From an uncultured Candidatus Saccharibacteria bacterium (GTDB taxonomy: Bacteria > Patescibacteriota > Minisyncoccia > Minisyncoccales > GWA2-38-27), in assembly GCA_964394985.1 (NCBI GenBank), contig CAYMZK010000001.1, forward strand, positions 1 through 61,956: a stretch of 61,956 nt of DNA. The letters are read 5' to 3'. Every line of letters starts with the position of its first letter. The stretch's first letter is position 1. The position numbers and the translations under genes were made by a program. The notes below the pieces were generated by a model. That model ran no database searches, had not been told where the DNA came from, and was given only the letters and a program-made list of their open reading frames with translations. This document shows positions 1 to 61,956 of the stretch, in pieces.

Positions 1-1
1 T

Positions 2-976
2 TCTCTGAAAGATTTAAGAAATAAAATGACTTCTTTGGGCTTGATTAGCCGAAACGGCAAAATTTTTACAATTTCCAATATCCAGATGTTTTTGAAAAAT
101 CCGTTTTACTACGGAGCTTTCTATTTCAACGCTGAACTGCACCAAGGAAGCCATAAACCAGCGATTGCAAAGAAACTTTTTGATAAATGCCAAGAAGTGA
201 TGGCGCAAAAAGCCCACAAAACCAAGCGAGGCCAAATAGAATACGCTTTCCGCTCGCTTTTGAAATGCGGGGAGTGCGGTTGTTCCATAACTTCCGAAAC
301 CCACAAAGGACACAATTATTACCGATGCACCAAAAAGAAAAATAACTGCTCGCAAAAATATACTCGCGAGGAACTTTTGGCCGAGCAGATTTCAAACATA
401 ATTCAAAAAGTTTCTTTGCCTTCGGCTTGGACCAAAAAGATGATTTCGGAACTGGACAAAGAAAAAGAGGGAAATGTCCAAGCCGAAATGACTTTCGCTC
501 AAAATCTCCGAACGCAAATTGCAGAACATGAGAAAACTTTGGATAAACTTTTAGACCTTCAATTATCGGGCACGATTTCCACCGAAGAATACGCCGCCAA
601 AAAACAAAAAATTCTCAATCAAAAAATTGAGATTTCCGAAAAATTGAAGGATTTTGAGCGAAAGGGCAATCGCTGGCTCGAACTTTGCCGAAACTTCATT
701 TTAACTGCTAATCAAGCCAAAATTGCCGCCTTGCAAGGAAATTTTTCTGAAAAGAAAAATTTCCTCAAAAGGATTGGCTCGAACCCGCTCCTTTTGGAGC
801 GGGAGGTTTTTGTAGAATACAAAAACCCTTGGAAATTGCTTGAAAATTCATTTGCCGACCTGCCCGCCGAATTGGCGGGAGCGAGGGGCCCCGCACAACA
901 GCAAGCTGTATGCGGGGTAAGCTCCGCCCCGAGCGAGGCGGGAAACGCAAACTTTACTAATTGGCTGCCGGACTAG
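2..976 (+). CDS. Large serine recombinase, C-terminal part (5' end lies off-window)
   Basis: The frame is open to the window edge. It shows the recombinase-domain motif LKNPFYYG, a zinc-ribbon (CGECGC...YYRCTKKKNNC) and then a coiled-coil segment. The last ~45 codons read through a GC-rich hairpin region and 15 nt into tRNA-Gln, so the true C-terminus is uncertain. Confidence 0.8.
   Translation, partial: SLKDLRNKMTSLGLISRNGKIFTISNIQMFLKNPFYYGAFYFNAELHQGSHKPAIAKKLFDKCQEVMAQKAHKTKRGQIEYAFRSLLKCGECGCSITSETHKGHNYYRCTKKKNNCSQKYTREELLAEQISNIIQKVSLPSAWTKKMISELDKEKEGNVQAEMTFAQNLRTQIAEHEKTLDKLLDLQLSGTISTEEYAAKKQKILNQKIEISEKLKDFERKGNRWLELCRNFILTANQAKIAALQGNFSEKKNFLKRIGSNPLLLEREVFVEYKNPWKLLENSFADLPAELAGARGPAQQQAVCGVSSAPSEAGNANFTNWLPD
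863..942. other. GC-rich cluster of three consecutive hairpins between the recombinase core and tRNA-Gln
   Basis: Hairpins are CCCGCC-GAATT-GGCGGG (863-879), CCCCGCA...ACAG-CAAG-CTGT...TGCGGGG (889-917) and CCGCC-N8-GGCGG (923-942). The segment is strikingly GC-rich against an AT-rich background. Confidence 0.5.
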
Positions 977-1035
977 GACTCGAACCTAGATTACTTGAGC
1001 CAGAATCAAGCGTCCTACCATTGAACGATCCGGCA
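962..1035 (-). tRNA. tRNA-Gln (anticodon CTG), CCA encoded
   Basis: Manual cloverleaf: acceptor TGCCGGA/TCCGGCA (U1-A72), D arm GTTC/GGAC, anticodon stem CTTGA/TCAAG with loop TTCTGGC, T arm CTAGG-TTCGAGT-CCTAG, discriminator G, then CCA. Confidence 0.9.
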
Positions 1036-1037
1036 AT

Positions 1038-1946
1038 CTATGCCTTTAAATACTTACGGATTGCTATATAACTAGATATTATACCCAATCCTACTCCAAC
1101 TGCAAGTTGAATTAAGAGAATTATCCAAATATTACTAACAAAAATATTAAAGATGCTAATACTTGAAGTAAAGCTTTTGATTTGAGAATCAAAAAGAAAA
1201 GAAATAAAGATGGTTAAGATAAAAGTTAAAATAGCTGAAATTACACCAATAATAGCTCCTTGGATAAGAAAAGGACCCCTGACAAAGTTATTAGAGGCTC
1301 CAACTAGTCTCATTACCGAAACTTCTTCCTTTGAGTTATAAATTGCTATTCTGGTTGTATTAAAAGCAATTAAAACAGCCATTACTGCTAAGATAATAGT
1401 TAAAAACAATCCGGCAGTATTAATGCTATTAGTCAAACCAAATATCTTATCAATCACTTCTTTTCTTTGATGATAATCTACTTTATCTATTATTTCCTGG
1501 AAAGAACCACTTTCTAGTAAGTTGGTAACTTGTTCATATTGTGAGGCTTCCCAAGCTTTAATATTTAAAGAAGATAAAAAGGGATTATACCCCAATTCGG
1601 TTAAAGACTCTACTAATAAAGGATCGTTTCGATGATCTTCAATAAAAGACTCTAGGGCTTGGTTTTTAGAAATATATTCCACTTCTTTTACCTCAGATAT
1701 TTTGGCAATCTCAGACTTAGCAGTATCAATTTCTTCTTCGCTAGCCTGATCGGCGAAATAGACAGAGATATCTACTTTATTCTCAATGTCTGAAACCATT
1801 TTTTGAGAAACAGAATTTAATAAAAAAAGAATAGTAATTAAGGATGTCACCATAGTCATAATTAGTAAGGTGGCGATACTTAATCCCTTGTTTCTTTTAA
1901 ACTCTTTCCAGCCTATTTTAATAATTCTTTTTATTGAATGACTCAT
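1038..1946 (-). CDS. ftsX: Cell division permease FtsX
   Basis: N-terminal TM, a large extracytoplasmic domain and three C-terminal TMs. It overlaps ftsE by 4 nt. Confidence 0.9.
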   Translation of the reverse strand: MSHSIKRIIKIGWKEFKRNKGLSIATLLIMTMVTSLITILFLLNSVSQKMVSDIENKVDISVYFADQASEEEIDTAKSEIAKISEVKEVEYISKNQALESFIEDHRNDPLLVESLTELGYNPFLSSLNIKAWEASQYEQVTNLLESGSFQEIIDKVDYHQRKEVIDKIFGLTNSINTAGLFLTIILAVMAVLIAFNTTRIAIYNSKEEVSVMRLVGASNNFVRGPFLIQGAIIGVISAILTFILTIFISFLFDSQIKSFTSSISIFNIFVSNIWIILLIQLAVGVGLGIISSYIAIRKYLKA

Positions 1947-2638
1947 AGTATAAATTTACCTTTTTTTTGATCACGAATAACCCTTCCTTGCTCTAGGGTT
2001 ATTACTCTTTTACCTAACTTGTTAATAATATTTTTATCATGAGTAGCCAAGACAATCGTCGTTCCCATTTTATATATCTTTGTTAATAGCTCAATAATTC
2101 CATGCGTATTATATGGATCTAAGTTGCCAGTCGGTTCATCGGCTAAAATAACGCTGGGACGATGAATTAGAGCTCGGGCGATGGCTACTCTTTGTTTTTC
2201 TCCTCCAGAAAGTTCGTTAGGAAAATTATTCTCTTTTCCTTCTAGTCCAACTAATCCCAATATTTGAAAAACATCTCTTTCTATTTCTTCTTGATCAGCT
2301 CCCATTATCTCCATAACATAAGCAATATTTTCAAAAGCAGTTTTAGAGTTAAAAAGCTTATAGTCTTGGAAAGCTACCCCAATCTTTCTTCTTAATTGAG
2401 GCAAAAGAGATCTTTTCATTTGATGAACATTTTGTCCATCAAAAAAGATTTCTCCTTTACTAGGAGATTCTTCGGCTAAAATTAGTTTAAGCAAGGTGCT
2501 TTTACCGGCTCCGGACTTTCCAACGATAGAAACAAATTCTTTTGAGCCAATCTCAAAAGTAACGTCTTCTAAGGCGCTACTATTCTTATATATTTTACTA
2601 ACATTATTTATTGATATCATGTTTAATTTCAGCTTCAA
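1943..2638 (-). CDS. ftsE: Cell division ATP-binding protein FtsE
   Basis: Walker A GKSGAGKST, ABC signature LSGGEKQR and Walker B ILADEPTGNLD. It lies upstream of ftsX. Confidence 0.9.
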   Translation of the reverse strand: MKLKLNMISINNVSKIYKNSSALEDVTFEIGSKEFVSIVGKSGAGKSTLLKLILAEESPSKGEIFFDGQNVHQMKRSLLPQLRRKIGVAFQDYKLFNSKTAFENIAYVMEIMGADQEEIERDVFQILGLVGLEGKENNFPNELSGGEKQRVAIARALIHRPSVILADEPTGNLDPYNTHGIIELLTKIYKMGTTIVLATHDKNIINKLGKRVITLEQGRVIRDQKKGKFIL

Positions 2639-3645
2639 TAAATTGATCTAGCTCTCCATCTAAAACTCGTTCTACGTTAGGAGTTTCTACTCCGGTTCTG
2701 GTGTCTTTTATTAATTTGTACGGATGTAAAACATAATTTCTAATTTGATTCCCCCAGCTAGCGCTGGTATTTCCTCCTTTAATTCTCTCTAGTTCGTCTT
2801 TGCTTTTAGCTTCTTTTAATTGATAAAGCTTAGAATAAAGAATTTCTAAGGCCTTCTGTTTATTCAACCCCTGTTGTCTTTCAGATTGTGAGCTAACAGT
2901 AATGCCAGTAGGTAAATGAATTATTCTAACCGCTGTTTCTCTTTTATTAACATTTTGTCCTCCCGGCCCAGAAGACCTAAAGGTTTCTACTCTTAAGCCT
3001 TCGTCTTTAATTTCTACTCCCTCTCCTTTCTTAATTTCTGGTAAGACCTCTATTAGGGCAAATGAAGTGTGTCTTAAATTTTTAGCGGAGAAAGGAGACT
3101 GGCGAACCAATCTATGAACTCCCGATTCTTTTTTTAAAATACCATAAGCATACCTTCCCTTAACCTCTAGTGTCGCTGATTTAGTCCCGATTCTTCCGTC
3201 TGGCCCTCCCCCTTCACCAAAAGACTGATCAATAATCTTTACTTTAAATCCTTTATTTATACAATACTTTTGAAACATCCTTAATAGCATCGTTGCCCAA
3301 TCTTGAGCATCTACTCCACCGGCTCCTGCGTATAGATCTATTATAGCATTATTTTTATCATACTTCCCAGAAAGATAAGTTTTAGTTTCTTCTTTTTCAA
3401 TCAATTTTAAGAGTTTTTCTATTTCTTCTTGATCTGGTAACTCTTTTAAGACTTCTAACCCTCCTTTAATATCTTCGATTATCTCTACTTCTTTAGTTAA
3501 ATCTGATATTTCTTGACCTAACTGCCAATCGTTTTCTGCTTCTAATTCTTTGATTTTCTTTTTCTTTTCTTCAATGTCAAAGACGGTCCATTAAATACTG
3601 AACTCTCTTTTCTAGATCTTCAATTTTTATTTCTTCTGAATCCAT
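2604..3645 (-). CDS. prfB: Peptide chain release factor 2, requiring a programmed +1 frameshift
   Basis: A short frame (ATG at 3645, MDSEEIKIEDLEKRVQYLMDRL) ends at an in-frame TGA inside CTT TGA C. The +1 frame continues as DIEEKKKKIKELEAENDW... into the 2604-3404 ORF, which carries SPF and GGQ (SSGPGGQNVNK). Confidence 0.93.
3576..3582 (-). promoter_or_regulatory. RF2 autoregulatory +1 frameshift site CTT TGA C
   Basis: The exact canonical heptamer is present, at codon 22-23 of prfB. Confidence 0.9.
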
Positions 3646-3726
3646 ATTTAACGGTTTTAATATCTTAAGTTTACCATAAAATTAAAAGAAATCAAAAAAC
3701 ATAAAGTAATTTATGTTTTTTAATCT

Positions 3727-4041
3727 TCAATAGTTTAATTTAATATTTAATTTTTCTGCTATTTCATGAAACCATTTTTCATGACGATCAATCTGGTTTT
3801 TAAATGACACATACTCTACCATTAAATCATCGATTGTCTTGACCAGTTTATCTATTGAATTAGTTAGTGCGTTAATTGAACCCTTGATTTCAGAAAATTC
3901 TTCTTTTACTTCTTGCTTAAAATTATCAAACTCTTCCAGCGTAGCTAGTTTTACAGACATATTAGCAAGATCCTGTTTAGTAACAGTGTTTTGAAATTTA
4001 TCGTCTAAATATTCAATTAATTCTGAAAAGTCTCCATTCAT
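3727..4041 (-). CDS. Hypothetical coiled-coil protein (104 aa)
   Basis: Clean ORF with heptad-like, acidic/lysine-rich composition. No family recognised. Confidence 0.6.
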   Translation of the reverse strand: MNGDFSELIEYLDDKFQNTVTKQDLANMSVKLATLEEFDNFKQEVKEEFSEIKGSINALTNSIDKLVKTIDDLMVEYVSFKNQIDRHEKWFHEIAEKLNIKLNY

Positions 4042-4085
4042 ATTTTAATTATACTCTTTTTAAAAAGTCTTTGTCAATAAAAAAG

Positions 4086-4157
4086 AGCCTATGGTCGGAC
4101 TTGAACCAACAACCTACCCCTTACGAAGGGGTTGCTCTGCCATTGAGCTACATAGGC
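4086..4157 (-). tRNA. tRNA-Thr (anticodon CGT), no encoded CCA
   Basis: Manual cloverleaf: GCCTATG/CATAGGC acceptor, GCTC/GAGC D stem, ACCCC-TTCGTAA-GGGGT anticodon arm, GTTGG-TTCAAGT-CCGAC T arm. Confidence 0.9.
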
Positions 4158-4165
4158 AAAATATG

Positions 4166-4236
4166 AGCGGGATACGAGAATTGAACTCGCGTCTTTTGCT
4201 TGGGAAGCAAATATAATACCACTATACTAATCCCGC
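4166..4236 (-). tRNA. tRNA-Gly (anticodon CCC), no encoded CCA
   Basis: Manual cloverleaf: GCGGGAT/ATCCCGC acceptor, TTTGC-TTCCCAA-GCAAA anticodon arm, GCGAG-TTCAATT-CTCGT T arm, discriminator T. Confidence 0.9.
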
Positions 4237-4607
4237 GTCCAAATACTTTTAATTTTGTCCCACCAACTTTTTTCTTCTTGGCTTTCTTCCCCTTTTTGAT
4301 TATCTTCTTTCTTTTGAACAACAACAACTTCTTCTCCTGGTTTTTTCATTTCTAGTTTTTCTCTAGCAACCATTTCAACATAATCTTGGCTTTCAATTTC
4401 TTCTTTCTTTTCTTTTATTTCTTGGTTTTTTTTCTCTAGCTGATTTATTTCTTCTTGCAAAGAAACAATTCGGTCTTTTAATTCACCTCTCCTTTTATTA
4501 ATCTTATAGTTGGTAGAAATAAAGAAAATAATAAAAAGAACCAAAACCAAAAGAATGATTATTAAAGAGAAATAACTTTTAAATTTTTTACTCTTTTTCT
4601 TTGCCAT
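4227..4607 (-). CDS. ftsB: Septum formation initiator family protein (FtsB/DivIC-like)
   Basis: N-terminal TM, a coiled coil, then the DYVEMVAREKLEMKKPGEEVV motif typical of FtsB/DivIC. The last 10 nt overlap tRNA-Gly. Confidence 0.8.
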   Translation of the reverse strand: MAKKKSKKFKSYFSLIIILLVLVLFIIFFISTNYKINKRRGELKDRIVSLQEEINQLEKKNQEIKEKKEEIESQDYVEMVAREKLEMKKPGEEVVVVQKKEDNQKGEESQEEKSWWDKIKSIWTRD

Positions 4608-4719
4608 GTTTTTTGCTATGATATTAGTATATGAAAAAGGGACTAAAAATAGTTTGGATTATCTTAATATCTTTAGTAGTTTTAAGCATGCTTTCATTAA
4701 CCCTAGCCCCACTACTATA

Positions 4720-6456
4720 TTAAGATTTAAAAACTTCTAAAAAGACCTTAGGGGGAATTCTGACTTTCCCCTTTTCTTTTAATAATTTCTTTCCTTTCTT
4801 TTGTTTTTCTAAAAGCTTTCTTTTTCTAGAATAATCACCGCCATAAAGATAGCCAGTAACATCTTTTCTTCTAGCTTTTAGAGTTTCTCTAGCAATAATT
4901 TTACCACCAATTACTGCTTGCAAGGCAACAGAAAATTGTTGTTGTGGAAGAGTTTCTTTTAATTTTTTAACCAGAGCGCGCCCTTCTACCAAAACCCTTT
5001 CTTTAGGAACAACTTTAGAGAAAGCTGGTTCTTTTTCTCCAGCGACTAAAATATCCATTTTTAATAGCTCGGCTGGACGAAACCCAATAAACTTATAGTT
5101 CATTGAAGCATAACCTTGACTAGTCCCTTTGATTTGATCATAAAGATTAACAATAATTTCTCTTAAAGGAACTTCGTAAACTAAAACTGATCTGTCAGAG
5201 CTGATATGGTTGGTTTTGATATACATTCCTCTCAAGTCCTTTAAGAGATCCATAATCCCTCCCATATATCTTGAAGGAGTAATGACTTCCAGTTCTACCC
5301 ATGGCTCTTGAGAATTATTAATTTGATCCGGCCAATCACTAGCCGAATAAATTAGTTGATCGTTTACTTTATAAACTACTGAAGGAGAAGAAATAATTAA
5401 TCCTATTTGATATTCTCTTTGAATTCTTTCAGAAATAATCTCTGCGTGTAAGGTTCCTAAAAATCCGCAACGAAAACCACGACCCAAAGATTCTTTAGTT
5501 TCTAATTCAAAAACTAAAGCCGGATCATTAAGCTTTAATTTAGCCAGGGCTTCTTTTAAAAGATCAAAATCATCTGGATTTTCTGGGTACAGACTGGCAT
5601 AAATCATTGGCTTTGCTTCTTTGTACCCGGGCAAAGGATCAACTTCTTTTAGAGCGATGGTGTCACCTACTCTAACTTTCCCTGGCTCTTTAATTCCAGT
5701 AGCAATGTAACCCATTTCTCCAGCGCTAAGAACTTGCTGAGAATCCATCTCTGGCCGGAAATAACCTAATTCTTTGATCTCTGAACTAATCTTCCCTACT
5801 ATTAATTTAATTTTATCTGTTTTTTTTATTTCTCCGTCAACTATTCTAACATAAGCTACCACTCCTTTATACGGATCATAAATAGAATCAAAAATTAGAG
5901 CTTTAGTTTCTTTTCTTTTAATGTCTGGCTCTGGTATTTTATTAACCACGGCCTCTAAAACCTCTTCAATATTAGTTCCATTTTTAGCGGATATTTTGAT
6001 AATCTCATCAGGATTAGTATCTAATAATTCGGACAATTCTAAAACTGCCTCATCTAAATTAACTTGGGGTAAGTCTATTTTATTTATCACTGGAATAATT
6101 ACTAACCCTTGCTCTTTAGCTAATTCCAAGTTAGCCAAAGTCTGAGCTTGAATGCCTTGACCGGCATCAACTAAAAGAATGGCTCCTTCAACAGCAGCTA
6201 AACTTCTTGAAACCTCATAAGAGAAGTCTACATGACCGGGAGTATCTATTAAATTTAAAACATAATCTTTATACTTCATTCTTACCGGTTGCATTTTAAT
6301 AGTTATCCCCTTTTCTCTTTCTAGCTCCATGCTATCTAGGTATTGAGGTTGCATTTTTCTAGAAGAAACACTTTTGGTAAAATCTAAAAATCGATCCGCT
6401 AAAGTGGACTTTCCATGATCTACGTGTGAAATAATAACAAAATTACGAATTTTCAT
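4720..6456 (-). CDS. lepA: Elongation factor 4 (LepA)
   Basis: G1 motif SHVDHGKST, DTPGHVDF, NKID, and a LepA C-terminal domain. The start is placed at MKIRNF (6456) rather than the ORF-track start at 6483. Confidence 0.93.
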   Translation of the reverse strand: MKIRNFVIISHVDHGKSTLADRFLDFTKSVSSRKMQPQYLDSMELEREKGITIKMQPVRMKYKDYVLNLIDTPGHVDFSYEVSRSLAAVEGAILLVDAGQGIQAQTLANLELAKEQGLVIIPVINKIDLPQVNLDEAVLELSELLDTNPDEIIKISAKNGTNIEEVLEAVVNKIPEPDIKRKETKALIFDSIYDPYKGVVAYVRIVDGEIKKTDKIKLIVGKISSEIKELGYFRPEMDSQQVLSAGEMGYIATGIKEPGKVRVGDTIALKEVDPLPGYKEAKPMIYASLYPENPDDFDLLKEALAKLKLNDPALVFELETKESLGRGFRCGFLGTLHAEIISERIQREYQIGLIISSPSVVYKVNDQLIYSASDWPDQINNSQEPWVELEVITPSRYMGGIMDLLKDLRGMYIKTNHISSDRSVLVYEVPLREIIVNLYDQIKGTSQGYASMNYKFIGFRPAELLKMDILVAGEKEPAFSKVVPKERVLVEGRALVKKLKETLPQQQFSVALQAVIGGKIIARETLKARRKDVTGYLYGGDYSRKRKLLEKQKKGKKLLKEKGKVRIPPKVFLEVFKS

Positions 6457-8059
6457 TATCTTTAATAATTGAAAGCATATCAAATTTTTTGATAGCTAGA
6501 TAATAGACTAATACTCCGGCAAAAGAACTTAGTAACAATTGAAGAAGAATTCCCAAAAAAGTTTGCATATCTACCAGGCCGGCAATAAGCTGACGAATAA
6601 AATAACTTACTAATAACAATAATACCGTAGAAGCTAAAATTTTCAAGGTTGGTTCTAGTAATTCTTTTAATATAAAGCCTTCAAACCTTTTTTCTAAAAA
6701 GATTAATAAAAGCAGTAATTGGATTATTCCTGAAACCGTTAAAGCTAAAGGAAGACCAATAACTAAAACTTGAGTTAGATTCTGAAGGTCTAAGATACCA
6801 GTAAACAAGGTTTTAAAGAGATTCTCAAAGCTCAACAACCAAACAAAGAAATAGGAAAGAAAGATGTTGATAGCGATAGAAACTAAAGTGATAGTTGCCG
6901 GAATTCTAGTATTTTGGAAAGCATAAAAAGTTTTTGAAATAAGCATAGAAAGTGAATAAGCAAAAACACCAAAAGCAAAAATTCCTAAACAAGCAGCTGT
7001 TAATTGAGTATCAACCCAACTGAATCTTCCTGTTCCTAAAACAACTCTAATAATTTGAACTCTTAAAAGAAAGATTAGGGCACTAATAGGAAGAACAAAG
7101 AAGAAGATTTTCTTAAACACGCTATAGAATTGCTGAAGAAGTTTGTCTTTTTCTTGTTTAGAGAAATAAACAGCCAAAAAAGGGAAAGCAGCCGTTGAGA
7201 AACTAACCGCGATTAAAGTAATGGGTAATTTCTGAAGATTATTTGCTAGACTAAAAACAGCAATGCTACCAACGCTCAAAGTAGAACCAATAGCTGTTAT
7301 CACAATCAAGTTTATTTGCCCGGCGGCTAGGCCGATTGCTCTAGGAATAGTTAATTTAAAAACTTTTAAAAACCCTGGCTCTTTAAAGTCAAAAGAAAAT
7401 TTTAACTTAAATCCTAAAGAGATTAAAATAGGAATTTGGATTAACAAATGAAGAAAGGCGCCAAAAACTACCCCCCAAGCTAATCCGCTTAATCCTAAAT
7501 AAGGAACAAAGAATAGTATTCCAAAAATTATTCCTAGATTATAAGTAATTGGCGCCAAAGAGGTAATTAAAAACCTTTTAAAAACCCTTAAAATCCCTGA
7601 AACTATATTACTAATCCCTAATAATATAGGACTCAAAAACATTATTCTGGTTAACAGTACCGTGGAGTCCTTTTGAGCGCCCTTAAACCCTGGAGCAATA
7701 ACTGAAATAATTTCTGGAACAAAAAAGATTAATCCTAAAGATATTAATATCAAACAAAGAAGAAATAAATTAACTAGATTAGAAAAAAACTTCCAAGCTT
7801 CTTTGTGAGAACGACTTAAGTATTCACTAAAAATAGGAATAATAGCGGCTGAAATAGCCCCCATTACCAAAACAGTAGAAATAAAATCCGGAATCCTAAA
7901 AGCAGTATAATAAACATCTAATTCGCTACCTACTCCAAAGGTTCCGGCTAATAATCGATCTCTAAATAATCCCAAAATTCCACTAACCAAAGAAGCAATA
8001 GCTAAAATTCCAGCTGCTGAAGTAATTGTTTTTGTTTTTGAATTTAAAACTCTATACAT
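6443..8059 (-). CDS. murJ: Lipid II flippase MurJ
   Basis: Polytopic MOP-family protein. The N-terminus (GILGLFRDRLLAGTFGVGSELDVYYTAFRIPDF) is typical of MurJ/MviN. Confidence 0.9.
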   Translation of the reverse strand: MYRVLNSKTKTITSAAGILAIASLVSGILGLFRDRLLAGTFGVGSELDVYYTAFRIPDFISTVLVMGAISAAIIPIFSEYLSRSHKEAWKFFSNLVNLFLLCLILISLGLIFFVPEIISVIAPGFKGAQKDSTVLLTRIMFLSPILLGISNIVSGILRVFKRFLITSLAPITYNLGIIFGILFFVPYLGLSGLAWGVVFGAFLHLLIQIPILISLGFKLKFSFDFKEPGFLKVFKLTIPRAIGLAAGQINLIVITAIGSTLSVGSIAVFSLANNLQKLPITLIAVSFSTAAFPFLAVYFSKQEKDKLLQQFYSVFKKIFFFVLPISALIFLLRVQIIRVVLGTGRFSWVDTQLTAACLGIFAFGVFAYSLSMLISKTFYAFQNTRIPATITLVSIAINIFLSYFFVWLLSFENLFKTLFTGILDLQNLTQVLVIGLPLALTVSGIIQLLLLLIFLEKRFEGFILKELLEPTLKILASTVLLLLVSYFIRQLIAGLVDMQTFLGILLQLLLSSFAGVLVYYLAIKKFDMLSIIKDNENS

Positions 8060-8258
8060 TTTTTAGAATAATTATTGGTGTCATTTGACTCCCCTGCCCA
8101 GCTGGATTATCTTTTAAATTATCTAAAATCATCTTTTTTTAGCTAAAACATCTTTACTAACTCCCAAAATTACTCTTCCTAAATCATCTTCTGGAGTTAT
8201 AAAATGAGTTTTAATTAATTCTCTTTCCATGAATCTATTCTACTACATCTTTAAGGTG

Positions 8259-8286
8259 TTGACAAATATTTTGTCTTTGCTATAAT
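8259..8286 (+). promoter_or_regulatory. Sigma-70-type promoter of rnpB (TTGACA-16 nt-TATAAT)
   Basis: Perfect -35 (8259-8264) and -10 (8281-8286) hexamers about 8 nt upstream of the P1 helix. Confidence 0.75.
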
Positions 8287-8293
8287 CCAACTT

Positions 8294-8588
8294 GTCTTAG
8301 CAAGATGAGTGATCATTCCGATTAATTTCGGGAAGGAAAGTCCGAACACTCATTCTCGGCTTAGCTGAGTCTAAACAGTAGCAGTATTTAACAAATCTGC
8401 CCTTCGATATTTATCGGAGAGAGGTGCGAACAGAGACGAGTCTCCATTAGGAGAGTGAAACGGCAAAATCCTTGCTTGGGTGCAAGAACAAACCAAAAAT
8501 CCGGGATACGACTCAGATTTTTGGAAAAAGTGGTTCGCTTAGATAGATGATCACATAAAAACAGAATTCGGCTTACTCTTGCTGAGAC
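8294..8588 (+). ncRNA. rnpB: RNase P RNA, bacterial type A, compact (~295 nt)
   Basis: Universal P4 strands GGAAGGAAAGTCCGAACAC and ACAGAATTCGGCTTA; GTGAAACGG; P2 pairing GTGATCA/TGATCAC; P1 pairing GTCTTAGCAAGA/TCTTGCTGAGAC. Confidence 0.9.
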
Positions 8589-8591
8589 AAC

Positions 8592-8635
8592 AAAAAGGAG
8601 GGCGCTATGACTTAGGCGACAGCCTCCTTTTTGTT
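8592..8635. terminator. Bidirectional intrinsic terminator between rnpB and rnhA
   Basis: AAAAAGGAGG...CCTCCTTTTT stem flanked by an A-run and a T-run, between convergent genes. Confidence 0.75.
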
Positions 8636-8646
8636 TACAAAAAAAT

Positions 8647-9099
8647 TTAAATAAGAGTTTGGTTTTTAGCTTTGCTATCCATGGCTTCATTAGCTAAGCG
8701 ATCAGCATCTTTGTTTTTCTCCCGAGGAATTTGCTTGAATTTAACTTTCAAAAAGTCTATTTTTAAATTCCAGATTTGTAAAAATAAAGGTTGGATATTT
8801 TCATTAACTATCTTGTATTCTCCATTTAATTGTTTAACTAACAGCTCAGAATCGCTTCTTACCTCTACTTCAGATCTTTTAGCTACCTCTTTACCAAAGA
8901 GGGACTTAAATTTCTTTAAAGCAAAAATAACAGCGTTATACTCTGCTTCATTATTAGTTAACTTATCTCCTAGATATTCAGCATATTCTTTAATAGTTTG
9001 GCCTTTTTGATTAGTGAAAACAACTCCAATCCCTGCTGAGCCAGGATTGCCACGAGAACCGCCATCAGTGTATATAGTTATCTTATTCATAGTAGTCAA
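8647..9099 (-). CDS. rnhA: Ribonuclease HI
   Basis: YTDGGSRGNPG, NNEAEY, SDSELLVKQL and KNKDADRLAN active-site context. Confidence 0.88.
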   Translation of the reverse strand: MTTMNKITIYTDGGSRGNPGSAGIGVVFTNQKGQTIKEYAEYLGDKLTNNEAEYNAVIFALKKFKSLFGKEVAKRSEVEVRSDSELLVKQLNGEYKIVNENIQPLFLQIWNLKIDFLKVKFKQIPREKNKDADRLANEAMDSKAKNQTLI

Positions 9100-10225
9100 T
9101 TAAACATTCTTTAAATTTTTTTAAATCTTCGTTTTTAACTCTAAAACCAGCGGCTGGAGGATGACCACCATAAGTTACTAAAAAGCTTTTACAGGTATCC
9201 ATCGCCTCAACTACATTATATCCTTCTTTAGGAGCCCTAACACTTCCTTGGCTATCTTCTTTATCTTTTCGATAAAGAAAAACTGGTTTATTATATCTTT
9301 TAGTAAGAATGGAAGAGGCAACGCCTAAAAGAATTAACTCCCAACGACTATCGCCTTCAAAAATAACCTTTTCTTTTTTTAAAGAAATTCTTCTTTCAAT
9401 TTCTTCAACAACCTCTTTTATTTTCCTCTTTTTCTCAGCTGATTGTTCTAATAATTTTTCGGCTAATCTTCCAGCTTCGTCTATATCTGAAATTGTTAAA
9501 ACTTGAAAGGCAGCTGGATTGCCACTTTTAACATCTCTAATATTTAATAAAGAGTTCATTTTAATAACCTGATCTATTAAAGAAGATGATTGAATATTTT
9601 CTAAAGAAAGAAGAGCTTGAATTCCCGGACGCCAGCTATCCTTGAGAGAACTTAATCCTTCAATAATAATTTCTTCATTGTCATCGGTTTTGGGCATCAT
9701 ATCAGCAATAGTTGCCATAGCAGCTAATTCTAAAATATCTCTTCTTAAGCTTTCGGTCATTTTGTCTCCTAACAATAATAAAGAAAGCCGGTAAGCAATT
9801 CCAGCTGTAGCAAATTCTTTAAAAGGGTATCTATCCCCCTTTTGCTTTGGATCAACAATAATATCCGCCTTGGGCAATTCTTCTGGAACAATATGATGGT
9901 CAATAACTATTACTTCAAACCCTATTTTTTTAGCTATATCTATTTCTTTAATATTGCCTATCCCGCAATCCATAGAAATAAAAAGAGCTGGAGCTAAATC
10001 TTTTAATTTCTCTAGAGCAGTAATATTTATTCCATAACCTTCATTTTCTCTATCTAAAAAGTAAACCTCATCTACCTTCCCACCTAAACTTTTGATAGAA
10101 TCTTTTAGAATAATAACTGAACAAACCCCGTCCATATCTGCGTCTCCATAGATAATTATTCTTTCTCTATTTTTAACAGCCCTTTTTATTCTTTCAGCTG
10201 TCTTTTTAAGATTTTTTATTTCCAT
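9083..10225 (-). CDS. DHH/DHHA1 family phosphoesterase (short RecJ-like)
   Basis: Motifs DADMDGV, DCGIGN, IVIDHH and GGHPPAAGF. At 380 aa it is much shorter than canonical RecJ. Confidence 0.75.
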   Translation of the reverse strand: MEIKNLKKTAERIKRAVKNRERIIIYGDADMDGVCSVIILKDSIKSLGGKVDEVYFLDRENEGYGINITALEKLKDLAPALFISMDCGIGNIKEIDIAKKIGFEVIVIDHHIVPEELPKADIIVDPKQKGDRYPFKEFATAGIAYRLSLLLLGDKMTESLRRDILELAAMATIADMMPKTDDNEEIIIEGLSSLKDSWRPGIQALLSLENIQSSSLIDQVIKMNSLLNIRDVKSGNPAAFQVLTISDIDEAGRLAEKLLEQSAEKKRKIKEVVEEIERRISLKKEKVIFEGDSRWELILLGVASSILTKRYNKPVFLYRKDKEDSQGSVRAPKEGYNVVEAMDTCKSFLVTYGGHPPAAGFRVKNEDLKKFKECLIDYYE

Positions 10226-11144
10226 ATAATGCTTCTATCCCAGGAAGCTTTTCTCCGGCTAAAAAAGCTAACATTGCTCCACCTCCTGTTGATACATGAC
10301 TAAATTTATCTCTTAATTTAAGTTTTTTTAAGGCATTTAGAGTATCTCCCCCACCAACAACGCTAAATGATTTTGAACTAGTAATTGCTTGAGCAATTTC
10401 TTTAGTTCCTTTAATGTATTTTTCTTTTTCAAACCATCCCATTGGTCCAGCCCAAACGACTGTTTTAGCTCCGCCAATAATCTTTTTGTATTCTTTTATT
10501 GTTTTTGGCCCAATATCGTAATTATCCAAATAATCGTTTGGTAAATGAAGTTTAACAGATTTTTTCTTAATTTCCAATCCTAATTTTCCACCAATCAGAA
10601 CATTATCGGCTAATTTTAAAAAATCATCAATAACCTTAGCTTTACTTTTGACCTTAGCTCCTCCAATAATAGTAACTAATGGCCTTTTGGGATTATCTAT
10701 TATCTTAGAGAGGTTTTTAATTTCTTTTTCCAATAATAGGCCCATTGCTGATGGTAGATATTTAGGAATGCTAACAATTGAAGCGTGTTTTCTGTGACAA
10801 ACCCCAAAAGCATCATTAATATAAATATCAGCTAAAGAGCTTAATTTTTTAGCAAAAGCTTGATTATTAGCTTCTTCTCCTTTGTTAAATCTTAAATTTT
10901 CCAAAAACTCTAAATTAGGATAGTCTTTAAATAAATCCCAAATCGGAGTTAAGCTTTTTCCATCGGATCGATGACTGGCTAGAATAACAATAGCCCTTTT
11001 TTTTAAAAGATATTCAATAGTGGGAATGGTTTGTTTTATTCTAAAATCATCTTCAATCTTCCTATCGCTCATAGGAACGTTAAAATCAACTCTTAACAAC
11101 ACTCTTTTGTTTTTGAAATTAAAATCCCTAATTGTCTTAATCAT
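10206..11144 (-). CDS. pgk: Phosphoglycerate kinase (short, 312 aa)
   Basis: RVDFNVP, SHRSDG, NDAFGVCHRKHAS, GGAKVKSK and STGGGAMLAFL motifs. Confidence 0.85.
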   Translation of the reverse strand: MIKTIRDFNFKNKRVLLRVDFNVPMSDRKIEDDFRIKQTIPTIEYLLKKRAIVILASHRSDGKSLTPIWDLFKDYPNLEFLENLRFNKGEEANNQAFAKKLSSLADIYINDAFGVCHRKHASIVSIPKYLPSAMGLLLEKEIKNLSKIIDNPKRPLVTIIGGAKVKSKAKVIDDFLKLADNVLIGGKLGLEIKKKSVKLHLPNDYLDNYDIGPKTIKEYKKIIGGAKTVVWAGPMGWFEKEKYIKGTKEIAQAITSSKSFSVVGGGDTLNALKKLKLRDKFSHVSTGGGAMLAFLAGEKLPGIEALYGNKKS

Positions 11145-12711
11145 CTTTTATTTCTTTATTTAATGTTTTTCTTAAATCTGAAAGATCTACCTTTTTTCTT
11201 TCCTTCTTTTTTCCACCAAAAGGAATAGTTTCTTCTTTCATAGCTTCTTTTAAAGATAGGGCCGATTCTTTGTCTGGGTCAGACTCTTTGTCTTTTTTAA
11301 CCTTTTTAAAGCAGTTTTTACAATAAACTGGCCGCTTACCATCAGGTTCAAAGACGACTTTAGTCTCTTTGCCACAATTGTCACACTTAGCATCATAAAG
11401 TTTTTGTTCTTTTTTAGCTTCTGGCAAAGCGCTTTCACTAATCTCAGCCCATTTTATAATATCCTCTTCTACTTTTTCTCTGGGAGTAGCATGTTTTTCT
11501 CGAGAAACCTTAATAATCTTCTCTTTATTGGAAATTTTTTCTGGCTCAAAAGGAACAATCGTTTTAGCCGAAAAAGGACGACCAGCAACACCATCAATCA
11601 TTAATTTTAAATAAATATGATACTTAGCTAAATTAACAATATCAGTGGCATAAAATTCTGGAGCAAATTCTTTTTCCAAAAATTCAGCATCTTCTGCTCC
11701 AACCCTAAAACTAACCAAAGTTCCAACATTACCAAAAACAGCATCACGGACCTCTTCTTCCATTTGAGCTATATATTGATGAGCTAAAATTAAAGCTAAG
11801 CGATATTTTCTAGCTTCAGATAAAATATTGGCAAAAGACTCAGTAGCAAAGTTTTGAAATTCATCTACGTATAAGAAAAAGTCTTTTCTTTGAGCTTCGG
11901 GAATATCAACTCTACTCATAGCGGCTAACTGTAGCTTGGTAATTAGCAAAGCTCCTAGTAAAGCAGAATTATCCTCCCCTATTCTTCCTTTAGATAAATC
12001 CATTATTAAGATTTTTTGACTGTCCATAATCTCTCGCATATTAATAGTAGACTTAACCTGACCAATAATATTTCTGATCAAAGGAGCGGAAATAAACTGG
12101 CCAATTTTATTTTGGATAGCAGCGGTTGCTTCAGTTTCGTATCTTTGAGCATATCTGGCAAATTCATTAATCCAAAAAGACCTAACTACCGGATCAGTAA
12201 CTTTAGTAATAACCTTTTTACGGTATTCTGGATCAGAAAGCATTCTATTTATTCCTAACAAGGTAGATCCTGGATATTCCAATAAAGCCAAAATAGTATT
12301 ATTTAAAATATATTCCATTCTGGCTGACCAAACATCTGGCCAAATCTTTTTAAAAGCCCCCATTAGTCCCCCAGCCACTAAGTGACGATGTTCTAAGCCA
12401 ACATTCTCCATCACATTAAAAGCGATTGGAAAATTTAAATCCGCTGGGTTAATATAGACAACATCATTTATTCGATGAGAAGGAACAAAACCCAAAAGCT
12501 CTTCAGCCGCTTCTCCATGAGGATCAACAAAACCAACTCCATTACCATTTTGAATATCTTGAACAGCCATATTTCTTAACATGGCTGTTTTACCCATTCC
12601 GGTTTTTCCAATGACATACATATGTCGCCTTCGATCATCTAGTTTAATTCCAAATTTCTTTTGGATGTTCCGGAAATTAGTTTCGCCAAAAAAATTAATT
12701 TCTTTATTCAT
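11137..12711 (-). CDS. TraD/TraG/VirD4-like (type IV coupling protein family) P-loop ATPase with a C-terminal zinc ribbon
   Basis: Walker A GKTGMGKT; FLYVDEFQNFATESFANILSEARKYRLALILAHQ (Walker B / TraG-D_C-like); C-terminal CDNCGKETKVVFEPDGKRPVYCKNC. Confidence 0.75.
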   Translation of the reverse strand: MNKEINFFGETNFRNIQKKFGIKLDDRRRHMYVIGKTGMGKTAMLRNMAVQDIQNGNGVGFVDPHGEAAEELLGFVPSHRINDVVYINPADLNFPIAFNVMENVGLEHRHLVAGGLMGAFKKIWPDVWSARMEYILNNTILALLEYPGSTLLGINRMLSDPEYRKKVITKVTDPVVRSFWINEFARYAQRYETEATAAIQNKIGQFISAPLIRNIIGQVKSTINMREIMDSQKILIMDLSKGRIGEDNSALLGALLITKLQLAAMSRVDIPEAQRKDFFLYVDEFQNFATESFANILSEARKYRLALILAHQYIAQMEEEVRDAVFGNVGTLVSFRVGAEDAEFLEKEFAPEFYATDIVNLAKYHIYLKLMIDGVAGRPFSAKTIVPFEPEKISNKEKIIKVSREKHATPREKVEEDIIKWAEISESALPEAKKEQKLYDAKCDNCGKETKVVFEPDGKRPVYCKNCFKKVKKDKESDPDKESALSLKEAMKEETIPFGGKKKERKKVDLSDLRKTLNKEIKDD

Positions 12712-14039
12712 TATTCTATAGGAAGACCTGGAGGAGCTTCTCCTTTTTTAGTATCAATTCTTTGAACAAAAGGAGCTGGGGCAGAAGTTCGGCCAGGAAA
12801 GTGATAAATACTTGCTAATTCTTCAGTGTTTAAAATAAAACTAGAAGGAAATTTTCTCTTTAGGGGAGCTCTAGCGTGATCTCTGTTAATGTAGTTTCTA
12901 AACATTTTTCTTTTTCTTAAATAGACTCTTCTATCTCTACCGATATTAAAAATAGGGATTATTTTTTTAGGAATTTTAGTAATATATGGTTGTCCGTAAG
13001 GAACTAACAAATTAAGGTTTTGAGTCCCAAAGTTAGAAAAATAAGAAAGAGCTAATCTTAGTTTCGGCTTAAAGAAATATCCCTTTTTGCCTAAATAAAT
13101 AAATCTAATGTTGCAATTAAACCCTTTTTTAGCGGCTTTCTTTTCAATGGCGGCTACTATATCTCTTTCGCCGGGGGTAAGCTTCATTTCTGGTGGTAAA
13201 AGTTCTTTTTCTTCTTCTTTTTTTTCCCCAGGAACTTTTCCAGTTACCCAAAAATCAGCCATTTCCATGATCATGGACTTGCTCGGTGGCTTTTTACTAG
13301 TTCTTTTGACTAATTCATTTTTAATCTCTTCTCCTTCTGAAACCCAAGGAACTTCACCATCGGTTACCGGAGTGGCTGAAATCTGAATCCACAAATGTTC
13401 TCCCTTGCCAATCTTAGCCATTGATTCTAATAAAGTGGCTATTGGATCAATTCTTTTTTCTTCTAAAACTTCTCTTTCGGTTTCAAACTCCAGATAGGTC
13501 CTTATTGGATAAGGACTGGGCCTTAAAAGCTTATAATCGGTCCCCCAAAAATCCCACTCATCATTAGGAATATCAGCTGGAATTTTTTTAGTATAATCTT
13601 CAGCTCTTGAAATTTCGGCGCTAGGATATTGAGCATAAACCACCGCCTCTATAGCGTCTCTATTAGCTTTAGGAATATGGATGTAAAAATGAGGATCTCC
13701 TTCGCTAGAAACAATTTCAAAAGAATAAGCTAAGCTATATTTTGCTTCAATCCATCTTTCATAAGGAGTTCCTGCTTCATCATATAGTATTTGCCAAAGA
13801 CCATCTAAAACCACCTCCATGGCTCTAATTGGCTTAATAACTTCTCGTGGAATTTTAATCTCTAAAAGAATTCGAGGGTTTTCTTTTAGGAAAATTTCCA
13901 TGCGATGCCACTTGAATAAAAAGAGCAGTGGTTTTAGTAAAATAAAAGGCACTGGTAGCCACCACCAATCTTTAATGATACTCCATGCCCTTTGGAGTGA
14001 AGTTATTAATATTTCAAATAGATCAGGCATTATATACAA
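12711..14039 (-). CDS. Hypothetical membrane-anchored protein, translationally coupled to the coupling-type ATPase
   Basis: N-terminal hydrophobic segment. Its stop overlaps the ATPase start (TAATG). No family name can be assigned from memory. Confidence 0.6.
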   Translation of the reverse strand: MYIMPDLFEILITSLQRAWSIIKDWWWLPVPFILLKPLLFLFKWHRMEIFLKENPRILLEIKIPREVIKPIRAMEVVLDGLWQILYDEAGTPYERWIEAKYSLAYSFEIVSSEGDPHFYIHIPKANRDAIEAVVYAQYPSAEISRAEDYTKKIPADIPNDEWDFWGTDYKLLRPSPYPIRTYLEFETEREVLEEKRIDPIATLLESMAKIGKGEHLWIQISATPVTDGEVPWVSEGEEIKNELVKRTSKKPPSKSMIMEMADFWVTGKVPGEKKEEEKELLPPEMKLTPGERDIVAAIEKKAAKKGFNCNIRFIYLGKKGYFFKPKLRLALSYFSNFGTQNLNLLVPYGQPYITKIPKKIIPIFNIGRDRRVYLRKRKMFRNYINRDHARAPLKRKFPSSFILNTEELASIYHFPGRTSAPAPFVQRIDTKKGEAPPGLPIE

Positions 14040-14050
14040 TAATAAAAAGC

Positions 14051-14995
14051 TTATGCTTCTTTTATTGTATACTTTCCTTGAGAATTACGCAAGAAGCAAT
14101 TTCTATTTTGTAAGTTTAGAGCAATAGTATTTTCTTTAACAAAGCGCTGTTTAGAAACCTTGGCTAAAATTTCTTCTTTAGACAATGGCTTTTTAGCTTC
14201 TTTGATGGTTTGAGCAATAACATCTCTAACCACACCTGATTGATACCCCCATTCTTTTAAAGCATAAAGTCCTCTGCCTACTAAAACAAAACGATTATCT
14301 TTGATTAATTCGTTGTGGACAGTAGCGGTATGAACTTTATTTAAACCAAAAGGAAGCTTTTCTATTTTACCAGCCACTTCAGTAAAATGAACTGGTTGAT
14401 TTTCATTTTTTAAGACTAAATAAGCTTTGTCTTTAATCCCTCTAGGATTGATTTCAATCCAATTATCTAAGCCATACTTGCCATTAGGTCCCTTTTCTAC
14501 TTTTTTAGAGATGTCTAAATATTTATCATTTAAAGCTAAAGTTTTTTCTGCCTTTTTAAGTTTAGAAACAACATCTTTGACTGTTTTTTTGGCCCTATCC
14601 AGGGACTCTTTATTTAAATACCAGCTAGTATAAAATTCATCGCTTTCCGGCATTTTTTTAAAATCGTCTAAATTAGTTAATAAGAACAAAACACAGTTTT
14701 TATTCTTACCAAAACTGTTTAAAAGATTTTCCTCTCTTTTAACTCCTCCAAAGCTAGCAAAAACTTTTTTAAAATCTTTAATAATATCTTTATTCTTTTC
14801 TAGTTTGGGCTTAATAAAAGAAAAAGCTTCGTTTTCAATTTGACGAACTCTTTCTCTGGTAATATCATAATCAGCACCAATTGCTTCTAGAGTTTCTCTT
14901 TTACCGGTCTTCAAACCAAAACGCCTCTCAATCACATCTCTGCTTCTTGAGGGTAAGTCTTTTAATAAATCTGAACAAATTTTTTTGTAATTCAT
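14051..14995 (-). CDS. DNA-binding protein with a sigma-70 region-4-like HTH plus HARE-HTH-like C-terminal domains
   Basis: RSRDVIERRFGL...ETLEAIGADYDITRERVRQIENEA matches sigma region 4. C-terminal repeats (HFTEVAGKI..., LSKEEILAKV...) resemble HARE-HTH. Confidence 0.6.
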   Translation of the reverse strand: MNYKKICSDLLKDLPSRSRDVIERRFGLKTGKRETLEAIGADYDITRERVRQIENEAFSFIKPKLEKNKDIIKDFKKVFASFGGVKREENLLNSFGKNKNCVLFLLTNLDDFKKMPESDEFYTSWYLNKESLDRAKKTVKDVVSKLKKAEKTLALNDKYLDISKKVEKGPNGKYGLDNWIEINPRGIKDKAYLVLKNENQPVHFTEVAGKIEKLPFGLNKVHTATVHNELIKDNRFVLVGRGLYALKEWGYQSGVVRDVIAQTIKEAKKPLSKEEILAKVSKQRFVKENTIALNLQNRNCFLRNSQGKYTIKEA

Positions 14996-15069
14996 GGTAT
15001 AACAAGTTTAGTTTATCTTATCTTAACATACATCTAAAAAAATGTAAAGCCTGACTAACTGTTAAAGAT

Positions 15070-16005
15070 CTATTTGTTTCTAAACTTGTACCAACTTACA
15101 AGTATTGGACCGGCTAAAAATATTGAAGAATAAGTTCCGGCAATAATTCCAATCAGCAAAGCTAAGGCAAAGTATTGGAGAGTAGCTCCTCCAAAAAAGA
15201 AAATGGCTCCGGCTACAAACAAGGTAGTCAAAGAGGTATTTATTTGTCTAGATAGAGTTTGTTTTAAACTAATATCTACGGTATTCTCAAATTCTTCACT
15301 TCTTTTAATAAGATTTTCTCTAATTCTGTCAAAAACCACCACGGTATTATTAATAGAATAACCAAGAACTGCTAATAAAGCAGTAATAATTGGGATAGAT
15401 ATCTCTACATCATAAAAAGCGCCCAAAATAGCAAAAACACCTAAAGGTATTAAAATATCATGAAATAAGGCTAGGACGCTAGCAATGCCGTATTGCCAAG
15501 ATTTTAGCGGTCTTTGAACTTTTCTAAAAGCAAGGGCAATATAGATAATCATTGAAATTAAGGCTACCGAAACAACAATGTTAGTTTTTCTTTTCAGTTC
15601 ATCTCCAATAACCGGACCAATAGAATCAAACCTGGTTTCTTCTATTTGAGCTTCGGCTGTTTCTAATATTAATCCTTGATCTGTTTGCGTCTCTTGTGAT
15701 CCAGAAAGCTTGTCTAAAATATCTTGATGAACAGACTCATCAATGTGTGGCATTCTAAAAATATATCCTTTTTGACCAGTTGGTTGAATAACTACATTAA
15801 GATTAAATTCTTCTAACTGGTTTCTTATTTCTTCAATAGGAGGTCTTTCTTTGATGTATTCTATCTCCATTATTGTCCCGCCAGTAAAATCTATTCCTGC
15901 TTTTAGGCCATAGATAGCTAAAGCAACAATACAGGCTACTATTATAATAGCAGTCAAAAAGAAATATATTCTACGATGTTTTACAATACTTAATGCCATA
16001 ACCAC
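15070..16005 (-). CDS. secF: Protein translocase subunit SecF
   Basis: Six-TM SecD/SecF family C-terminal domain (VVFDRIREN). It overlaps secD. Confidence 0.9.
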   Translation of the reverse strand: MVMALSIVKHRRIYFFLTAIIIVACIVALAIYGLKAGIDFTGGTIMEIEYIKERPPIEEIRNQLEEFNLNVVIQPTGQKGYIFRMPHIDESVHQDILDKLSGSQETQTDQGLILETAEAQIEETRFDSIGPVIGDELKRKTNIVVSVALISMIIYIALAFRKVQRPLKSWQYGIASVLALFHDILIPLGVFAILGAFYDVEISIPIITALLAVLGYSINNTVVVFDRIRENLIKRSEEFENTVDISLKQTLSRQINTSLTTLFVAGAIFFFGGATLQYFALALLIGIIAGTYSSIFLAGPILVSWYKFRNK

Positions 16006-17342
16006 TTAATTTTTTCTAATTTAGTATTAACAAATAATCTTAATAGGTTTCTAGTAACAAAAATTGAAGAAAACATACTAATTAAAATACCAATACTTAA
16101 GGTAAAAGCAAATCCTTTAATAAAACTAGTTCCTAAAAAAAATAAAATTAAAGCGACGATTAAAGTAGTGATGTTTCCATCTCTAATGGAAGACCAGCTT
16201 CTTTGAAATCCCTCCTCTAAACTTACAGCAAAGCTTTGTTCTTTTTTAAGTTCTTCTCTCATTCTGGAAAAAATCAAAACATTAGCATCAACAGCCATAC
16301 CAATAGAAAGAATAAATCCTCCAATTCCGGCCAAGGTTAAAGTAATTGGAATTAACTTAAAAAAAGATAAGATTATTAAAACATAGACTCCCAAAGAAAG
16401 AGAAGCTAATAATCCTGGCACTCTATATATAAGAATTAAAAAAAATACCACTAGAATAAGACCAATAACTCCGGCCTTCAAACTTTGCTCTAAAGATATC
16501 TTTCCTAAAGTTGGTCCAACTGATTGTTGAGAAATTAAACTAATTGGCACTGGCAGAGCCCCAGCATTTAAGTTTCTGGCTAATTCTTTAGCTTCTTCAA
16601 CGGTAAAGTCTCCGGTAATCTGAGCTCTACCACCAGCAATTGCTTCATTAACTACTGGGCTAGAGATTGGCATTCCATCAATATAGATAGCTAAAATCTT
16701 GCCAACATTTCTCGCTGTTAATTCTTTAAAAACTTGAGAACCCTCCTCGTTAAACTGTAAAACAATAAAAGGAGTTCCTGTTTGTTGGTCAAAATCAATA
16801 CTGGCTTCTTCTAGATATTGTCCAGTTAATTTAGTAGAAGTAAAATAAGGATCCTTAAAAGCTAGCTCCCAATCTTCTACTTTTTGAGCTTCTTCTAGAG
16901 TCATATCTTGAATTTCTTCTTGCTTGTTTAGAATTTCTTGGGTTTCTTCTTCATTTCTTTGTTCTTTAAACTCTAAGAAAGGGGTTTTTCCAATCATTTC
17001 AATGGCTTGATTTGGATCTTTGACTCCAGCTAATTCAACCACTAAACGATAACTTTTACCAGATTCTTGAGTCTGAATAACTGGCTCTGAAACGCCTAAA
17101 GCATTAACTCTTCTTTCAATAACATCACGCAATCCTTGCATGGCTGAATCATAATTACTCGGCTTAATACTAGATAAATCAGCTTCATATAATAAATGAG
17201 TTCCTCCCTGTAAATCTAATCCTAGCTTAAAAGGAACATTCCAGTAAAAATTAAAAACAACCGCTGCGGCAAAACCGGTTAAAATAATAATTCCTAATAG
17301 AATTAAATACACTTTTCGTTTCATATTTAAATATCTTAACAT
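15990..17342 (-). CDS. secD: Protein translocase subunit SecD
   Basis: LGLDLQGG, a periplasmic P1 domain and a TM bundle with VDANVLIFSRMREE. The start could instead be MKRKVY at 17324. Confidence 0.9.
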   Translation of the reverse strand: MLRYLNMKRKVYLILLGIIILTGFAAAVVFNFYWNVPFKLGLDLQGGTHLLYEADLSSIKPSNYDSAMQGLRDVIERRVNALGVSEPVIQTQESGKSYRLVVELAGVKDPNQAIEMIGKTPFLEFKEQRNEEETQEILNKQEEIQDMTLEEAQKVEDWELAFKDPYFTSTKLTGQYLEEASIDFDQQTGTPFIVLQFNEEGSQVFKELTARNVGKILAIYIDGMPISSPVVNEAIAGGRAQITGDFTVEEAKELARNLNAGALPVPISLISQQSVGPTLGKISLEQSLKAGVIGLILVVFFLILIYRVPGLLASLSLGVYVLIILSFFKLIPITLTLAGIGGFILSIGMAVDANVLIFSRMREELKKEQSFAVSLEEGFQRSWSSIRDGNITTLIVALILFFLGTSFIKGFAFTLSIGILISMFSSIFVTRNLLRLFVNTKLEKIKWLWH

Positions 17343-17384
17343 AACTGAAATATCAATACAAGCACTTAGTTGCTTGTTATTTTA

Positions 17385-18506
17385 CTAAACTAATTTGTTT
17401 TCTTTTTTGCGGCTGGATTTAATGCTAAAACGATGAGCTTCTTCTCTCACCTTCAACAAAGTACTTTTGTTTGACCCAATTAATTCCCTTAAAGACTTTT
17501 TAGTTTTCTTAGTAAAAACCAATTTATCTTTTCCGTACTTAGAAATACCAACTAAAGGAATAGAAATGTTTTCTTTCTCTAATGCCTTAGAAATAAAATC
17601 TATTTGAGGCTTTCCCCCATCAATTAATATTAAGCTAGGAAAAGGCCATTCTCTATGTTTGAATCTCCTTAAAATCATTTCTTCTAAAGACCTTAGATCA
17701 TCAGGAGATTTTTTAACCTTAAATAGTCGGTATTGGCTTTTATCTGGCTTGTTGTCGACAAAAACAACCATCGCTCCATAAGCATTTTTACCAGACAAAT
17801 GAGAAACATCATATCCTTCTATTCTATTAAAGGAAAGGGGGGTATAGTCGGCTTTAGAAATTAAAATAATATCTTGGATGTGTTTTAAGCTTTCCGCCTT
17901 TTGAGGGTCTTCTTTAATTAACTTTTTAATTAGTCTTTTCTTTTCTCCTTTTAGGAAAAGAATTATGTTTTTAATATTTTTTAAGTATTCTTTTTTAGTT
18001 ATTTCTCCTAGACAGACTCCCGGACAAAGACCAATTTGATAACTAAAGCAAGGCTTACCAGTATAGTTACAAGTGCTGTAAGGAAAGATTCTTCTGATAA
18101 TTTTTAAAACACTACTAGCAATTTTAGTGCTCTTGTAAGGGCCAAAGATAAGTTCTTTATGAGGAATCTTTTTAATTTCTCTTTCTCTGATTATCATTGG
18201 TTTAGGAAAATCTTCTTTGGTTATAATAATGTAGGCAAAAGAACGATTATCTTTATCTTTAATGTTATATTTTGGCCAATGCTTTTTTATCAAATTAGCT
18301 TCTAGAATCACTGACTCTAAAATAGTTTCTGTTTCAATATATTTAATATCATCTATTAGCCTAGTCATTTCTTCTATTCTCGGGTCTAGTCCTTTTTGAA
18401 AATAACTAGAAACTCTTTTTTTCAAAGATAAAGCTCTTCCTATATAAATAGGTTTGCCTTTATGTAAAAAAATATAGATTCCTGTTTTGTCTGGTAATTT
18501 CTTCAT
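17385..18506 (-). CDS. uvrC: Excinuclease ABC subunit C, compact form (373 aa)
   Basis: GIY-YIG N-terminus (GIYIF...IYIGRA), Cys-rich CPGVC, and RIEGYDVSH...LIDGGKPQ of the second nuclease domain. No C-terminal helix-hairpin-helix region is seen. Confidence 0.85.
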   Translation of the reverse strand: MKKLPDKTGIYIFLHKGKPIYIGRALSLKKRVSSYFQKGLDPRIEEMTRLIDDIKYIETETILESVILEANLIKKHWPKYNIKDKDNRSFAYIIITKEDFPKPMIIREREIKKIPHKELIFGPYKSTKIASSVLKIIRRIFPYSTCNYTGKPCFSYQIGLCPGVCLGEITKKEYLKNIKNIILFLKGEKKRLIKKLIKEDPQKAESLKHIQDIILISKADYTPLSFNRIEGYDVSHLSGKNAYGAMVVFVDNKPDKSQYRLFKVKKSPDDLRSLEEMILRRFKHREWPFPSLILIDGGKPQIDFISKALEKENISIPLVGISKYGKDKLVFTKKTKKSLRELIGSNKSTLLKVREEAHRFSIKSSRKKENKLV

Positions 18507-20977
18507 GATAAATATGGTTTTAAGTATTTTCCGGTGATGCTTTTGCTATTATTAGCAACTTCTTCTGGGGTTCCTTTGGCTACCAAGCGACCACCACCTT
18601 GACCACCTTCTGGACCCAAGTCAATAATATAATCTGCAGATTTAATCATCTGCATATTATGCTCAATAATTAAAACGGTGTTGCCTTGGTCAACCAAACT
18701 ATTTAAAACTCTTAAAAGCATTTCTACATCATAATAATGTAATCCCACCGTTGGTTCGTCTAATAGATAAAGAGTTCTTTGGCCAAGATTTCTAGTTAAC
18801 TCTCTGGATAACCTAACTCTTTGAGCCTCTCCTCCAGACAAAGTAGTGGCGCTTTGACCTAATTGAATATAGCCCAAACCAACATTTTGTAAAACTTTTA
18901 ACTTATCGGCTATCTTGTAGTTATTCTTGAAAAACTCTAAAGCTTCATCAACGGTCATATTTAAAATATCGTTGATGTTCTTTTTCTTATGTTTTACCTC
19001 TAAAGTTTCTCGATTAAATCTTTTTCCTTGGCAAACTTCACATTTAACTAAAACTGAAGGTAAGAAATGCATTTCAATTAAATTATATCCGGCACCAGAG
19101 CAAGCTTCACACCTTCCACCAGAAACATTAAAAGAAAAGCGAGATATAGTATAACCTCTAGCTCTAGCTTCTTCTAATTGAGCATAAAACTCTCTAATTG
19201 GAGTAAAAATACCAGTATAGGTAGCTGGATTAGAACGAGGACTCTTGCCAATTGGCGACTGGCTAATCATATTAATTTTATCTATATATTCTGTTCCAAT
19301 AATTTTAGCCGCTGACTTTATTTCTTTTGCTCTTCTATTTTTTATCTTAGTTAAGTTATTATACAAAGAATTATAAAGAAAAGAAGACTTGCCACTTCCC
19401 GAAACACCGGTAATACAAACTAGTTTTCTTAAAGGAATATCTATGTTTATATTCTTTAAATTATTAGCGGTAGCCCCAATTACTTTTAATTGCTCTCTTA
19501 TCTTTTTTCTTCTTTCCTTTATTTCAATTTCTCTTTTATTCTTTAAATAATCTAGAGTCAAAGAATGATAATCGCCAGTCAAAAGTTCTTCGGTTTCATC
19601 GCTTAAAACAACCTCTCCACCGTTCTTTCCAGCCATCGGCCCAAGATCAACTAAATAATCTGAGTTATCTATAGTCTTTTCATCGTGCTCAACAATAATA
19701 ATAGTATTATTTCTCTCTTTAAGAGATTTTAAAGTTTTAATTAATCGGTCGGTGTCTCTCTCATGAAGTCCAATTGTTGGTTCATCTAATACATAGAGGG
19801 TATTAGATAAATGAGAACCAATTTGAGAGGCCAATCTAATTCTTTGAGTCTCTCCTCCAGACAAAGTTCCAGCCTCCCTTTTTAAAGAAAGGTAATCTAA
19901 TCCCACCTGAAGTAAAAATCCTAATCGATCTTTTATCTCTTTAATAACATTAGCCGATATTTGCTTTTCTCTTTTATCAAGAGTATTCTCGTAATCTTTA
20001 AAAAAATCATTAAGGTCAGAAATAGACATTGAAACTAAATTATCAATATTTTTTCCTTTAATTTTTACCGATAACGGTTCTGGTTTTAGTCTAACCCCCT
20101 TACACAAGGGACAAGTTTTTTTAAAAAACATTCCAATTTTTCCTAGGCCATGACATTCCGAACAAGCTCCAGCGGGACTATTAAAAGAAAATAGTCTTGG
20201 TTCCATTTCCGGAAAAGAAAAATTATCTTTTGGGCAAGTCCATTTACTTGAAAGAATAAACTCTTTATCAGAAGTAGAAACAATTACCAGCCCCTTAGAA
20301 TAATCTAGAGCATTTTCAACCGCCTCAAAAAGCCGACTCTCTTCTTTAGTTGAAAGCTTGTCAATCAAAATATCAATATTATGTTTTTTGTATCTAGACA
20401 AAACAATTCTATTATGAAGAGATTGATATTTCCCATCAATTCTGGCTTTAGAATAGCCTAAATCAAGAAAGTTATAGAGTAGTTGGTGATACTCCCCCTT
20501 TCTTCCCCTAACTACCGGTGAAAGAATAGTTACTTCTTGGTTTTTTGCTTCGTCTTTAATAATATCTATCATTTCTTCTAAAGAAAGTTTTTTAATTCTA
20601 GAGCCACATTTTGGACAATAAACTTCACCTAGTCTAGCAAATAGAACTCTAAAATAATCATAAATTTCAGTTAAAGTTCCTACAGTTGATCTAGGATTTC
20701 TACTCAATCCTTTTTGACCAATAGCAATAGCTGGGGAAAGACCAGTAATCTTATCGACATCAGCTCTTTCCATTTCGCCTAAAAACTGACGAGCATAAGG
20801 AGATAATGATTCAATGTATCTTCTCTGACCTTCGGCAAAAATAGTATCAAAAGCCAAAGAAGATTTTCCACTTCCTGAAACTCCAGTAAAAACCACTATT
20901 TTATTTTTCGGGATCTCAAGATCAATATTCTTTAAATTATGAACTCGAGCTCCTTTAATGGTAATTTTATCCTTCAT
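18503..20977 (-). CDS. uvrA: Excinuclease ABC subunit A (824 aa)
   Basis: Two ABC modules (GVSGSGKSS twice, LSGGE.QR twice) and zinc modules. The segment between CSECHGLG and CPLCKG is only ~10 residues long. Confidence 0.93.
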   Translation of the reverse strand: MKDKITIKGARVHNLKNIDLEIPKNKIVVFTGVSGSGKSSLAFDTIFAEGQRRYIESLSPYARQFLGEMERADVDKITGLSPAIAIGQKGLSRNPRSTVGTLTEIYDYFRVLFARLGEVYCPKCGSRIKKLSLEEMIDIIKDEAKNQEVTILSPVVRGRKGEYHQLLYNFLDLGYSKARIDGKYQSLHNRIVLSRYKKHNIDILIDKLSTKEESRLFEAVENALDYSKGLVIVSTSDKEFILSSKWTCPKDNFSFPEMEPRLFSFNSPAGACSECHGLGKIGMFFKKTCPLCKGVRLKPEPLSVKIKGKNIDNLVSMSISDLNDFFKDYENTLDKREKQISANVIKEIKDRLGFLLQVGLDYLSLKREAGTLSGGETQRIRLASQIGSHLSNTLYVLDEPTIGLHERDTDRLIKTLKSLKERNNTIIIVEHDEKTIDNSDYLVDLGPMAGKNGGEVVLSDETEELLTGDYHSLTLDYLKNKREIEIKERRKKIREQLKVIGATANNLKNINIDIPLRKLVCITGVSGSGKSSFLYNSLYNNLTKIKNRRAKEIKSAAKIIGTEYIDKINMISQSPIGKSPRSNPATYTGIFTPIREFYAQLEEARARGYTISRFSFNVSGGRCEACSGAGYNLIEMHFLPSVLVKCEVCQGKRFNRETLEVKHKKKNINDILNMTVDEALEFFKNNYKIADKLKVLQNVGLGYIQLGQSATTLSGGEAQRVRLSRELTRNLGQRTLYLLDEPTVGLHYYDVEMLLRVLNSLVDQGNTVLIIEHNMQMIKSADYIIDLGPEGGQGGGRLVAKGTPEEVANNSKSITGKYLKPYLS

Positions 20978-22743
20978 ATTAAGTCTTCTATTTTTTTAAC
21001 AATTGTTTCCGGGGTAATTTTGTGTTTCTCATTATACTCCAATTGCTTCCTTCTTCTTTTATTAATAATAGCTAAAGCTTTTTTAATTGATTCAGTTTCT
21101 TTGTCAGCATAAAGAATAACTTTTCCATCAATATTTCTGGCAGCTCTACCCATAGTCTGAATTAAAGAAATTTCATTTCTTAAAAATCCTTCTCTGTCAG
21201 CATCTAAGATAGCTACTAAAGTAACTTCTGGAAAGTCTAATCCTTCTCTTAATAAGTTAACTCCAATTAAAATATTAAAGTCTCCTCTTCTAAATTGAGT
21301 TAATATTTTAGCTCTTTCTAAAGTTTTAATTTCAGAATGAATATATTTAGCCGAAAAGCCCTTTTTAGCTAAAAAGTCATTTAAATTTTCAGCCATTTTT
21401 TTGGTTAAAGTAACCACTAGGGCCCTTTCTTTCTTTTTATCAATTTCTTCTAATTCTTTAATTAAATCATCAATTTGAGTTTTATTATTTTGATAAACTG
21501 GCCTAACTTCAACTGGCGGATCAACTAACCCGGTTGGTCTAATAATTTGTTCCACTATTTGATCAGAGTTTTTTAACTCCCAATCTCCGGGAGTAGCCGA
21601 AGTAAAAACGGTCGACCCGATCCTTTCTTTAAACTCTTCAAACTTTAATGGACGATTATCTAAAGCCGAGGGCAATCGCCAGCCATATTTAATTAAAACT
21701 TCTTTTCGGCTTTTATCTCCATAATACATTCCGGCAATTTGAGGAATGGCGATATGAGATTCATCAATAATAGTTAAAAAGTCTTTATTAGGAAAGTAAG
21801 AAAGAAGACTTTCTGGCGGCTGACCGGCTAATTTACCAGTTAAATGGCGAGAGTAATTTTCTACTCCATGACAATAACCAATACTTTCAATCATTTCCAA
21901 ATCATAAATAGTTCTTCTTTTTAGTCTTTCGGCTTCTAAGTCTAACCCCCTCTCTTTAAAATAGGCCAATCTTTCATTTAATTCTTTTCTAATTTCTTTG
22001 ATTGCTTGTTTGGTTTGAGGTAATTGGGAAACAAAATGAGTTGAAGGAAAAATAATCAAAGAGTCAGCAGAAGAAATACTTTCTACTTTTTGATCTTCTA
22101 GGGCTATTTTATGGACAATGTCTTCTGAAGCTTGTTTGATTTCAAAAACATTCCCCCTTACTCTAAATTGACCTCTTTTGATTTCTTGATTAGTCCTTTC
22201 AAACTTTAATTTTACCAACTGACGCATTAAATCACCCCTAGTAATTGGTTTTCCTTTTTCTAGATAAAGAGAAGTTGATAAATAGGTTTCCGGAGCTCCT
22301 AAGTTATAGATGCAAGAAACCGAAGAAACAATAATCACATCCTTTCTGGTTAACAGAGCACTAGTAGCTTGATGTCTTAGTTTTTCTATTTCACTGTTAA
22401 TCATTGCTTCTTTGCCAATATAGGTGTCAGTAATTGGCATATAGGCCTCTGGTTGATAATAATCATAATAGGAAACAAAATAATTAACTGAATTGCTAGG
22501 GAAAAAGTTCTTATACTCTTTATACAATTGAGCCGCCAAAGCTTTGTTGGGAGCAATTACTAAAACTGGTTTGTTTAATTTTTCAATCAAAGAAGCCATG
22601 GTATAGGTTTTACCACTTCCGGTTACTCCTAAAAGAGTTTGTTTTTGATAGCCCTTATCAAAACCTTCTTTTAGTTTTTTTATTGCTTCCGGCTGATCAC
22701 CAGAAGGTTTGTAGCTTGACTTTAATTCAAACATAAACAACAA
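20974..22743 (-). CDS. uvrB: Excinuclease ABC subunit B (589 aa)
   Basis: YKPSGDQPEAI, GVTGSGKT, DESH and the helicase C domain. It ends right after the helicase core. The start could be at 22734. Confidence 0.93.
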   Translation of the reverse strand: MLFMFELKSSYKPSGDQPEAIKKLKEGFDKGYQKQTLLGVTGSGKTYTMASLIEKLNKPVLVIAPNKALAAQLYKEYKNFFPSNSVNYFVSYYDYYQPEAYMPITDTYIGKEAMINSEIEKLRHQATSALLTRKDVIIVSSVSCIYNLGAPETYLSTSLYLEKGKPITRGDLMRQLVKLKFERTNQEIKRGQFRVRGNVFEIKQASEDIVHKIALEDQKVESISSADSLIIFPSTHFVSQLPQTKQAIKEIRKELNERLAYFKERGLDLEAERLKRRTIYDLEMIESIGYCHGVENYSRHLTGKLAGQPPESLLSYFPNKDFLTIIDESHIAIPQIAGMYYGDKSRKEVLIKYGWRLPSALDNRPLKFEEFKERIGSTVFTSATPGDWELKNSDQIVEQIIRPTGLVDPPVEVRPVYQNNKTQIDDLIKELEEIDKKKERALVVTLTKKMAENLNDFLAKKGFSAKYIHSEIKTLERAKILTQFRRGDFNILIGVNLLREGLDFPEVTLVAILDADREGFLRNEISLIQTMGRAARNIDGKVILYADKETESIKKALAIINKRRRKQLEYNEKHKITPETIVKKIEDLI

Positions 22744-22828
22744 AACCCCTATCTTTTATTATATATAGGGACCTTGTTTTATTTATTAATTATCTAAATT
22801 TTACCTTTTTAAACTTAAAAGGTCAATC

Positions 22829-23425
22829 CTATGGACTGAAATTAGGTTTCATTCCTCGACAATAATAACCCAAAGAAGAATCGCAAGCATTATGTCCAGA
22901 AGTACTTGTGTCTAAAAATGAACCATCTTCACTACTTGACAATACAGGATTATTTGTTTTTTCTAATTTGATCCTAATTCTATAATCTTGAGCATCGCTA
23001 GAAACCATATATTCATAAGCTTGATCCGGATAAATTGGATCTTGAAATTTAATAGCAGAAGGGTCAACAGGATAAGTAGAAGTAGGAGGAAGAGAGTTAG
23101 CAAATACTATAATTTTTCCTAAAATAAATTCTTTGAACTTTGATAAAGGTCTTTCTTTTTTAGCTAAATATCCGTTAAACTCTAGTGCATATATAGTATC
23201 TGCCCAATTTTGGACTGGATTGTTTGAATTATAAATAGGATAATTACCATTATCTAAAAAATACTGTTCTAGAGCAGGTACAACTTGTCTAGTTTCAGAC
23301 ATTCTTTCAGCATCTCTAGCAGTTTTTCTGGCATCGCTTAAAGATACTAAAATAATAGAAGCCAATAGCCCCAAAACAGCAATTACTACTAGCAACTCTA
23401 TGAGGGTAAATGCTTTTTTATGCAT
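22829..23425 (-). CDS. Type IV pilin / pseudopilin with an N-terminal methylation motif
   Basis: MHKKA|FTLIELLVVIAVLGLLASI class-III signal. The start is placed at 23425, two Met codons inside the ORF-track start. Confidence 0.8.
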   Translation of the reverse strand: MHKKAFTLIELLVVIAVLGLLASIILVSLSDARKTARDAERMSETRQVVPALEQYFLDNGNYPIYNSNNPVQNWADTIYALEFNGYLAKKERPLSKFKEFILGKIIVFANSLPPTSTYPVDPSAIKFQDPIYPDQAYEYMVSSDAQDYRIRIKLEKTNNPVLSSSEDGSFLDTSTSGHNACDSSLGYYCRGMKPNFSP

Positions 23426-23461
23426 ATTCATATATTTATTCACGCCCTTGTGCAAAACTTT

Positions 23462-25843
23462 TTATTTTCCATGGCATTTTTTATACTTCTTACCAGAACC
23501 ACAAGGACATGGTTCGTTTCTGCCAACTTTTTTCATTGAGCCAGAAACAGGTTTTTGTTGTAAAGGAGGATTCTTCGGTTTTACCGTAACCTCTGATTCC
23601 ATAATAGCTTTAGCGATAGTTTTTTCAATATCTGCCAAAAGAGAACGAAACATTCCATGCCCCTCTCTTTTGTATTCAATTAAAGGATCTTGCTGACCAT
23701 AAGCCCTTAATCTAACCGAATCTCTTAGGTGTTCCATATTCTCTAAATGCTCCATCCAATAAGTGTCTAAAACTTTTAAAGGAACATATTTTTCTACTTG
23801 CCTAAACTTTTCTTCTCCGATAGTTTCTTTTCTCTTATTATATTCTTCTTCTGAATAACCAGATTTTTTAATAATTTCTAAGGTATTAGGACTAGCCATT
23901 ACTTCCCTTCTTTTAGTGTAGAAAACTTCTCTATGTTTGTTCATTACATCGTCATATTCTAAAACATGCTTACGAATATCAAAGTTCATTCCTTCAACTT
24001 TAGCCTGAGAAGATTCTATGGCTCTAGAAACCATTTTAGATTCAATTGGCTGATCTTCAGGAACTCTCATCGTATCCATTAAGCCCCTTATTTTATCTCC
24101 ACCAAAAACTCTCATCAAATCATCCTCTAAAGAAACAAAGAATTGAGAAGAGCCAGGATCTCCCTGTCTTCCAGCTCTTCCTCTTAATTGATTATCTATT
24201 CTTCTAGATTCATGTCTCTCGGTTCCAATAATATGCAAACCTCCAGCTTCTAAAACTTTCTTTTGCTCCTCTCTATCAGTGGGATTTCCCCCCAAAATAA
24301 TATCTACTCCTCTTCCAGCCATATTAGTAGCAATAGTAACTGCGCCCAATCTTCCAGCTTGAGCAATAATCTCAGCTTCTTGTTCGTGTTTTTTGGCGTT
24401 TAAGATATTATGTTTAATCCCCCTTCTTTCTAAAAGTTTTCCTAAGTATTCATTTTTTTCAATTGAAACAGTTCCTACTAAAACCGGCTGTCCTTTTTCA
24501 TTTCTTTTTTTAATTTCTTCAACCACAGCCTTAAATTTTCCATCTAAGTTTTTATAAATTCTATCTTTCATCTCTTTTCTAATTAACGGCCTATTGGTTG
24601 GAACAGCAATAACTTCTAAATTGTAAACTTTATCAAACTCTTCTGCCGAAGTTAAGGCTGTTCCCGTCATTCCAGCCAGCTTATCATACATTCTAAAATA
24701 ATTTTGATAAGTAACTGAAGCTAGGGTTCTAGATTCTTTTTGAACATCTAGTCCTTCTCTGGCTTCTACGGCTTGATGAATGCCAGCTGACCACCTTCTG
24801 CCAGGCATCAACCTTCCAGTAAATTCATCAACAATAATTACTTTACCATCTTTAATGACATAGTTTTTATCTTTTTCAAAAAAAGTTCTCGCCTTAAGGG
24901 CTGCTTCTAATTGATGAGTGGTGGAAATGTCATTTTCAGCCCAAGGGTCTCTTTTTAAATATTTTATAATCTCATTTTGTCCTTCTTCGGTAAAAGTTAC
25001 TGATCTAGTTTTTTCTTCAATGATAAAGTCTTTTTCTTTTTCTAGTTTAGAAATTAATTGAGCAAATAAGTAGTATTTATCTGTGGACTCTTCTTCTGGA
25101 GAAGAAATAATTAAAGGAGTTCTGGCTTCATCAATTAAAATAGAATCAACTTCGTCAATTACCGCATAATGGTGACCTCTTTGAACTTGACTTTCTAGAT
25201 CTATAGCCATATTATCTCTTAAATAATCAAAACCAAATTCATTATTAGTCCCATAAGTAATATCTACCCGATAAGCCTCTTTTCTAGAAGCTGGTTTTAG
25301 ATAGTCCTCCACTACTTTAAAACTCCCCAAGGCATCTCTTAACTCATCCTCTTTTTTGTACTCCGAGTCATAAATAAAAGATTGGTCGTGAATGATACAA
25401 CCCACAGATAATCCTAGGGCATCATAAATTTGACCCATCCAAACAGTGTCTCTTTTGGAAAGATAGTCGTTAACAGTAATCACATGAACCCCTTTGCCCA
25501 TTAAAGCATTAAGGTAAACTGCTAGAGTAGCTGATAGGGTTTTACCTTCTCCAGTTTTCATCTCAGCAATCTTTCCTTGATGAAGAATAACCCCGCTCAT
25601 TAATTGAACATCGTAATGTCTTTGATTAAGAGTTCTACTAGCTGATTCTCTAACTAGAGCAAAAGCTATTGGAAGAATATCATCCAACTTTTCTCCTTTT
25701 TTAATTCTTTCTTTTAATTTTTCTGTTTCTTTTTTTAAATCAACTTGAGAAAAATCTAGAGAATTAATTTCTTTAATTTTAGAATCTAAGCTTTTAAGAT
25801 ACTTAACATTAGGATCTCCAAAAACCTTTTTAAAAATACTCAT
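23462..25843 (-). CDS. secA: Preprotein translocase ATPase SecA
   Basis: [26 protein letters not shown] and a C-terminal zinc motif [14 protein letters not shown]. Confidence 0.95.
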
Positions 25844-26700
25844 TGTAAAATTTTAATTTCTAGTTCTAAATCTATATTATGTTTTTCTTTAACCTTTTTT
25901 TGAATTATTTCGATTAAAGCCAGAACATCTTTTGAACTAGCTCCTCCTTTATTAATAACAAAACCAGCGTGTTTTTCCGATACCACCGCCTTGCCAACAT
26001 GAACTCCTTTAAGACCAGCTTGATCTATTAAATAAGAAGAGGGTTTGTCAGTAGTGTTAATAAACATGGAGCCGGCTGAAGGATAATCTATTGGTTGTCG
26101 CCTATGGCGTAAATCAATCTTTTCTTTCATCTCTTTTTCTATTTTTTCTTTTTCTCCCTTTTTTAGAGTCAAAACAACCGAAAGAATAATTAAGTTTTTC
26201 TTCTTTTTAAAGATACTTTGCTTCTCGCTAAATCGACACTCTTCTTTAGCTAAGGTCTTAATTTCTAAAGTATCAACATCTAAAACTTCTACTTCTTTAA
26301 TAATGTCAGACATTTCTAGACCAAAAGCTCTAGCGTTGCCATAAACAGCTCCACCAATAGTTCCAGGAATTCCAACTGCCCATTCTAGGCCAGATAACGA
26401 CGCCTTCTTAGCTTCATCAATTGTTTTAGACAAACTTAATCCTGATTCAGCAAAAATTTTAGAATCTTGAATTTCAAATCTTGAATTTTGCATCTTTACA
26501 ACTAAACCATTAAATCCTTTATCTAGGGCTAAAACATTACTACCACTTCCCAAAACAAAAAGCGGAAAATTATTTTCTTTAGTAAAATTAATTGCTTCTA
26601 TTAATTCTTCTTTATTCTTAACAAAACAAAAGTATTTAGCCGGACCACCAATTTTAAAAGTTGTGTGGTTTTTTAGCAAGATGCTTTCTTTAATATCCAT
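25840..26700 (-). CDS. murB: UDP-N-acetylenolpyruvoylglucosamine reductase
   Basis: FAD-binding N-terminus ([15 protein letters not shown]) and a MurB C-terminal domain (AGSMF.N, GLKG...[10 protein letters not shown]). Confidence 0.9.
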
Positions 26701-26710
26701 AAACTTAAAT

Positions 26711-26765
26711 GAGCTAGGAGCGTTAGCCCCTATCTAAGTCTAATGTGGGCGCGGCCTCCTAGCTC
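26711..26765. other. GC-rich extended hairpin 11 nt upstream of the murB start
   Basis: Perfect 10-bp stem GAGCTAGGAG/CTCCTAGCTC enclosing an inner GCCC/GGGC helix and a 17-nt loop. The 5' arm contains an SD-like AGGAG. Confidence 0.5.
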
Positions 26766-26803
26766 AATAATCATTGTATAATAAATAAAAAAATAAGGCA
26801 AGT

Positions 26804-26831
26804 AAAAACTCCGAAATAATTCGGAGCTTTT
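26804..26831. terminator. Terminator-like hairpin in the murB / PP2C-like divergent intergenic region
   Basis: AAAAA-CTCCGAA-ATAA-TTCGGAG-CTTTT. The T-run is better on the minus strand. There is no obvious gene for it to terminate. Confidence 0.4.
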
Positions 26832-26972
26832 ACCGACTTAGGTAGGGTATTCACCCACTGTCTGCATCTTAGCAATTTTTTAAACTAATGTCAAGGGTTT
26901 GACAGATAGGTATTTTGATGATAAGGTTTAAAAAACACAAATTGTTCTTTTACATTTTGAAAGGGTTATAAA

Positions 26973-27800
26973 ATGATAAAGTCGGTAGAAACCTTTTTTG
27001 ACAGATCAAGGGAAAAATATCCAGAAGATTTAGTGATTCAAGAAGGTGATATCTTTGGAGTACTAGACGGCTATAGTCCGGTCTATCATCCTAAAGATGG
27101 TCCCAAAACAATAACTATTGGCTCTAAGCAAAGAAGCTTAGGCCAAGTAATCGTTAACACTATAAAATCAAAGCTTCAATGGAGCTACATCGATCCATTT
27201 GAAAGAACTCTATTGCAAGCTAATTCAGTAATTAGAGGACTTCAGGATCAATTTCAGCTGCCCAGCGAAGAACGAGGCGGAGCTGCTTTTGCTCTTGCCA
27301 AAATTGGAGAAGAAAAAACTGAAATTATCCAAGGAGCTGATTGTTTGGCTTTATGGATATTAAAATCAGGCGCAGTGGGTTTTACCCCAAATCAGATACT
27401 TAAGCACTCTCTCGATGAAATAGAATTAATTAACACTCTCTCTAAAAGAAGAAAAAATAAAGATAAAATATGGAGAGAGCGCATTGATCATTTAAAAGAT
27501 ATCAGAAAAAATTGCCTCAATAATCCCAAAAATCCATTCAATTATGCAGCAATTAATGGAAACGACTTTCTTTATAAGTGCTGGAGATCAATTTCACTAC
27601 CAACCAATCAGGTTAGTCTCCTAATTATGATCACAGACGGCTTCTTCCAGGTAGAAGAAAGCGCGGACATACAGTCTTTTGCCAAAAACCTTCTGACAAG
27701 CTATCAGTCAGGAAACAGTTTTGTTGAAATTCTGATGAGAAAAAGAATAAAATCAAATAAAGCTCCGGAAGCAGCTGCTATTGCCATAGAGCTTGTCTAA
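26973..27800 (+). CDS. Hypothetical protein, degenerate PP2C/SpoIIE-like phosphatase fold
   Basis: Spaced motifs FGVLDG, GGAAFAL, GADCLAL and MITDGFF resemble PPM-family metal-binding strands. It is the only plus-strand gene between 1 kb and 60 kb. Confidence 0.45.
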   Translation: MIKSVETFFDRSREKYPEDLVIQEGDIFGVLDGYSPVYHPKDGPKTITIGSKQRSLGQVIVNTIKSKLQWSYIDPFERTLLQANSVIRGLQDQFQLPSEERGGAAFALAKIGEEKTEIIQGADCLALWILKSGAVGFTPNQILKHSLDEIELINTLSKRRKNKDKIWRERIDHLKDIRKNCLNNPKNPFNYAAINGNDFLYKCWRSISLPTNQVSLLIMITDGFFQVEESADIQSFAKNLLTSYQSGNSFVEILMRKRIKSNKAPEAAAIAIELV

Positions 27801-27810
27801 CCCTAAACAT

Positions 27811-27840
27811 AAAACCCGCAGAAGTTTTGCGGGTTTTTCT
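27811..27840. terminator. Bidirectional intrinsic terminator
   Basis: AAAACCCGCA-gaagttt-TGCGGGTTTT followed by a T-run, between convergent genes. Confidence 0.8.
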
Positions 27841-27841
27841 T

Positions 27842-29581
27842 TTATCTCAATTGAGAAATTTTCGCTAAAGTCATTTTACCAACATAACCGGTCCCTCGAA
27901 TCAGATTTATCGGCGCTAAAATATCTTGAGCATATTTTTCTTGAAAACGAATTACCGCCGCTTTAGTCAAAGGACCGAAATAACCAGTTACTAATCCTTC
28001 AGGATAAATATCTGATCCTTGATTCTTTAAAAACTCTTGCAAGCATTCAACATCATTGCCCTTTAGACCCAATTTTAGATTTTTATCAAAAGAACAAGAA
28101 GATCTTACTGGTATTTTTGAATCTTCTTGAACCGGCATTCCCAAAGAAGCCAATTGATTGGTTAATTGACTTAAAAGATCCTTTATTTCCGCTATCTTAG
28201 CTTTTAGTTCGGTGCTGGTCATATCAGCTATTGGCTTATCTAGATATTTAGGATTAGTAACCACTTTGCTATCTTCTGGATCATCAACCACCGAAACAGA
28301 CCAAAAGTAAGAAATCGCTAATTCCGGAGAGATAAAGCCAAGAGTCTTGGTTTGAACAGAAGGAACTATAATTAAAGATTCGGCATTAGAAATTGTTACC
28401 TGTCCTCTTTGTCTCTCGTCTAGCTCTAAATAATCAATATAATAACCACCACTTTTTCGATTAACAATATACGGAACTCTAAAAATGTTATCCGGGTTAC
28501 CGATAAATTCTATTTTAACTGTTCCGTTGCCACCAATAAACTTGGTCCAATTTCCTTGCCAATTTTTAGCCGAAGAAGATACCCCTAAAGTGCTTCTAGT
28601 AGCTGGTAAGAAATTTAAATCTGGAGTAACCTTCATGCCCTCTAAATCAGGATTGTTAAAACAATACTTTTGACCAATTGAACAGTTGTTTAGCAAAACC
28701 GCTAAGGTCCAATCAGTAAAAACATCACTAAACTTTTGAGAGTAACCATTTTTCTCTAAAGCGTGATTTAAAGAATCAATGCCGCTTCCCTTGTAATGCA
28801 AAGAGTCAACTAAAACTTCAATGCCATAACGATCAACTAAATATTGAGTAAATAGATTCAAAGCTCCATAATCTTGAACCTTGCTATTCCATTCAGTCAA
28901 AGAATCCGAAGGATTTTTTAAAAAAATACCTACTCTACTTTTTAGATTGCTGGAATTAAAACTCTCATCATAACCAAGTAAAGTAGGGGCATATTCAGCT
29001 CTAGCTTCATTTAGCCAAACCTCTTCTTTGCTATCTAAAAGATTTTCTTTTTGATTAAAGGATATTAAGTGAACAAATTCATGAGCCAAAAAGCTTTTGG
29101 CTAAAGAACTGGTTACATAATCTGAATTTAAGTAAACCATTTCTTTCTGATTAGAAAGAGGACTTTGTAATTTGGAATATTGATCTCTCGGATTAAAATA
29201 ACCTCCGGAATTTTTCCCCATTGGGTGAACTAAAATAGCAATAGCATTATCGTTATCAATCCCCGGCTTAGCTTCATGGCCAAAAGTATCGGTTAATTTT
29301 GGGTAAATATGACTATCAAATTCTGACCCCAAGCTTCTTAAAGCTGACCTTACTCTATCTTTGTCAGTTAAAGATAGTCCATCCCACCAGTTTTCATCAA
29401 GATAAAACAAGGTTCTGTTGCTAGTAGCTTGCAAAACTCCAACTAGCTCATCTCTATTAATAACATCGTAGTCAGGGTCAATATTAAAAGTTCTTTTTTC
29501 CCCAATAGAAACAGCCGCAACAGAAAAGCCGACTGCTAAAAAAATTATTATTAAAAATATTAGATAAAAACGCTTCTTCAT
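27842..29581 (-). CDS. Secreted or membrane-anchored putative zinc metallopeptidase with a C-terminal peptidoglycan-binding domain
   Basis: N-terminal signal/anchor; HEFVH plus a downstream NEARAEY (gluzincin-like); C-terminal PG_binding_1-like LKGNDVECLQEFL...GYFGPLTKAAVIRFQ. Confidence 0.65.
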   Translation of the reverse strand: MKKRFYLIFLIIIFLAVGFSVAAVSIGEKRTFNIDPDYDVINRDELVGVLQATSNRTLFYLDENWWDGLSLTDKDRVRSALRSLGSEFDSHIYPKLTDTFGHEAKPGIDNDNAIAILVHPMGKNSGGYFNPRDQYSKLQSPLSNQKEMVYLNSDYVTSSLAKSFLAHEFVHLISFNQKENLLDSKEEVWLNEARAEYAPTLLGYDESFNSSNLKSRVGIFLKNPSDSLTEWNSKVQDYGALNLFTQYLVDRYGIEVLVDSLHYKGSGIDSLNHALEKNGYSQKFSDVFTDWTLAVLLNNCSIGQKYCFNNPDLEGMKVTPDLNFLPATRSTLGVSSSAKNWQGNWTKFIGGNGTVKIEFIGNPDNIFRVPYIVNRKSGGYYIDYLELDERQRGQVTISNAESLIIVPSVQTKTLGFISPELAISYFWSVSVVDDPEDSKVVTNPKYLDKPIADMTSTELKAKIAEIKDLLSQLTNQLASLGMPVQEDSKIPVRSSCSFDKNLKLGLKGNDVECLQEFLKNQGSDIYPEGLVTGYFGPLTKAAVIRFQEKYAQDILAPINLIRGTGYVGKMTLAKISQLR

Positions 29582-29665
29582 TAATTCAATTGTAACATAA
29601 TAAAAAAAATAACAAAAGATCCCTTTTATTTAAAACGTTTCAATCTCAAAAAAGTAACAAAGAGA

Positions 29666-31114
29666 TTAATAGTCAGCGAGGTGATTATAGTAAATCTTGT
29701 TTTCAGTGTCTTGAAAACGACTATTAATTAGAGCGTCGCGTATTTCAATAATTCCATCTTTAACTCTTTTTTCTGTTTCAAAATCAAGCTCTTTTTTTAT
29801 CTTGCTAAAGTCAACTTTGTAACTTCTTTTGTCTTCTACTCCTTCAATCGTCTCTATTTGAATATCAGGAATAGCCTCTTTGACCAATTCCCCCACCTCA
29901 GAGATAAGATAGTTTTCAGAATTATTACCAACATTAAAGACTTGATTGCCTACTTTTGAAATTGGGGATTCTAGGATCAAAATTATCGCTCTAGCAATAT
30001 CTTTGACATGAACTAAAGGACGCCATTGATCACCACCAAAAATAGTTAGCTTTCCTTCTTTAATAGCTTTTTTAGTCAAAGTATTGACTACTAAATCAAA
30101 TCTCATTCTTGGCGAAAGTCCATAGACAGTAGAAAATCTTAAAAGCGTAGGATTAAACTCTTTGTCCATTAGTTTGGTTAATTCTCTTTCCGCATATATT
30201 TTAGTCTCACCATAAAAATCTACTGGGAAGAGACTTCCTTTTTCTTGAACATGCTCTTTGTTGTCTTGCTGACCGTAAGTGCTACAAGTAGAAGCTTGAA
30301 TAAATCTCCTAATTCCTAGAGTCTTACAAAGACGAGCTAGATAAACAGCGCCAATATAGTTTGTAGTCAAAGCTTTATCTTTTTTAATCAAACAAGCCGG
30401 CTCACCAACAATAGCTGCTAAATTTACGACGGCGTCAATATCAGTTAAAGCTTTTGACATTAATTGAGAATCTAAAATATCTCCCCCAATAAGCTGAAAA
30501 TTTGGATGAGAATAAAGCACTTTTAGAGACTCGTCTCCAAACAATAATCTATCAACCACTTTTACCCTATATCCCTTATCCAAAAGCATTCTAACTAAAA
30601 CTGACCCAATATAACCCGCTCCTCCAGTAACTAAGATATTTTTAGGTCTGTAACCATTAACCTGGTTAGCTGTTAATGGTAAAACCTTATTTTCTTTAAC
30701 TTGAGAGGGCCTAGCCTTGATAATTTGCCAATAAATTCTTTTAGAAAACCTTAATCCACTCGTTAAGAAAAATAATAAGATGGTATAAAGAAAAATTATT
30801 GATCTTGGAAATTCTATAAACCAGCTACTGCTTCTACTTACATACATTATTGTGGCTAAAAAAAGACCAGAGACTAAAGATCCTTTTATTATTGAAGGAA
30901 CGTCAGTTAAGCTAACAAAAACCCAAGACTTTTTATACAAATTAAAAAGATAAAAAACAGCCGGAGTTGTTATGACAGCAAGAATACTAAAAGCATAAAA
31001 GTTGTTCAACTTGTAGGCCGGAAGAATTCCATCAAATCTTAAAAGAAAAGCTAAATAACTAGCTAAAGCAATTAAAATAACATCTATTATTAAAAATAAT
31101 AACTTTTTAGACAT
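29666..31114 (-). CDS. Membrane-anchored extended-SDR NAD-dependent sugar epimerase/dehydratase
   Basis: About 4 N-terminal TMs, then VTGGAGYIGS and YGETK (YxxxK). Confidence 0.8.
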   Translation of the reverse strand: MSKKLLFLIIDVILIALASYLAFLLRFDGILPAYKLNNFYAFSILAVITTPAVFYLFNLYKKSWVFVSLTDVPSIIKGSLVSGLFLATIMYVSRSSSWFIEFPRSIIFLYTILLFFLTSGLRFSKRIYWQIIKARPSQVKENKVLPLTANQVNGYRPKNILVTGGAGYIGSVLVRMLLDKGYRVKVVDRLLFGDESLKVLYSHPNFQLIGGDILDSQLMSKALTDIDAVVNLAAIVGEPACLIKKDKALTTNYIGAVYLARLCKTLGIRRFIQASTCSTYGQQDNKEHVQEKGSLFPVDFYGETKIYAERELTKLMDKEFNPTLLRFSTVYGLSPRMRFDLVVNTLTKKAIKEGKLTIFGGDQWRPLVHVKDIARAIILILESPISKVGNQVFNVGNNSENYLISEVGELVKEAIPDIQIETIEGVEDKRSYKVDFSKIKKELDFETEKRVKDGIIEIRDALINSRFQDTENKIYYNHLADY

Positions 31115-32195
31115 AAAACTCTTTAATGCTTTGGATGATATGCTCTAATTGCCCATCAGTCAAATCAGGATATAAAGGAAGGGTTAAAGTTTCAGAAGCT
31201 ATTTTCTCGGTTTCCGGCAAATTAATATCATATCCTAAAACTTCTTTGTAGTAGTAACTTTGATGAATCGGCGGAAAGCTAATCCTATTACCAATCCCCT
31301 TTTTGTTTAAATAATCTTTTAACTCATCTCTTCTTTTGGTTCTAATATGAATTTCTTGAAAAACGTGAAACATTTCTTCCGGAAAATGAGGAATAAAAAT
31401 ATCTCCTACCCCTTCTAATCCTTGCCTATACCTTTCGGCCTTCTCTCTTCTAATTTTAATTAAATCATCTACTCTTTCCAATTGAGAAATTCCCAAACCA
31501 GCTAAACAGTCAGCCATTCTAAAGTTATAGCCCAATGAAAGATATTTCATTTCTGGCTCTTTTCTGCCGTGAGACCTAATCAATTTCATTTTTTCATAAA
31601 GATCTTTAGAGTTAGTGCAAATACAACCACCCTCTCCAGTGGTAAATACTTTAGTCTGGCAAAAACTAAACATAGAAGCAATACCAAAGGTCCCAGCCTT
31701 TTGTTTGTATTTAGCTCCAAAAGACTCGGCCGAATCTTCAATTAGATAAATTCCTTTTTCTCGAGCCAAATCTCTTAGCTTCTCAATATCTTTGGCTACC
31801 GCACCACCATAATGCATCGGCATTATTGCCTTAGTCTTATCGGTAATTTTTCTTTTAACATCTTCTGCGTCTAATCCATAAGTAATATCTTCGATGTCAG
31901 CAAAAACTGGCTTAGCTCCAACAAACTTGACAGCATTAGCGGTAGCAATAAAGCTGAAAGAGGGAACAATTACTTCGTCGCCTTTACCAATATCAAGAGC
32001 AATTAGCAAAGCATGAAGAGCCGATGTGCCAGAATTAAAAACCAAAGTATAATCTACTCCAATATATTGAGAAATCTTTTTTTCAAATTCTTCAATTTTA
32101 GGACCACAAGCCCAATTCATTCCTCTTTTTAGGGCAGAGCTTACCGCTTCAATATCTTTCTCGTTCCAATTAATTTTAAATAAAGGTATGTTCAT
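31107..32195 (-). CDS. DegT/DnrJ/EryC1/StrS family PLP-dependent sugar aminotransferase
   Basis: Family-typical layout, with FSFCQTKVFTTGEGG carrying the PLP lysine. Confidence 0.88.
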   Translation of the reverse strand: MNIPLFKINWNEKDIEAVSSALKRGMNWACGPKIEEFEKKISQYIGVDYTLVFNSGTSALHALLIALDIGKGDEVIVPSFSFIATANAVKFVGAKPVFADIEDITYGLDAEDVKRKITDKTKAIMPMHYGGAVAKDIEKLRDLAREKGIYLIEDSAESFGAKYKQKAGTFGIASMFSFCQTKVFTTGEGGCICTNSKDLYEKMKLIRSHGRKEPEMKYLSLGYNFRMADCLAGLGISQLERVDDLIKIRREKAERYRQGLEGVGDIFIPHFPEEMFHVFQEIHIRTKRRDELKDYLNKKGIGNRISFPPIHQSYYYKEVLGYDINLPETEKIASETLTLPLYPDLTDGQLEHIIQSIKEFYV

Positions 32196-32572
32196 TTTAT
32201 TTTAACCGGTATTCCATAAGCAGTAACATTATCTGGAACATCTTTATTAACAAAACTAAAAGCGCCTATAATAGCATTTTGACCAATAATTACTCCAGGC
32301 ATAATTACTGAATGTGATCCAATTCGACAATTTTTCTTCAAGATTACTTTCCCCTCTTTATTATCAATAGTAGAAGCAGAATAAATAGAACAATGAGACC
32401 CAATTTGAACTTCTTCTTCTATTTCTATACCGTTTTTAGCGTTTAAATAACTAAAGGCTCCGATATCAGTATTTTTACCAAGCTTTAAATTTTCTTTATG
32501 CCTAACAATCCAACCGTACTTAGTTGGTTTTCCTTCTTCTATTTCTGGATATTGCCAATTAGTAAATCTCAT
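32192..32572 (-). CDS. Hexapeptide-repeat (left-handed beta-helix) acetyltransferase
   Basis: Repeated [LIV]G hexapeptides (IGSHCSI, IGSHSVI, IGQNAII, IGAFSFV). Confidence 0.8.
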   Translation of the reverse strand: MRFTNWQYPEIEEGKPTKYGWIVRHKENLKLGKNTDIGAFSYLNAKNGIEIEEEVQIGSHCSIYSASTIDNKEGKVILKKNCRIGSHSVIMPGVIIGQNAIIGAFSFVNKDVPDNVTAYGIPVKIK

Positions 32573-32573
32573 A

Positions 32574-33134
32574 TTAAAATCCTCTTCCTGATACTACCAA
32601 AAATATGGATTTTAGTAAAATTTTAGCGTCAAGAAAAAGATTATTATTATTAATATATTCTAAATCTAATTTTAATAGTTCTTCCTCTGAAAGAGAAACC
32701 CCCCCACTAACAGCCGCCAAAGAAGTTAACCCTGGCTTTACTTTTAATCTTTCTTTTAATTTAGGATCATTATCTATTCTTGCTATATAGTAGGCGCGAG
32801 GACCAACAAAACTCATTTCTCCTTTTAAAATATTAATCAATTGAGGTAACTCGTCTAGGGCGTATTTTCTCAAAAAACGACTAAATTTATTTACCCTCGG
32901 GTCTTTCTTTGATTTTTCAAACTCTCTTAACTCTTCAATGCTATAGTTTTCCAAATCAGGTTTCATGGTTCTAAACTTTAAAACCTGAAAAATCCTTCCA
33001 TCTTTACCGTATCTTTTTTGTTTAAAAAAAACTGGTCCGGAAAATTTAATAATTATTGCCAAAATCAAAAACAAAGGACTCAAAATAATCAACCCCAGTA
33101 AAGCTAAGATAAAATCTAGCAATCTTTTAACCAT
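32574..33134 (-). CDS. Small PglC-type phosphoglycosyl transferase (bacterial sugar transferase family)
   Basis: KRLLDFILALLGLIILSP re-entrant helix, FFKQKRYGKDGRIFQVLKFRTM, DELPQLINILKGEMSFVGPR. Confidence 0.88.
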   Translation of the reverse strand: MVKRLLDFILALLGLIILSPLFLILAIIIKFSGPVFFKQKRYGKDGRIFQVLKFRTMKPDLENYSIEELREFEKSKKDPRVNKFSRFLRKYALDELPQLINILKGEMSFVGPRAYYIARIDNDPKLKERLKVKPGLTSLAAVSGGVSLSEEELLKLDLEYINNNNLFLDAKILLKSIFLVVSGRGF

Positions 33135-33210
33135 TTCTATATTTTGCTACAAAATAAGATAAATTTCAAGAGAACTCACCGATGCCATCAAAATATTTTT
33201 TATCAATTTA

Positions 33211-33255
33211 TATAAAACTTCCAGTTAATACATATGTTCCAAATAAACGTAAATA
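33211..33255. repeat. Conserved intergenic motif, copy 1 (upstream of the PglC-type gene)
   Basis: TATAAAACTTCCAGTTAATACATATGTTCCAAATAAACGTAAATA, with 2 mismatches to copy 2 over 45 nt. The core palindrome is ACATATGT. Confidence 0.85.
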
Positions 33256-33278
33256 ATATTTCTACGCAATTGAGGAGG

Positions 33279-33857
33279 TTATAAATTAAATTTTCTTTTT
33301 ATTTTTTTGTCATTTCCTACATCCGAAGAAATAACTAGTCTTATCTCTTTGTCGCTCAACCCCAAGAAATCCTTTAAAAGATTAATTTCATCTTTACAAT
33401 TATAAGGAGTTATCCAAACGCTTTTTTGTAATTGATAAAATCCTAATTCTTTTAATTTGCCCCTAAAAACATTTCTGTATAATCCCTTTAAGTTTGGAAT
33501 GTCAAAAAACACTATTCTCCATTTTTTATCCCATTTTTTAGGCTTACTTATTTTTAATTCGTCTATCTGCATCCAATTCGCCATAATTTTTCCTTCTTTT
33601 GTAAGTTTTATGTATATTTGATTTTTATGTTTTTCTATCCCAATAACCCCTTTTTTTCTTAACCTGTAAAAAGTATCATAAACATTTTTATTTTTATACT
33701 TCTTACTGCTTCGTTTTTTAAATTCCTTTGATAAATTTAAAACAACGTTCGGGGAATTTAAAGAGACATAAATCGCAGTTGAGGCCAGTATCCACTTTAA
33801 AATATCTTTTGTAATTTCTCCTCTTGGTTTCTTAAAATAATATTTATATTTGCTCAT
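33279..33857 (-). CDS. PaaX-like regulator (winged HTH plus Cas2-like/PaaX_C-like domain)
   Basis: N-terminal TM-like segment, YDTFYRLRKKGVIGIE (wHTH), and WDKKWRIVFFDIPNLKGLYRNVFRGKLKELGFYQLQKSVWITPY. Confidence 0.65.
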   Translation of the reverse strand: MSKYKYYFKKPRGEITKDILKWILASTAIYVSLNSPNVVLNLSKEFKKRSSKKYKNKNVYDTFYRLRKKGVIGIEKHKNQIYIKLTKEGKIMANWMQIDELKISKPKKWDKKWRIVFFDIPNLKGLYRNVFRGKLKELGFYQLQKSVWITPYNCKDEINLLKDFLGLSDKEIRLVISSDVGNDKKIKRKFNL

Positions 33858-33889
33858 ATTTCACATTCTTATTATATTATATTGTATCA

Positions 33890-33934
33890 TATAAAACTTC
33901 CAGTTAACACATATGTTTCAAATAAACGTAAATA
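33890..33934. repeat. Conserved intergenic motif, copy 2 (upstream of the PaaX-like gene)
   Basis: TATAAAACTTCCAGTTAACACATATGTTTCAAATAAACGTAAATA. Confidence 0.85.
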
Positions 33935-33951
33935 TAATAACAAGATAGGAA

Positions 33952-34016
33952 GATAATTGAATCAAGATAATTATTGAATCAAGATAATAATTGAATCAAG
34001 ATAACAATTGAATCAA
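33952..34016. repeat. Iteron-like tandem array, four units of GATAA(N0-3)ATTGAATCAA
   Basis: Units lie at 33952-33965 (14 nt), 33966-33982, 33983-33999 and 34000-34016 (17 nt each), each with the inverted repeat TTGA-A-TCAA. Degenerate copies flank the array, and the last unit overlaps the stop codon of the upstream glycosyltransferase. Confidence 0.85.
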
Positions 34017-36307
34017 GAGAATTTTTGATTAATTAGTCTTTGATACTCTCTTTTCATTCTTCCAAAAACAATTTCTTTATTAAATTCTTTTAAAACTTTC
34101 TTTCTGCCATTCTTCCCCATTCTCTTGGCTTTATCCGGATTCTTTAAGATATAGATAATAGCTTTGGCTAACTCCCCCACATCCTTTAAAGGAATTAAAA
34201 TTCCTGTCTTGTTATTTTCTACAGTTTCCGGACAACCACCAATATTACTAACCACTACCGGTATCTCCATAGCTGAAGCTTCTAAGGTTACTGCTCCTAA
34301 TCCCTCTCTATGAGTTGGCAAGACAAAAACATCCATTAGAGGATAAATCTCATTAACATCTGAACGTTCGCCCAAGAATAAAATATTTTCTGAAATTCCT
34401 AGATCTTTGGCGATCTTCGGACTAATCCTGTTTTTTTTCTCTGGCTCTTCTGGACCAATGATGATTAATAAGGAGTTAGGAATTTCTTTTAAAATCATGG
34501 GTAGGGCTTCAAATAATTCGTAGAATCCTTTATCTTCCACTAACCTGGCGACAATACCAATAATCTTTTTATTCCGATCGATGCCCAATTCTTTCTTCTT
34601 GTTCAAAATATCTTCTTTACTAAACTTCTTGGGGTCAAATCTATCGGTATTGATATCTCTACCTAAATATCTAATTTGTTCTGGTCGGGCTACTTTTTTA
34701 TTAATAGCAATGTTAGTTACCGAAGCACTAATAGAAAAAATTAAATCTGAACAGTATCCAGCAATTCTTTGCAAGAAAAGAAAAAATCTTTGCCTCAAAG
34801 AAATCTTGCCCTGACTAAAATTAAAACCATGAATAGTATTAATAATAATTGGTATTCTAGCCAATTTAGCGGCTATTTGGCCCAAAATCTCCGGTTTCAA
34901 AGTATGAGTATGGACAATGTCAAATTTCTCTTTACAAAGATAAAAATAGAGTTTAAAGAAGGCAATTAAATCATATAACGGACTTACTCTTCTTTTTAGA
35001 GTAATGGTCTTGACCGGTATTCCTTGATCTTCAATTTCTTTAACTCTTTTGCCTGGAGAACAAATCGCTGAAACCAAATAACCTTCTTTTTGCAAAAACT
35101 TTAATTTATCATTAATCATAAACTTAAGAGTAATATCTGAACTAGCAATGTGACAAATCCTAATTTTAGAAAACTTATCATACTCTTCTTTAATTCTTGA
35201 AAAAACTAACTTTTCGTTAAAATTCTCTTCTATTCTCTTTCTACCTTTAGTCCCAAATTGTTTAACGGAATCATGAGTTAAAAAATAAATTAGTTTTTCA
35301 GTTAAAGCGTCAGCATTTTTTGGTGGTATTAAAGCTCCTGTTTCATTATCTACTACCGAATCAGGAACTCCCCCTACCTCACTAGCAATAACTGGAACTT
35401 CCATAGCCAAAGCTTCTAAAACTGAAACCGCTACCCCCTCTCTATATGAAGGCAAAACAAAAACATCCATTAGAGGATAAAGCTCTTCGACATCAGTTCT
35501 TTCTCCTAAATAGCAAACATTTTTTTCTATACCAAAACTTTTAAAGATAGTTGATGGATCAATTCTATCTTTCTTTTTGGGTTCCTTGGGACCAATTATC
35601 AAAAGCAAAGTATTGGGATATTCTTTTAAGATTCTACTAAAAGCTTCAAATAGTTCATAATATCCTTTATCTCTTACTAAGCGAGCGTTAATCCCAATAA
35701 TTTTTTTATTCGGATCAATACCAAGCTCTCTTTTTTTAACTAAAACATCCTCTTTGCTAAACTTTCTAGGATCAAACCTATCTAAGTCAACCCACCAACC
35801 CATATATTTTATTTTCTCCGGAGAACAAATTTTTTCTTCAATTGCTGTTTTAATATCTGGTTTGGCTACCGAAAAAACTAAATTAGAAAATTTAGCCGTA
35901 ATTTTTTCAATTAAGATAAAGAAGTTTCTTTTAAGCCAATGGGAATCTTTTTGAAAGTAAAAGCCAAGATTAGAATGAATTACTACCGGCACTCCAGCCA
36001 ATCTAGCTGATAGTACCCCCAGTAGTCCTGCCTTGGGAGTACTAGTGTGAACAATATCAAACTTTTCTTTACGAAGATAAGAATATAACTTAAATAGAGT
36101 AATTAAATCTGAAAAGGGACTAATCTTTCTTTTCATAGTAATTTGTTTAACTGGTATCCCCTCTTTTTCAATTTCATCTATCCATTTTCCTGGAGAACAA
36201 ACTGCTGAAACTGAATAACCTTCTTCTTGTAGATTTTTAATTTGATCTAATAAAAGAAATCTTATAGCAAAAGGAATAGTAGTGATCTGACAAACTCTTT
36301 TTTTCAT
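34013..36307 (-). CDS. Tandem double GT4 glycosyltransferase (two complete GT-B modules fused)
   Basis: Residues ~1-385 and ~386-764 are clearly paralogous (e.g. KFDIVHTSTPKAGLLG vs KFDIVHTHTLKPEILG, and MDVFVLPSYREG vs MDVFVLPTHREG). Confidence 0.85.
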   Translation of the reverse strand: MKKRVCQITTIPFAIRFLLLDQIKNLQEEGYSVSAVCSPGKWIDEIEKEGIPVKQITMKRKISPFSDLITLFKLYSYLRKEKFDIVHTSTPKAGLLGVLSARLAGVPVVIHSNLGFYFQKDSHWLKRNFFILIEKITAKFSNLVFSVAKPDIKTAIEEKICSPEKIKYMGWWVDLDRFDPRKFSKEDVLVKKRELGIDPNKKIIGINARLVRDKGYYELFEAFSRILKEYPNTLLLIIGPKEPKKKDRIDPSTIFKSFGIEKNVCYLGERTDVEELYPLMDVFVLPSYREGVAVSVLEALAMEVPVIASEVGGVPDSVVDNETGALIPPKNADALTEKLIYFLTHDSVKQFGTKGRKRIEENFNEKLVFSRIKEEYDKFSKIRICHIASSDITLKFMINDKLKFLQKEGYLVSAICSPGKRVKEIEDQGIPVKTITLKRRVSPLYDLIAFFKLYFYLCKEKFDIVHTHTLKPEILGQIAAKLARIPIIINTIHGFNFSQGKISLRQRFFLFLQRIAGYCSDLIFSISASVTNIAINKKVARPEQIRYLGRDINTDRFDPKKFSKEDILNKKKELGIDRNKKIIGIVARLVEDKGFYELFEALPMILKEIPNSLLIIIGPEEPEKKNRISPKIAKDLGISENILFLGERSDVNEIYPLMDVFVLPTHREGLGAVTLEASAMEIPVVVSNIGGCPETVENNKTGILIPLKDVGELAKAIIYILKNPDKAKRMGKNGRKKVLKEFNKEIVFGRMKREYQRLINQKFS

Positions 36308-37434
36308 AGTAAAGAATCTAGTTTTTTAGATATATTAAGGTAATTATACTTTTCTACTTCTTCTTGATTGGGGTTGTATGGTATTCCTCCGGAATAAAAA
36401 TCATTATAGTATTTTAAAACAGCTTCGGCAGTATTTTCTTTACCAATAACTGTTTTGCCAGTATTAGTTTTTCTAATAATTTTATCTGAAGGAGAATCAA
36501 TTTCGTCTATAGCTAAAATTGGCCTTTTGGCTGCCAGATATTCATATATTTTTGCTGAAAGATATTCTTGCTTTTGGGGATTGGCGCCAATTAAAAGAAG
36601 AACGCTACTTTCTAATTGTTTCTCTAAAACCTTCTTATGATCAATCCAGTTCTTTTTATCATAAACATTTATTATAATCTTTTCTTTTTCAATCAACCCC
36701 TTTTTTATTAAATCATTAACAGCATTAAAAAAATCATTGAAAGCTTCTTTAAAAAAGGGATATTTAGTCCCGGTGTAGGTTATGGTGAAAATAGAATTTT
36801 GCTTTTTATTTTCTATTGAATTAAAACCATTAGTAATCGTATGAAATTTATCAGAACTTTTACCATAAGCTTCTTTATTTAACCTAGTCATATGAGGAGC
36901 AACTGAAATAACTAAATCCGATTTTTCAAAAACAGATCTTTCCATCCTTTTTTCTATTATTTTTTTAATAAAACTCTTTTTGTAAAAAAGAATATTTTTG
37001 GTCCAAGGATCTCTAAATTCAGCTACCCACCTTTTATTGCTTTTCTCTTTTAATTTCTTAGCTAAAAGATGAACTGAAAAAGAAGGGGCTGAAGAATAAA
37101 TTATATCTATATCTTCTTTTTTGATAATTTCTAATCCTTTTTTAACCCCCAAGGGATACCAAGCTAAAAAACGATCGGGAGCTAAAAAAAGATGAGCCAA
37201 GGCCATTAGTAATTTCTGTTTAGGAATAACCATTTTAGTTCTAAAAACTTTAATTTTTGAAGAAACTAAATCTAAATCTTCTTCTCTGAAAGGATAATAA
37301 CCCTTTTTTAAGGTCAAAACAAAAACCTCCCAACCAAGATCAGAAAGATTGTTAGCAATTGAAAAAAGTCTTTTAGAACCACTGCCTATTCTAGGCGGGA
37401 AAGCAGTTGAAATAATTAAGATTTTTTTAGCCAT
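36304..37434 (-). CDS. Glycosyltransferase (GT4/GT-B-like)
   Basis: N-terminal ILIISTAFPP...GSG and a C-terminal KIYEYLAAKRPILAI region. It sits in an operon with other glycosyltransferases. Confidence 0.7.
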   Translation of the reverse strand: MAKKILIISTAFPPRIGSGSKRLFSIANNLSDLGWEVFVLTLKKGYYPFREEDLDLVSSKIKVFRTKMVIPKQKLLMALAHLFLAPDRFLAWYPLGVKKGLEIIKKEDIDIIYSSAPSFSVHLLAKKLKEKSNKRWVAEFRDPWTKNILFYKKSFIKKIIEKRMERSVFEKSDLVISVAPHMTRLNKEAYGKSSDKFHTITNGFNSIENKKQNSIFTITYTGTKYPFFKEAFNDFFNAVNDLIKKGLIEKEKIIINVYDKKNWIDHKKVLEKQLESSVLLLIGANPQKQEYLSAKIYEYLAAKRPILAIDEIDSPSDKIIRKTNTGKTVIGKENTAEAVLKYYNDFYSGGIPYNPNQEEVEKYNYLNISKKLDSLL

Positions 37435-38714
37435 TTAAAAATATTTAAATAAAGTTTAAGGTCTGACCTTTGAGGTAAAATTATATCTCTTATCTTGTTA
37501 CCGGATATCTTAGCATAAAAAACCAATTTCATTAAGAAAGAAAGGGTGTAGCAAATTGAAGTGGCCCAAGCTGCGCCAATAATGCCATGCTTAGGAATCC
37601 AAAATATATTTAAAACAATATTTAAAATAATAACAATGAAATTTGAATAAGCGCTAAACAAGGGTCTCCCTCTGCCATAAAGATCATAAGTAATAGTTCT
37701 TGATGCACTCATAGCAATAGTTCCAATTAACAGTATTTGCAGGGGCAAAACCGAATCTAAAAATCTAGTGCCAAATAGCAAAACAACCAACCATTTACTA
37801 AAAAGAAGAAGAATTAAAGAAATTACAGCAGTAACTAACAATACATTTCGACAAACAATCGGAGTCAACCATCTTGATTTTTCTTCTTTATTAGCAATTT
37901 CTGGGAAAAGAATCGTTGAAGCTGATTTTGAAATTAACCAAATGTTTTCAGAAAAATTAACAGCAATAGAATAAAGACCAACGGCTAAGGGGTTAATAAA
38001 AAAGTTTATTAAAAAGATGTCCACCCTAAAGAAAAGAAAGGCAAAAACCCCTCCTAAATAAGTCTTAAAACCATAATCAAAAACCTCCTTTAAATACTTT
38101 CTATTAAAGCTAAAGGCAATTCCTCCAGTTAGTTTAAGAGTCCAAGCAAAAAGAACAATTGAAGAAACCAGCAGTCCAATAATTTGAGAACCAATCACGG
38201 CCGTTAATCCATATTGAGGACAGATTAAAAGAAATAATAAAAAGAGGAAAAATAAGAAAGTGGGTAAAAAATATATCAAATTATATTTTTCAATCTTTCT
38301 TAAGCCTAATAAGATATTTGTAATCAAAGCGGTAAAAAACTGAAAAGGAATTAGAGTTAATCCTAACAACAGATACCTTTTACTAATTCCTTGAAACAAA
38401 ATATCACTAGCAGTAAAAATAATTATCCCTCCGAGAATTAAAGACAAAATGCTAGTAATAATTGAAAGAACAATGCTATTACCTAAAATTTCCTTAGCCG
38501 AATATCTTTTTTTCCCAATTAGATAAACCGAAGACGAACCAATGCCAAATTCAGTAAAAACAATTAAAATCCCTGGCAAAAGAAGCATCAAGGAATAGAC
38601 TCCCTTTCCTCCAGCCCCCAGGACTCGAGCAATAATAATCATTGTCCCCAAGCCAAAAACAAGCTTTAAAAATCTGGTTATAAAAGTAATGATTGTTTTT
38701 TTAGTAAAGTTCAT
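37416..38714 (-). CDS. wzx: Wzx-type (MOP superfamily) oligosaccharide flippase
   Basis: About 12 TMs and polysaccharide-biosynthesis-protein architecture. Confidence 0.75.
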   Translation of the reverse strand: MNFTKKTIITFITRFLKLVFGLGTMIIIARVLGAGGKGVYSLMLLLPGILIVFTEFGIGSSSVYLIGKKRYSAKEILGNSIVLSIITSILSLILGGIIIFTASDILFQGISKRYLLLGLTLIPFQFFTALITNILLGLRKIEKYNLIYFLPTFLFFLFLLFLLICPQYGLTAVIGSQIIGLLVSSIVLFAWTLKLTGGIAFSFNRKYLKEVFDYGFKTYLGGVFAFLFFRVDIFLINFFINPLAVGLYSIAVNFSENIWLISKSASTILFPEIANKEEKSRWLTPIVCRNVLLVTAVISLILLLFSKWLVVLLFGTRFLDSVLPLQILLIGTIAMSASRTITYDLYGRGRPLFSAYSNFIVIILNIVLNIFWIPKHGIIGAAWATSICYTLSFLMKLVFYAKISGNKIRDIILPQRSDLKLYLNIFKWLKKS

Positions 38715-39753
38715 GGACCCAATTAGCTAATATTTGACAAGCTTTGCTTATTTCTATTTCTAACTCTTTTTGTCTTTTTTTAATCGTTTCTTTTTTTTCA
38801 TCAGTCCAATCATTTAGTTTGGCAAAAACATCAATTTCTTTTCTAAAATCTAGAGCAAATTCCGAACAGTTATAAAAATCCATGATATCCTGATATTTAT
38901 CATTCCAACCAATACTAACTACCGGCACCCCACTAGAAAGAGCAGCCACTAAGGCATGATAACGAGAAACAACAGCAAAATCAGCTCCGGCAATAATTCC
39001 TTTTAAGTCTTGGCAATCCAGATCTTTCTCAATAGTTAACTCTTTATTTATTTCTCGACATAAAACTCTATCAGATTTATTTTTATCTGGCGAAAGAGAA
39101 TGAGGCAACAAAATAACTCTTTTATTATAATAATTAACTAAATCCTTAAATAAAGAAATATACTTTTTTCTATTTATTCTAGCGGTTACCGCGCTCGGAC
39201 ATAAAACAATATAATTTTTTAAATCAGCTTTATTTCCAGCTAAAGTTATAGCTATATCCGGAAAACTATAAACCGGCCTATTAGTAATCTTCTTACAATA
39301 AGAAGCAGACAACTTTCCTCTAGCCATAATACAAGGAAGCTTCTTAAATTCTCTTTTAGCGATAAGCCTCACTCTCCAGTCATCAAAAGGTCCGTAGGAT
39401 TGGATAAATCTAAAAAAAGGTTTTTGATACTTTCGAGCGTGAAGAAAACAACGATGTTCATAAAGAGAAGCGTACCATTTTCTAGTTCCGTCTCCGACAA
39501 AAGCAATACCATTTAAATTAACAATACAAAGACAGTCTTTTAAAGCTTTCCGATATTGCTCTGTTTTTTCAGAAACAATCTCTACGCCATAATAACTGGC
39601 CCACTTCTTTTCTAAATCATAATAGATAGGAGCTACGCTAAAAACAAAATCATAATCTAAATATTTTTTCATCTCTTTTAAAAAAGAAATCGCCATCGCT
39701 GCTGCTCCACGATTTCCACTAAAAGATAATCCTGTTACCAAAATCTTTTGCAT
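38701..39753 (-). CDS. Polysaccharide pyruvyl transferase (WcaK/CsaB family)
   Basis: N-terminal GNRGAAAM and C-terminal VVSRYHALVAALSSGVPVVSIGWNDKY. Confidence 0.75.
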   Translation of the reverse strand: MQKILVTGLSFSGNRGAAAMAISFLKEMKKYLDYDFVFSVAPIYYDLEKKWASYYGVEIVSEKTEQYRKALKDCLCIVNLNGIAFVGDGTRKWYASLYEHRCFLHARKYQKPFFRFIQSYGPFDDWRVRLIAKREFKKLPCIMARGKLSASYCKKITNRPVYSFPDIAITLAGNKADLKNYIVLCPSAVTARINRKKYISLFKDLVNYYNKRVILLPHSLSPDKNKSDRVLCREINKELTIEKDLDCQDLKGIIAGADFAVVSRYHALVAALSSGVPVVSIGWNDKYQDIMDFYNCSEFALDFRKEIDVFAKLNDWTDEKKETIKKRQKELEIEISKACQILANWVHELY

Positions 39754-41300
39754 AATCTATAAATAGGAAAATATATTGAATAAAGAATAAAAACTAGTTT
39801 TAAGGGTAAATTGGCAACTAAATACTGAAAAAAACCTCTTAAAGGCCGTTTTCTTGAAACCGGAAATCTTTCAAAACTAGCTTTCTTTAAAGACAAGGGG
39901 GCTTCTTTTAAATATTCTTTTCCCTTTTTACTTCTTATTATTATAACATTAGTACCCACTTTATCGCTTTTCATTACTTCAGGAAGCCAAGCATCACCAA
40001 AAGAAACATCAGCAAAACTAGCAAAATGATCATTACATTTTCGACAAGAATTAAGATAAAAAGGACCGCTAAAGCAAAAACTATATAGTATTTTATCTAA
40101 AAAAGATTTATCGCGATCTAGTAAAACTATTTCCTTGTCATCAACATGAGCAATAATTCTTCTTCCGGGCCAACCACCATTACGATAACGAATTCTATCT
40201 ACTTTCTTAATCTTTTTCCTCTGACACAAAAACTCTAAAGCCTGGTGGCTACTAACCCCTCCACAAAAAAGGCCGATCTTAAAAATATTCTGATAATCTT
40301 TTAAGGCTCTTAAATTACAAGGAAGGCCAACGACTGCTATTTTTTTATCTGGATATTTCTTTAAAAATCTCCAAACAGGAGAAAAATCTACGGGGCAATA
40401 AATGCTATCACCATAATTAATTAAATCATCAGGGTTATTAACAAAAGCCATTTGATGTTTTAGGCCACTCGAAGGAACAGCCACAAAAGCTCCTTCTATC
40501 TTGCCACTGTCAATTAAATATTTTAGCAAGGTTGTAATTGATCCTCCAGAAGAACATTGATATCTAGTATTATCATTTTTACTAAACCCAAGATAACAAT
40601 CAAGCATTTTCTTAATTCCTTCTTCTAGGTCTGTTTTGGGCTCACCTAAATCAGAAACAATTGGTCCGGCTTTAAAATCATCACCTTCAATATATTTTAC
40701 ATTAACTGATCTATACTTCTTAACTATCTCAATAACTTTATTTAAAGTGTAAACTTTCCCAAAACCAATATTATAAGCCCCCTTTTTATTCATAGCTAAA
40801 ATACTAATTTCAACAACATCGTCAATATAGATAAAATCTCTGGTTTGACCACCATCGCCCTTAATAACAACTTCTCCTTTTAAGATTTGAGGAATAATTC
40901 CAGAAGCCCATTGACCAGGACCGTAAACATTACTTAATCTTAAGATAAGATAGTCGTCAACTTCTTTAACTGTCTCCTCTATTTCTAAATTAGCTTTAGC
41001 ATAATCACTTTCCGGATTATTATAAATAGCTCCGCCGCTAGAAAAAAAGACAAGCTTAGAGTGATGTTTTTTGGCTAAATCAGCAATTAATTTAGCTCTT
41101 TCTATCCCAGAATCATTATTACCATGCTTTAATCCTATCGCTCCGGCTAAATTAAAAACAAGATCTGGACTAATTAAAAAAGATTTTTCTATATCATCTT
41201 CTCTGTCTGAAACAAAAACCTCATGCCCTTTGTTTAAAAGAGCTTCTTTTAAATGAGAACCAATAAAGCCCCTTCCTCCTATTAGTAAAACTTTCTTCAT
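39735..41300 (-). CDS. Fusion protein: NAD(P)-binding SDR epimerase-like domain plus an FrhB/FdhB (coenzyme F420 hydrogenase beta subunit)-like domain
   Basis: N-terminal VLLIGGRGFIGSHL Rossmann domain (~235 aa), then CSSGGSITTLL, VVGLPCNLRAL, GLFCGG and CRKCNDHFASFADVSFGDAW. Confidence 0.7.
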   Translation of the reverse strand: MKKVLLIGGRGFIGSHLKEALLNKGHEVFVSDREDDIEKSFLISPDLVFNLAGAIGLKHGNNDSGIERAKLIADLAKKHHSKLVFFSSGGAIYNNPESDYAKANLEIEETVKEVDDYLILRLSNVYGPGQWASGIIPQILKGEVVIKGDGGQTRDFIYIDDVVEISILAMNKKGAYNIGFGKVYTLNKVIEIVKKYRSVNVKYIEGDDFKAGPIVSDLGEPKTDLEEGIKKMLDCYLGFSKNDNTRYQCSSGGSITTLLKYLIDSGKIEGAFVAVPSSGLKHQMAFVNNPDDLINYGDSIYCPVDFSPVWRFLKKYPDKKIAVVGLPCNLRALKDYQNIFKIGLFCGGVSSHQALEFLCQRKKIKKVDRIRYRNGGWPGRRIIAHVDDKEIVLLDRDKSFLDKILYSFCFSGPFYLNSCRKCNDHFASFADVSFGDAWLPEVMKSDKVGTNVIIIRSKKGKEYLKEAPLSLKKASFERFPVSRKRPLRGFFQYLVANLPLKLVFILYSIYFPIYRLCKRFW

Positions 41301-41334
41301 TTTCTTATTCTAGCTTTAAATTAATCTTTTTTCA

Positions 41335-41370
41335 AGAAAAAAGCAAAAGACGAGATTGCTCCCGTCTTTT
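41335..41370 (-). terminator. Intrinsic terminator after the phosphodiesterase gene
   Basis: Minus strand reads AAAGACG-N10-CGTCTTT followed by TGCTTTTTT. Confidence 0.6.
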
Positions 41371-41429
41371 AAATGCTTTTTTTATGGCTGGCTGTCTAAT
41401 CAATATCTCCTAATAATTTAAAAAAGTAA

Positions 41430-42128
41430 CTATAAGAAAAGTTTAGGGTAGTCAGTTACAATTTCATCAACCCCCATTTTAATTAATTTTTTTCCTTCTT
41501 TTTTGGTTTTAACATCAAAAACATAAACCTTCATCCCCATATTATGGGCCATATCAACAATCTTTTTATTTACTATCGGATAATTAGGACAAACATAATT
41601 TATACCAATCAATCTTCCAATCGTCCAAAGCACCACCATTTTACTAATAATATATCCTTCAAAAAGAAGTCCTAGATTAACCTTGCGGTCAATCATAGAC
41701 ATTTCTTGAAGATAGCGAGACTTAAAGGATATGATAACAACATCAGAAACAATGTCATTTTTAATAAGCAAATTATGAACCGGCTTTGCCAGGCCAGTTT
41801 CCTTTAACTCTACATACATATCTATTTTGTCTTTACAAAGATCAATAACTTCTTGCAGGGTTGGTATTTCTTGATTTTCTTCACATTCTAACTTCTTAAT
41901 TTCTTTTAAGGTCATTTCTGAAACCTTACCCCTTCCCTTTATGGTAGTTCTGTCTACTGTAGGATCATGAATAACCACTACTTCTTTATCTTTAGTCAAA
42001 CGAACATCAAGTTCAATTTTATCACAGCCCAAATCAATAGCTTTTTGAAAGGCTAATAAAGTATTTTCTGGCGCATAGCCAGAAGCTCCCCGATGAGCCA
42101 CCACTTTATACTCTCTCTTTTTACTCAT
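41430..42128 (-). CDS. Glycerophosphodiester phosphodiesterase (GlpQ/UgpQ family)
   Basis: VVAHRGASGYAPENTL, ELDVRLTKD and VIHDPTVDRTT motifs. Confidence 0.88.
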   Translation of the reverse strand: MSKKREYKVVAHRGASGYAPENTLLAFQKAIDLGCDKIELDVRLTKDKEVVVIHDPTVDRTTIKGRGKVSEMTLKEIKKLECEENQEIPTLQEVIDLCKDKIDMYVELKETGLAKPVHNLLIKNDIVSDVVIISFKSRYLQEMSMIDRKVNLGLLFEGYIISKMVVLWTIGRLIGINYVCPNYPIVNKKIVDMAHNMGMKVYVFDVKTKKEGKKLIKMGVDEIVTDYPKLFL

Positions 42129-42363
42129 CTTTTTTCTTGGCTATTCTTTGCAATTGTACAGAAATAATCACTACTACTAAAGTAATTATTAGGGCATAGA
42201 CAAACTTTCCAACAATTCCTTGCCCCTTTGGAAAAAGATAATTAAAAAAAGACTGAATAGCATCGTTCCAAGCCAAGGCAGCCACCAAACCAAAACCGGC
42301 TAAAATTAAAGTAGTAATTTTTTCTTTAGTAGCTCTTTCAATTTCTTTTAAAGCTTTTTTCAT
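42121..42363 (-). CDS. Small two-TM membrane protein (80 aa)
   Basis: Two hydrophobic helices separated by AWNDAIQSFFNYLFP. It overlaps the downstream gene by 8 nt. Confidence 0.6.
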   Translation of the reverse strand: MKKALKEIERATKEKITTLILAGFGLVAALAWNDAIQSFFNYLFPKGQGIVGKFVYALIITLVVVIISVQLQRIAKKKDE

Positions 42364-42430
42364 AATTATCTATTATCATATTTTTATATATTTTTATTTA
42401 TTATATTTTATCATAAAAAAATATTATTCA

Positions 42431-42461
42431 CAAAAAATGGGCGTCTTGCTAGCAGACGCCC
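42431..42461 (-). terminator. Intrinsic terminator after rarA
   Basis: GGGCGTCT-gctagca-AGACGCCC followed by ATTTTTTG on the minus strand. Confidence 0.8.
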
Positions 42462-42519
42462 ACATAATTATAGCAGTCCCTCTCCTATTGTCTCTGTTTT
42501 TCTTCTAAAAAGTCAACAA

Positions 42520-43638
42520 TTAAAAATACTTTCTGTCTTTTAATCTTTCTGGGAGATAAGATTCCTTGGAATATTTATCATATCCTTTACCATAACCTAT
42601 TTCTTTCATTAGTTCAGTGGAGGCATTTCTAATATTCATTGGTATTGGTAAATTACCATATCTTTTAACATCTTCTATCGCTTTCGTTAATCCGTTATAT
42701 GCTCTTCTGTCTTTTTTAGCTTGGCAAAGATAAACAACCCCATGAGCCAAGTTAATAGCGCACTCTGGCAAGCCGATTATTTCTACTGCCCTAAAAACAT
42801 CATTAGCAACTACCAAGGCTGTTGGTTGAGCAACGCCAATATCTTCAGAGGCAAAAATAACCATTCTTCTAGCAATAAACTTAGGATCTTCCCCAGAATT
42901 AATCATTCTAGCTAAATAGTACAAAGAAGCATCAACCTGACTAGCTCTCATGCTTTTAATAAAAGCAGAAATTGTATTATAATGTTCTTCTCCGGCCTTA
43001 TCATATCTTAAATATTTTGACTGAAGAGTATTTTTTAAATTATCTAGAGTTATTTCACCGTAAAGCTTTTGAGTATTTTCAATCATTGTTATTGCTTGAC
43101 GAGCATCCCCATTAGCCATTCTTACAAGCCAATCTTGAGAATCTTTATCTAATTCTAAATTAGTTCTTTGAATAATTTCTTTCATCTCCTGATCAGATAG
43201 CTCATTTAAAACAAAAACTCGGCATCTAGAAAGAAGAGCCGGAATTACTTCAAAGCTAGGATTTTCAGTAGTAGCTCCAATTAAAGTAATCTCTCCTTTT
43301 TCTACATAAGGAAGAAGAAAGTCTTGTTGAGATTTATTAAAACGATGAATTTCATCTAAGAATAATATCTTAGAAGACTTGTCTTCATTGATAATTTTAC
43401 GAATATCGTTTTTACCTGCTGAAACAGCAGACAATTCATAAAGTTTAGCATCCAAATCTTTAGCGTAAATTCTTGCCAAAGTAGTTTTCCCTGTTCCTGG
43501 AGGTCCCCAGAGAATAAAAGAAAACAAATGTTTTTGTTTGATAGCAACATTTAAAGGTTTGTCTTTATCAACCAAATGCTTTTGACCAATATACTCAGAC
43601 AAATTCTTAGGCCTAATTTTAGAAGCTAAAGGTTCCAT
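42520..43638 (-). CDS. rarA: Replication-associated recombination protein A (RarA/MgsA AAA+ ATPase), short form
   Basis: [32 protein letters not shown], and an MgsA C-terminal domain ([23 protein letters not shown]). Confidence 0.9.
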
Positions 43639-43700
43639 ACTTTCAGACTACCTCTTTACGGCCCAGAAATCAACCAATTTTTTAATCCAAACTATTTCAA

Positions 43701-43736
43701 AAAACTTCCAGTTAACACATATGTTCCAAATAAACG
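43701..43736. repeat. Conserved intergenic motif, copy 3 (upstream of rarA)
   Basis: AAAACTTCCAGTTAACACATATGTTCCAAATAAACG, with 1 mismatch to the cores of copies 1 and 2. Confidence 0.85.
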
Positions 43737-43742
43737 CAATAT

Positions 43743-45143
43743 CTAGCGGAAATTTGGAGCTAGAATTTTTATTTGATCTAATAACTCTTTATTTCCATAA
43801 AGCGAGTCTTCGTAGGATAAGGCTTTTAGCCTTCTTAACTGTCCCACGAAATCATCGTGATCAAAATCCTCCTCTTTATCAACTACAAATATTTTAGAGT
43901 GTTTAGTTTTTGATACTTTGTCGTCAGAAATAGTAATTTCTTCAAAAAGTTTTTCTCCTGGCCTTGAGCCAGTAATTTCAATTTTAATATCTTTATTTGG
44001 AGTATAGCCATAAGCTTCAATTAAAGCATTAGCCAGGTTTTTTATTTTAATCGGCTCGCCCATATCTAAAACAAAAATTTCTCCATTTTCTCCCAAAGTC
44101 CAAGATTGGATAATCAACTGAGCTGCTTCTTCTATAGTCATAAAATACCTAACCATTTCCGGATCAGTTATGGTTACCGGTCCTCCTTTCTTGATCTGAT
44201 CTTCAAAAAGAGGAACAACGCTTCCATTGCTTAACAAAACATTACCAAATCTTACTCCAGTAAAGCGAGTATTGTTTTTTTCAGCATAAACATACATCAT
44301 CTTTTCAGTAATTCTTTTAGTGGCTCCCATGACACTAGAGGGATTAATCGCCTTATCAGAAGAGACAAGGATAAAGTCGCTAACATTATTATCTATCGCT
44401 GACTGGCAAAGATTTTCAGTTCCAATAATATTATTTTTAACCGCTTCACTAATATTTTCTTCCATTAAAGGAACATGCTTATACGCTGCAGCATGAAAAA
44501 TAATATCCGGTTGATATTTTTTTAAAATCTGATCTACCCTATTTTTGTCCTGAATATTACCAATAACATACTCTATATTATAATAATCGTATTTCTTAAG
44601 CTTTCTTTTAAGTTCAAAGATTCCGGTCTCCCAAATATCAAAGCAGATAAGTTTTTTAGGCTTTAAAATAGCCATCTGTTTGGCTAACTCCGAACCAATT
44701 GAGCCAGCTGAACCAGTAATTAAAACTGTTTTATCTTTTATCTTTTCAGAAGTAGTGGTTAGATCGTGCTTGACTACCGGTCGTCCTAATAAGTCTTTGG
44801 GCTTGATATCTCTTACTTGCTCAAATCTAACTATCCCTCTTAAAATATCAATAGTCCTGGGAATTATTTTTGATTTTACCCCTTCTTGCTGTCCAATTGC
44901 CAAAACTTTTCTAATTAACTCTCCTTTAGCCGAAGGAATGGCAATAAAAAGCTCCTCCACTTCTTTTTCTTTAATCAATTCTCCTAATTTGGTTATTGGA
45001 CCATAAACCTTTATTCCCTCAATGTCTTTTTTAGAAAGATCGTCGTCAATAAAACCGGCTACTTGATAGTCCAAATCTTTAATTTCTTTTAATAATTTGA
45101 GGGCCGCTTCACCGGCTCCAATAATAAATATCTTTTTACCCAT
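43743..45143 (-). CDS. CapD/PglF/WbpM-family nucleotide-sugar 4,6-dehydratase (no N-terminal TM domain)
   Basis: ITGSAGSIGSEL, HAAAYKHVPLME and VSSDKAINPSSVMGATKR. Confidence 0.85.
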   Translation of the reverse strand: MGKKIFIIGAGEAALKLLKEIKDLDYQVAGFIDDDLSKKDIEGIKVYGPITKLGELIKEKEVEELFIAIPSAKGELIRKVLAIGQQEGVKSKIIPRTIDILRGIVRFEQVRDIKPKDLLGRPVVKHDLTTTSEKIKDKTVLITGSAGSIGSELAKQMAILKPKKLICFDIWETGIFELKRKLKKYDYYNIEYVIGNIQDKNRVDQILKKYQPDIIFHAAAYKHVPLMEENISEAVKNNIIGTENLCQSAIDNNVSDFILVSSDKAINPSSVMGATKRITEKMMYVYAEKNNTRFTGVRFGNVLLSNGSVVPLFEDQIKKGGPVTITDPEMVRYFMTIEEAAQLIIQSWTLGENGEIFVLDMGEPIKIKNLANALIEAYGYTPNKDIKIEITGSRPGEKLFEEITISDDKVSKTKHSKIFVVDKEEDFDHDDFVGQLRRLKALSYEDSLYGNKELLDQIKILAPNFR

Positions 45144-46524
45144 AATACTTGGTTAAGGCTTGACTTTTGGTTTTAATAAAAGGAATTAAACATAAAAGAG
45201 AAATAAAAGCTGGGATTCTAATTCTGGTAACAATACCGTAATTGCTGATAAAGATAGTAATTACCCCGAGAATTATTAAAGGTAATAAAAATAACGGAAG
45301 AGCCATCTTCTCTCTTTTTTTTATTGACCAATAACCTCCCAGAGCAATAAAAACAAGAAGAATATACCATGGAATTGTTTCTAATAAAGCAAAATAGTGA
45401 GCCGGTTTCTTTAATTGCCAAGGAAAAGGACCTAATAAGATATAGCTAAATCCTTTAGAGTATTCTTGAGTAAATTTAATTGGTTCATACCTAAAACTAA
45501 CTGTTTCTCTTTCCCAAGTAGAGGTATAGCCGACCGGTGCGTTTTCTTCTTCTTGAATTCTTCTAGGAGCACTAGAAGTATAAGCTTCTTCTTGATAAAA
45601 AGTAATATTTTCTGAGGTAAAACTTTTTTGAAATAAATTTATTCCAAAAAAACCATGACCATGAATTAAATGAGGAATAATTCCAATAGCAATAATTAAA
45701 ATGAAAGTATAAATAATTTTTCTTTTCAACCCTAGCTTTATTAAAAAAAGAACAGAAAAAATTAAAACAATACTCAAAGCATAAGCAATGTAAAAACGAA
45801 AGTTAAAGATAGCTATTAGGGTTAAATAAACAACTAAAAGATTTAAAAAAGAAAATCTTTTAATCAGCTTAATGATAAACAATAATCCCAATAAAACCAA
45901 AAAAGTAACTAAACCATCCTTTAAAAGTAAATTGTCATAGAAAAGATGGCTAGGGTAAACGCTAGCAATTAAACCAATCAAGAAAGCTAATTTATTAGAA
46001 CCACTAACCTCTTTACAAATCAAGTAAATTGCTATGGCTGTAATTACTGATAGCCAAACCTGAAAAATCATTCCAACCAACATTTCCGGCATACTGAAAG
46101 TATAAATAACTCCGATAATTACAGAATAAAAACGATAGGGATGCTTGCCGTTTTGATAAAAAGAAATGTTTTCAAAAGAAAAATTTCCGGATCTAAAATT
46201 ATCTGATAATTCCGAGGCAATCAAATGAACATTCTTGTATCCTCCGGCTCCACCACTAAATGGTTGAAATTCAAAATAGTAAATAAAGATAATCGCTAAT
46301 AAATGAATAATTAAAACAATTAAACATAACCAAAAAAGCTCTTTGCCGCCTATCTTTAATTTATTTAAAACTAAATAAGTAATTAAAAGCAGAAGAGCCA
46401 AAACAATCAAGGCAACTGCTAGAATTTTATCAAAAAAAGCAGAAACAATCAGAACAACAAAAAAAGCGACAATCCACTTAAATCTATTTTCAATTATTTG
46501 GAATAATTTTTTCATACTGATCAA
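45136..46524 (-). CDS. Polytopic membrane protein, putative GT-C-type glycosyltransferase or polymerase
   Basis: About 12 predicted TMs with an ArnT/PMT-like loop organisation. Only the glycan-island context supports the assignment. Confidence 0.45.
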   Translation of the reverse strand: MISMKKLFQIIENRFKWIVAFFVVLIVSAFFDKILAVALIVLALLLLITYLVLNKLKIGGKELFWLCLIVLIIHLLAIIFIYYFEFQPFSGGAGGYKNVHLIASELSDNFRSGNFSFENISFYQNGKHPYRFYSVIIGVIYTFSMPEMLVGMIFQVWLSVITAIAIYLICKEVSGSNKLAFLIGLIASVYPSHLFYDNLLLKDGLVTFLVLLGLLFIIKLIKRFSFLNLLVVYLTLIAIFNFRFYIAYALSIVLIFSVLFLIKLGLKRKIIYTFILIIAIGIIPHLIHGHGFFGINLFQKSFTSENITFYQEEAYTSSAPRRIQEEENAPVGYTSTWERETVSFRYEPIKFTQEYSKGFSYILLGPFPWQLKKPAHYFALLETIPWYILLVFIALGGYWSIKKREKMALPLFLLPLIILGVITIFISNYGIVTRIRIPAFISLLCLIPFIKTKSQALTKYYG

Positions 46525-47566
46525 TAATATTTTCTATTGAAAAGCTTCTTACTTTTTTACGGCCATTGGCAATAAAGCGATGAGCTAATTCTGGTTTTTT
46601 TAAGATATTAATAATAGCATCAGCCATCGCTTTGTAGTCTCCAACTGGGACTAAAATCCCACTTTCTTGATCATCAATAATTTCATCTGGACCGGAAGGA
46701 CAATCAGTAGCAACTGAAGGAATCCCACAAGCCAAGGATTCAATTAAGGTATTTGGTAACCCTTCCCACAAAGAAGAGAGAACAAAAACGCTAGAACGAG
46801 AAAGATATTTAAAAGGATTTTTTTGCCAGCCAAGAAAAAATACTTGATTTTCTAAATCTAATTCTTTAACTAGCTGTTTTAACTTCTTTTCTAGCTTTCC
46901 TTCTCCTAAAAGAAGTAGCTTCGCTCCTTTAATCTCATTAGCAACTATTCTGAAAGCTTTTAGTAAAGAAACATGATCTTTTTGCTTGTTAAAACGAGCA
47001 ACATTTACTATTACCGGTCCTTTAAACAAACTTTCATCCTCTACGCTATCTAAACACATTTTCTCTACTCTTTCAAGGTCTATTGGGTTATTAATCACTT
47101 CTATTTTATGAAAAGGAACATTAAAATCTTGGTTTAGAGAGTTTCTCGTTCCCATAGAATTGCTAAAAATTAAATCCGCCTTAGGATAAAGCCATTTAGT
47201 CAAGCCCTTGTTTAAAAAACCTAAAAAACCAAAAGAGTGCATTTGAGAAGGATTAACTCGTTCGCTAATATATTTTTTATGAGGTCCTTTAGACAAAATA
47301 TTGATATAGTTACTTCTACCCAAAAAACTAATAACTACATTTATTTTATTCTCTTCCACTACCTTTCTTAATTTATTCCAAGCTAAATATTTAGAATTTA
47401 GCTTAATCACCTCAACATCATCAGGAAGATCATAATAAATCTTATCTTCTAATAAGATTAAATAGAATTTTCTATTTTCTCTTGAAAGTTTATTTAACAA
47501 AAGACTAACCACCCTTTCAGCGCCTCCTCCGCCCATTGAATTAATTAAAAAAGCTACTTTAACCAT
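46490..47566 (-). CDS. GT4 glycosyltransferase
   Basis: GGGGAERV N-terminus and VFVLSSLWEGLPNTLIESLACGIPSVATD (EX7E region). Confidence 0.88.
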   Translation of the reverse strand: MVKVAFLINSMGGGGAERVVSLLLNKLSRENRKFYLILLEDKIYYDLPDDVEVIKLNSKYLAWNKLRKVVEENKINVVISFLGRSNYINILSKGPHKKYISERVNPSQMHSFGFLGFLNKGLTKWLYPKADLIFSNSMGTRNSLNQDFNVPFHKIEVINNPIDLERVEKMCLDSVEDESLFKGPVIVNVARFNKQKDHVSLLKAFRIVANEIKGAKLLLLGEGKLEKKLKQLVKELDLENQVFFLGWQKNPFKYLSRSSVFVLSSLWEGLPNTLIESLACGIPSVATDCPSGPDEIIDDQESGILVPVGDYKAMADAIINILKKPELAHRFIANGRKKVRSFSIENIIDQYEKIIPNN

Positions 47567-48405
47567 AATTTTATTTTAGTTAAAAATTGATAGAAATTAA
47601 CTCCAAATAAAGAAAGAAAATATAAACAATATTTTTTAGCTCTTAAAAAGCACTTTCTTGCTTTTTTAGGATAGCCTAAAAGCATATATCTAGTTCCATC
47701 ATATCTTAATTTTTCTTTATATAATTCTTTAGTATAGTACTTTTTATATTTATTATACAAATAATTCCAATCTTTTTCTCTTTCATTGATATCTAAGCTA
47801 ACACTGATATTTTTATGATTAGTATGATAAATAACTAAAGGCTCTCTTACAAAACCAAACTTATATCCTTGAGAAGCTAACTTAATTCTCATTTCTTTAT
47901 CTTGGCCACTTTTTAAATTTTCATCAAACAACTCCAGTTCATCAAAAACTTTTTTGCGATACATCATAATACTTCCCGGACCCATGTCGTCAGTCACTAA
48001 AATTCTTTTCAAAACATCTTTATATTTTGGAATCTGATATTCTTTTTTACCATCTATTAAATAATTACAACCAACAACATCAATATCTTTGTTTTTGTCT
48101 AAATAAGCAACTTGTTTTTCTAGTTTTTCTGGCAACCACTCATCATCATCGTCTAAAATAGCAATATATTCACCTTGAGCTAGTTTAATGCCGGCATTTT
48201 TCGGTCGAGCCGCTCCACCAGAATTATCTTGATAGATATATTTTACTTTATCAAAAGACTCGGCTATTTTTTTAGTATCATCGGTAGAGCCGTCATCAAC
48301 TACAATCAATTCAAAATCCCGATATGTTTGAGATAAAACACTTTTAATGGCTCTTTCAAGAAGTTTAGCCCTATTATATGTTGAAATAATAACTGATACC
48401 CTCAT
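47554..48405 (-). CDS. GT2 glycosyltransferase
   Basis: VSVIISTYNRAKLLERAIKSVLSQTY...ELIVVDDGSTDDT and the ILDDDDEW motif (DXD). Confidence 0.9.
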   Translation of the reverse strand: MRVSVIISTYNRAKLLERAIKSVLSQTYRDFELIVVDDGSTDDTKKIAESFDKVKYIYQDNSGGAARPKNAGIKLAQGEYIAILDDDDEWLPEKLEKQVAYLDKNKDIDVVGCNYLIDGKKEYQIPKYKDVLKRILVTDDMGPGSIMMYRKKVFDELELFDENLKSGQDKEMRIKLASQGYKFGFVREPLVIYHTNHKNISVSLDINEREKDWNYLYNKYKKYYTKELYKEKLRYDGTRYMLLGYPKKARKCFLRAKKYCLYFLSLFGVNFYQFLTKIKLWLK

Positions 48406-49558
48406 TTTCTAAAACACTAATTAAAGATTTTTTAAAACTTTTTGAAAAGCTATCTTGAGTGTACTTTAAAGATTCTTCGTAAGCCTTTCTGCTTTTTTCT
48501 TCGGTTTCTTTTAAAGAGATTTCCTTAATTTGTTCTTTTAAACTTTCTACTTCGATAAAGTACCCGAAATCAACACCAGATTCTTTAGTAACCACCGGAA
48601 TCAAGCCCCTTTTCATGCAAGTAATTACAGAAGTGCTCTCCCCCTCTCCGCAAGAAGGTAAAATTACATAAGCACACTCCTTGGTTAGTTCATGAAACTT
48701 TTTACCACTAGTCTCAACTCTGCCAATCCAATGAATATTTTTATTAAGATTATAAAAGTCTTTTAATTTCTTTTCCTTTAAAGCTGAACAAATGTATAAT
48801 TCTAAATCTGGTAACTGATTAAAGGCTTCTATCAAAAGATCTAATCCCCTTCTAATGCCATCGCTACTACTAAAATAAAAAAACTTTTTAGGATTCTTTT
48901 TGCCAAAAGATGACTTAATTTTAGGATTAGTCGAAGGATAAATTCGATAAATTGGTTTATTATAATCTTTATAAGTATCCTGACTAAAGCTATTACCTAT
49001 TTGGAAAATATAATCTGTATTTTTTTTAATCTTTTCGGTATCAAAATTTTCTAATTTAGAAAGAAGATGATTCTGTCCTGGATGTCTTTTTAAAAAATAC
49101 TTTTGTCTTTTTTTTAACGAATTATTATAAAAATTATGTTCTTGAATAACTGCGTAAAGAATTTTTACTGGTTTTTTTAAGCTATCAGCAATATCAGCAT
49201 AATGTCTTCCAGAATTGCCGCCGCCATTTCCAATAAAAAGATCGTATTTATCTTCTAGTTCAGGATTAATGTTTCTATCAACAACATCAACCCAAAAACC
49301 TAGGTGATTTAATATTTCTAAAATCCTTAATATTTCCCAATTATTAGTATGATAATATTTTTCAGCCAATCCTTTAAAGGCCAAGGGGTCTGTTTTGTAA
49401 TATAAAAGAGCGTGACCGATTTTCTTCTCACAATATTTATTATAATCAGTGACAATTTCTTTTTTAAAAATTCTGATTATTAAGTTGCTATACAATTTGT
49501 AAAAGATATTCATTAAATTTCTTGAAATTAATTTCAGGAGAGCAGTTATTATCAACAT
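48374..49558 (-). CDS. Putative GT-B glycosyltransferase
   Basis: C-terminal YVILPSCGEGESTSVITCMKRGLIPV resembles the GT4 EX7E region. The start may be at 49513. Confidence 0.55.
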   Translation of the reverse strand: MLIITALLKLISRNLMNIFYKLYSNLIIRIFKKEIVTDYNKYCEKKIGHALLYYKTDPLAFKGLAEKYYHTNNWEILRILEILNHLGFWVDVVDRNINPELEDKYDLFIGNGGGNSGRHYADIADSLKKPVKILYAVIQEHNFYNNSLKKRQKYFLKRHPGQNHLLSKLENFDTEKIKKNTDYIFQIGNSFSQDTYKDYNKPIYRIYPSTNPKIKSSFGKKNPKKFFYFSSSDGIRRGLDLLIEAFNQLPDLELYICSALKEKKLKDFYNLNKNIHWIGRVETSGKKFHELTKECAYVILPSCGEGESTSVITCMKRGLIPVVTKESGVDFGYFIEVESLKEQIKEISLKETEEKSRKAYEESLKYTQDSFSKSFKKSLISVLENEGISYYFNI

Positions 49559-50450
49559 ATTTCTCTAAATTGCCACTCATTTCTGACCTTAAGCCAGAAT
49601 TAACAATCAACTTCTCTAAGGCCCGATACCACCCCTCCCTAGAACCCACCAGCATTCCTGAATAATTATCTTTAATTATTTGACAATATGAAGGAGTAAA
49701 ATCAGCCACAATAGGAACCCCTAACTGAATAAAGGGATAAACTCTACCGGGATTATTAGAATACTTAAACCTAACTATATAGTCATATTTCTTTCTAACA
49801 TTAAATCCCTTAAAATGATAAATTGGCACTCTAGCCGGGATAATTCCAATATCAGAATTTCTAAATTCATCATAGTAGGCAGTTTCAGCCCATTGCAAAT
49901 GTTTAACTGGACACTTTTTAGGTAGTCCTCTTTCCCATTGACCATGACCTTTAATATTATACAAAGTGTAAAGCTCAATATTGTATTTCTCAATTAATTC
50001 ATCTAGAGCCCAAACAACATCTTTCATTTGCTCTAAATGCTTTTTATTGCCATGATAACCAATAATTATCTTTTCTTTATCTTTGTGCTCTTTTTCAATT
50101 CTTTTCATTTCTGGAAACATATAGTAAATGACAATGTTCTTGTTGTACTTCAAAAAGAACTCTCTTTGCTCAAGAGAGCTAACTAAAAGAAAATCGGCCG
50201 ATCTTACTTCCGGTTCTCTTTGAGGGGTAATTTTAGGGTCCATTAAGCCAACGGTAATATTCGGATTAATTTCTTTAGCTTTTCTAACTTGAGAATCAGG
50301 ACTCATAAACAAAACTAGATCATAGTTTTGATAATTATCCCAGTCATTTCTTGTAACCTCATAACCAGCATTCTGAAAACGAACGCTCAAATCCTCAACA
50401 CAAACACGCGAACCAGCCGAATTATAATTGGTATTAATTAGAATCTTCAT
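49488..50450 (-). CDS. Hypothetical protein, possible GT-B-like glycosyltransferase
   Basis: Two-Rossmann-like layout with GVPIVADFTPSYCQIIKDNYSGMLV near the C-terminus. The assignment is weak. Confidence 0.4.
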   Translation of the reverse strand: MKILINTNYNSAGSRVCVEDLSVRFQNAGYEVTRNDWDNYQNYDLVLFMSPDSQVRKAKEINPNITVGLMDPKITPQREPEVRSADFLLVSSLEQREFFLKYNKNIVIYYMFPEMKRIEKEHKDKEKIIIGYHGNKKHLEQMKDVVWALDELIEKYNIELYTLYNIKGHGQWERGLPKKCPVKHLQWAETAYYDEFRNSDIGIIPARVPIYHFKGFNVRKKYDYIVRFKYSNNPGRVYPFIQLGVPIVADFTPSYCQIIKDNYSGMLVGSREGWYRALEKLIVNSGLRSEMSGNLEKYVDNNCSPEINFKKFNEYLLQIV

Positions 50451-51198
50451 GATAAAAATGCAAATGTCCAGAAAAAGGAATATTTTCTTTAACCTCCCTA
50501 TTTTCTTCTATTGAATAACAAGAATAGCCTAAATTAAATAATAAAGAAACCAGTTCTTTTACTCGGTAGTGAGAGTTATCGCGATGACTTTCATGAATTT
50601 CTATAATCAAATCTGGAAGATTTTCTTTAATAGACCCGTAACAACCTTTAACAACCTCTAATTCCATGCCCTCAACATCCACCTTTATTAAGCTAGGAGC
50701 TGGCAAACCAAGATTGTCTAAGTTTTTTACAGTCACGTTTTTCATTTCAATATTTTTCTTTTCTTTATAATGCTCTTTCATTTCTTGATCGCAAGTAGAT
50801 CTAGCTAGGTTATCTGAAACAACCATCATTTCTAAAGAGCTTTCTTGATCACTAATACCAAAATTAAAAGCTTTGATTTTATCCTCTAAATTATTAATTT
50901 TAATATTCTTGATTAGCTGATCGTAGCAATAAGGATTAGGTTCAAAAGTATATACTTCTCCCTTATTTAAAAGCTTAGAAAATAACAAAGCATAAAAACC
51001 AAAGTGACCGCCAATATCAAAAATATTTCCGTCTTTAATGATCTTTTCAGTTTTACTAACAATATCTTTCTCAAAATCAGTAAAATATCTTTTATCTAAA
51101 TAACTACCATAAAAATACATTCCTTTTAAAGGGCCGTTTTTTATCTTTCTTTTTTTATTCTTATTTAAACCAAAAAATTCAAAAATTGCTTTTTTCAT
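50434..51198 (-). CDS. FkbM-family SAM-dependent methyltransferase
   Basis: FDIGGHFGFYALLF, VYTFEPNP and IKVDVEGMELEV. The start is placed at MKKAIFEF (51198). Confidence 0.85.
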   Translation of the reverse strand: MKKAIFEFFGLNKNKKRKIKNGPLKGMYFYGSYLDKRYFTDFEKDIVSKTEKIIKDGNIFDIGGHFGFYALLFSKLLNKGEVYTFEPNPYCYDQLIKNIKINNLEDKIKAFNFGISDQESSLEMMVVSDNLARSTCDQEMKEHYKEKKNIEMKNVTVKNLDNLGLPAPSLIKVDVEGMELEVVKGCYGSIKENLPDLIIEIHESHRDNSHYRVKELVSLLFNLGYSCYSIEENREVKENIPFSGHLHFYHEDSN

Positions 51199-51275
51199 AT
51201 TAATTAATAGTAGCATATTATAACTAAAAATTAAAGAAAAAAATCCGTTTAACACAAAAAGGTTAAATTAGCAAG

Positions 51276-52037
51276 TTATATCCGAGTTATTTTAACATTA
51301 GGCAAATTAGGGGCAAAAGAAGGAGAAGCGGTTATGAAATAAAAATTAACATCAGGACATTTTTTAGCTAAATTGGTAATGTAGTTTATCATTTTATCTT
51401 TAGCTTCAGTGGCTAAATTAGTTTCTTGAGGATTCAATGGTCCGGTCATATATGGCGTCTCATAAAAATCCATGCCAGCAACATAAACATTTTTCTTCTT
51501 TAGTCCAGCAGCGGCATAAGCAACTGCAATAACTCCGCTATTATTAGCTCCTTCCAAATAAGAAGCTAGCTCTTCGGGCAAAAGATCGGTTTTAAAACCA
51601 AACTTTTCAGTTCTATATATTTTTCTTGGTGAATAAATATCTTTGTCAGAGCCATTTGGCTTTAATCGAGAAATAATATATCGATAAATATTATATTTTA
51701 ATAAATACCAAAAAGGAAGCACCCCTTCACCAATATTAACCATATGAATAATCCTCTTCCCTTTTAGTAAAGATCTTACCGGTTCTGATTTTAATTCTTT
51801 AACCTCTGTATTTACAATCAAGAAGTCTTTAACAAAATCAAACTGATCGGCCTTGGCTAAAGAAACCCCTCTTCCCAAAACAACGATACTGTCACTTTTT
51901 CCCGCCTGTGACATATATTTCTTCTTTCGATAGTTTAAAACTACACCCATCAAAATCATTATTGGAAAAAGAATAATCTCAATAATGATTTTAATTATTT
52001 TTTTGAGTAATTTATGTTTTTTTACAAACTCTCTCAT
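51276..52037 (-). CDS. Membrane-anchored putative nonulosonate (sialyl-type) transferase, GT42/Cst-like
   Basis: IVVLGRGVSL...DFLIVN and SGVIAVAYAAAGLKKKNVYVAGMDFYETPY resemble Cst-II IIAGNGPSL...FRCN and SGVYMCAVAIALGYKEIYLSGIDFYQ. It lies adjacent to the NeuB-like gene. Confidence 0.45.
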   Translation of the reverse strand: MREFVKKHKLLKKIIKIIIEIILFPIMILMGVVLNYRKKKYMSQAGKSDSIVVLGRGVSLAKADQFDFVKDFLIVNTEVKELKSEPVRSLLKGKRIIHMVNIGEGVLPFWYLLKYNIYRYIISRLKPNGSDKDIYSPRKIYRTEKFGFKTDLLPEELASYLEGANNSGVIAVAYAAAGLKKKNVYVAGMDFYETPYMTGPLNPQETNLATEAKDKMINYITNLAKKCPDVNFYFITASPSFAPNLPNVKITRI

Positions 52038-52891
52038 TAGTATCCTCTTAATTTTTTCCTTACTTCTTTTTCTCCTTCAGTTACCACCCTATTACCGTCT
52101 CCTAAAAAATCATTTACGTCTTTGATTCTTTTTCTTAATAAATCCATGGCGTGAACTTCTAGACTAGCTTTTTGATCAGTTCCCCACATGTTATGATCAA
52201 GAGTAATGTGTCTTTCAACAATATTAGCTCCCAGAGCAACAGCACAAACTGAAGGCTCTAAATCATATTCATGACCACTATAACCAATAGAACAACCGTA
52301 TCTTCTCTTAAGAGCTTTGATGCAATTTAAATTTAATTCCTCGGAAGGAGCTGGATAACTAGAATTACAATGCATTAGGGCGTATTGAGCATTATATTTT
52401 TCTAATATTGCCACCGCATTATCAATTTCTTCTAAAGTGCTCATCCCGGTTGAAATTAATAACGGTCTTCCCGATTTAGCCGATTCAATTAATAATTCTT
52501 CTTCAGTTAATTTAGCTGAAGGAATTTTTATAAAAGGAATGTTGTAGTTTAGAATAAACTTCAAGCTCGGAATATCCCAAACAGAAGCTGTCCAATCAAT
52601 GGGCTTATCTTTACAGTACTTATCAATATAATCATATTCGGCTTTTCCAAACTCCATCTTCTTTTTATAATCTAAATAAGTCATTTGTCCCCAAGGCGTA
52701 GACTTGGGCTTATTCTTTTGATCTTCGGGAACACAAAGATCCGGTTCTTTTTTCTGAAACTTAACACAATCCCACTGACAACCGGAAGCAGCGTCAATTA
52801 ATTTCTTGGCAATATTAAGATCAGCATTATGATTAATACCAATATCACCAATTAAATATACTTTTTTACTTGAATTCTTAAAATCTAACAT
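52037..52891 (-). CDS. neuB: NeuB-family nonulosonic acid (sialic/KDN-type) synthase lacking the C-terminal SAF domain
   Basis: IGINHNADLNIAKKLID, VKFQK, ISTGMSTLEEID, LMHCNSSYP, GYSGHE and ERHITLD. At 284 aa it ends at the linker. Confidence 0.85.
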   Translation of the reverse strand: MLDFKNSSKKVYLIGDIGINHNADLNIAKKLIDAASGCQWDCVKFQKKEPDLCVPEDQKNKPKSTPWGQMTYLDYKKKMEFGKAEYDYIDKYCKDKPIDWTASVWDIPSLKFILNYNIPFIKIPSAKLTEEELLIESAKSGRPLLISTGMSTLEEIDNAVAILEKYNAQYALMHCNSSYPAPSEELNLNCIKALKRRYGCSIGYSGHEYDLEPSVCAVALGANIVERHITLDHNMWGTDQKASLEVHAMDLLRKRIKDVNDFLGDGNRVVTEGEKEVRKKLRGY

Positions 52892-52898
52892 AATGTCA

Positions 52899-53450
52899 CT
52901 ATCTTAATGCTAGAGTTGTTACATCTATATCTCTAGCTTCCAAAATCAAATTACACAAATCTCTAATAGCTCCATTTCCCCCCTCTCTTGGAGCGATATA
53001 ATCAGCAATCTTTTTGACCACTTCTTCTGCTTGATTAGGAACAGCAGCAAACCCAGCTTTTTTCAACATATTGTAATCAGATAAATCATCACCCATTATT
53101 GCTAATTCTTCCCAAGTAAGATTATTCTCTTTCAACCAATTATCTAAAGTTTCTACCTTGCCCTTTCCTTGTGGCCCGGTAAAAATTCCCATCTTGGCCC
53201 ACTTCCCTTCTTGAACTGAAGGAAGATTATTTAGCTTTTCACCAATCTTTTCTATAAAGCCAGTTTTTTCAGAACTAACAATAGCTACTTTAATACCAAT
53301 GGCTCTTAACAAGGAAATCCCTTGGCCATCAACATGACTTCTTTCTTTATACGCTTCTCCTTTTTCTGGATCAATAAAAACCCTTCCGGAGAAGAATACT
53401 CCGTCGCCATCAAAGGCAACTGCTTTAATGTTTTTTAATTTTTCATTCAT
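52899..53450 (-). CDS. KdsC/YrbI-family HAD phosphatase (3-deoxy-sugar-phosphate phosphatase)
   Basis: FDGDGVF, HVDGQGISLLR, GDDLSDYNMLKKAGFAAVPNQA and GGNGAIRDLCNLIL. Confidence 0.85.
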   Translation of the reverse strand: MNEKLKNIKAVAFDGDGVFFSGRVFIDPEKGEAYKERSHVDGQGISLLRAIGIKVAIVSSEKTGFIEKIGEKLNNLPSVQEGKWAKMGIFTGPQGKGKVETLDNWLKENNLTWEELAIMGDDLSDYNMLKKAGFAAVPNQAEEVVKKIADYIAPREGGNGAIRDLCNLILEARDIDVTTLALR

Positions 53451-54070
53451 ATTTTTTCTTATTTAATTTATTTTTTAATAATTGTTCCATTATTTGCCAA
53501 TCAGACTCTTCATCTAGTTCAAAATAAGTTTGTTCTGGCATCTCGTAAGTTGTCATTTTTCCGGAAAGTCGACATTTAGTTTCAAGCAAATTCTTTTTAG
53601 AGGTAATATAGAAAGCACCATTTTCGATTAAAAATCCGTCGAACTGTTGTCGCATCGGTCTTTTAATTGGATCGTAGTTAACTGGCTTTGCCTCTAGATC
53701 TTGTTCTTGCCAAATAAACCTTTTTTGTTTGACCACTGAGAGCAAACTATCACAATTTCCCTGAAAATACTTTTTAATTCCATTTTCTAAATGATCGCTC
53801 TCTAAAAGAGGTTGGAGCTAAGTCAGTAGCTGTTTCCTCTGATCTACTAATTACTTCTAATTTATCATTATTGATCTCATAAACTTTACTTTTAATTAAA
53901 TCTGAGTCAGTACTAATAAAGACCCTATCAATAGAAGGACAATTAAGCGCGCTTTCAATCACCCAAAAAGCCAGAGGCTTTCCAGCAATCTCTTTAATAT
54001 TTTTTAAAGGAATGCTCTTGCTATTTCCTCTTAAAGGTATAAAAGCAACTGTTTTTAATCCTTTTTCCAT
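53443..54070 (-). pseudogene. neuA: CMP-nonulosonate / acylneuraminate cytidylyltransferase (NeuA/KdsB fold), disrupted by a frameshift
   Basis: The N-terminal fragment (53774-54070: AFIPLRGNSKSIPLKNI...STDSD...ETATD) stops at 53774. The C-terminal part (LQPLLESDH...NGAFYI...ELDEESDW) is open in the +1 frame from 53817 to 53443. Confidence 0.75.
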
Positions 54071-55851
54071 GTTGTTGCCATTTCTTGAAATTGGCGGTTA
54101 TTTTCTAATAAATAATTATAATTTCCTTGAGCGATTATTCTACCTTTATCTAATAAGTATAAATTATCACAATGCTCTATTGTTTTCAAGCGGTGAGCAA
54201 CTATTATCATTGTTTTTAGTTTGGCAACATTATCTATTGCTTTTAAAACCGCTTTCTCGGTTAGATTATCCAAAGAACTAGTAGCCTCGTCAAAAACTAA
54301 TATTTCTGGATTATGATAAAGCGCTCTAGCAATACTAATTCTTTGTTTTTGCCCACCACTCAATCTAACTCCTCTTTCGCCAATAAAAGTATTGTAACCA
54401 GAGGGTAGTTCTTTTTCAATAAAGTCAGCAATATTAGCAATTTGAGCCACTCTTTTAATTTGATTCATATCTATTTGATCACTAGGAATTCCAAAAGCAA
54501 TGTTACAAGCAATAGTATTATCAGATAAATAAACTTGCTGCGGAACATAGCCAATGTTTTTTTGCCACCTTCTAATATTACTTCCATTTATTTCTTGATT
54601 ATCCACTTTAATACTGCCCCGACTCGGAGTAAAGAGTCCTAAAATTAAATCAATTAAAGTGGTTTTTCCTCCACCAGTTGCTCCAACAATACCAACCGAA
54701 GAACCTTTAGGAACTTCGAGGGTTATATCGATTAAAACATTTTCTTTTTTATTAGGGTAAATAAAGCAAACATTATTAAAAGAAATCTTTTTCTTAAAGG
54801 GGAGAGGCTCTACTTCTTCAATTAAATCAGTTTTTTCTTTAATATCATCATAAATCCTATTTAAAGTTGCTGTATTAAATTGAAAATGAGTAATAGAGCG
54901 AAAAATTTCCTGCAGGGCCGGCATTAGACGATAACCAGCAAAAACAAAAAAACTGACTATTGGGATAATTTCTTTGCCCGTTCCTCCCAAGCCCATTAAA
55001 ATCAAAATTAAAATAATCACTCCCCCAAAAGCCACTATTTCAATTACATAACGAGGAAGATTGACCACTATATAATTCCAAGCTTGCAGCTTAGAAAATA
55101 AAGAAGAATGGTAAGAAAATTTATCAAAGAAATAATTTTCCCTACCCAAGGCCTTGATATCTTTAATTCCTCCAATTGCCTCGCTAACAGAAGTAAAGCG
55201 TCCGGTATTAGCTTGAAAGCGCTTTTCTCCTCTTTCTTTTAAAGTTGCTTTTAAATAAGAAAAGGTTAATCCATAAAAAATCATAAAAAGAACAAAAGCC
55301 GACAGAGCCACCACTGGATTAACAACTATTAATATTATAAAAATAACTAAAACCATAATACTACTAGTAATTAAAGTCAACAATGGCATAAAGAAGCTAT
55401 TGGTAAGCTGTTCTACTTCTGAAAGAATGTTTTTTGTTAAATCCGAGCTGTGTTTGTCTAGAAAATAAGCATAAGGAAAAGAAAGATATTTTTTTAAAAG
55501 ATCTAAAGATAAGTTGTGATTTTTTTTCCAAACAAAACTAATTTTTAACCAAATAGATAGAGCGAAAATGAGGTTGCTAAATATGATCAATATTAAAACA
55601 AGAAGGCCAAGAAAAATAGTAAAAGAATAAGTAGTAGAAAAATTAAAAAGATTGTAAAAATAATTTAAGAAGTTGTTCTCAAAAATTAATTTTTGATCCA
55701 TCACTAAATTAGTAAATGGGATAATAGAGGCGATGCTCACAGTCTGAAGTAACGCCGAAAAAATAGCAATCATAACAATGCCCAAAAATTCTATCTTTTC
55801 TTTTCTATCAAAAAGACTACTTATTTTTTTTAAGATTGTGTAACCGACCAT
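54055..55851 (-). CDS. ABC exporter, fused TMD-NBD (MsbA/PglK-like)
   Basis: Six N-terminal TMs, GATGGGKTT, LSGGQKQRISIARAL and LVFDEATSSLD. Confidence 0.88.
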   Translation of the reverse strand: MVGYTILKKISSLFDRKEKIEFLGIVMIAIFSALLQTVSIASIIPFTNLVMDQKLIFENNFLNYFYNLFNFSTTYSFTIFLGLLVLILIIFSNLIFALSIWLKISFVWKKNHNLSLDLLKKYLSFPYAYFLDKHSSDLTKNILSEVEQLTNSFFMPLLTLITSSIMVLVIFIILIVVNPVVALSAFVLFMIFYGLTFSYLKATLKERGEKRFQANTGRFTSVSEAIGGIKDIKALGRENYFFDKFSYHSSLFSKLQAWNYIVVNLPRYVIEIVAFGGVIILILILMGLGGTGKEIIPIVSFFVFAGYRLMPALQEIFRSITHFQFNTATLNRIYDDIKEKTDLIEEVEPLPFKKKISFNNVCFIYPNKKENVLIDITLEVPKGSSVGIVGATGGGKTTLIDLILGLFTPSRGSIKVDNQEINGSNIRRWQKNIGYVPQQVYLSDNTIACNIAFGIPSDQIDMNQIKRVAQIANIADFIEKELPSGYNTFIGERGVRLSGGQKQRISIARALYHNPEILVFDEATSSLDNLTEKAVLKAIDNVAKLKTMIIVAHRLKTIEHCDNLYLLDKGRIIAQGNYNYLLENNRQFQEMATTWKKD

Positions 55852-56453
55852 ATTTCGCCAAAATTAATTTTATAATCCTCAATCCTTAACCCAGTTTCAT
55901 TTATTTCTTTTTTAAAACTCTCTAGAGTATATTCCGTAAAATGTCCATTATCAAGTCGCCACTCTACTCCCATTTCTTTTTTATACATAGCGATCCAACT
56001 TCTGTTAATCATTGGCACTCTAATTAAAATCTTTGGAGCTAAATTCTTTATTTTAGTTAAAAACTCTTTTCTATTTTCTATATGTTCTAAAACATTAGAA
56101 AGAATAATAACATCAAATTTTTTATCAGTTAAATCTTTGGTAACATCACCAACCAAATACTTTATATTGGAAGCATTATGCTTTTTAATAGCCACATCAA
56201 TGCTACTTTGAGAAAAATCAACTCCAATCACCTCTTTGGCTTTTTTAGAAACATCATAGGCCAACTCTCCCTTCCCGCAACCAACATCTAAAACTCTATC
56301 TTCCAAGCTTATGTTGTCCAAAAAGAATTGATGGTAATTAGTTAAACGATGTTTTGGATGAGTGCCACCCTCTACCTTTTTAGCAAAATAAGAAGCTAGC
56401 TGGTAAGAGCGATTATGAAGCTTTAAAATAAATTTTAAAATTAGTTTATTCAT
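55830..56453 (-). CDS. Class I SAM-dependent methyltransferase
   Basis: VLDVGCGKGELA motif I and the DVIILSNVLEH post-I region. Confidence 0.85.
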   Translation of the reverse strand: MNKLILKFILKLHNRSYQLASYFAKKVEGGTHPKHRLTNYHQFFLDNISLEDRVLDVGCGKGELAYDVSKKAKEVIGVDFSQSSIDVAIKKHNASNIKYLVGDVTKDLTDKKFDVIILSNVLEHIENRKEFLTKIKNLAPKILIRVPMINRSWIAMYKKEMGVEWRLDNGHFTEYTLESFKKEINETGLRIEDYKINFGEIWSVTQS

Positions 56454-57123
56454 TTATAATCAAATACATTATTGTTGGATAAGAAAAGTCTAAAGAGCTA
56501 AATAGTTTAACAAAAAAATAATACAGCCCTCCTCTCTTTTGTCTAACTCCTATTATTCTTTGGATAATAGTAAAAGAAAAAAAATGCAAAATAGAAGAAA
56601 AAAATCCTCCTATCCTATAAATCACAACCTCTTTACCGAAAATATCAAAGAGACCCTTTAAATCATATCTCCTATAACCATGATTAAAGTATAAACAATA
56701 GGACCACTTAGCCGGCACTAAATGAACTTGAAATCCATCTGATTTTAAAAACCTTTTGGCGTTATTTACAGCTTGTCGATCGTTTTCCATATGTTCTAAA
56801 GAACAAAGAGAAAGGATCAAATCAAACTTTTGATCTGTTTCAAATTCTTCAGCTTTAGCAATAACTAATCTAGAATCAGCAAAATGACTAAAAGAATCAA
56901 AGCTAGAATGCTTCTTAAGATCCACTCCAACATAATTCACCTTATACCCCAAATTGTAAAAGATTTCTCTAATATATCCGGAACCACAACCAATATCTAA
57001 AACATCTATGTCTTTTTTAACAATAATCTTTTTTAAGTTTTCTTTAAAAAAACGATCAGCGTATATTCTTGATGGACTCCCCTTCTCGTCTTTAATTTTT
57101 TTAGGCCTGAAGTATTTTATCAT
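56446..57123 (-). CDS. Class I SAM-dependent methyltransferase
   Basis: VLDIGCGSGY motif I and DLILSLCSLEH. Confidence 0.8.
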   Translation of the reverse strand: MIKYFRPKKIKDEKGSPSRIYADRFFKENLKKIIVKKDIDVLDIGCGSGYIREIFYNLGYKVNYVGVDLKKHSSFDSFSHFADSRLVIAKAEEFETDQKFDLILSLCSLEHMENDRQAVNNAKRFLKSDGFQVHLVPAKWSYCLYFNHGYRRYDLKGLFDIFGKEVVIYRIGGFFSSILHFFSFTIIQRIIGVRQKRGGLYYFFVKLFSSLDFSYPTIMYLIINE

Positions 57124-58105
57124 AAATCTTTTTTTCTCTTTCTAATAATTTCTCCAAACTAAAATTATTGATTATTGTTTCTCGGCCATTTATAGGATTA
57201 TTTAAAGCACTAACAATTACCTCTCTAATAGAATTAACATTAGTGTTGCATAAATAGCCATTCTGACCGTTATTAATAACCTCTTTTATTCCTTCAACAT
57301 TGCTCCCAACTACAGTTACTCCGCAAGACATTGCTTCGAGCAAAGCTTTGGGGCAACCTTCAAAATTAGAAGGCAAAACAAATAATTTACTTCTATTTAT
57401 TTCAGTTGGCAAATCTTTATTATCTAAGTTACTAACAAATTTTACATCGACTGAAGTCATTTCTTTTAATTTTTTTTCCAAAGAACCTTGACCAATGATT
57501 GTTAATTTAACATCTAAACCCCTAACTGCTTCAATTAAATTTTCTAGATTCTTTTGCTTTTCTAGTTTAGCAACCGTAATTATTCTATTTTCTTTTTCAA
57601 GATTCATTGGCCTAAAAAGCTCAGTATCTATATAGTTAGGAACATAATAAACTTTATCGGGTTTTATTTTATACCTATCAATAATATAATTAATATCTGC
57701 TTTTGAAGAAACCATAATAGCATCAGCGTTTTTGTAAGCTATTCTTTCAATTAAATTAATGACTATTCTCTTCCATAAAGCCACTCCTTTATTTTTGGCA
57801 AAAATTGACCATTGATAGCCCTGCCTGATTACTAGCTTCTTGCCATAAATCTTTTTGGCTATTACCGCCTTTAAAGATCCGTTCATTTGATTAGTTTTAA
57901 AAACATCTATTTTTTTAAACTCTTTGTTTAGACAAGTAGCCGGAAGAACTTTTATTCCCTTAATTTCTGGCTCATTTTTGCCATAAGTTAAAAAATAGAC
58001 ATCTGCGTTCATTTTTAAATAAGGTTTGATTTCTCTGTCTAAGTTGCCGACTTTCTGCCAAGTCCTTAAAGAAACGCCATTAGTAAAAAATAGTCCTAAT
58101 CTCAT
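57101..58105 (-). CDS. GT4 glycosyltransferase
   Basis: LFVLPSNFEGCPKALLEAMSCGVTVVGSNVEG. Confidence 0.88.
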   Translation of the reverse strand: MRLGLFFTNGVSLRTWQKVGNLDREIKPYLKMNADVYFLTYGKNEPEIKGIKVLPATCLNKEFKKIDVFKTNQMNGSLKAVIAKKIYGKKLVIRQGYQWSIFAKNKGVALWKRIVINLIERIAYKNADAIMVSSKADINYIIDRYKIKPDKVYYVPNYIDTELFRPMNLEKENRIITVAKLEKQKNLENLIEAVRGLDVKLTIIGQGSLEKKLKEMTSVDVKFVSNLDNKDLPTEINRSKLFVLPSNFEGCPKALLEAMSCGVTVVGSNVEGIKEVINNGQNGYLCNTNVNSIREVIVSALNNPINGRETIINNFSLEKLLEREKKIYDKILQA

Positions 58106-58923
58106 CTTAAAGAAAAGCTTTCTGGATCTTCTATTTTTTGATCCTCCATTAATTGATTATTAACCTCTTCGGCCGATTTATGGATTTTTAAATCAACTCC
58201 ATTTTTGTCAGCAAACTTAATCATCGCTTTAATATCCTTCGGGATGCACTTTCCGCCATATCCGCGATAACCTTTATGGGCTACCTTCAAATGGCTTCGG
58301 CCAATTCTTTTATCAGCTGATGCCGAATCCATAACCTTTTCATAGTCAACGCCCAACCTTTGACAAAGATCATACATTTGATTAGCAAAAGCGACCTTAA
58401 CTCCAAACCAATTATTACCAAAATATTTAACCATTTCCGCTTCAGTGGCCGGAATAATTCTTTCGTGGGGAGCTAAAGGAAGCAAATCCATAACGTCTTT
58501 ACTGATAGTATAGCTCTTTTTGGTATAGCCAATAATTTGGCGGTCTGGGTAGTCCATATCTTGCTCAGCCGTTAGTTCGGTGAGAAACTCTGGATTAAAC
58601 AAAAATTTATGTTGAGGAAATTGTTCTTGCAATTTTTCAGTTGTCCCTGGTAAAACGGTTGATTTAATAACAATAATTTTGTCCCCCTTAATATTATTAC
58701 AAGTTTCTTCAACATAACTTAAATCAAAATCTTGCTTTGCTTTATCAAAAGGAGTAGGAACGCAAACAAAAATAATATCAGCTTGATTGACCTCTTCCAT
58801 GCTGCCAAAATTCTTTCCTTTATCATAAAGAAAAGGAGTGATTCCCTGCTTTTCAAAATACTTTCTTAGAGCGCCGCCAACCATACCAACGCCCACTATT
58901 CCAATTTTAAGTTGTATATTCAT
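58102..58923 (-). CDS. UDP-glucose/GDP-mannose dehydrogenase family protein, truncated form lacking the C-terminal nucleotide-sugar-binding domain
   Basis: IGIVGVGMVGG, FVCVPTP, NPEFLTE and the catalytic GGKCIPKD. The protein is ~273 aa from the Met at 58923. Confidence 0.7.
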   Translation of the reverse strand: MNIQLKIGIVGVGMVGGALRKYFEKQGITPFLYDKGKNFGSMEEVNQADIIFVCVPTPFDKAKQDFDLSYVEETCNNIKGDKIIVIKSTVLPGTTEKLQEQFPQHKFLFNPEFLTELTAEQDMDYPDRQIIGYTKKSYTISKDVMDLLPLAPHERIIPATEAEMVKYFGNNWFGVKVAFANQMYDLCQRLGVDYEKVMDSASADKRIGRSHLKVAHKGYRGYGGKCIPKDIKAMIKFADKNGVDLKIHKSAEEVNNQLMEDQKIEDPESFSLR

Positions 58924-59821
58924 GATTAAACCATTCTTTAGTTCTATTAACCCCCTCTTCAAAAGAAACTACCGGTTGCCAATCTAATAGCTCTTTAGCT
59001 TTAGCAATACTGGCTTTGGTATGCAAAACATCTCCAGCCCTTGGGGACAAATATTCTACTTGATCACTAATAAGCTTGGCTAGATAGTTTACGGAATAAG
59101 AGTTTTCATTGCCAATATTAATAACCTCTCCTCCTTTTAGCTTTTCACTAGTCATTGCTTTAATTAAAGCAGATACCAAATCGTCAATATAGCAGAAACC
59201 TCTGGTTTGTTCACCATCACCAAAAATAGTCAAAGTTTTGCCTTGACTGTTTTGTTTTAAAAATTTAGCAATAACTAAACTATAATCACTTTCTGGGTCA
59301 TTTCTAGGGCCATAGACATTAAAGAAGCGTAAGGAAGCAACCGGAAGCTTGTACAAGTCAGTAAACATCTTAGCCCATTCTTCTCCTTCAAGTTTTTGCA
59401 AAGCATAAGGACTAACCGGCATTGGAGTCATGGCTTCTATTAAAGGAAGAGTTTCTTGATTCCCATAGACAGAAGAAGAGCTAGCAAAAATTACTCTTTT
59501 AATATTATTATCTAAAGCTGATTTAAAAACATTAATAGTTCCCATTACATTAACTTCAGATGTTTCTATTGGTTTTTCCACCGAAAAAGGAACTCTTGGC
59601 AAAGCCGCTAAATGAAAAACATAATCAATACCTTCAAAAAGTGGCTTGATTGAATTAAAGTCACGAATATCTACTTGATGAAAATCGGCTTGAGAGTTTA
59701 AGTTTTCTTTTTTACCGGTAGATAAATTATCTATAATAACAACTTGATGACCTTCATCAATTAATTTATCTACTAAATTTGAGCCAATAAAGCCGGCTCC
59801 GCCCGTGACTAATATCTTCAT
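58907..59821 (-). CDS. Extended-SDR NAD-dependent nucleotide-sugar epimerase/dehydratase
   Basis: ILVTGGAGFIGSNL, SSSSVYG and YALQK (YxxxK). Confidence 0.88.
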   Translation of the reverse strand: MKILVTGGAGFIGSNLVDKLIDEGHQVVIIDNLSTGKKENLNSQADFHQVDIRDFNSIKPLFEGIDYVFHLAALPRVPFSVEKPIETSEVNVMGTINVFKSALDNNIKRVIFASSSSVYGNQETLPLIEAMTPMPVSPYALQKLEGEEWAKMFTDLYKLPVASLRFFNVYGPRNDPESDYSLVIAKFLKQNSQGKTLTIFGDGEQTRGFCYIDDLVSALIKAMTSEKLKGGEVINIGNENSYSVNYLAKLISDQVEYLSPRAGDVLHTKASIAKAKELLDWQPVVSFEEGVNRTKEWFNHEYTT

Positions 59822-59825
59822 ATTT

Positions 59826-60074
59826 TTACCACTTTTTAATTATGTCTTGAGTTTTATTTTTTAAATCAAAGTACAGTTTTCTAGCCTTTTTCTCAACTTT
59901 AGGAGAAACTAACCTTAAAAGCTCTGACCCTAATATTTTATAACGACCGCCAACCTTATTAGCTCTTAAAATACCGCTTTTAAGTAAACGCTTAATAGTG
60001 CTATTGCTTACTTTTAAGTATTCTTGAGCTTCTTTGGTTGTATATATTTGATTGGGCTTAATTTCCTTACTCAT
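59826..60074 (-). CDS. Excisionase/MerR-superfamily helix-turn-helix DNA-binding protein
   Basis: YTTKEAQEYLKVSNSTIKRLLKSGILRANKVGGRYKI. The start is placed at MSKEIK (60074), because a promoter occupies the 5' part of the longer ORF. Confidence 0.7.
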   Translation of the reverse strand: MSKEIKPNQIYTTKEAQEYLKVSNSTIKRLLKSGILRANKVGGRYKILGSELLRLVSPKVEKKARKLYFDLKNKTQDIIKKW

Positions 60075-60081
60075 TAATTTC

Positions 60082-60110
60082 ATCTTAAACCAATCTAATA
60101 AAGGTGTCAA
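60082..60110 (-). promoter_or_regulatory. Promoter TTGACA-17 nt-TAAGAT driving the HTH gene and possibly the glycan operon
   Basis: -35 at 60110-60105, with a second tandem TTGACA at 60120-60115; -10 at 60087-60082. The ATG lies ~8 nt after the -10, so the mRNA is near-leaderless. Confidence 0.55.
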
Positions 60111-60130
60111 CAAGTGTCAAAAGAGTTTAA

Positions 60131-60160
60131 ATAAAAAAGCTCGTACTTATAGCACGAGCT
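60131..60160 (-). terminator. Intrinsic terminator closing the candidate ncRNA
   Basis: Minus strand reads AGCTCGT-gctataagt-ACGAGCT followed by TTTTTT. Confidence 0.75.
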
Positions 60161-60165
60161 TTTTG

Positions 60166-60526
60166 CGGCATCACATGTTCTTCAAACTTTTAAGTGGTTA
60201 AAACCACCCTTTCCCGAGGCTTAACCCTTACCCCGGTTTTCCTTCTCACTACGAGCAACTCCTCCGAAGCCTTGAATCCTTTGATGTTAAAATCTCTGTG
60301 GGTCAGTTTCGTATCTCCGCCGAAGCGTATGCGAAGACATGCTTGAAACGTTTGCTTCAGATCTCCATGACCCACTCCCACGTTTTGCCAGGGAGGAGAT
60401 TCTCCTTCAAACAAGACAACTAATGCTCCAGTGTGGCAAAAAAGCCACCTAGAATCTAACCCTTTTTCATCCATGATAATCTCCTTATTACAAAGGGTTG
60501 AAAATTAATGTGATGCCGAAAGAACT
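60166..60526 (-). ncRNA. Unassigned structured RNA candidate (~350-360 nt), GC-rich island
   Basis: An 11-bp terminal helix (60166-60176 with 60508-60518) is extended by TCA/TGA and ACCCTTT/AAAGGGT. Internal helices are GTGGGTCA/TGACCCAC, TGTCTTCGC/GCGGAGATA, CCGGGG/CCTCGG, CTCCC/GGGAG and GTGGC/GCCAC. C(UUCG)G loops and G-U pairs appear only in the minus sense. It has its own promoter and terminator. No RNase P, tmRNA or SRP signature was found. Confidence 0.6.
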
Positions 60527-60532
60527 AAATGC

Positions 60533-60560
60533 ATTTTACCAAAAAGTAAAAGTATGTCAA
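60533..60560 (-). promoter_or_regulatory. Promoter TTGACA-16 nt-TAAAAT of the candidate ncRNA
   Basis: -35 at 60560-60555 and -10 at 60538-60533, with the same architecture as the rnpB promoter. Confidence 0.65.
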
Positions 60561-60569
60561 TATATACTA

Positions 60570-61772
60570 ATGGAAACTAAATGGTATAAATACTATCTTT
60601 ATGGTTTTTTAGCGATTTTGGCTTTGCCGGTAATTTCTACTCCTACCCTTCTTCAGCCAACCGCTTGGGGCAAAGGACTACTGCTAAGAATAATAGTTCC
60701 CCTATTATTATTTTTATTTATCTACGACTTGTCTGCTAATAAACAATCTTTAAAACCGATTAAAAAAATCGGTCCTATTCTCTTAATTGCTCTTTTAGTT
60801 TTAACTATTTTAAGTACCATCTTTTCTTTAGACCCTAATTATAGTTTTTGGGATTCTCCCTTAAGAGGTGGCGGTTCTCTAAATTACTCTCTTTATATTG
60901 TCTTTTCTCTTTTACTCTTTTTAGTAGTTAAAAAAGAAGACTGGAAAAAACTATTTAAGTTTAATATTTTAATTGGAGTGCTAGTTAGCCTTATAACCCT
61001 ATTGCAATACTTCGGATTATTTGAAAGCGTGATTAAAACTTATCACGGCAGACCTCCGGGAACAATGGGCGGGCCAATTTTCTTGGGATTGTATATGCTC
61101 TTTTTATTTTTCATCTCTTTATCTTTGGCGTTGAAAGAAAAGAAATACTTTATTCCTACCGTTTTATTCTTCTATATTATTATTGTTGTTAGCAGTAGAG
61201 CTGCCTGGCTAGGATTATTAGTCGGCCTTGTCTATTTTATTTTAATGCATCCAGGCAAAGAAAAGCTTTGGAAGATTGTTAAAATAACTGCTTTAGCTTT
61301 AATCATTTTAGGATTTTTAGGAATATATTATCTTAATACTAGTCCAAATTTACTCCATAGAGTTTCTGGAAGACTGTCATATAAGTTGGCAACTGATGAT
61401 CCTCGCTTTTCGGCTTGGACAGTTTCTAAAGAAGCTCTTTTTGACTATCCTGTTTTTGGCTATGGGCCAGAAAACTTTTCTATTGCCTTTGACCGCTACT
61501 ATGATCCCAGCCTTCCCTTTATTAACAAAGATTGGGGTGGTTGGTATGATAAAGCTCATAACTTTATTTTTGAGCTTACTATTACTTATGGCATTCCCTT
61601 TTTCTTGGTTTATTTAGCTTTAATTATTTATATTTTTATCAAAGGTAATCACCTTATTAGATCAACCCTTTTTGCCTATATAACAGCTAATTTCTTTAGC
61701 TTTGATGTTGTTTCAACCTATATTTTATTCTTCTTTTTAATTGCTTATGTTTTAAGTTATGAATCCGACTAA
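60570..61772 (+). CDS. O-antigen ligase/polymerase-like (Wzy_C domain) polytopic membrane protein
   Basis: About 10 TMs with VSSRAAWLGLLVGL in the characteristic loop region. The start is placed at METKWY (60570), because the upstream part of the ORF overlaps the divergent promoter. Confidence 0.75.
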   Translation: METKWYKYYLYGFLAILALPVISTPTLLQPTAWGKGLLLRIIVPLLLFLFIYDLSANKQSLKPIKKIGPILLIALLVLTILSTIFSLDPNYSFWDSPLRGGGSLNYSLYIVFSLLLFLVVKKEDWKKLFKFNILIGVLVSLITLLQYFGLFESVIKTYHGRPPGTMGGPIFLGLYMLFLFFISLSLALKEKKYFIPTVLFFYIIIVVSSRAAWLGLLVGLVYFILMHPGKEKLWKIVKITALALIILGFLGIYYLNTSPNLLHRVSGRLSYKLATDDPRFSAWTVSKEALFDYPVFGYGPENFSIAFDRYYDPSLPFINKDWGGWYDKAHNFIFELTITYGIPFFLVYLALIIYIFIKGNHLIRSTLFAYITANFFSFDVVSTYILFFFLIAYVLSYESD

Positions 61773-61956
61773 ACCTTTAATTTTTACCATTCTTTTTATC
61801 GCTTTATTGTTTTTTATTTGGCATGCTTCACTAAAGCCCATGTTTATTAACGAAAAAATTAACTTGGCTGATCGTTATGCTAGAACCGAAAAGTGCGAGA
61901 AAGCTCTTGATTTAATGGAATCAGATGTTATACATAGTAAAAGCGTGATTGATAGT
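61759..61956 (+). CDS. Hypothetical membrane-anchored protein, N-terminal fragment (runs off the window)
   Basis: The ATG overlaps the upstream stop by 14 nt. The sequence MNPTKPLIFTILFIALLFFIW is a TM helix and the frame stays open to the window end. It is not in the ORF track. Confidence 0.45.
   Translation, partial: MNPTKPLIFTILFIALLFFIWHASLKPMFINEKINLADRYARTEKCEKALDLMESDVIHSKSVIDS

Follow-up and report, generated by a model that had tools for sequence, protein, structure and literature searches.

We favor, at a probability of roughly 55%, the reading that four adjacent genes make up a Kdn-type nonulosonic acid module in a surface polysaccharide operon, with its activation gene broken; the substrate, product, donor and acceptor are those that we infer from the sequences. 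The genes lie in a stretch of DNA of 61,956 nucleotides, analyzed as a whole and called the window here. For each protein, family and fold are established, the gene order is conserved, and the synthase and the phosphatase are linked across phyla. A pathway of this type is already known, and the family of the GT42-like transferase is uncharacterized. An earlier sequence-only reading had assigned the four genes to families, and these assignments stand. The substrate can so far be predicted only, and with a broken activation gene the module is probably crippled in this genome.

All four genes were located next to each other on the minus strand, as had been read (Table 1). They are embedded in a polysaccharide operon of roughly 30 kb, and the E-values of the family matches are far beyond chance level. 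The best explanation for this setting is a CPR/Patescibacteria-like host bacterium and a large operon for a cell-surface polysaccharide. The FkbM-family methyltransferase next to the module is a possible sugar O-methylation enzyme. Rfam scans of a GC-rich island at approximately 60150–60480 gave no convincing family.

Table 1. Genes of the module and their immediate neighbors in the window.
Feature	Position	Strand	Assignment or evidence
GT42-like membrane-anchored protein, 253 aa	51276–52037	minus	candidate transferase for a CMP-activated nonulosonic acid
SAF-less NeuB-family synthase, 284 aa	52037–52891	minus	PF03102; proposed Kdn-9-phosphate synthase
YrbI/KdsC-type (C0, HAD-IIIA) phosphatase, 183 aa	52899–53450	minus	proposed nonulosonate-9-phosphate phosphatase
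Cytidylyltransferase pseudogene (CMAS / CMP-Kdn-synthetase type)	53443–54070	minus	two ORF fragments; PF02348 remnant
Fused TMD-NBD ABC exporter, directly upstream of the module	54055–55851	minus	Pfam ABC_membrane and ABC_tran
FkbM-family methyltransferase, directly downstream of the module	50434–51255	minus	PF05050 (E=1.2e-20); TIGR01444 (1e-28)
Two class-I SAM methyltransferases (context)	55830–57123	minus	Pfam; synteny with L022 and L027

The synthase matches the NeuB family (PF03102) over residues 31–267 with 241 bits (cut-off 22.1; E=1.3e-71), and the Pfam scan found no SAF domain in it, which agrees with the sequence-only reading. Its best NCBIfam match, the NeuB_NnaB equivalog TIGR03569, covers positions 1–274 of the 329 in the model with 234.5 bits, yet this is below the curated cut-off of 399.65. 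The top match in the PDB, 6ncs, is likewise SAF-less. The identity to NmNeuB is 27%, and in the alignment the GYSGH and ERH motifs keep the equivalents of H215, E234 and H236 of that enzyme. The equivalent of E25 is an Asp, a residue that just 4 of 119 close homologues have there. The Kdn-9-P synthetase of Prymnesium parvum is about 31–32% identical to the synthase (E=1e-37). In an NJ tree with a small reference set (without BT1714, human NANS and LegI), these two enzymes cluster with 82% bootstrap, and NmNeuB, PseI, SpsE and 6ncs fall outside; no grouping with non-nonulosonate enzymes was seen. The P. parvum enzyme accepts Man-6-P as its sole substrate and rejects ManNAc-6-P and Ara-5-P (PMC6200933). 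More than 7,900 homologues of the synthase were found, many of them 65–80% identical, and they are very common in CPR and in many other phyla. A CPR genome that carries this gene is therefore less unusual than had been implied.

Both the profile and the PDB matches place the phosphatase in the HAD-IIIA/YrbI type, in line with its earlier description as a KdsC/YrbI-type HAD enzyme. The PDB matches are KdsC, YrbI, BT1713 and the C-terminal domain of CMAS (3ewi, 2e-18), and the HAD-IIIA model TIGR01662 gives 4.6e-10 and 39.7 bits, under its curated cut-off of 44.6. The alignment shows the HAD motifs DxD (FDGDGV) and motif IV, GDD..D (GDDLSD). As markers of a Kdn-9-P phosphatase we take Glu56, Lys67 and the carboxylate-binding Arg64 of BT1713, which are attributed to Lu 2009 and Daughtry 2013. 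Comparison with this active site, which the sequence-only reading had proposed, gave a divided result. When the phosphatase is aligned to BT1713 (reference sequence from the supplement of PMC6200933), the equivalents of Glu56 and Lys67 are kept in addition to the DxD motif, but the equivalent of Arg64 is an Ile, which is followed by a 12-aa insertion. The enzyme scores about as high with the KdsC models as with that for Kdn-9-P phosphatase, and the curated cut-offs of both are missed: 89.2 bits on NF058599, the BT1713-based equivalog (cut-off 180), 85.2 on TIGR01670 (cut-off 106.95) and 82 on NF007019 (cut-off 208).

The pairing of a NeuB-type synthase with a KdsC-type phosphatase, to which attention had been drawn before, is conserved across phyla. 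A YrbI-type HAD gene was found by tblastn near the synthase in 11 of 17 genome loci, in which the synthases are 58–69% identical. These loci span Staskawiczbacteria, Omnitrophota, Planctomycetia, an archaeon, Bacteroidetes, Akkermansiaceae, Firmicutes and Marinimicrobia. All the linked phosphatases have the Glu and Lys that match Glu56 and Lys67 of BT1713. One of them (L016), encoded beside a synthase of 60% identity, passes the Kdn-9-P phosphatase equivalog with 183.8 against the cut-off of 180; another (L012) scores 161.

The cytidylyltransferase gene is a pseudogene in this genome. It is split by a frameshift into two ORFs, 53774–54070 (98 aa, the N-terminal part of PF02348) and 53443–53745 (100 aa), and there is no intact frame of approximately 220–230 aa with the (L/I)QATSP motif. 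DNA alignment with the orthologues of L001, L014 and the intact L027 showed a single deletion of 71 nt in the window gene, with the junction at approximately 53810–53817. With it the LQATSP motif is gone and the frame is shifted; the lost segment encodes ..TE..MLEFA....LIQATS. The sequence-only reading had listed a NeuA/KdsB-fold cytidylyltransferase here. It was correct as to the family, but it overlooked that the gene is not intact. An artefact of assembly or sequencing, with an intact gene in the living organism, would be another explanation for the deletion. All the evidence comes from metagenome assemblies, and the Logan contig may share reads with the window. We nevertheless consider an artefact quite improbable: a second assembly made with a different assembler (contig L025) agrees with the window at every position over 9,103 nt (100% identity), deletion included, the 71-nt gap is clean and lies within otherwise well-aligned coding DNA, and the L001/L002 orthologue carries a separate, different frameshift. 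With its cytidylyltransferase broken, the module cannot activate its sugar, unless a second such enzyme, encoded elsewhere in the genome, takes over. No second one was found by tblastn in the window, nor in the 4.3 kb past the window end in L025. The module is thus probably crippled in this genome, and it may be in early decay.

The type of the cytidylyltransferase can still be read from the remnants and from the orthologues. The remnants share 45% identity with the CMP-Kdn synthetase of P. parvum (PpNeuA), and the intact L027 orthologue, of 223 aa, shares 46% with it. In the PDB, the L014 orthologue matches PpNeuA (9t4z, 2e-49), mouse CMAS (3e-35), bacterial NeuA (1e-13 to 1e-20) and KdsB (3e-9 at best). 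The nearest enzymes are CMP-Kdn synthetase and CMAS, and KdsB is far away. This distance from KdsB argues against a Kdo-like, 8-carbon sugar as the product, for which the NeuB-type synthase would replace KdsA on arabinose-5-P and a KdsC-type phosphatase would follow. The equal scores of the phosphatase on the two kinds of model would suit such a product, as would an SIS-family sugar-phosphate isomerase encoded between the synthase and the phosphatase in L003, but this isomerase is GmhA-like and not KdsD-like. KdsC enzymes have an Arg in a TGR motif at a position where the linked phosphatases all have Glu, and these also have the Kdn-type Glu/Lys pair. Ara-5-P, moreover, is not accepted by the P. 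parvum relative (PMC6200933). We regard the Kdo-like product as very improbable.

A Pfam scan of 48 of the 54 ORFs in the window that have 120 aa or more, together with the two short cytidylyltransferase fragments, found no NeuC, NanE or ROK kinase. None of the other six ORFs exceeds 208 aa, and they are too short for a NeuC-type epimerase, which has a length of about 380 aa. The absence of a NeuC-type epimerase had been noted from the sequence alone, and it holds for the scanned ORFs. The Pfam lists of nine related loci likewise contain no gene for ManNAc or ManNAc-6-P supply (NeuC, NanE, GNE or ROK kinase). The absence of dedicated precursor genes in the scanned ORFs fits a central-metabolite substrate such as Man-6-P. 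It argues, in both the window and the nine loci, against an animal-type Neu5Ac-9-phosphate module that would use ManNAc-6-P and yield CMP-Neu5Ac. Such a module could draw on mouse CMAS as the second-best PDB match of the cytidylyltransferase orthologue, on NeuB_NnaB as the best NCBIfam match of the synthase, and on the match of the phosphatase to the CMAS C-terminal domain. However, the best match of the cytidylyltransferase is a Kdn enzyme, and ManNAc-6-P is rejected by the SAF-less P. parvum relative (PMC6200933). We therefore rate the Neu5Ac-type module as unlikely, and the Kdn type is retained as the preferred reading.

The 253-aa protein has an N-terminal hydrophobic helix and the motifs LGRGVSL (54–60), SGV (167–169) and GMDFYETPY (188–196), which bears out the TM anchor and the Cst-II/GT42-like motifs described before. 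It has no match in Pfam (CST-I family included) or NCBIfam at E≤0.01. A profile of 18 homologues searched against the PDB found GT42 sialyltransferases only (Cst-II 1ro7 with E=0.006, Cst-I, and 9c08), and E=0.006, over residues 162–222, is the best value reached. With the AF2 model (pLDDT 85), the top Foldseek match is Cst-II 2x61_A (E=1e-4, probability 1.0, TM 0.51, 20% identity), the sole match below 1e-3. The choice between GT42, GT52 and DUF115, which the sequence-only reading had left to a profile search, is thus for GT42 by both profile and fold, and the model supports a predicted sialyltransferase (GT-A variant) fold. Identity as a DUF115/Maf protein or a Kdo transferase was considered and dropped, with no such match in Pfam, the PDB profile search or Foldseek. 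Residues R56, G57, S59, N76, G168, G188, D190, F191, Y192, Y196 and N247 are invariant family-wide. Y192 and Y196 align with Tyr156 and Tyr162 of Cst-II, and their conservation across the family is 88–89%. Where Cst-II has its catalytic base, His188, the family shows no conserved histidine. At least 257 representative clusters belong to the family, and some of its members are fused to a methyltransferase. As a tentative proposal, with the odds against it, this would be a new glycosyltransferase family that moves Kdn or a methylated Kdn derivative from a CMP donor onto a lipid-linked acceptor. Combined with the SAF-less synthase and the Glu/Lys phosphatase, it would point to a widespread, as yet unrecognized ability of CPR bacteria and many other uncultivated phyla to make acidic surface glycans of the Kdn type.

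In the related metagenome contig L027, the gene order is ABC exporter, cytidylyltransferase, HAD phosphatase, NeuB and GT42-like protein, all intact. The ABC exporter takes the same position in L001, L003, L022, L026 and L027, and L001, L003, L022 and L027 have methyltransferases, FkbM or others, on the flanks of the module. The closest relatives of the window locus, L001 and L022, have no phosphatase gene next to the module and have radical-SAM/SPASM and SDR genes instead. The related loci contain cytidylyltransferases of three different types; thus, the products may differ between loci. In related CPR loci, the same synthase and phosphatase are also surrounded by genes for an Fe-alcohol dehydrogenase, a class-III aminotransferase, methyltransferases and radical-SAM enzymes. 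These genes would suit a different or further modified ulosonic acid (methylated, terminally aminated, or another sugar-phosphate product) in place of plain Kdn. The set of an Fe-alcohol dehydrogenase and an aminotransferase parallels the KdnB/KdnA route to Kdo8N. The methyltransferases that flank the window module, the methyltransferase fusions of some GT42-like proteins and the atypical subtype of the window phosphatase, with its insertion and without Arg64, point the same way. The window, however, has neither the Fe-alcohol dehydrogenase nor the class-III aminotransferase, and decoration of Kdn after its synthesis would go with the main explanation and not compete with it. We hold such a product to be unlikely, and we keep to a Kdn-type module.

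In the proposed pathway, the SAF-less NeuB-family enzyme would join PEP and a hexose-6-phosphate, most likely mannose-6-P, to give Kdn-9-P, and the YrbI-type HAD phosphatase would take off the 9-phosphate. A cytidylyltransferase of the CMAS/CMP-Kdn-synthetase type would then form the CMP-sugar. At the cytoplasmic face, the membrane-anchored GT42-like protein would pass the sugar on to its acceptor, either lipid-linked or a polymer. The neighboring methyltransferases possibly decorate the sugar, and the adjacent ABC exporter would move the product out.

If this pathway is correct, the phosphorylated Kdn route is found not only in B. thetaiotaomicron and a haptophyte alga (and, for Neu5Ac, in animals). 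CPR/Patescibacteria and many environmental phyla would commonly have it as a horizontally mobile module within their surface-polysaccharide operons, and ultra-small symbiotic bacteria may show acidic sugars to their hosts. Literature searches turned up no relevant work on how Patescibacteria/CPR make nonulosonic or sialic acids. Thousands of proteins now labeled 'N-acetylneuraminate synthase family protein' would need better annotation, and a new transferase family could be set up for the GT42-like proteins. With its broken activation gene, the locus of this genome is also a snapshot of a module in decay or turnover and is not proof of sugar display by this organism.

Among known systems, the Kdn pathway of Bacteroides thetaiotaomicron comprises the Kdn-9-P synthase BT1714, the phosphatase BT1713 and the CMP-Kdn synthetase BT1715, according to the account of Wang et al. 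2008 given in PMC6200933. The window module shares with it the three-enzyme logic, the adjacency of the genes and a YrbI C0 HAD phosphatase with DxD and the Glu56/Lys67 equivalents. It differs in the phosphatase (89 bits against 180, Ile at the Arg64 position and the 12-aa insertion), in the added GT42-like transferase and in the dead cytidylyltransferase. The synthase resembles that of P. parvum in being SAF-less and in a common β2-α2 loop insert, the KFQKR, GYSGHE and WGTDxxASLE motifs, and a basic C-terminal tail. The P. parvum enzyme, however, is from a eukaryote, and the identity is only about 31–32%. The classical NeuB/NeuC/NeuA clusters (N. meningitidis SiaC, E. coli K1) have in common with the window module the NeuB TIM barrel with its metal-binding His pair and ERH motif. 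In contrast to these clusters, the window module has no SAF domain and no NeuC but a phosphatase, and its cytidylyltransferase type is nearer to eukaryote-type enzymes than to bacterial NeuA. The transferase shares with Cst-II (GT42) of Campylobacter jejuni the fold and the order of the motifs GxGxSL, N, (S/T)G, GxDFY, Y and PN, with S167/G168 aligned to Ser132/Gly133. At approximately 20% identity, with an N-terminal TM anchor, an Ala for Arg129 and no conserved equivalent of His188, it differs from Cst-II and belongs to a family of its own.

The four genes at 51276-54070 on the minus strand lie within an unbroken run of minus-strand genes extending from approximately 29.6 to 60.1 kb, which is a surface-polysaccharide locus. 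Neighbouring focal genes either overlap or have no more than a few bases between them, and are therefore read as one operon. Housekeeping genes (FtsEX, RF2, LepA, MurJ, PGK, SecDF, UvrABC, SecA, MurB) are found elsewhere in the window, and the GC content is 28-37% overall in 2-kb windows.

Genes of the module and of the polysaccharide locus around it
Feature	Position	Strand	Basis
GT42-like protein, 253 aa, N-terminal hydrophobic helix	51276-52037	minus	profile and fold match
NeuB-only synthase, 284 aa	52037-52891	minus	PF03102, E=1.3e-71
YrbI/KdsC-type HAD phosphatase, 183 aa	52899-53450	minus	NCBIfam and PDB matches
Bac_transf initiating transferase	within ~29.6-60.1 kb run	minus	
DegT aminotransferase	within ~29.6-60.1 kb run	minus	
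PglF-like dehydratase	within ~29.6-60.1 kb run	minus	
Wzx-type flippase	within ~29.6-60.1 kb run	minus	
Pyruvyl transferase	within ~29.6-60.1 kb run	minus	
GT4 and GT2 enzymes, several	within ~29.6-60.1 kb run	minus	
Methyltransferases	within ~29.6-60.1 kb run	minus	
UDP-glucose dehydrogenase	within ~29.6-60.1 kb run	minus	
Fused ABC exporter	within ~29.6-60.1 kb run	minus	

The run also encodes a 764-aa tandem pair of complete GT4 glycosyltransferase modules (34013-36307) and a 521-aa protein in which an NAD-dependent epimerase/dehydratase domain is joined to FrhB/FdhB-like (F420 hydrogenase beta) domains (39735-41300), and whose gene adjoins that of a polysaccharide pyruvyl transferase (38701-39753). 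A GC-rich island at 60150-60480 (45-49% GC against approximately 30% in its surroundings) is flanked by an HTH gene and a Wzy_C-type membrane protein. Its 94-aa ORF gave no family match, no Rfam family reached threshold in the island, and its minus strand folds with a z-score of -2.3. Towards the start of the window, a protein with a recombinase zinc-ribbon domain (26-976) abuts tRNA-Gln(CTG) (962-1035), and together they may be an integration site or its remnant. The release factor 2 ORF (2604-3404, minus strand) is without its N-terminal part; upstream of it, at 3576-3582 on the same strand, is a CTTTGAC motif, the usual prfB programmed +1 frameshift site. A TrwB-like coupling-protein homologue is encoded at 11137-12711.

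The synthase has no SAF domain and scores under the curated NeuB and PseI equivalog cut-offs. Its closest solved structure, 6ncs (290 aa), likewise lacks SAF. More than 7,900 homologues were found, the best 120 at 65-80% identity. Named matches among the closest are mostly from Nealsonbacteria, Wildermuthbacteria, Staskawiczbacteria and Parcubacteria, with one from Caldisericia; that most are CPR groups supports a CPR origin. SAF-less NeuB proteins of environmental bacteria have been recorded earlier with no function assigned (PMC8208679). The Kdn-9-P synthetase of the haptophyte Prymnesium parvum is also SAF-less, and it has in common with the window synthase KFQKR, a β2-α2 loop insertion, SVWD, GYSGHE, WGTDxxASLE and a basic C-terminal tail. 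NmNeuB, PseI and SpsE, in contrast, differ at all of these motifs. In a neighbour-joining tree with few references, the window clade joins a sister clade (L003, L019 and L020, loci on other contigs) with 100% bootstrap, and the P. parvum enzyme with 82%; NmNeuB, SpsE, PseI and 6ncs fall outside this group. The nonulosonate assignment of the sequence-only reading holds at the level of gene family: with these few references and at 82% bootstrap, the synthase groups with a Kdn-9-P synthetase and not with non-nonulosonate enzymes. At the position of NmNeuB Glu25, Asp is found in the window synthase, in that of the related locus L001 and in only two more of 119 homologues; the L027 relative has Glu there.

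Man-6-P is the only sugar accepted by the P. parvum synthetase (PMC6200933). A route through Neu5Ac-9-P is disfavoured, and we consider it unlikely: the P. parvum relative rejects ManNAc-6-P, and neither the window ORFs scanned against Pfam (48 of the 54 of at least 120 aa, plus the two cytidylyltransferase fragments) nor the listed Pfam matches of nine related loci include a gene that would supply it. In the related locus L003, a GmhA-like SIS isomerase (6913-7491; 196 bits, just below the gmhA cut-off of 209) is placed between the NeuB-only synthase and the YrbI-type phosphatase. It could be a source of sugar phosphate in the manno configuration, such as Man-6-P made from Fru-6-P.

On the Kdn-9-P phosphatase model the window phosphatase reaches 89 bits, where the cut-off is 180, and on the KdsC model 85 (cut-off 107). 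Its PDB matches are KdsC, YrbI, BT1713 (the Kdn-9-P phosphatase of Bacteroides thetaiotaomicron) and the C-terminal domain of CMAS. A scan of species-representative genomes gave 17 loci with synthase relatives, from very different phyla; setting aside a second, more distant clade, the 14 full-length relatives are at 58-69% identity. A YrbI-type phosphatase is also present at 11 of the 17 loci and immediately adjoins the synthase at six. Of the linked phosphatases, that of L016 scores above the curated cut-off of the Kdn-9-P phosphatase equivalog and that of L012 close to it. We aligned the linked phosphatases with BT1713, taken from the supplement of PMC6200933. Glu and Lys occupy the positions of BT1713 Glu56 and Lys67 in every one aligned. 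Daughtry and co-workers (2013) reportedly found this pair to be a mark of the Kdn-9-P phosphatase lineage, with KdsC enzymes carrying Arg at the first of the two positions. Only two of the aligned proteins, that of the window and its Staskawiczbacteria relative, lack a counterpart of Arg64; they have Ile or Val there and a 12-aa insertion in common.

The cytidylyltransferase was typed with its intact orthologue from a Lachnospiraceae locus (L014). Among solved structures this orthologue matches PpNeuA best (9t4z, 2e-49), which is the CMP-Kdn synthetase of P. parvum, and mouse CMAS second (3e-35); E-values for bacterial NeuA enzymes range from 1e-13 to 1e-20, and those for KdsB do not go below 3e-9. 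Identity to PpNeuA is 45% for the window remnants and 46% for the orthologue at the related locus L027. Being nearest to PpNeuA and CMAS and far from KdsB, the enzyme points to a nine-carbon, sialic-type sugar and against Kdo. A Kdo-like route is highly improbable in view of this enzyme type and the Glu/Lys pair of the phosphatase. On an archaeal MAG contig (L009, 20-883), a fusion of the C-terminal part of a cytidylyltransferase with a YrbI-type phosphatase is encoded just upstream of the synthase, its domains being ordered as in animal CMAS.

The sequence-only reading was right about the family of the cytidylyltransferase, but a single intact gene is not present. The window cytidylyltransferase is a pseudogene, and this dead activation gene is a notable local feature. 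What is left of it, at 53443-54070, is two ORFs of 98 and 100 aa that do not share a reading frame. We aligned the DNA with the orthologues of L001, L014 and L027 (intact, 223 aa). The sole gap against L027 is one 71-nt deletion, which removes the segment encoding ..TE..MLEFA....LIQATS and shifts the frame. An assembly artefact is very unlikely, as the same split gene occurs in L025 (Logan, SRR7048227), which comes from a different assembly pipeline and is 100% identical to the window across 9,103 nt. The L001/L002 orthologue (L001 6454-7136) has its own 1-nt frameshift at another position, after ..WTIETA; the activation gene was therefore broken independently in two related lineages. The rare Glu-to-Asp change of the synthase is common to both. 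By tblastn, no second PF02348-type gene was detectable across the window. With activation genetically broken here, either complementation in trans keeps the module going or it is in decay, the odds being about even.

The GT42-like protein contains the motifs quoted for it from sequence (LGRGVSL, SGV, GMDFYETPY). Neither Pfam nor NCBIfam has a model that matches it. When a profile built from 18 homologues was run against the PDB, every match was a GT42 chain (Cst-II, Cst-I or a lipooligosaccharide α-2,3-sialyltransferase); these matches are weak (E=0.006-0.07) and lie in the region SGV...GxDFY...Y. With its AlphaFold model (pLDDT 85, pTM 0.85), Foldseek returned Cst-II as the sole match below 1e-3 (E=1e-4, probability 1.0, TM 0.51, 20% identity); human ST6GALNAC2 was next (probability 0.96). 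Both searches agree with a sialyltransferase-like fold. An exhaustive profile search gathered 257 representative clusters, many without a TM helix. R56, G57, S59, N76, G168, G188, D190, F191, Y192, Y196 and N247 are invariant across 129 clusters and reproduce the motif order of GT42. The catalytic base His188 of Cst-II has no conserved His counterpart in these 129 clusters, and Arg129 of Cst-II is replaced by Ala. None of ten representatives scanned matched a Pfam glycosyltransferase model; two have an N-terminal methyltransferase domain, which fits with the methyltransferase genes flanking the module. The distant representatives P0173 and P0194 have such a fused domain, of class I. We regard the family as related to GT42 and as yet uncharacterised.

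As a unit, the module is conserved. In L027 the genes stand in the order of the window, and all are intact: GT4, two methyltransferases, ABC exporter, cytidylyltransferase, HAD phosphatase, NeuB and GT42-like protein, with an FkbM methyltransferase, GT2 and GT4 further downstream. L022 (Candidatus Nealsonbacteria) is syntenic with the window, but radical-SAM/SPASM and SDR genes replace the phosphatase and its cytidylyltransferase is of another type. In two Staskawiczbacteria-type loci (L023 2134-10327, L024 2144-10253), genes for cytidylyltransferase, class-III aminotransferase, glyoxalase-like protein, methyltransferase and Fe-alcohol dehydrogenase lie upstream of phosphatase and synthase, and those for two radical-SAM enzymes (one SPASM, one B12) and a LIC12162-family protein lie downstream. 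An Fe-alcohol dehydrogenase and a class-III aminotransferase around such a core are reminiscent of the KdnB/KdnA route to Kdo8N. This Kdo8N-like logic suggests that their product may be an ulosonic acid with a terminal amino group or some other modification. With the dehydrogenase, aminotransferase, glyoxalase-like and radical-SAM genes around the same core in related CPR loci, a modified or different ulosonic acid is the window product at somewhat less than one chance in five.

From the families, folds, synteny and linkage shown here, we infer substrate, product and acceptor for the most likely pathway, one to Kdn. The synthase would condense PEP and Man-6-P to Kdn-9-P, the phosphatase would release Kdn, and a cytidylyltransferase would form CMP-Kdn. 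The GT42-like enzyme would then transfer Kdn to a growing glycan at the membrane, possibly methylated, before export. Our literature searches brought up no paper describing a pathway of this kind in CPR/Patescibacteria. The biosynthetic triad of the window follows the model of BT1713-1715 of B. thetaiotaomicron and of the P. parvum Kdn pathway.
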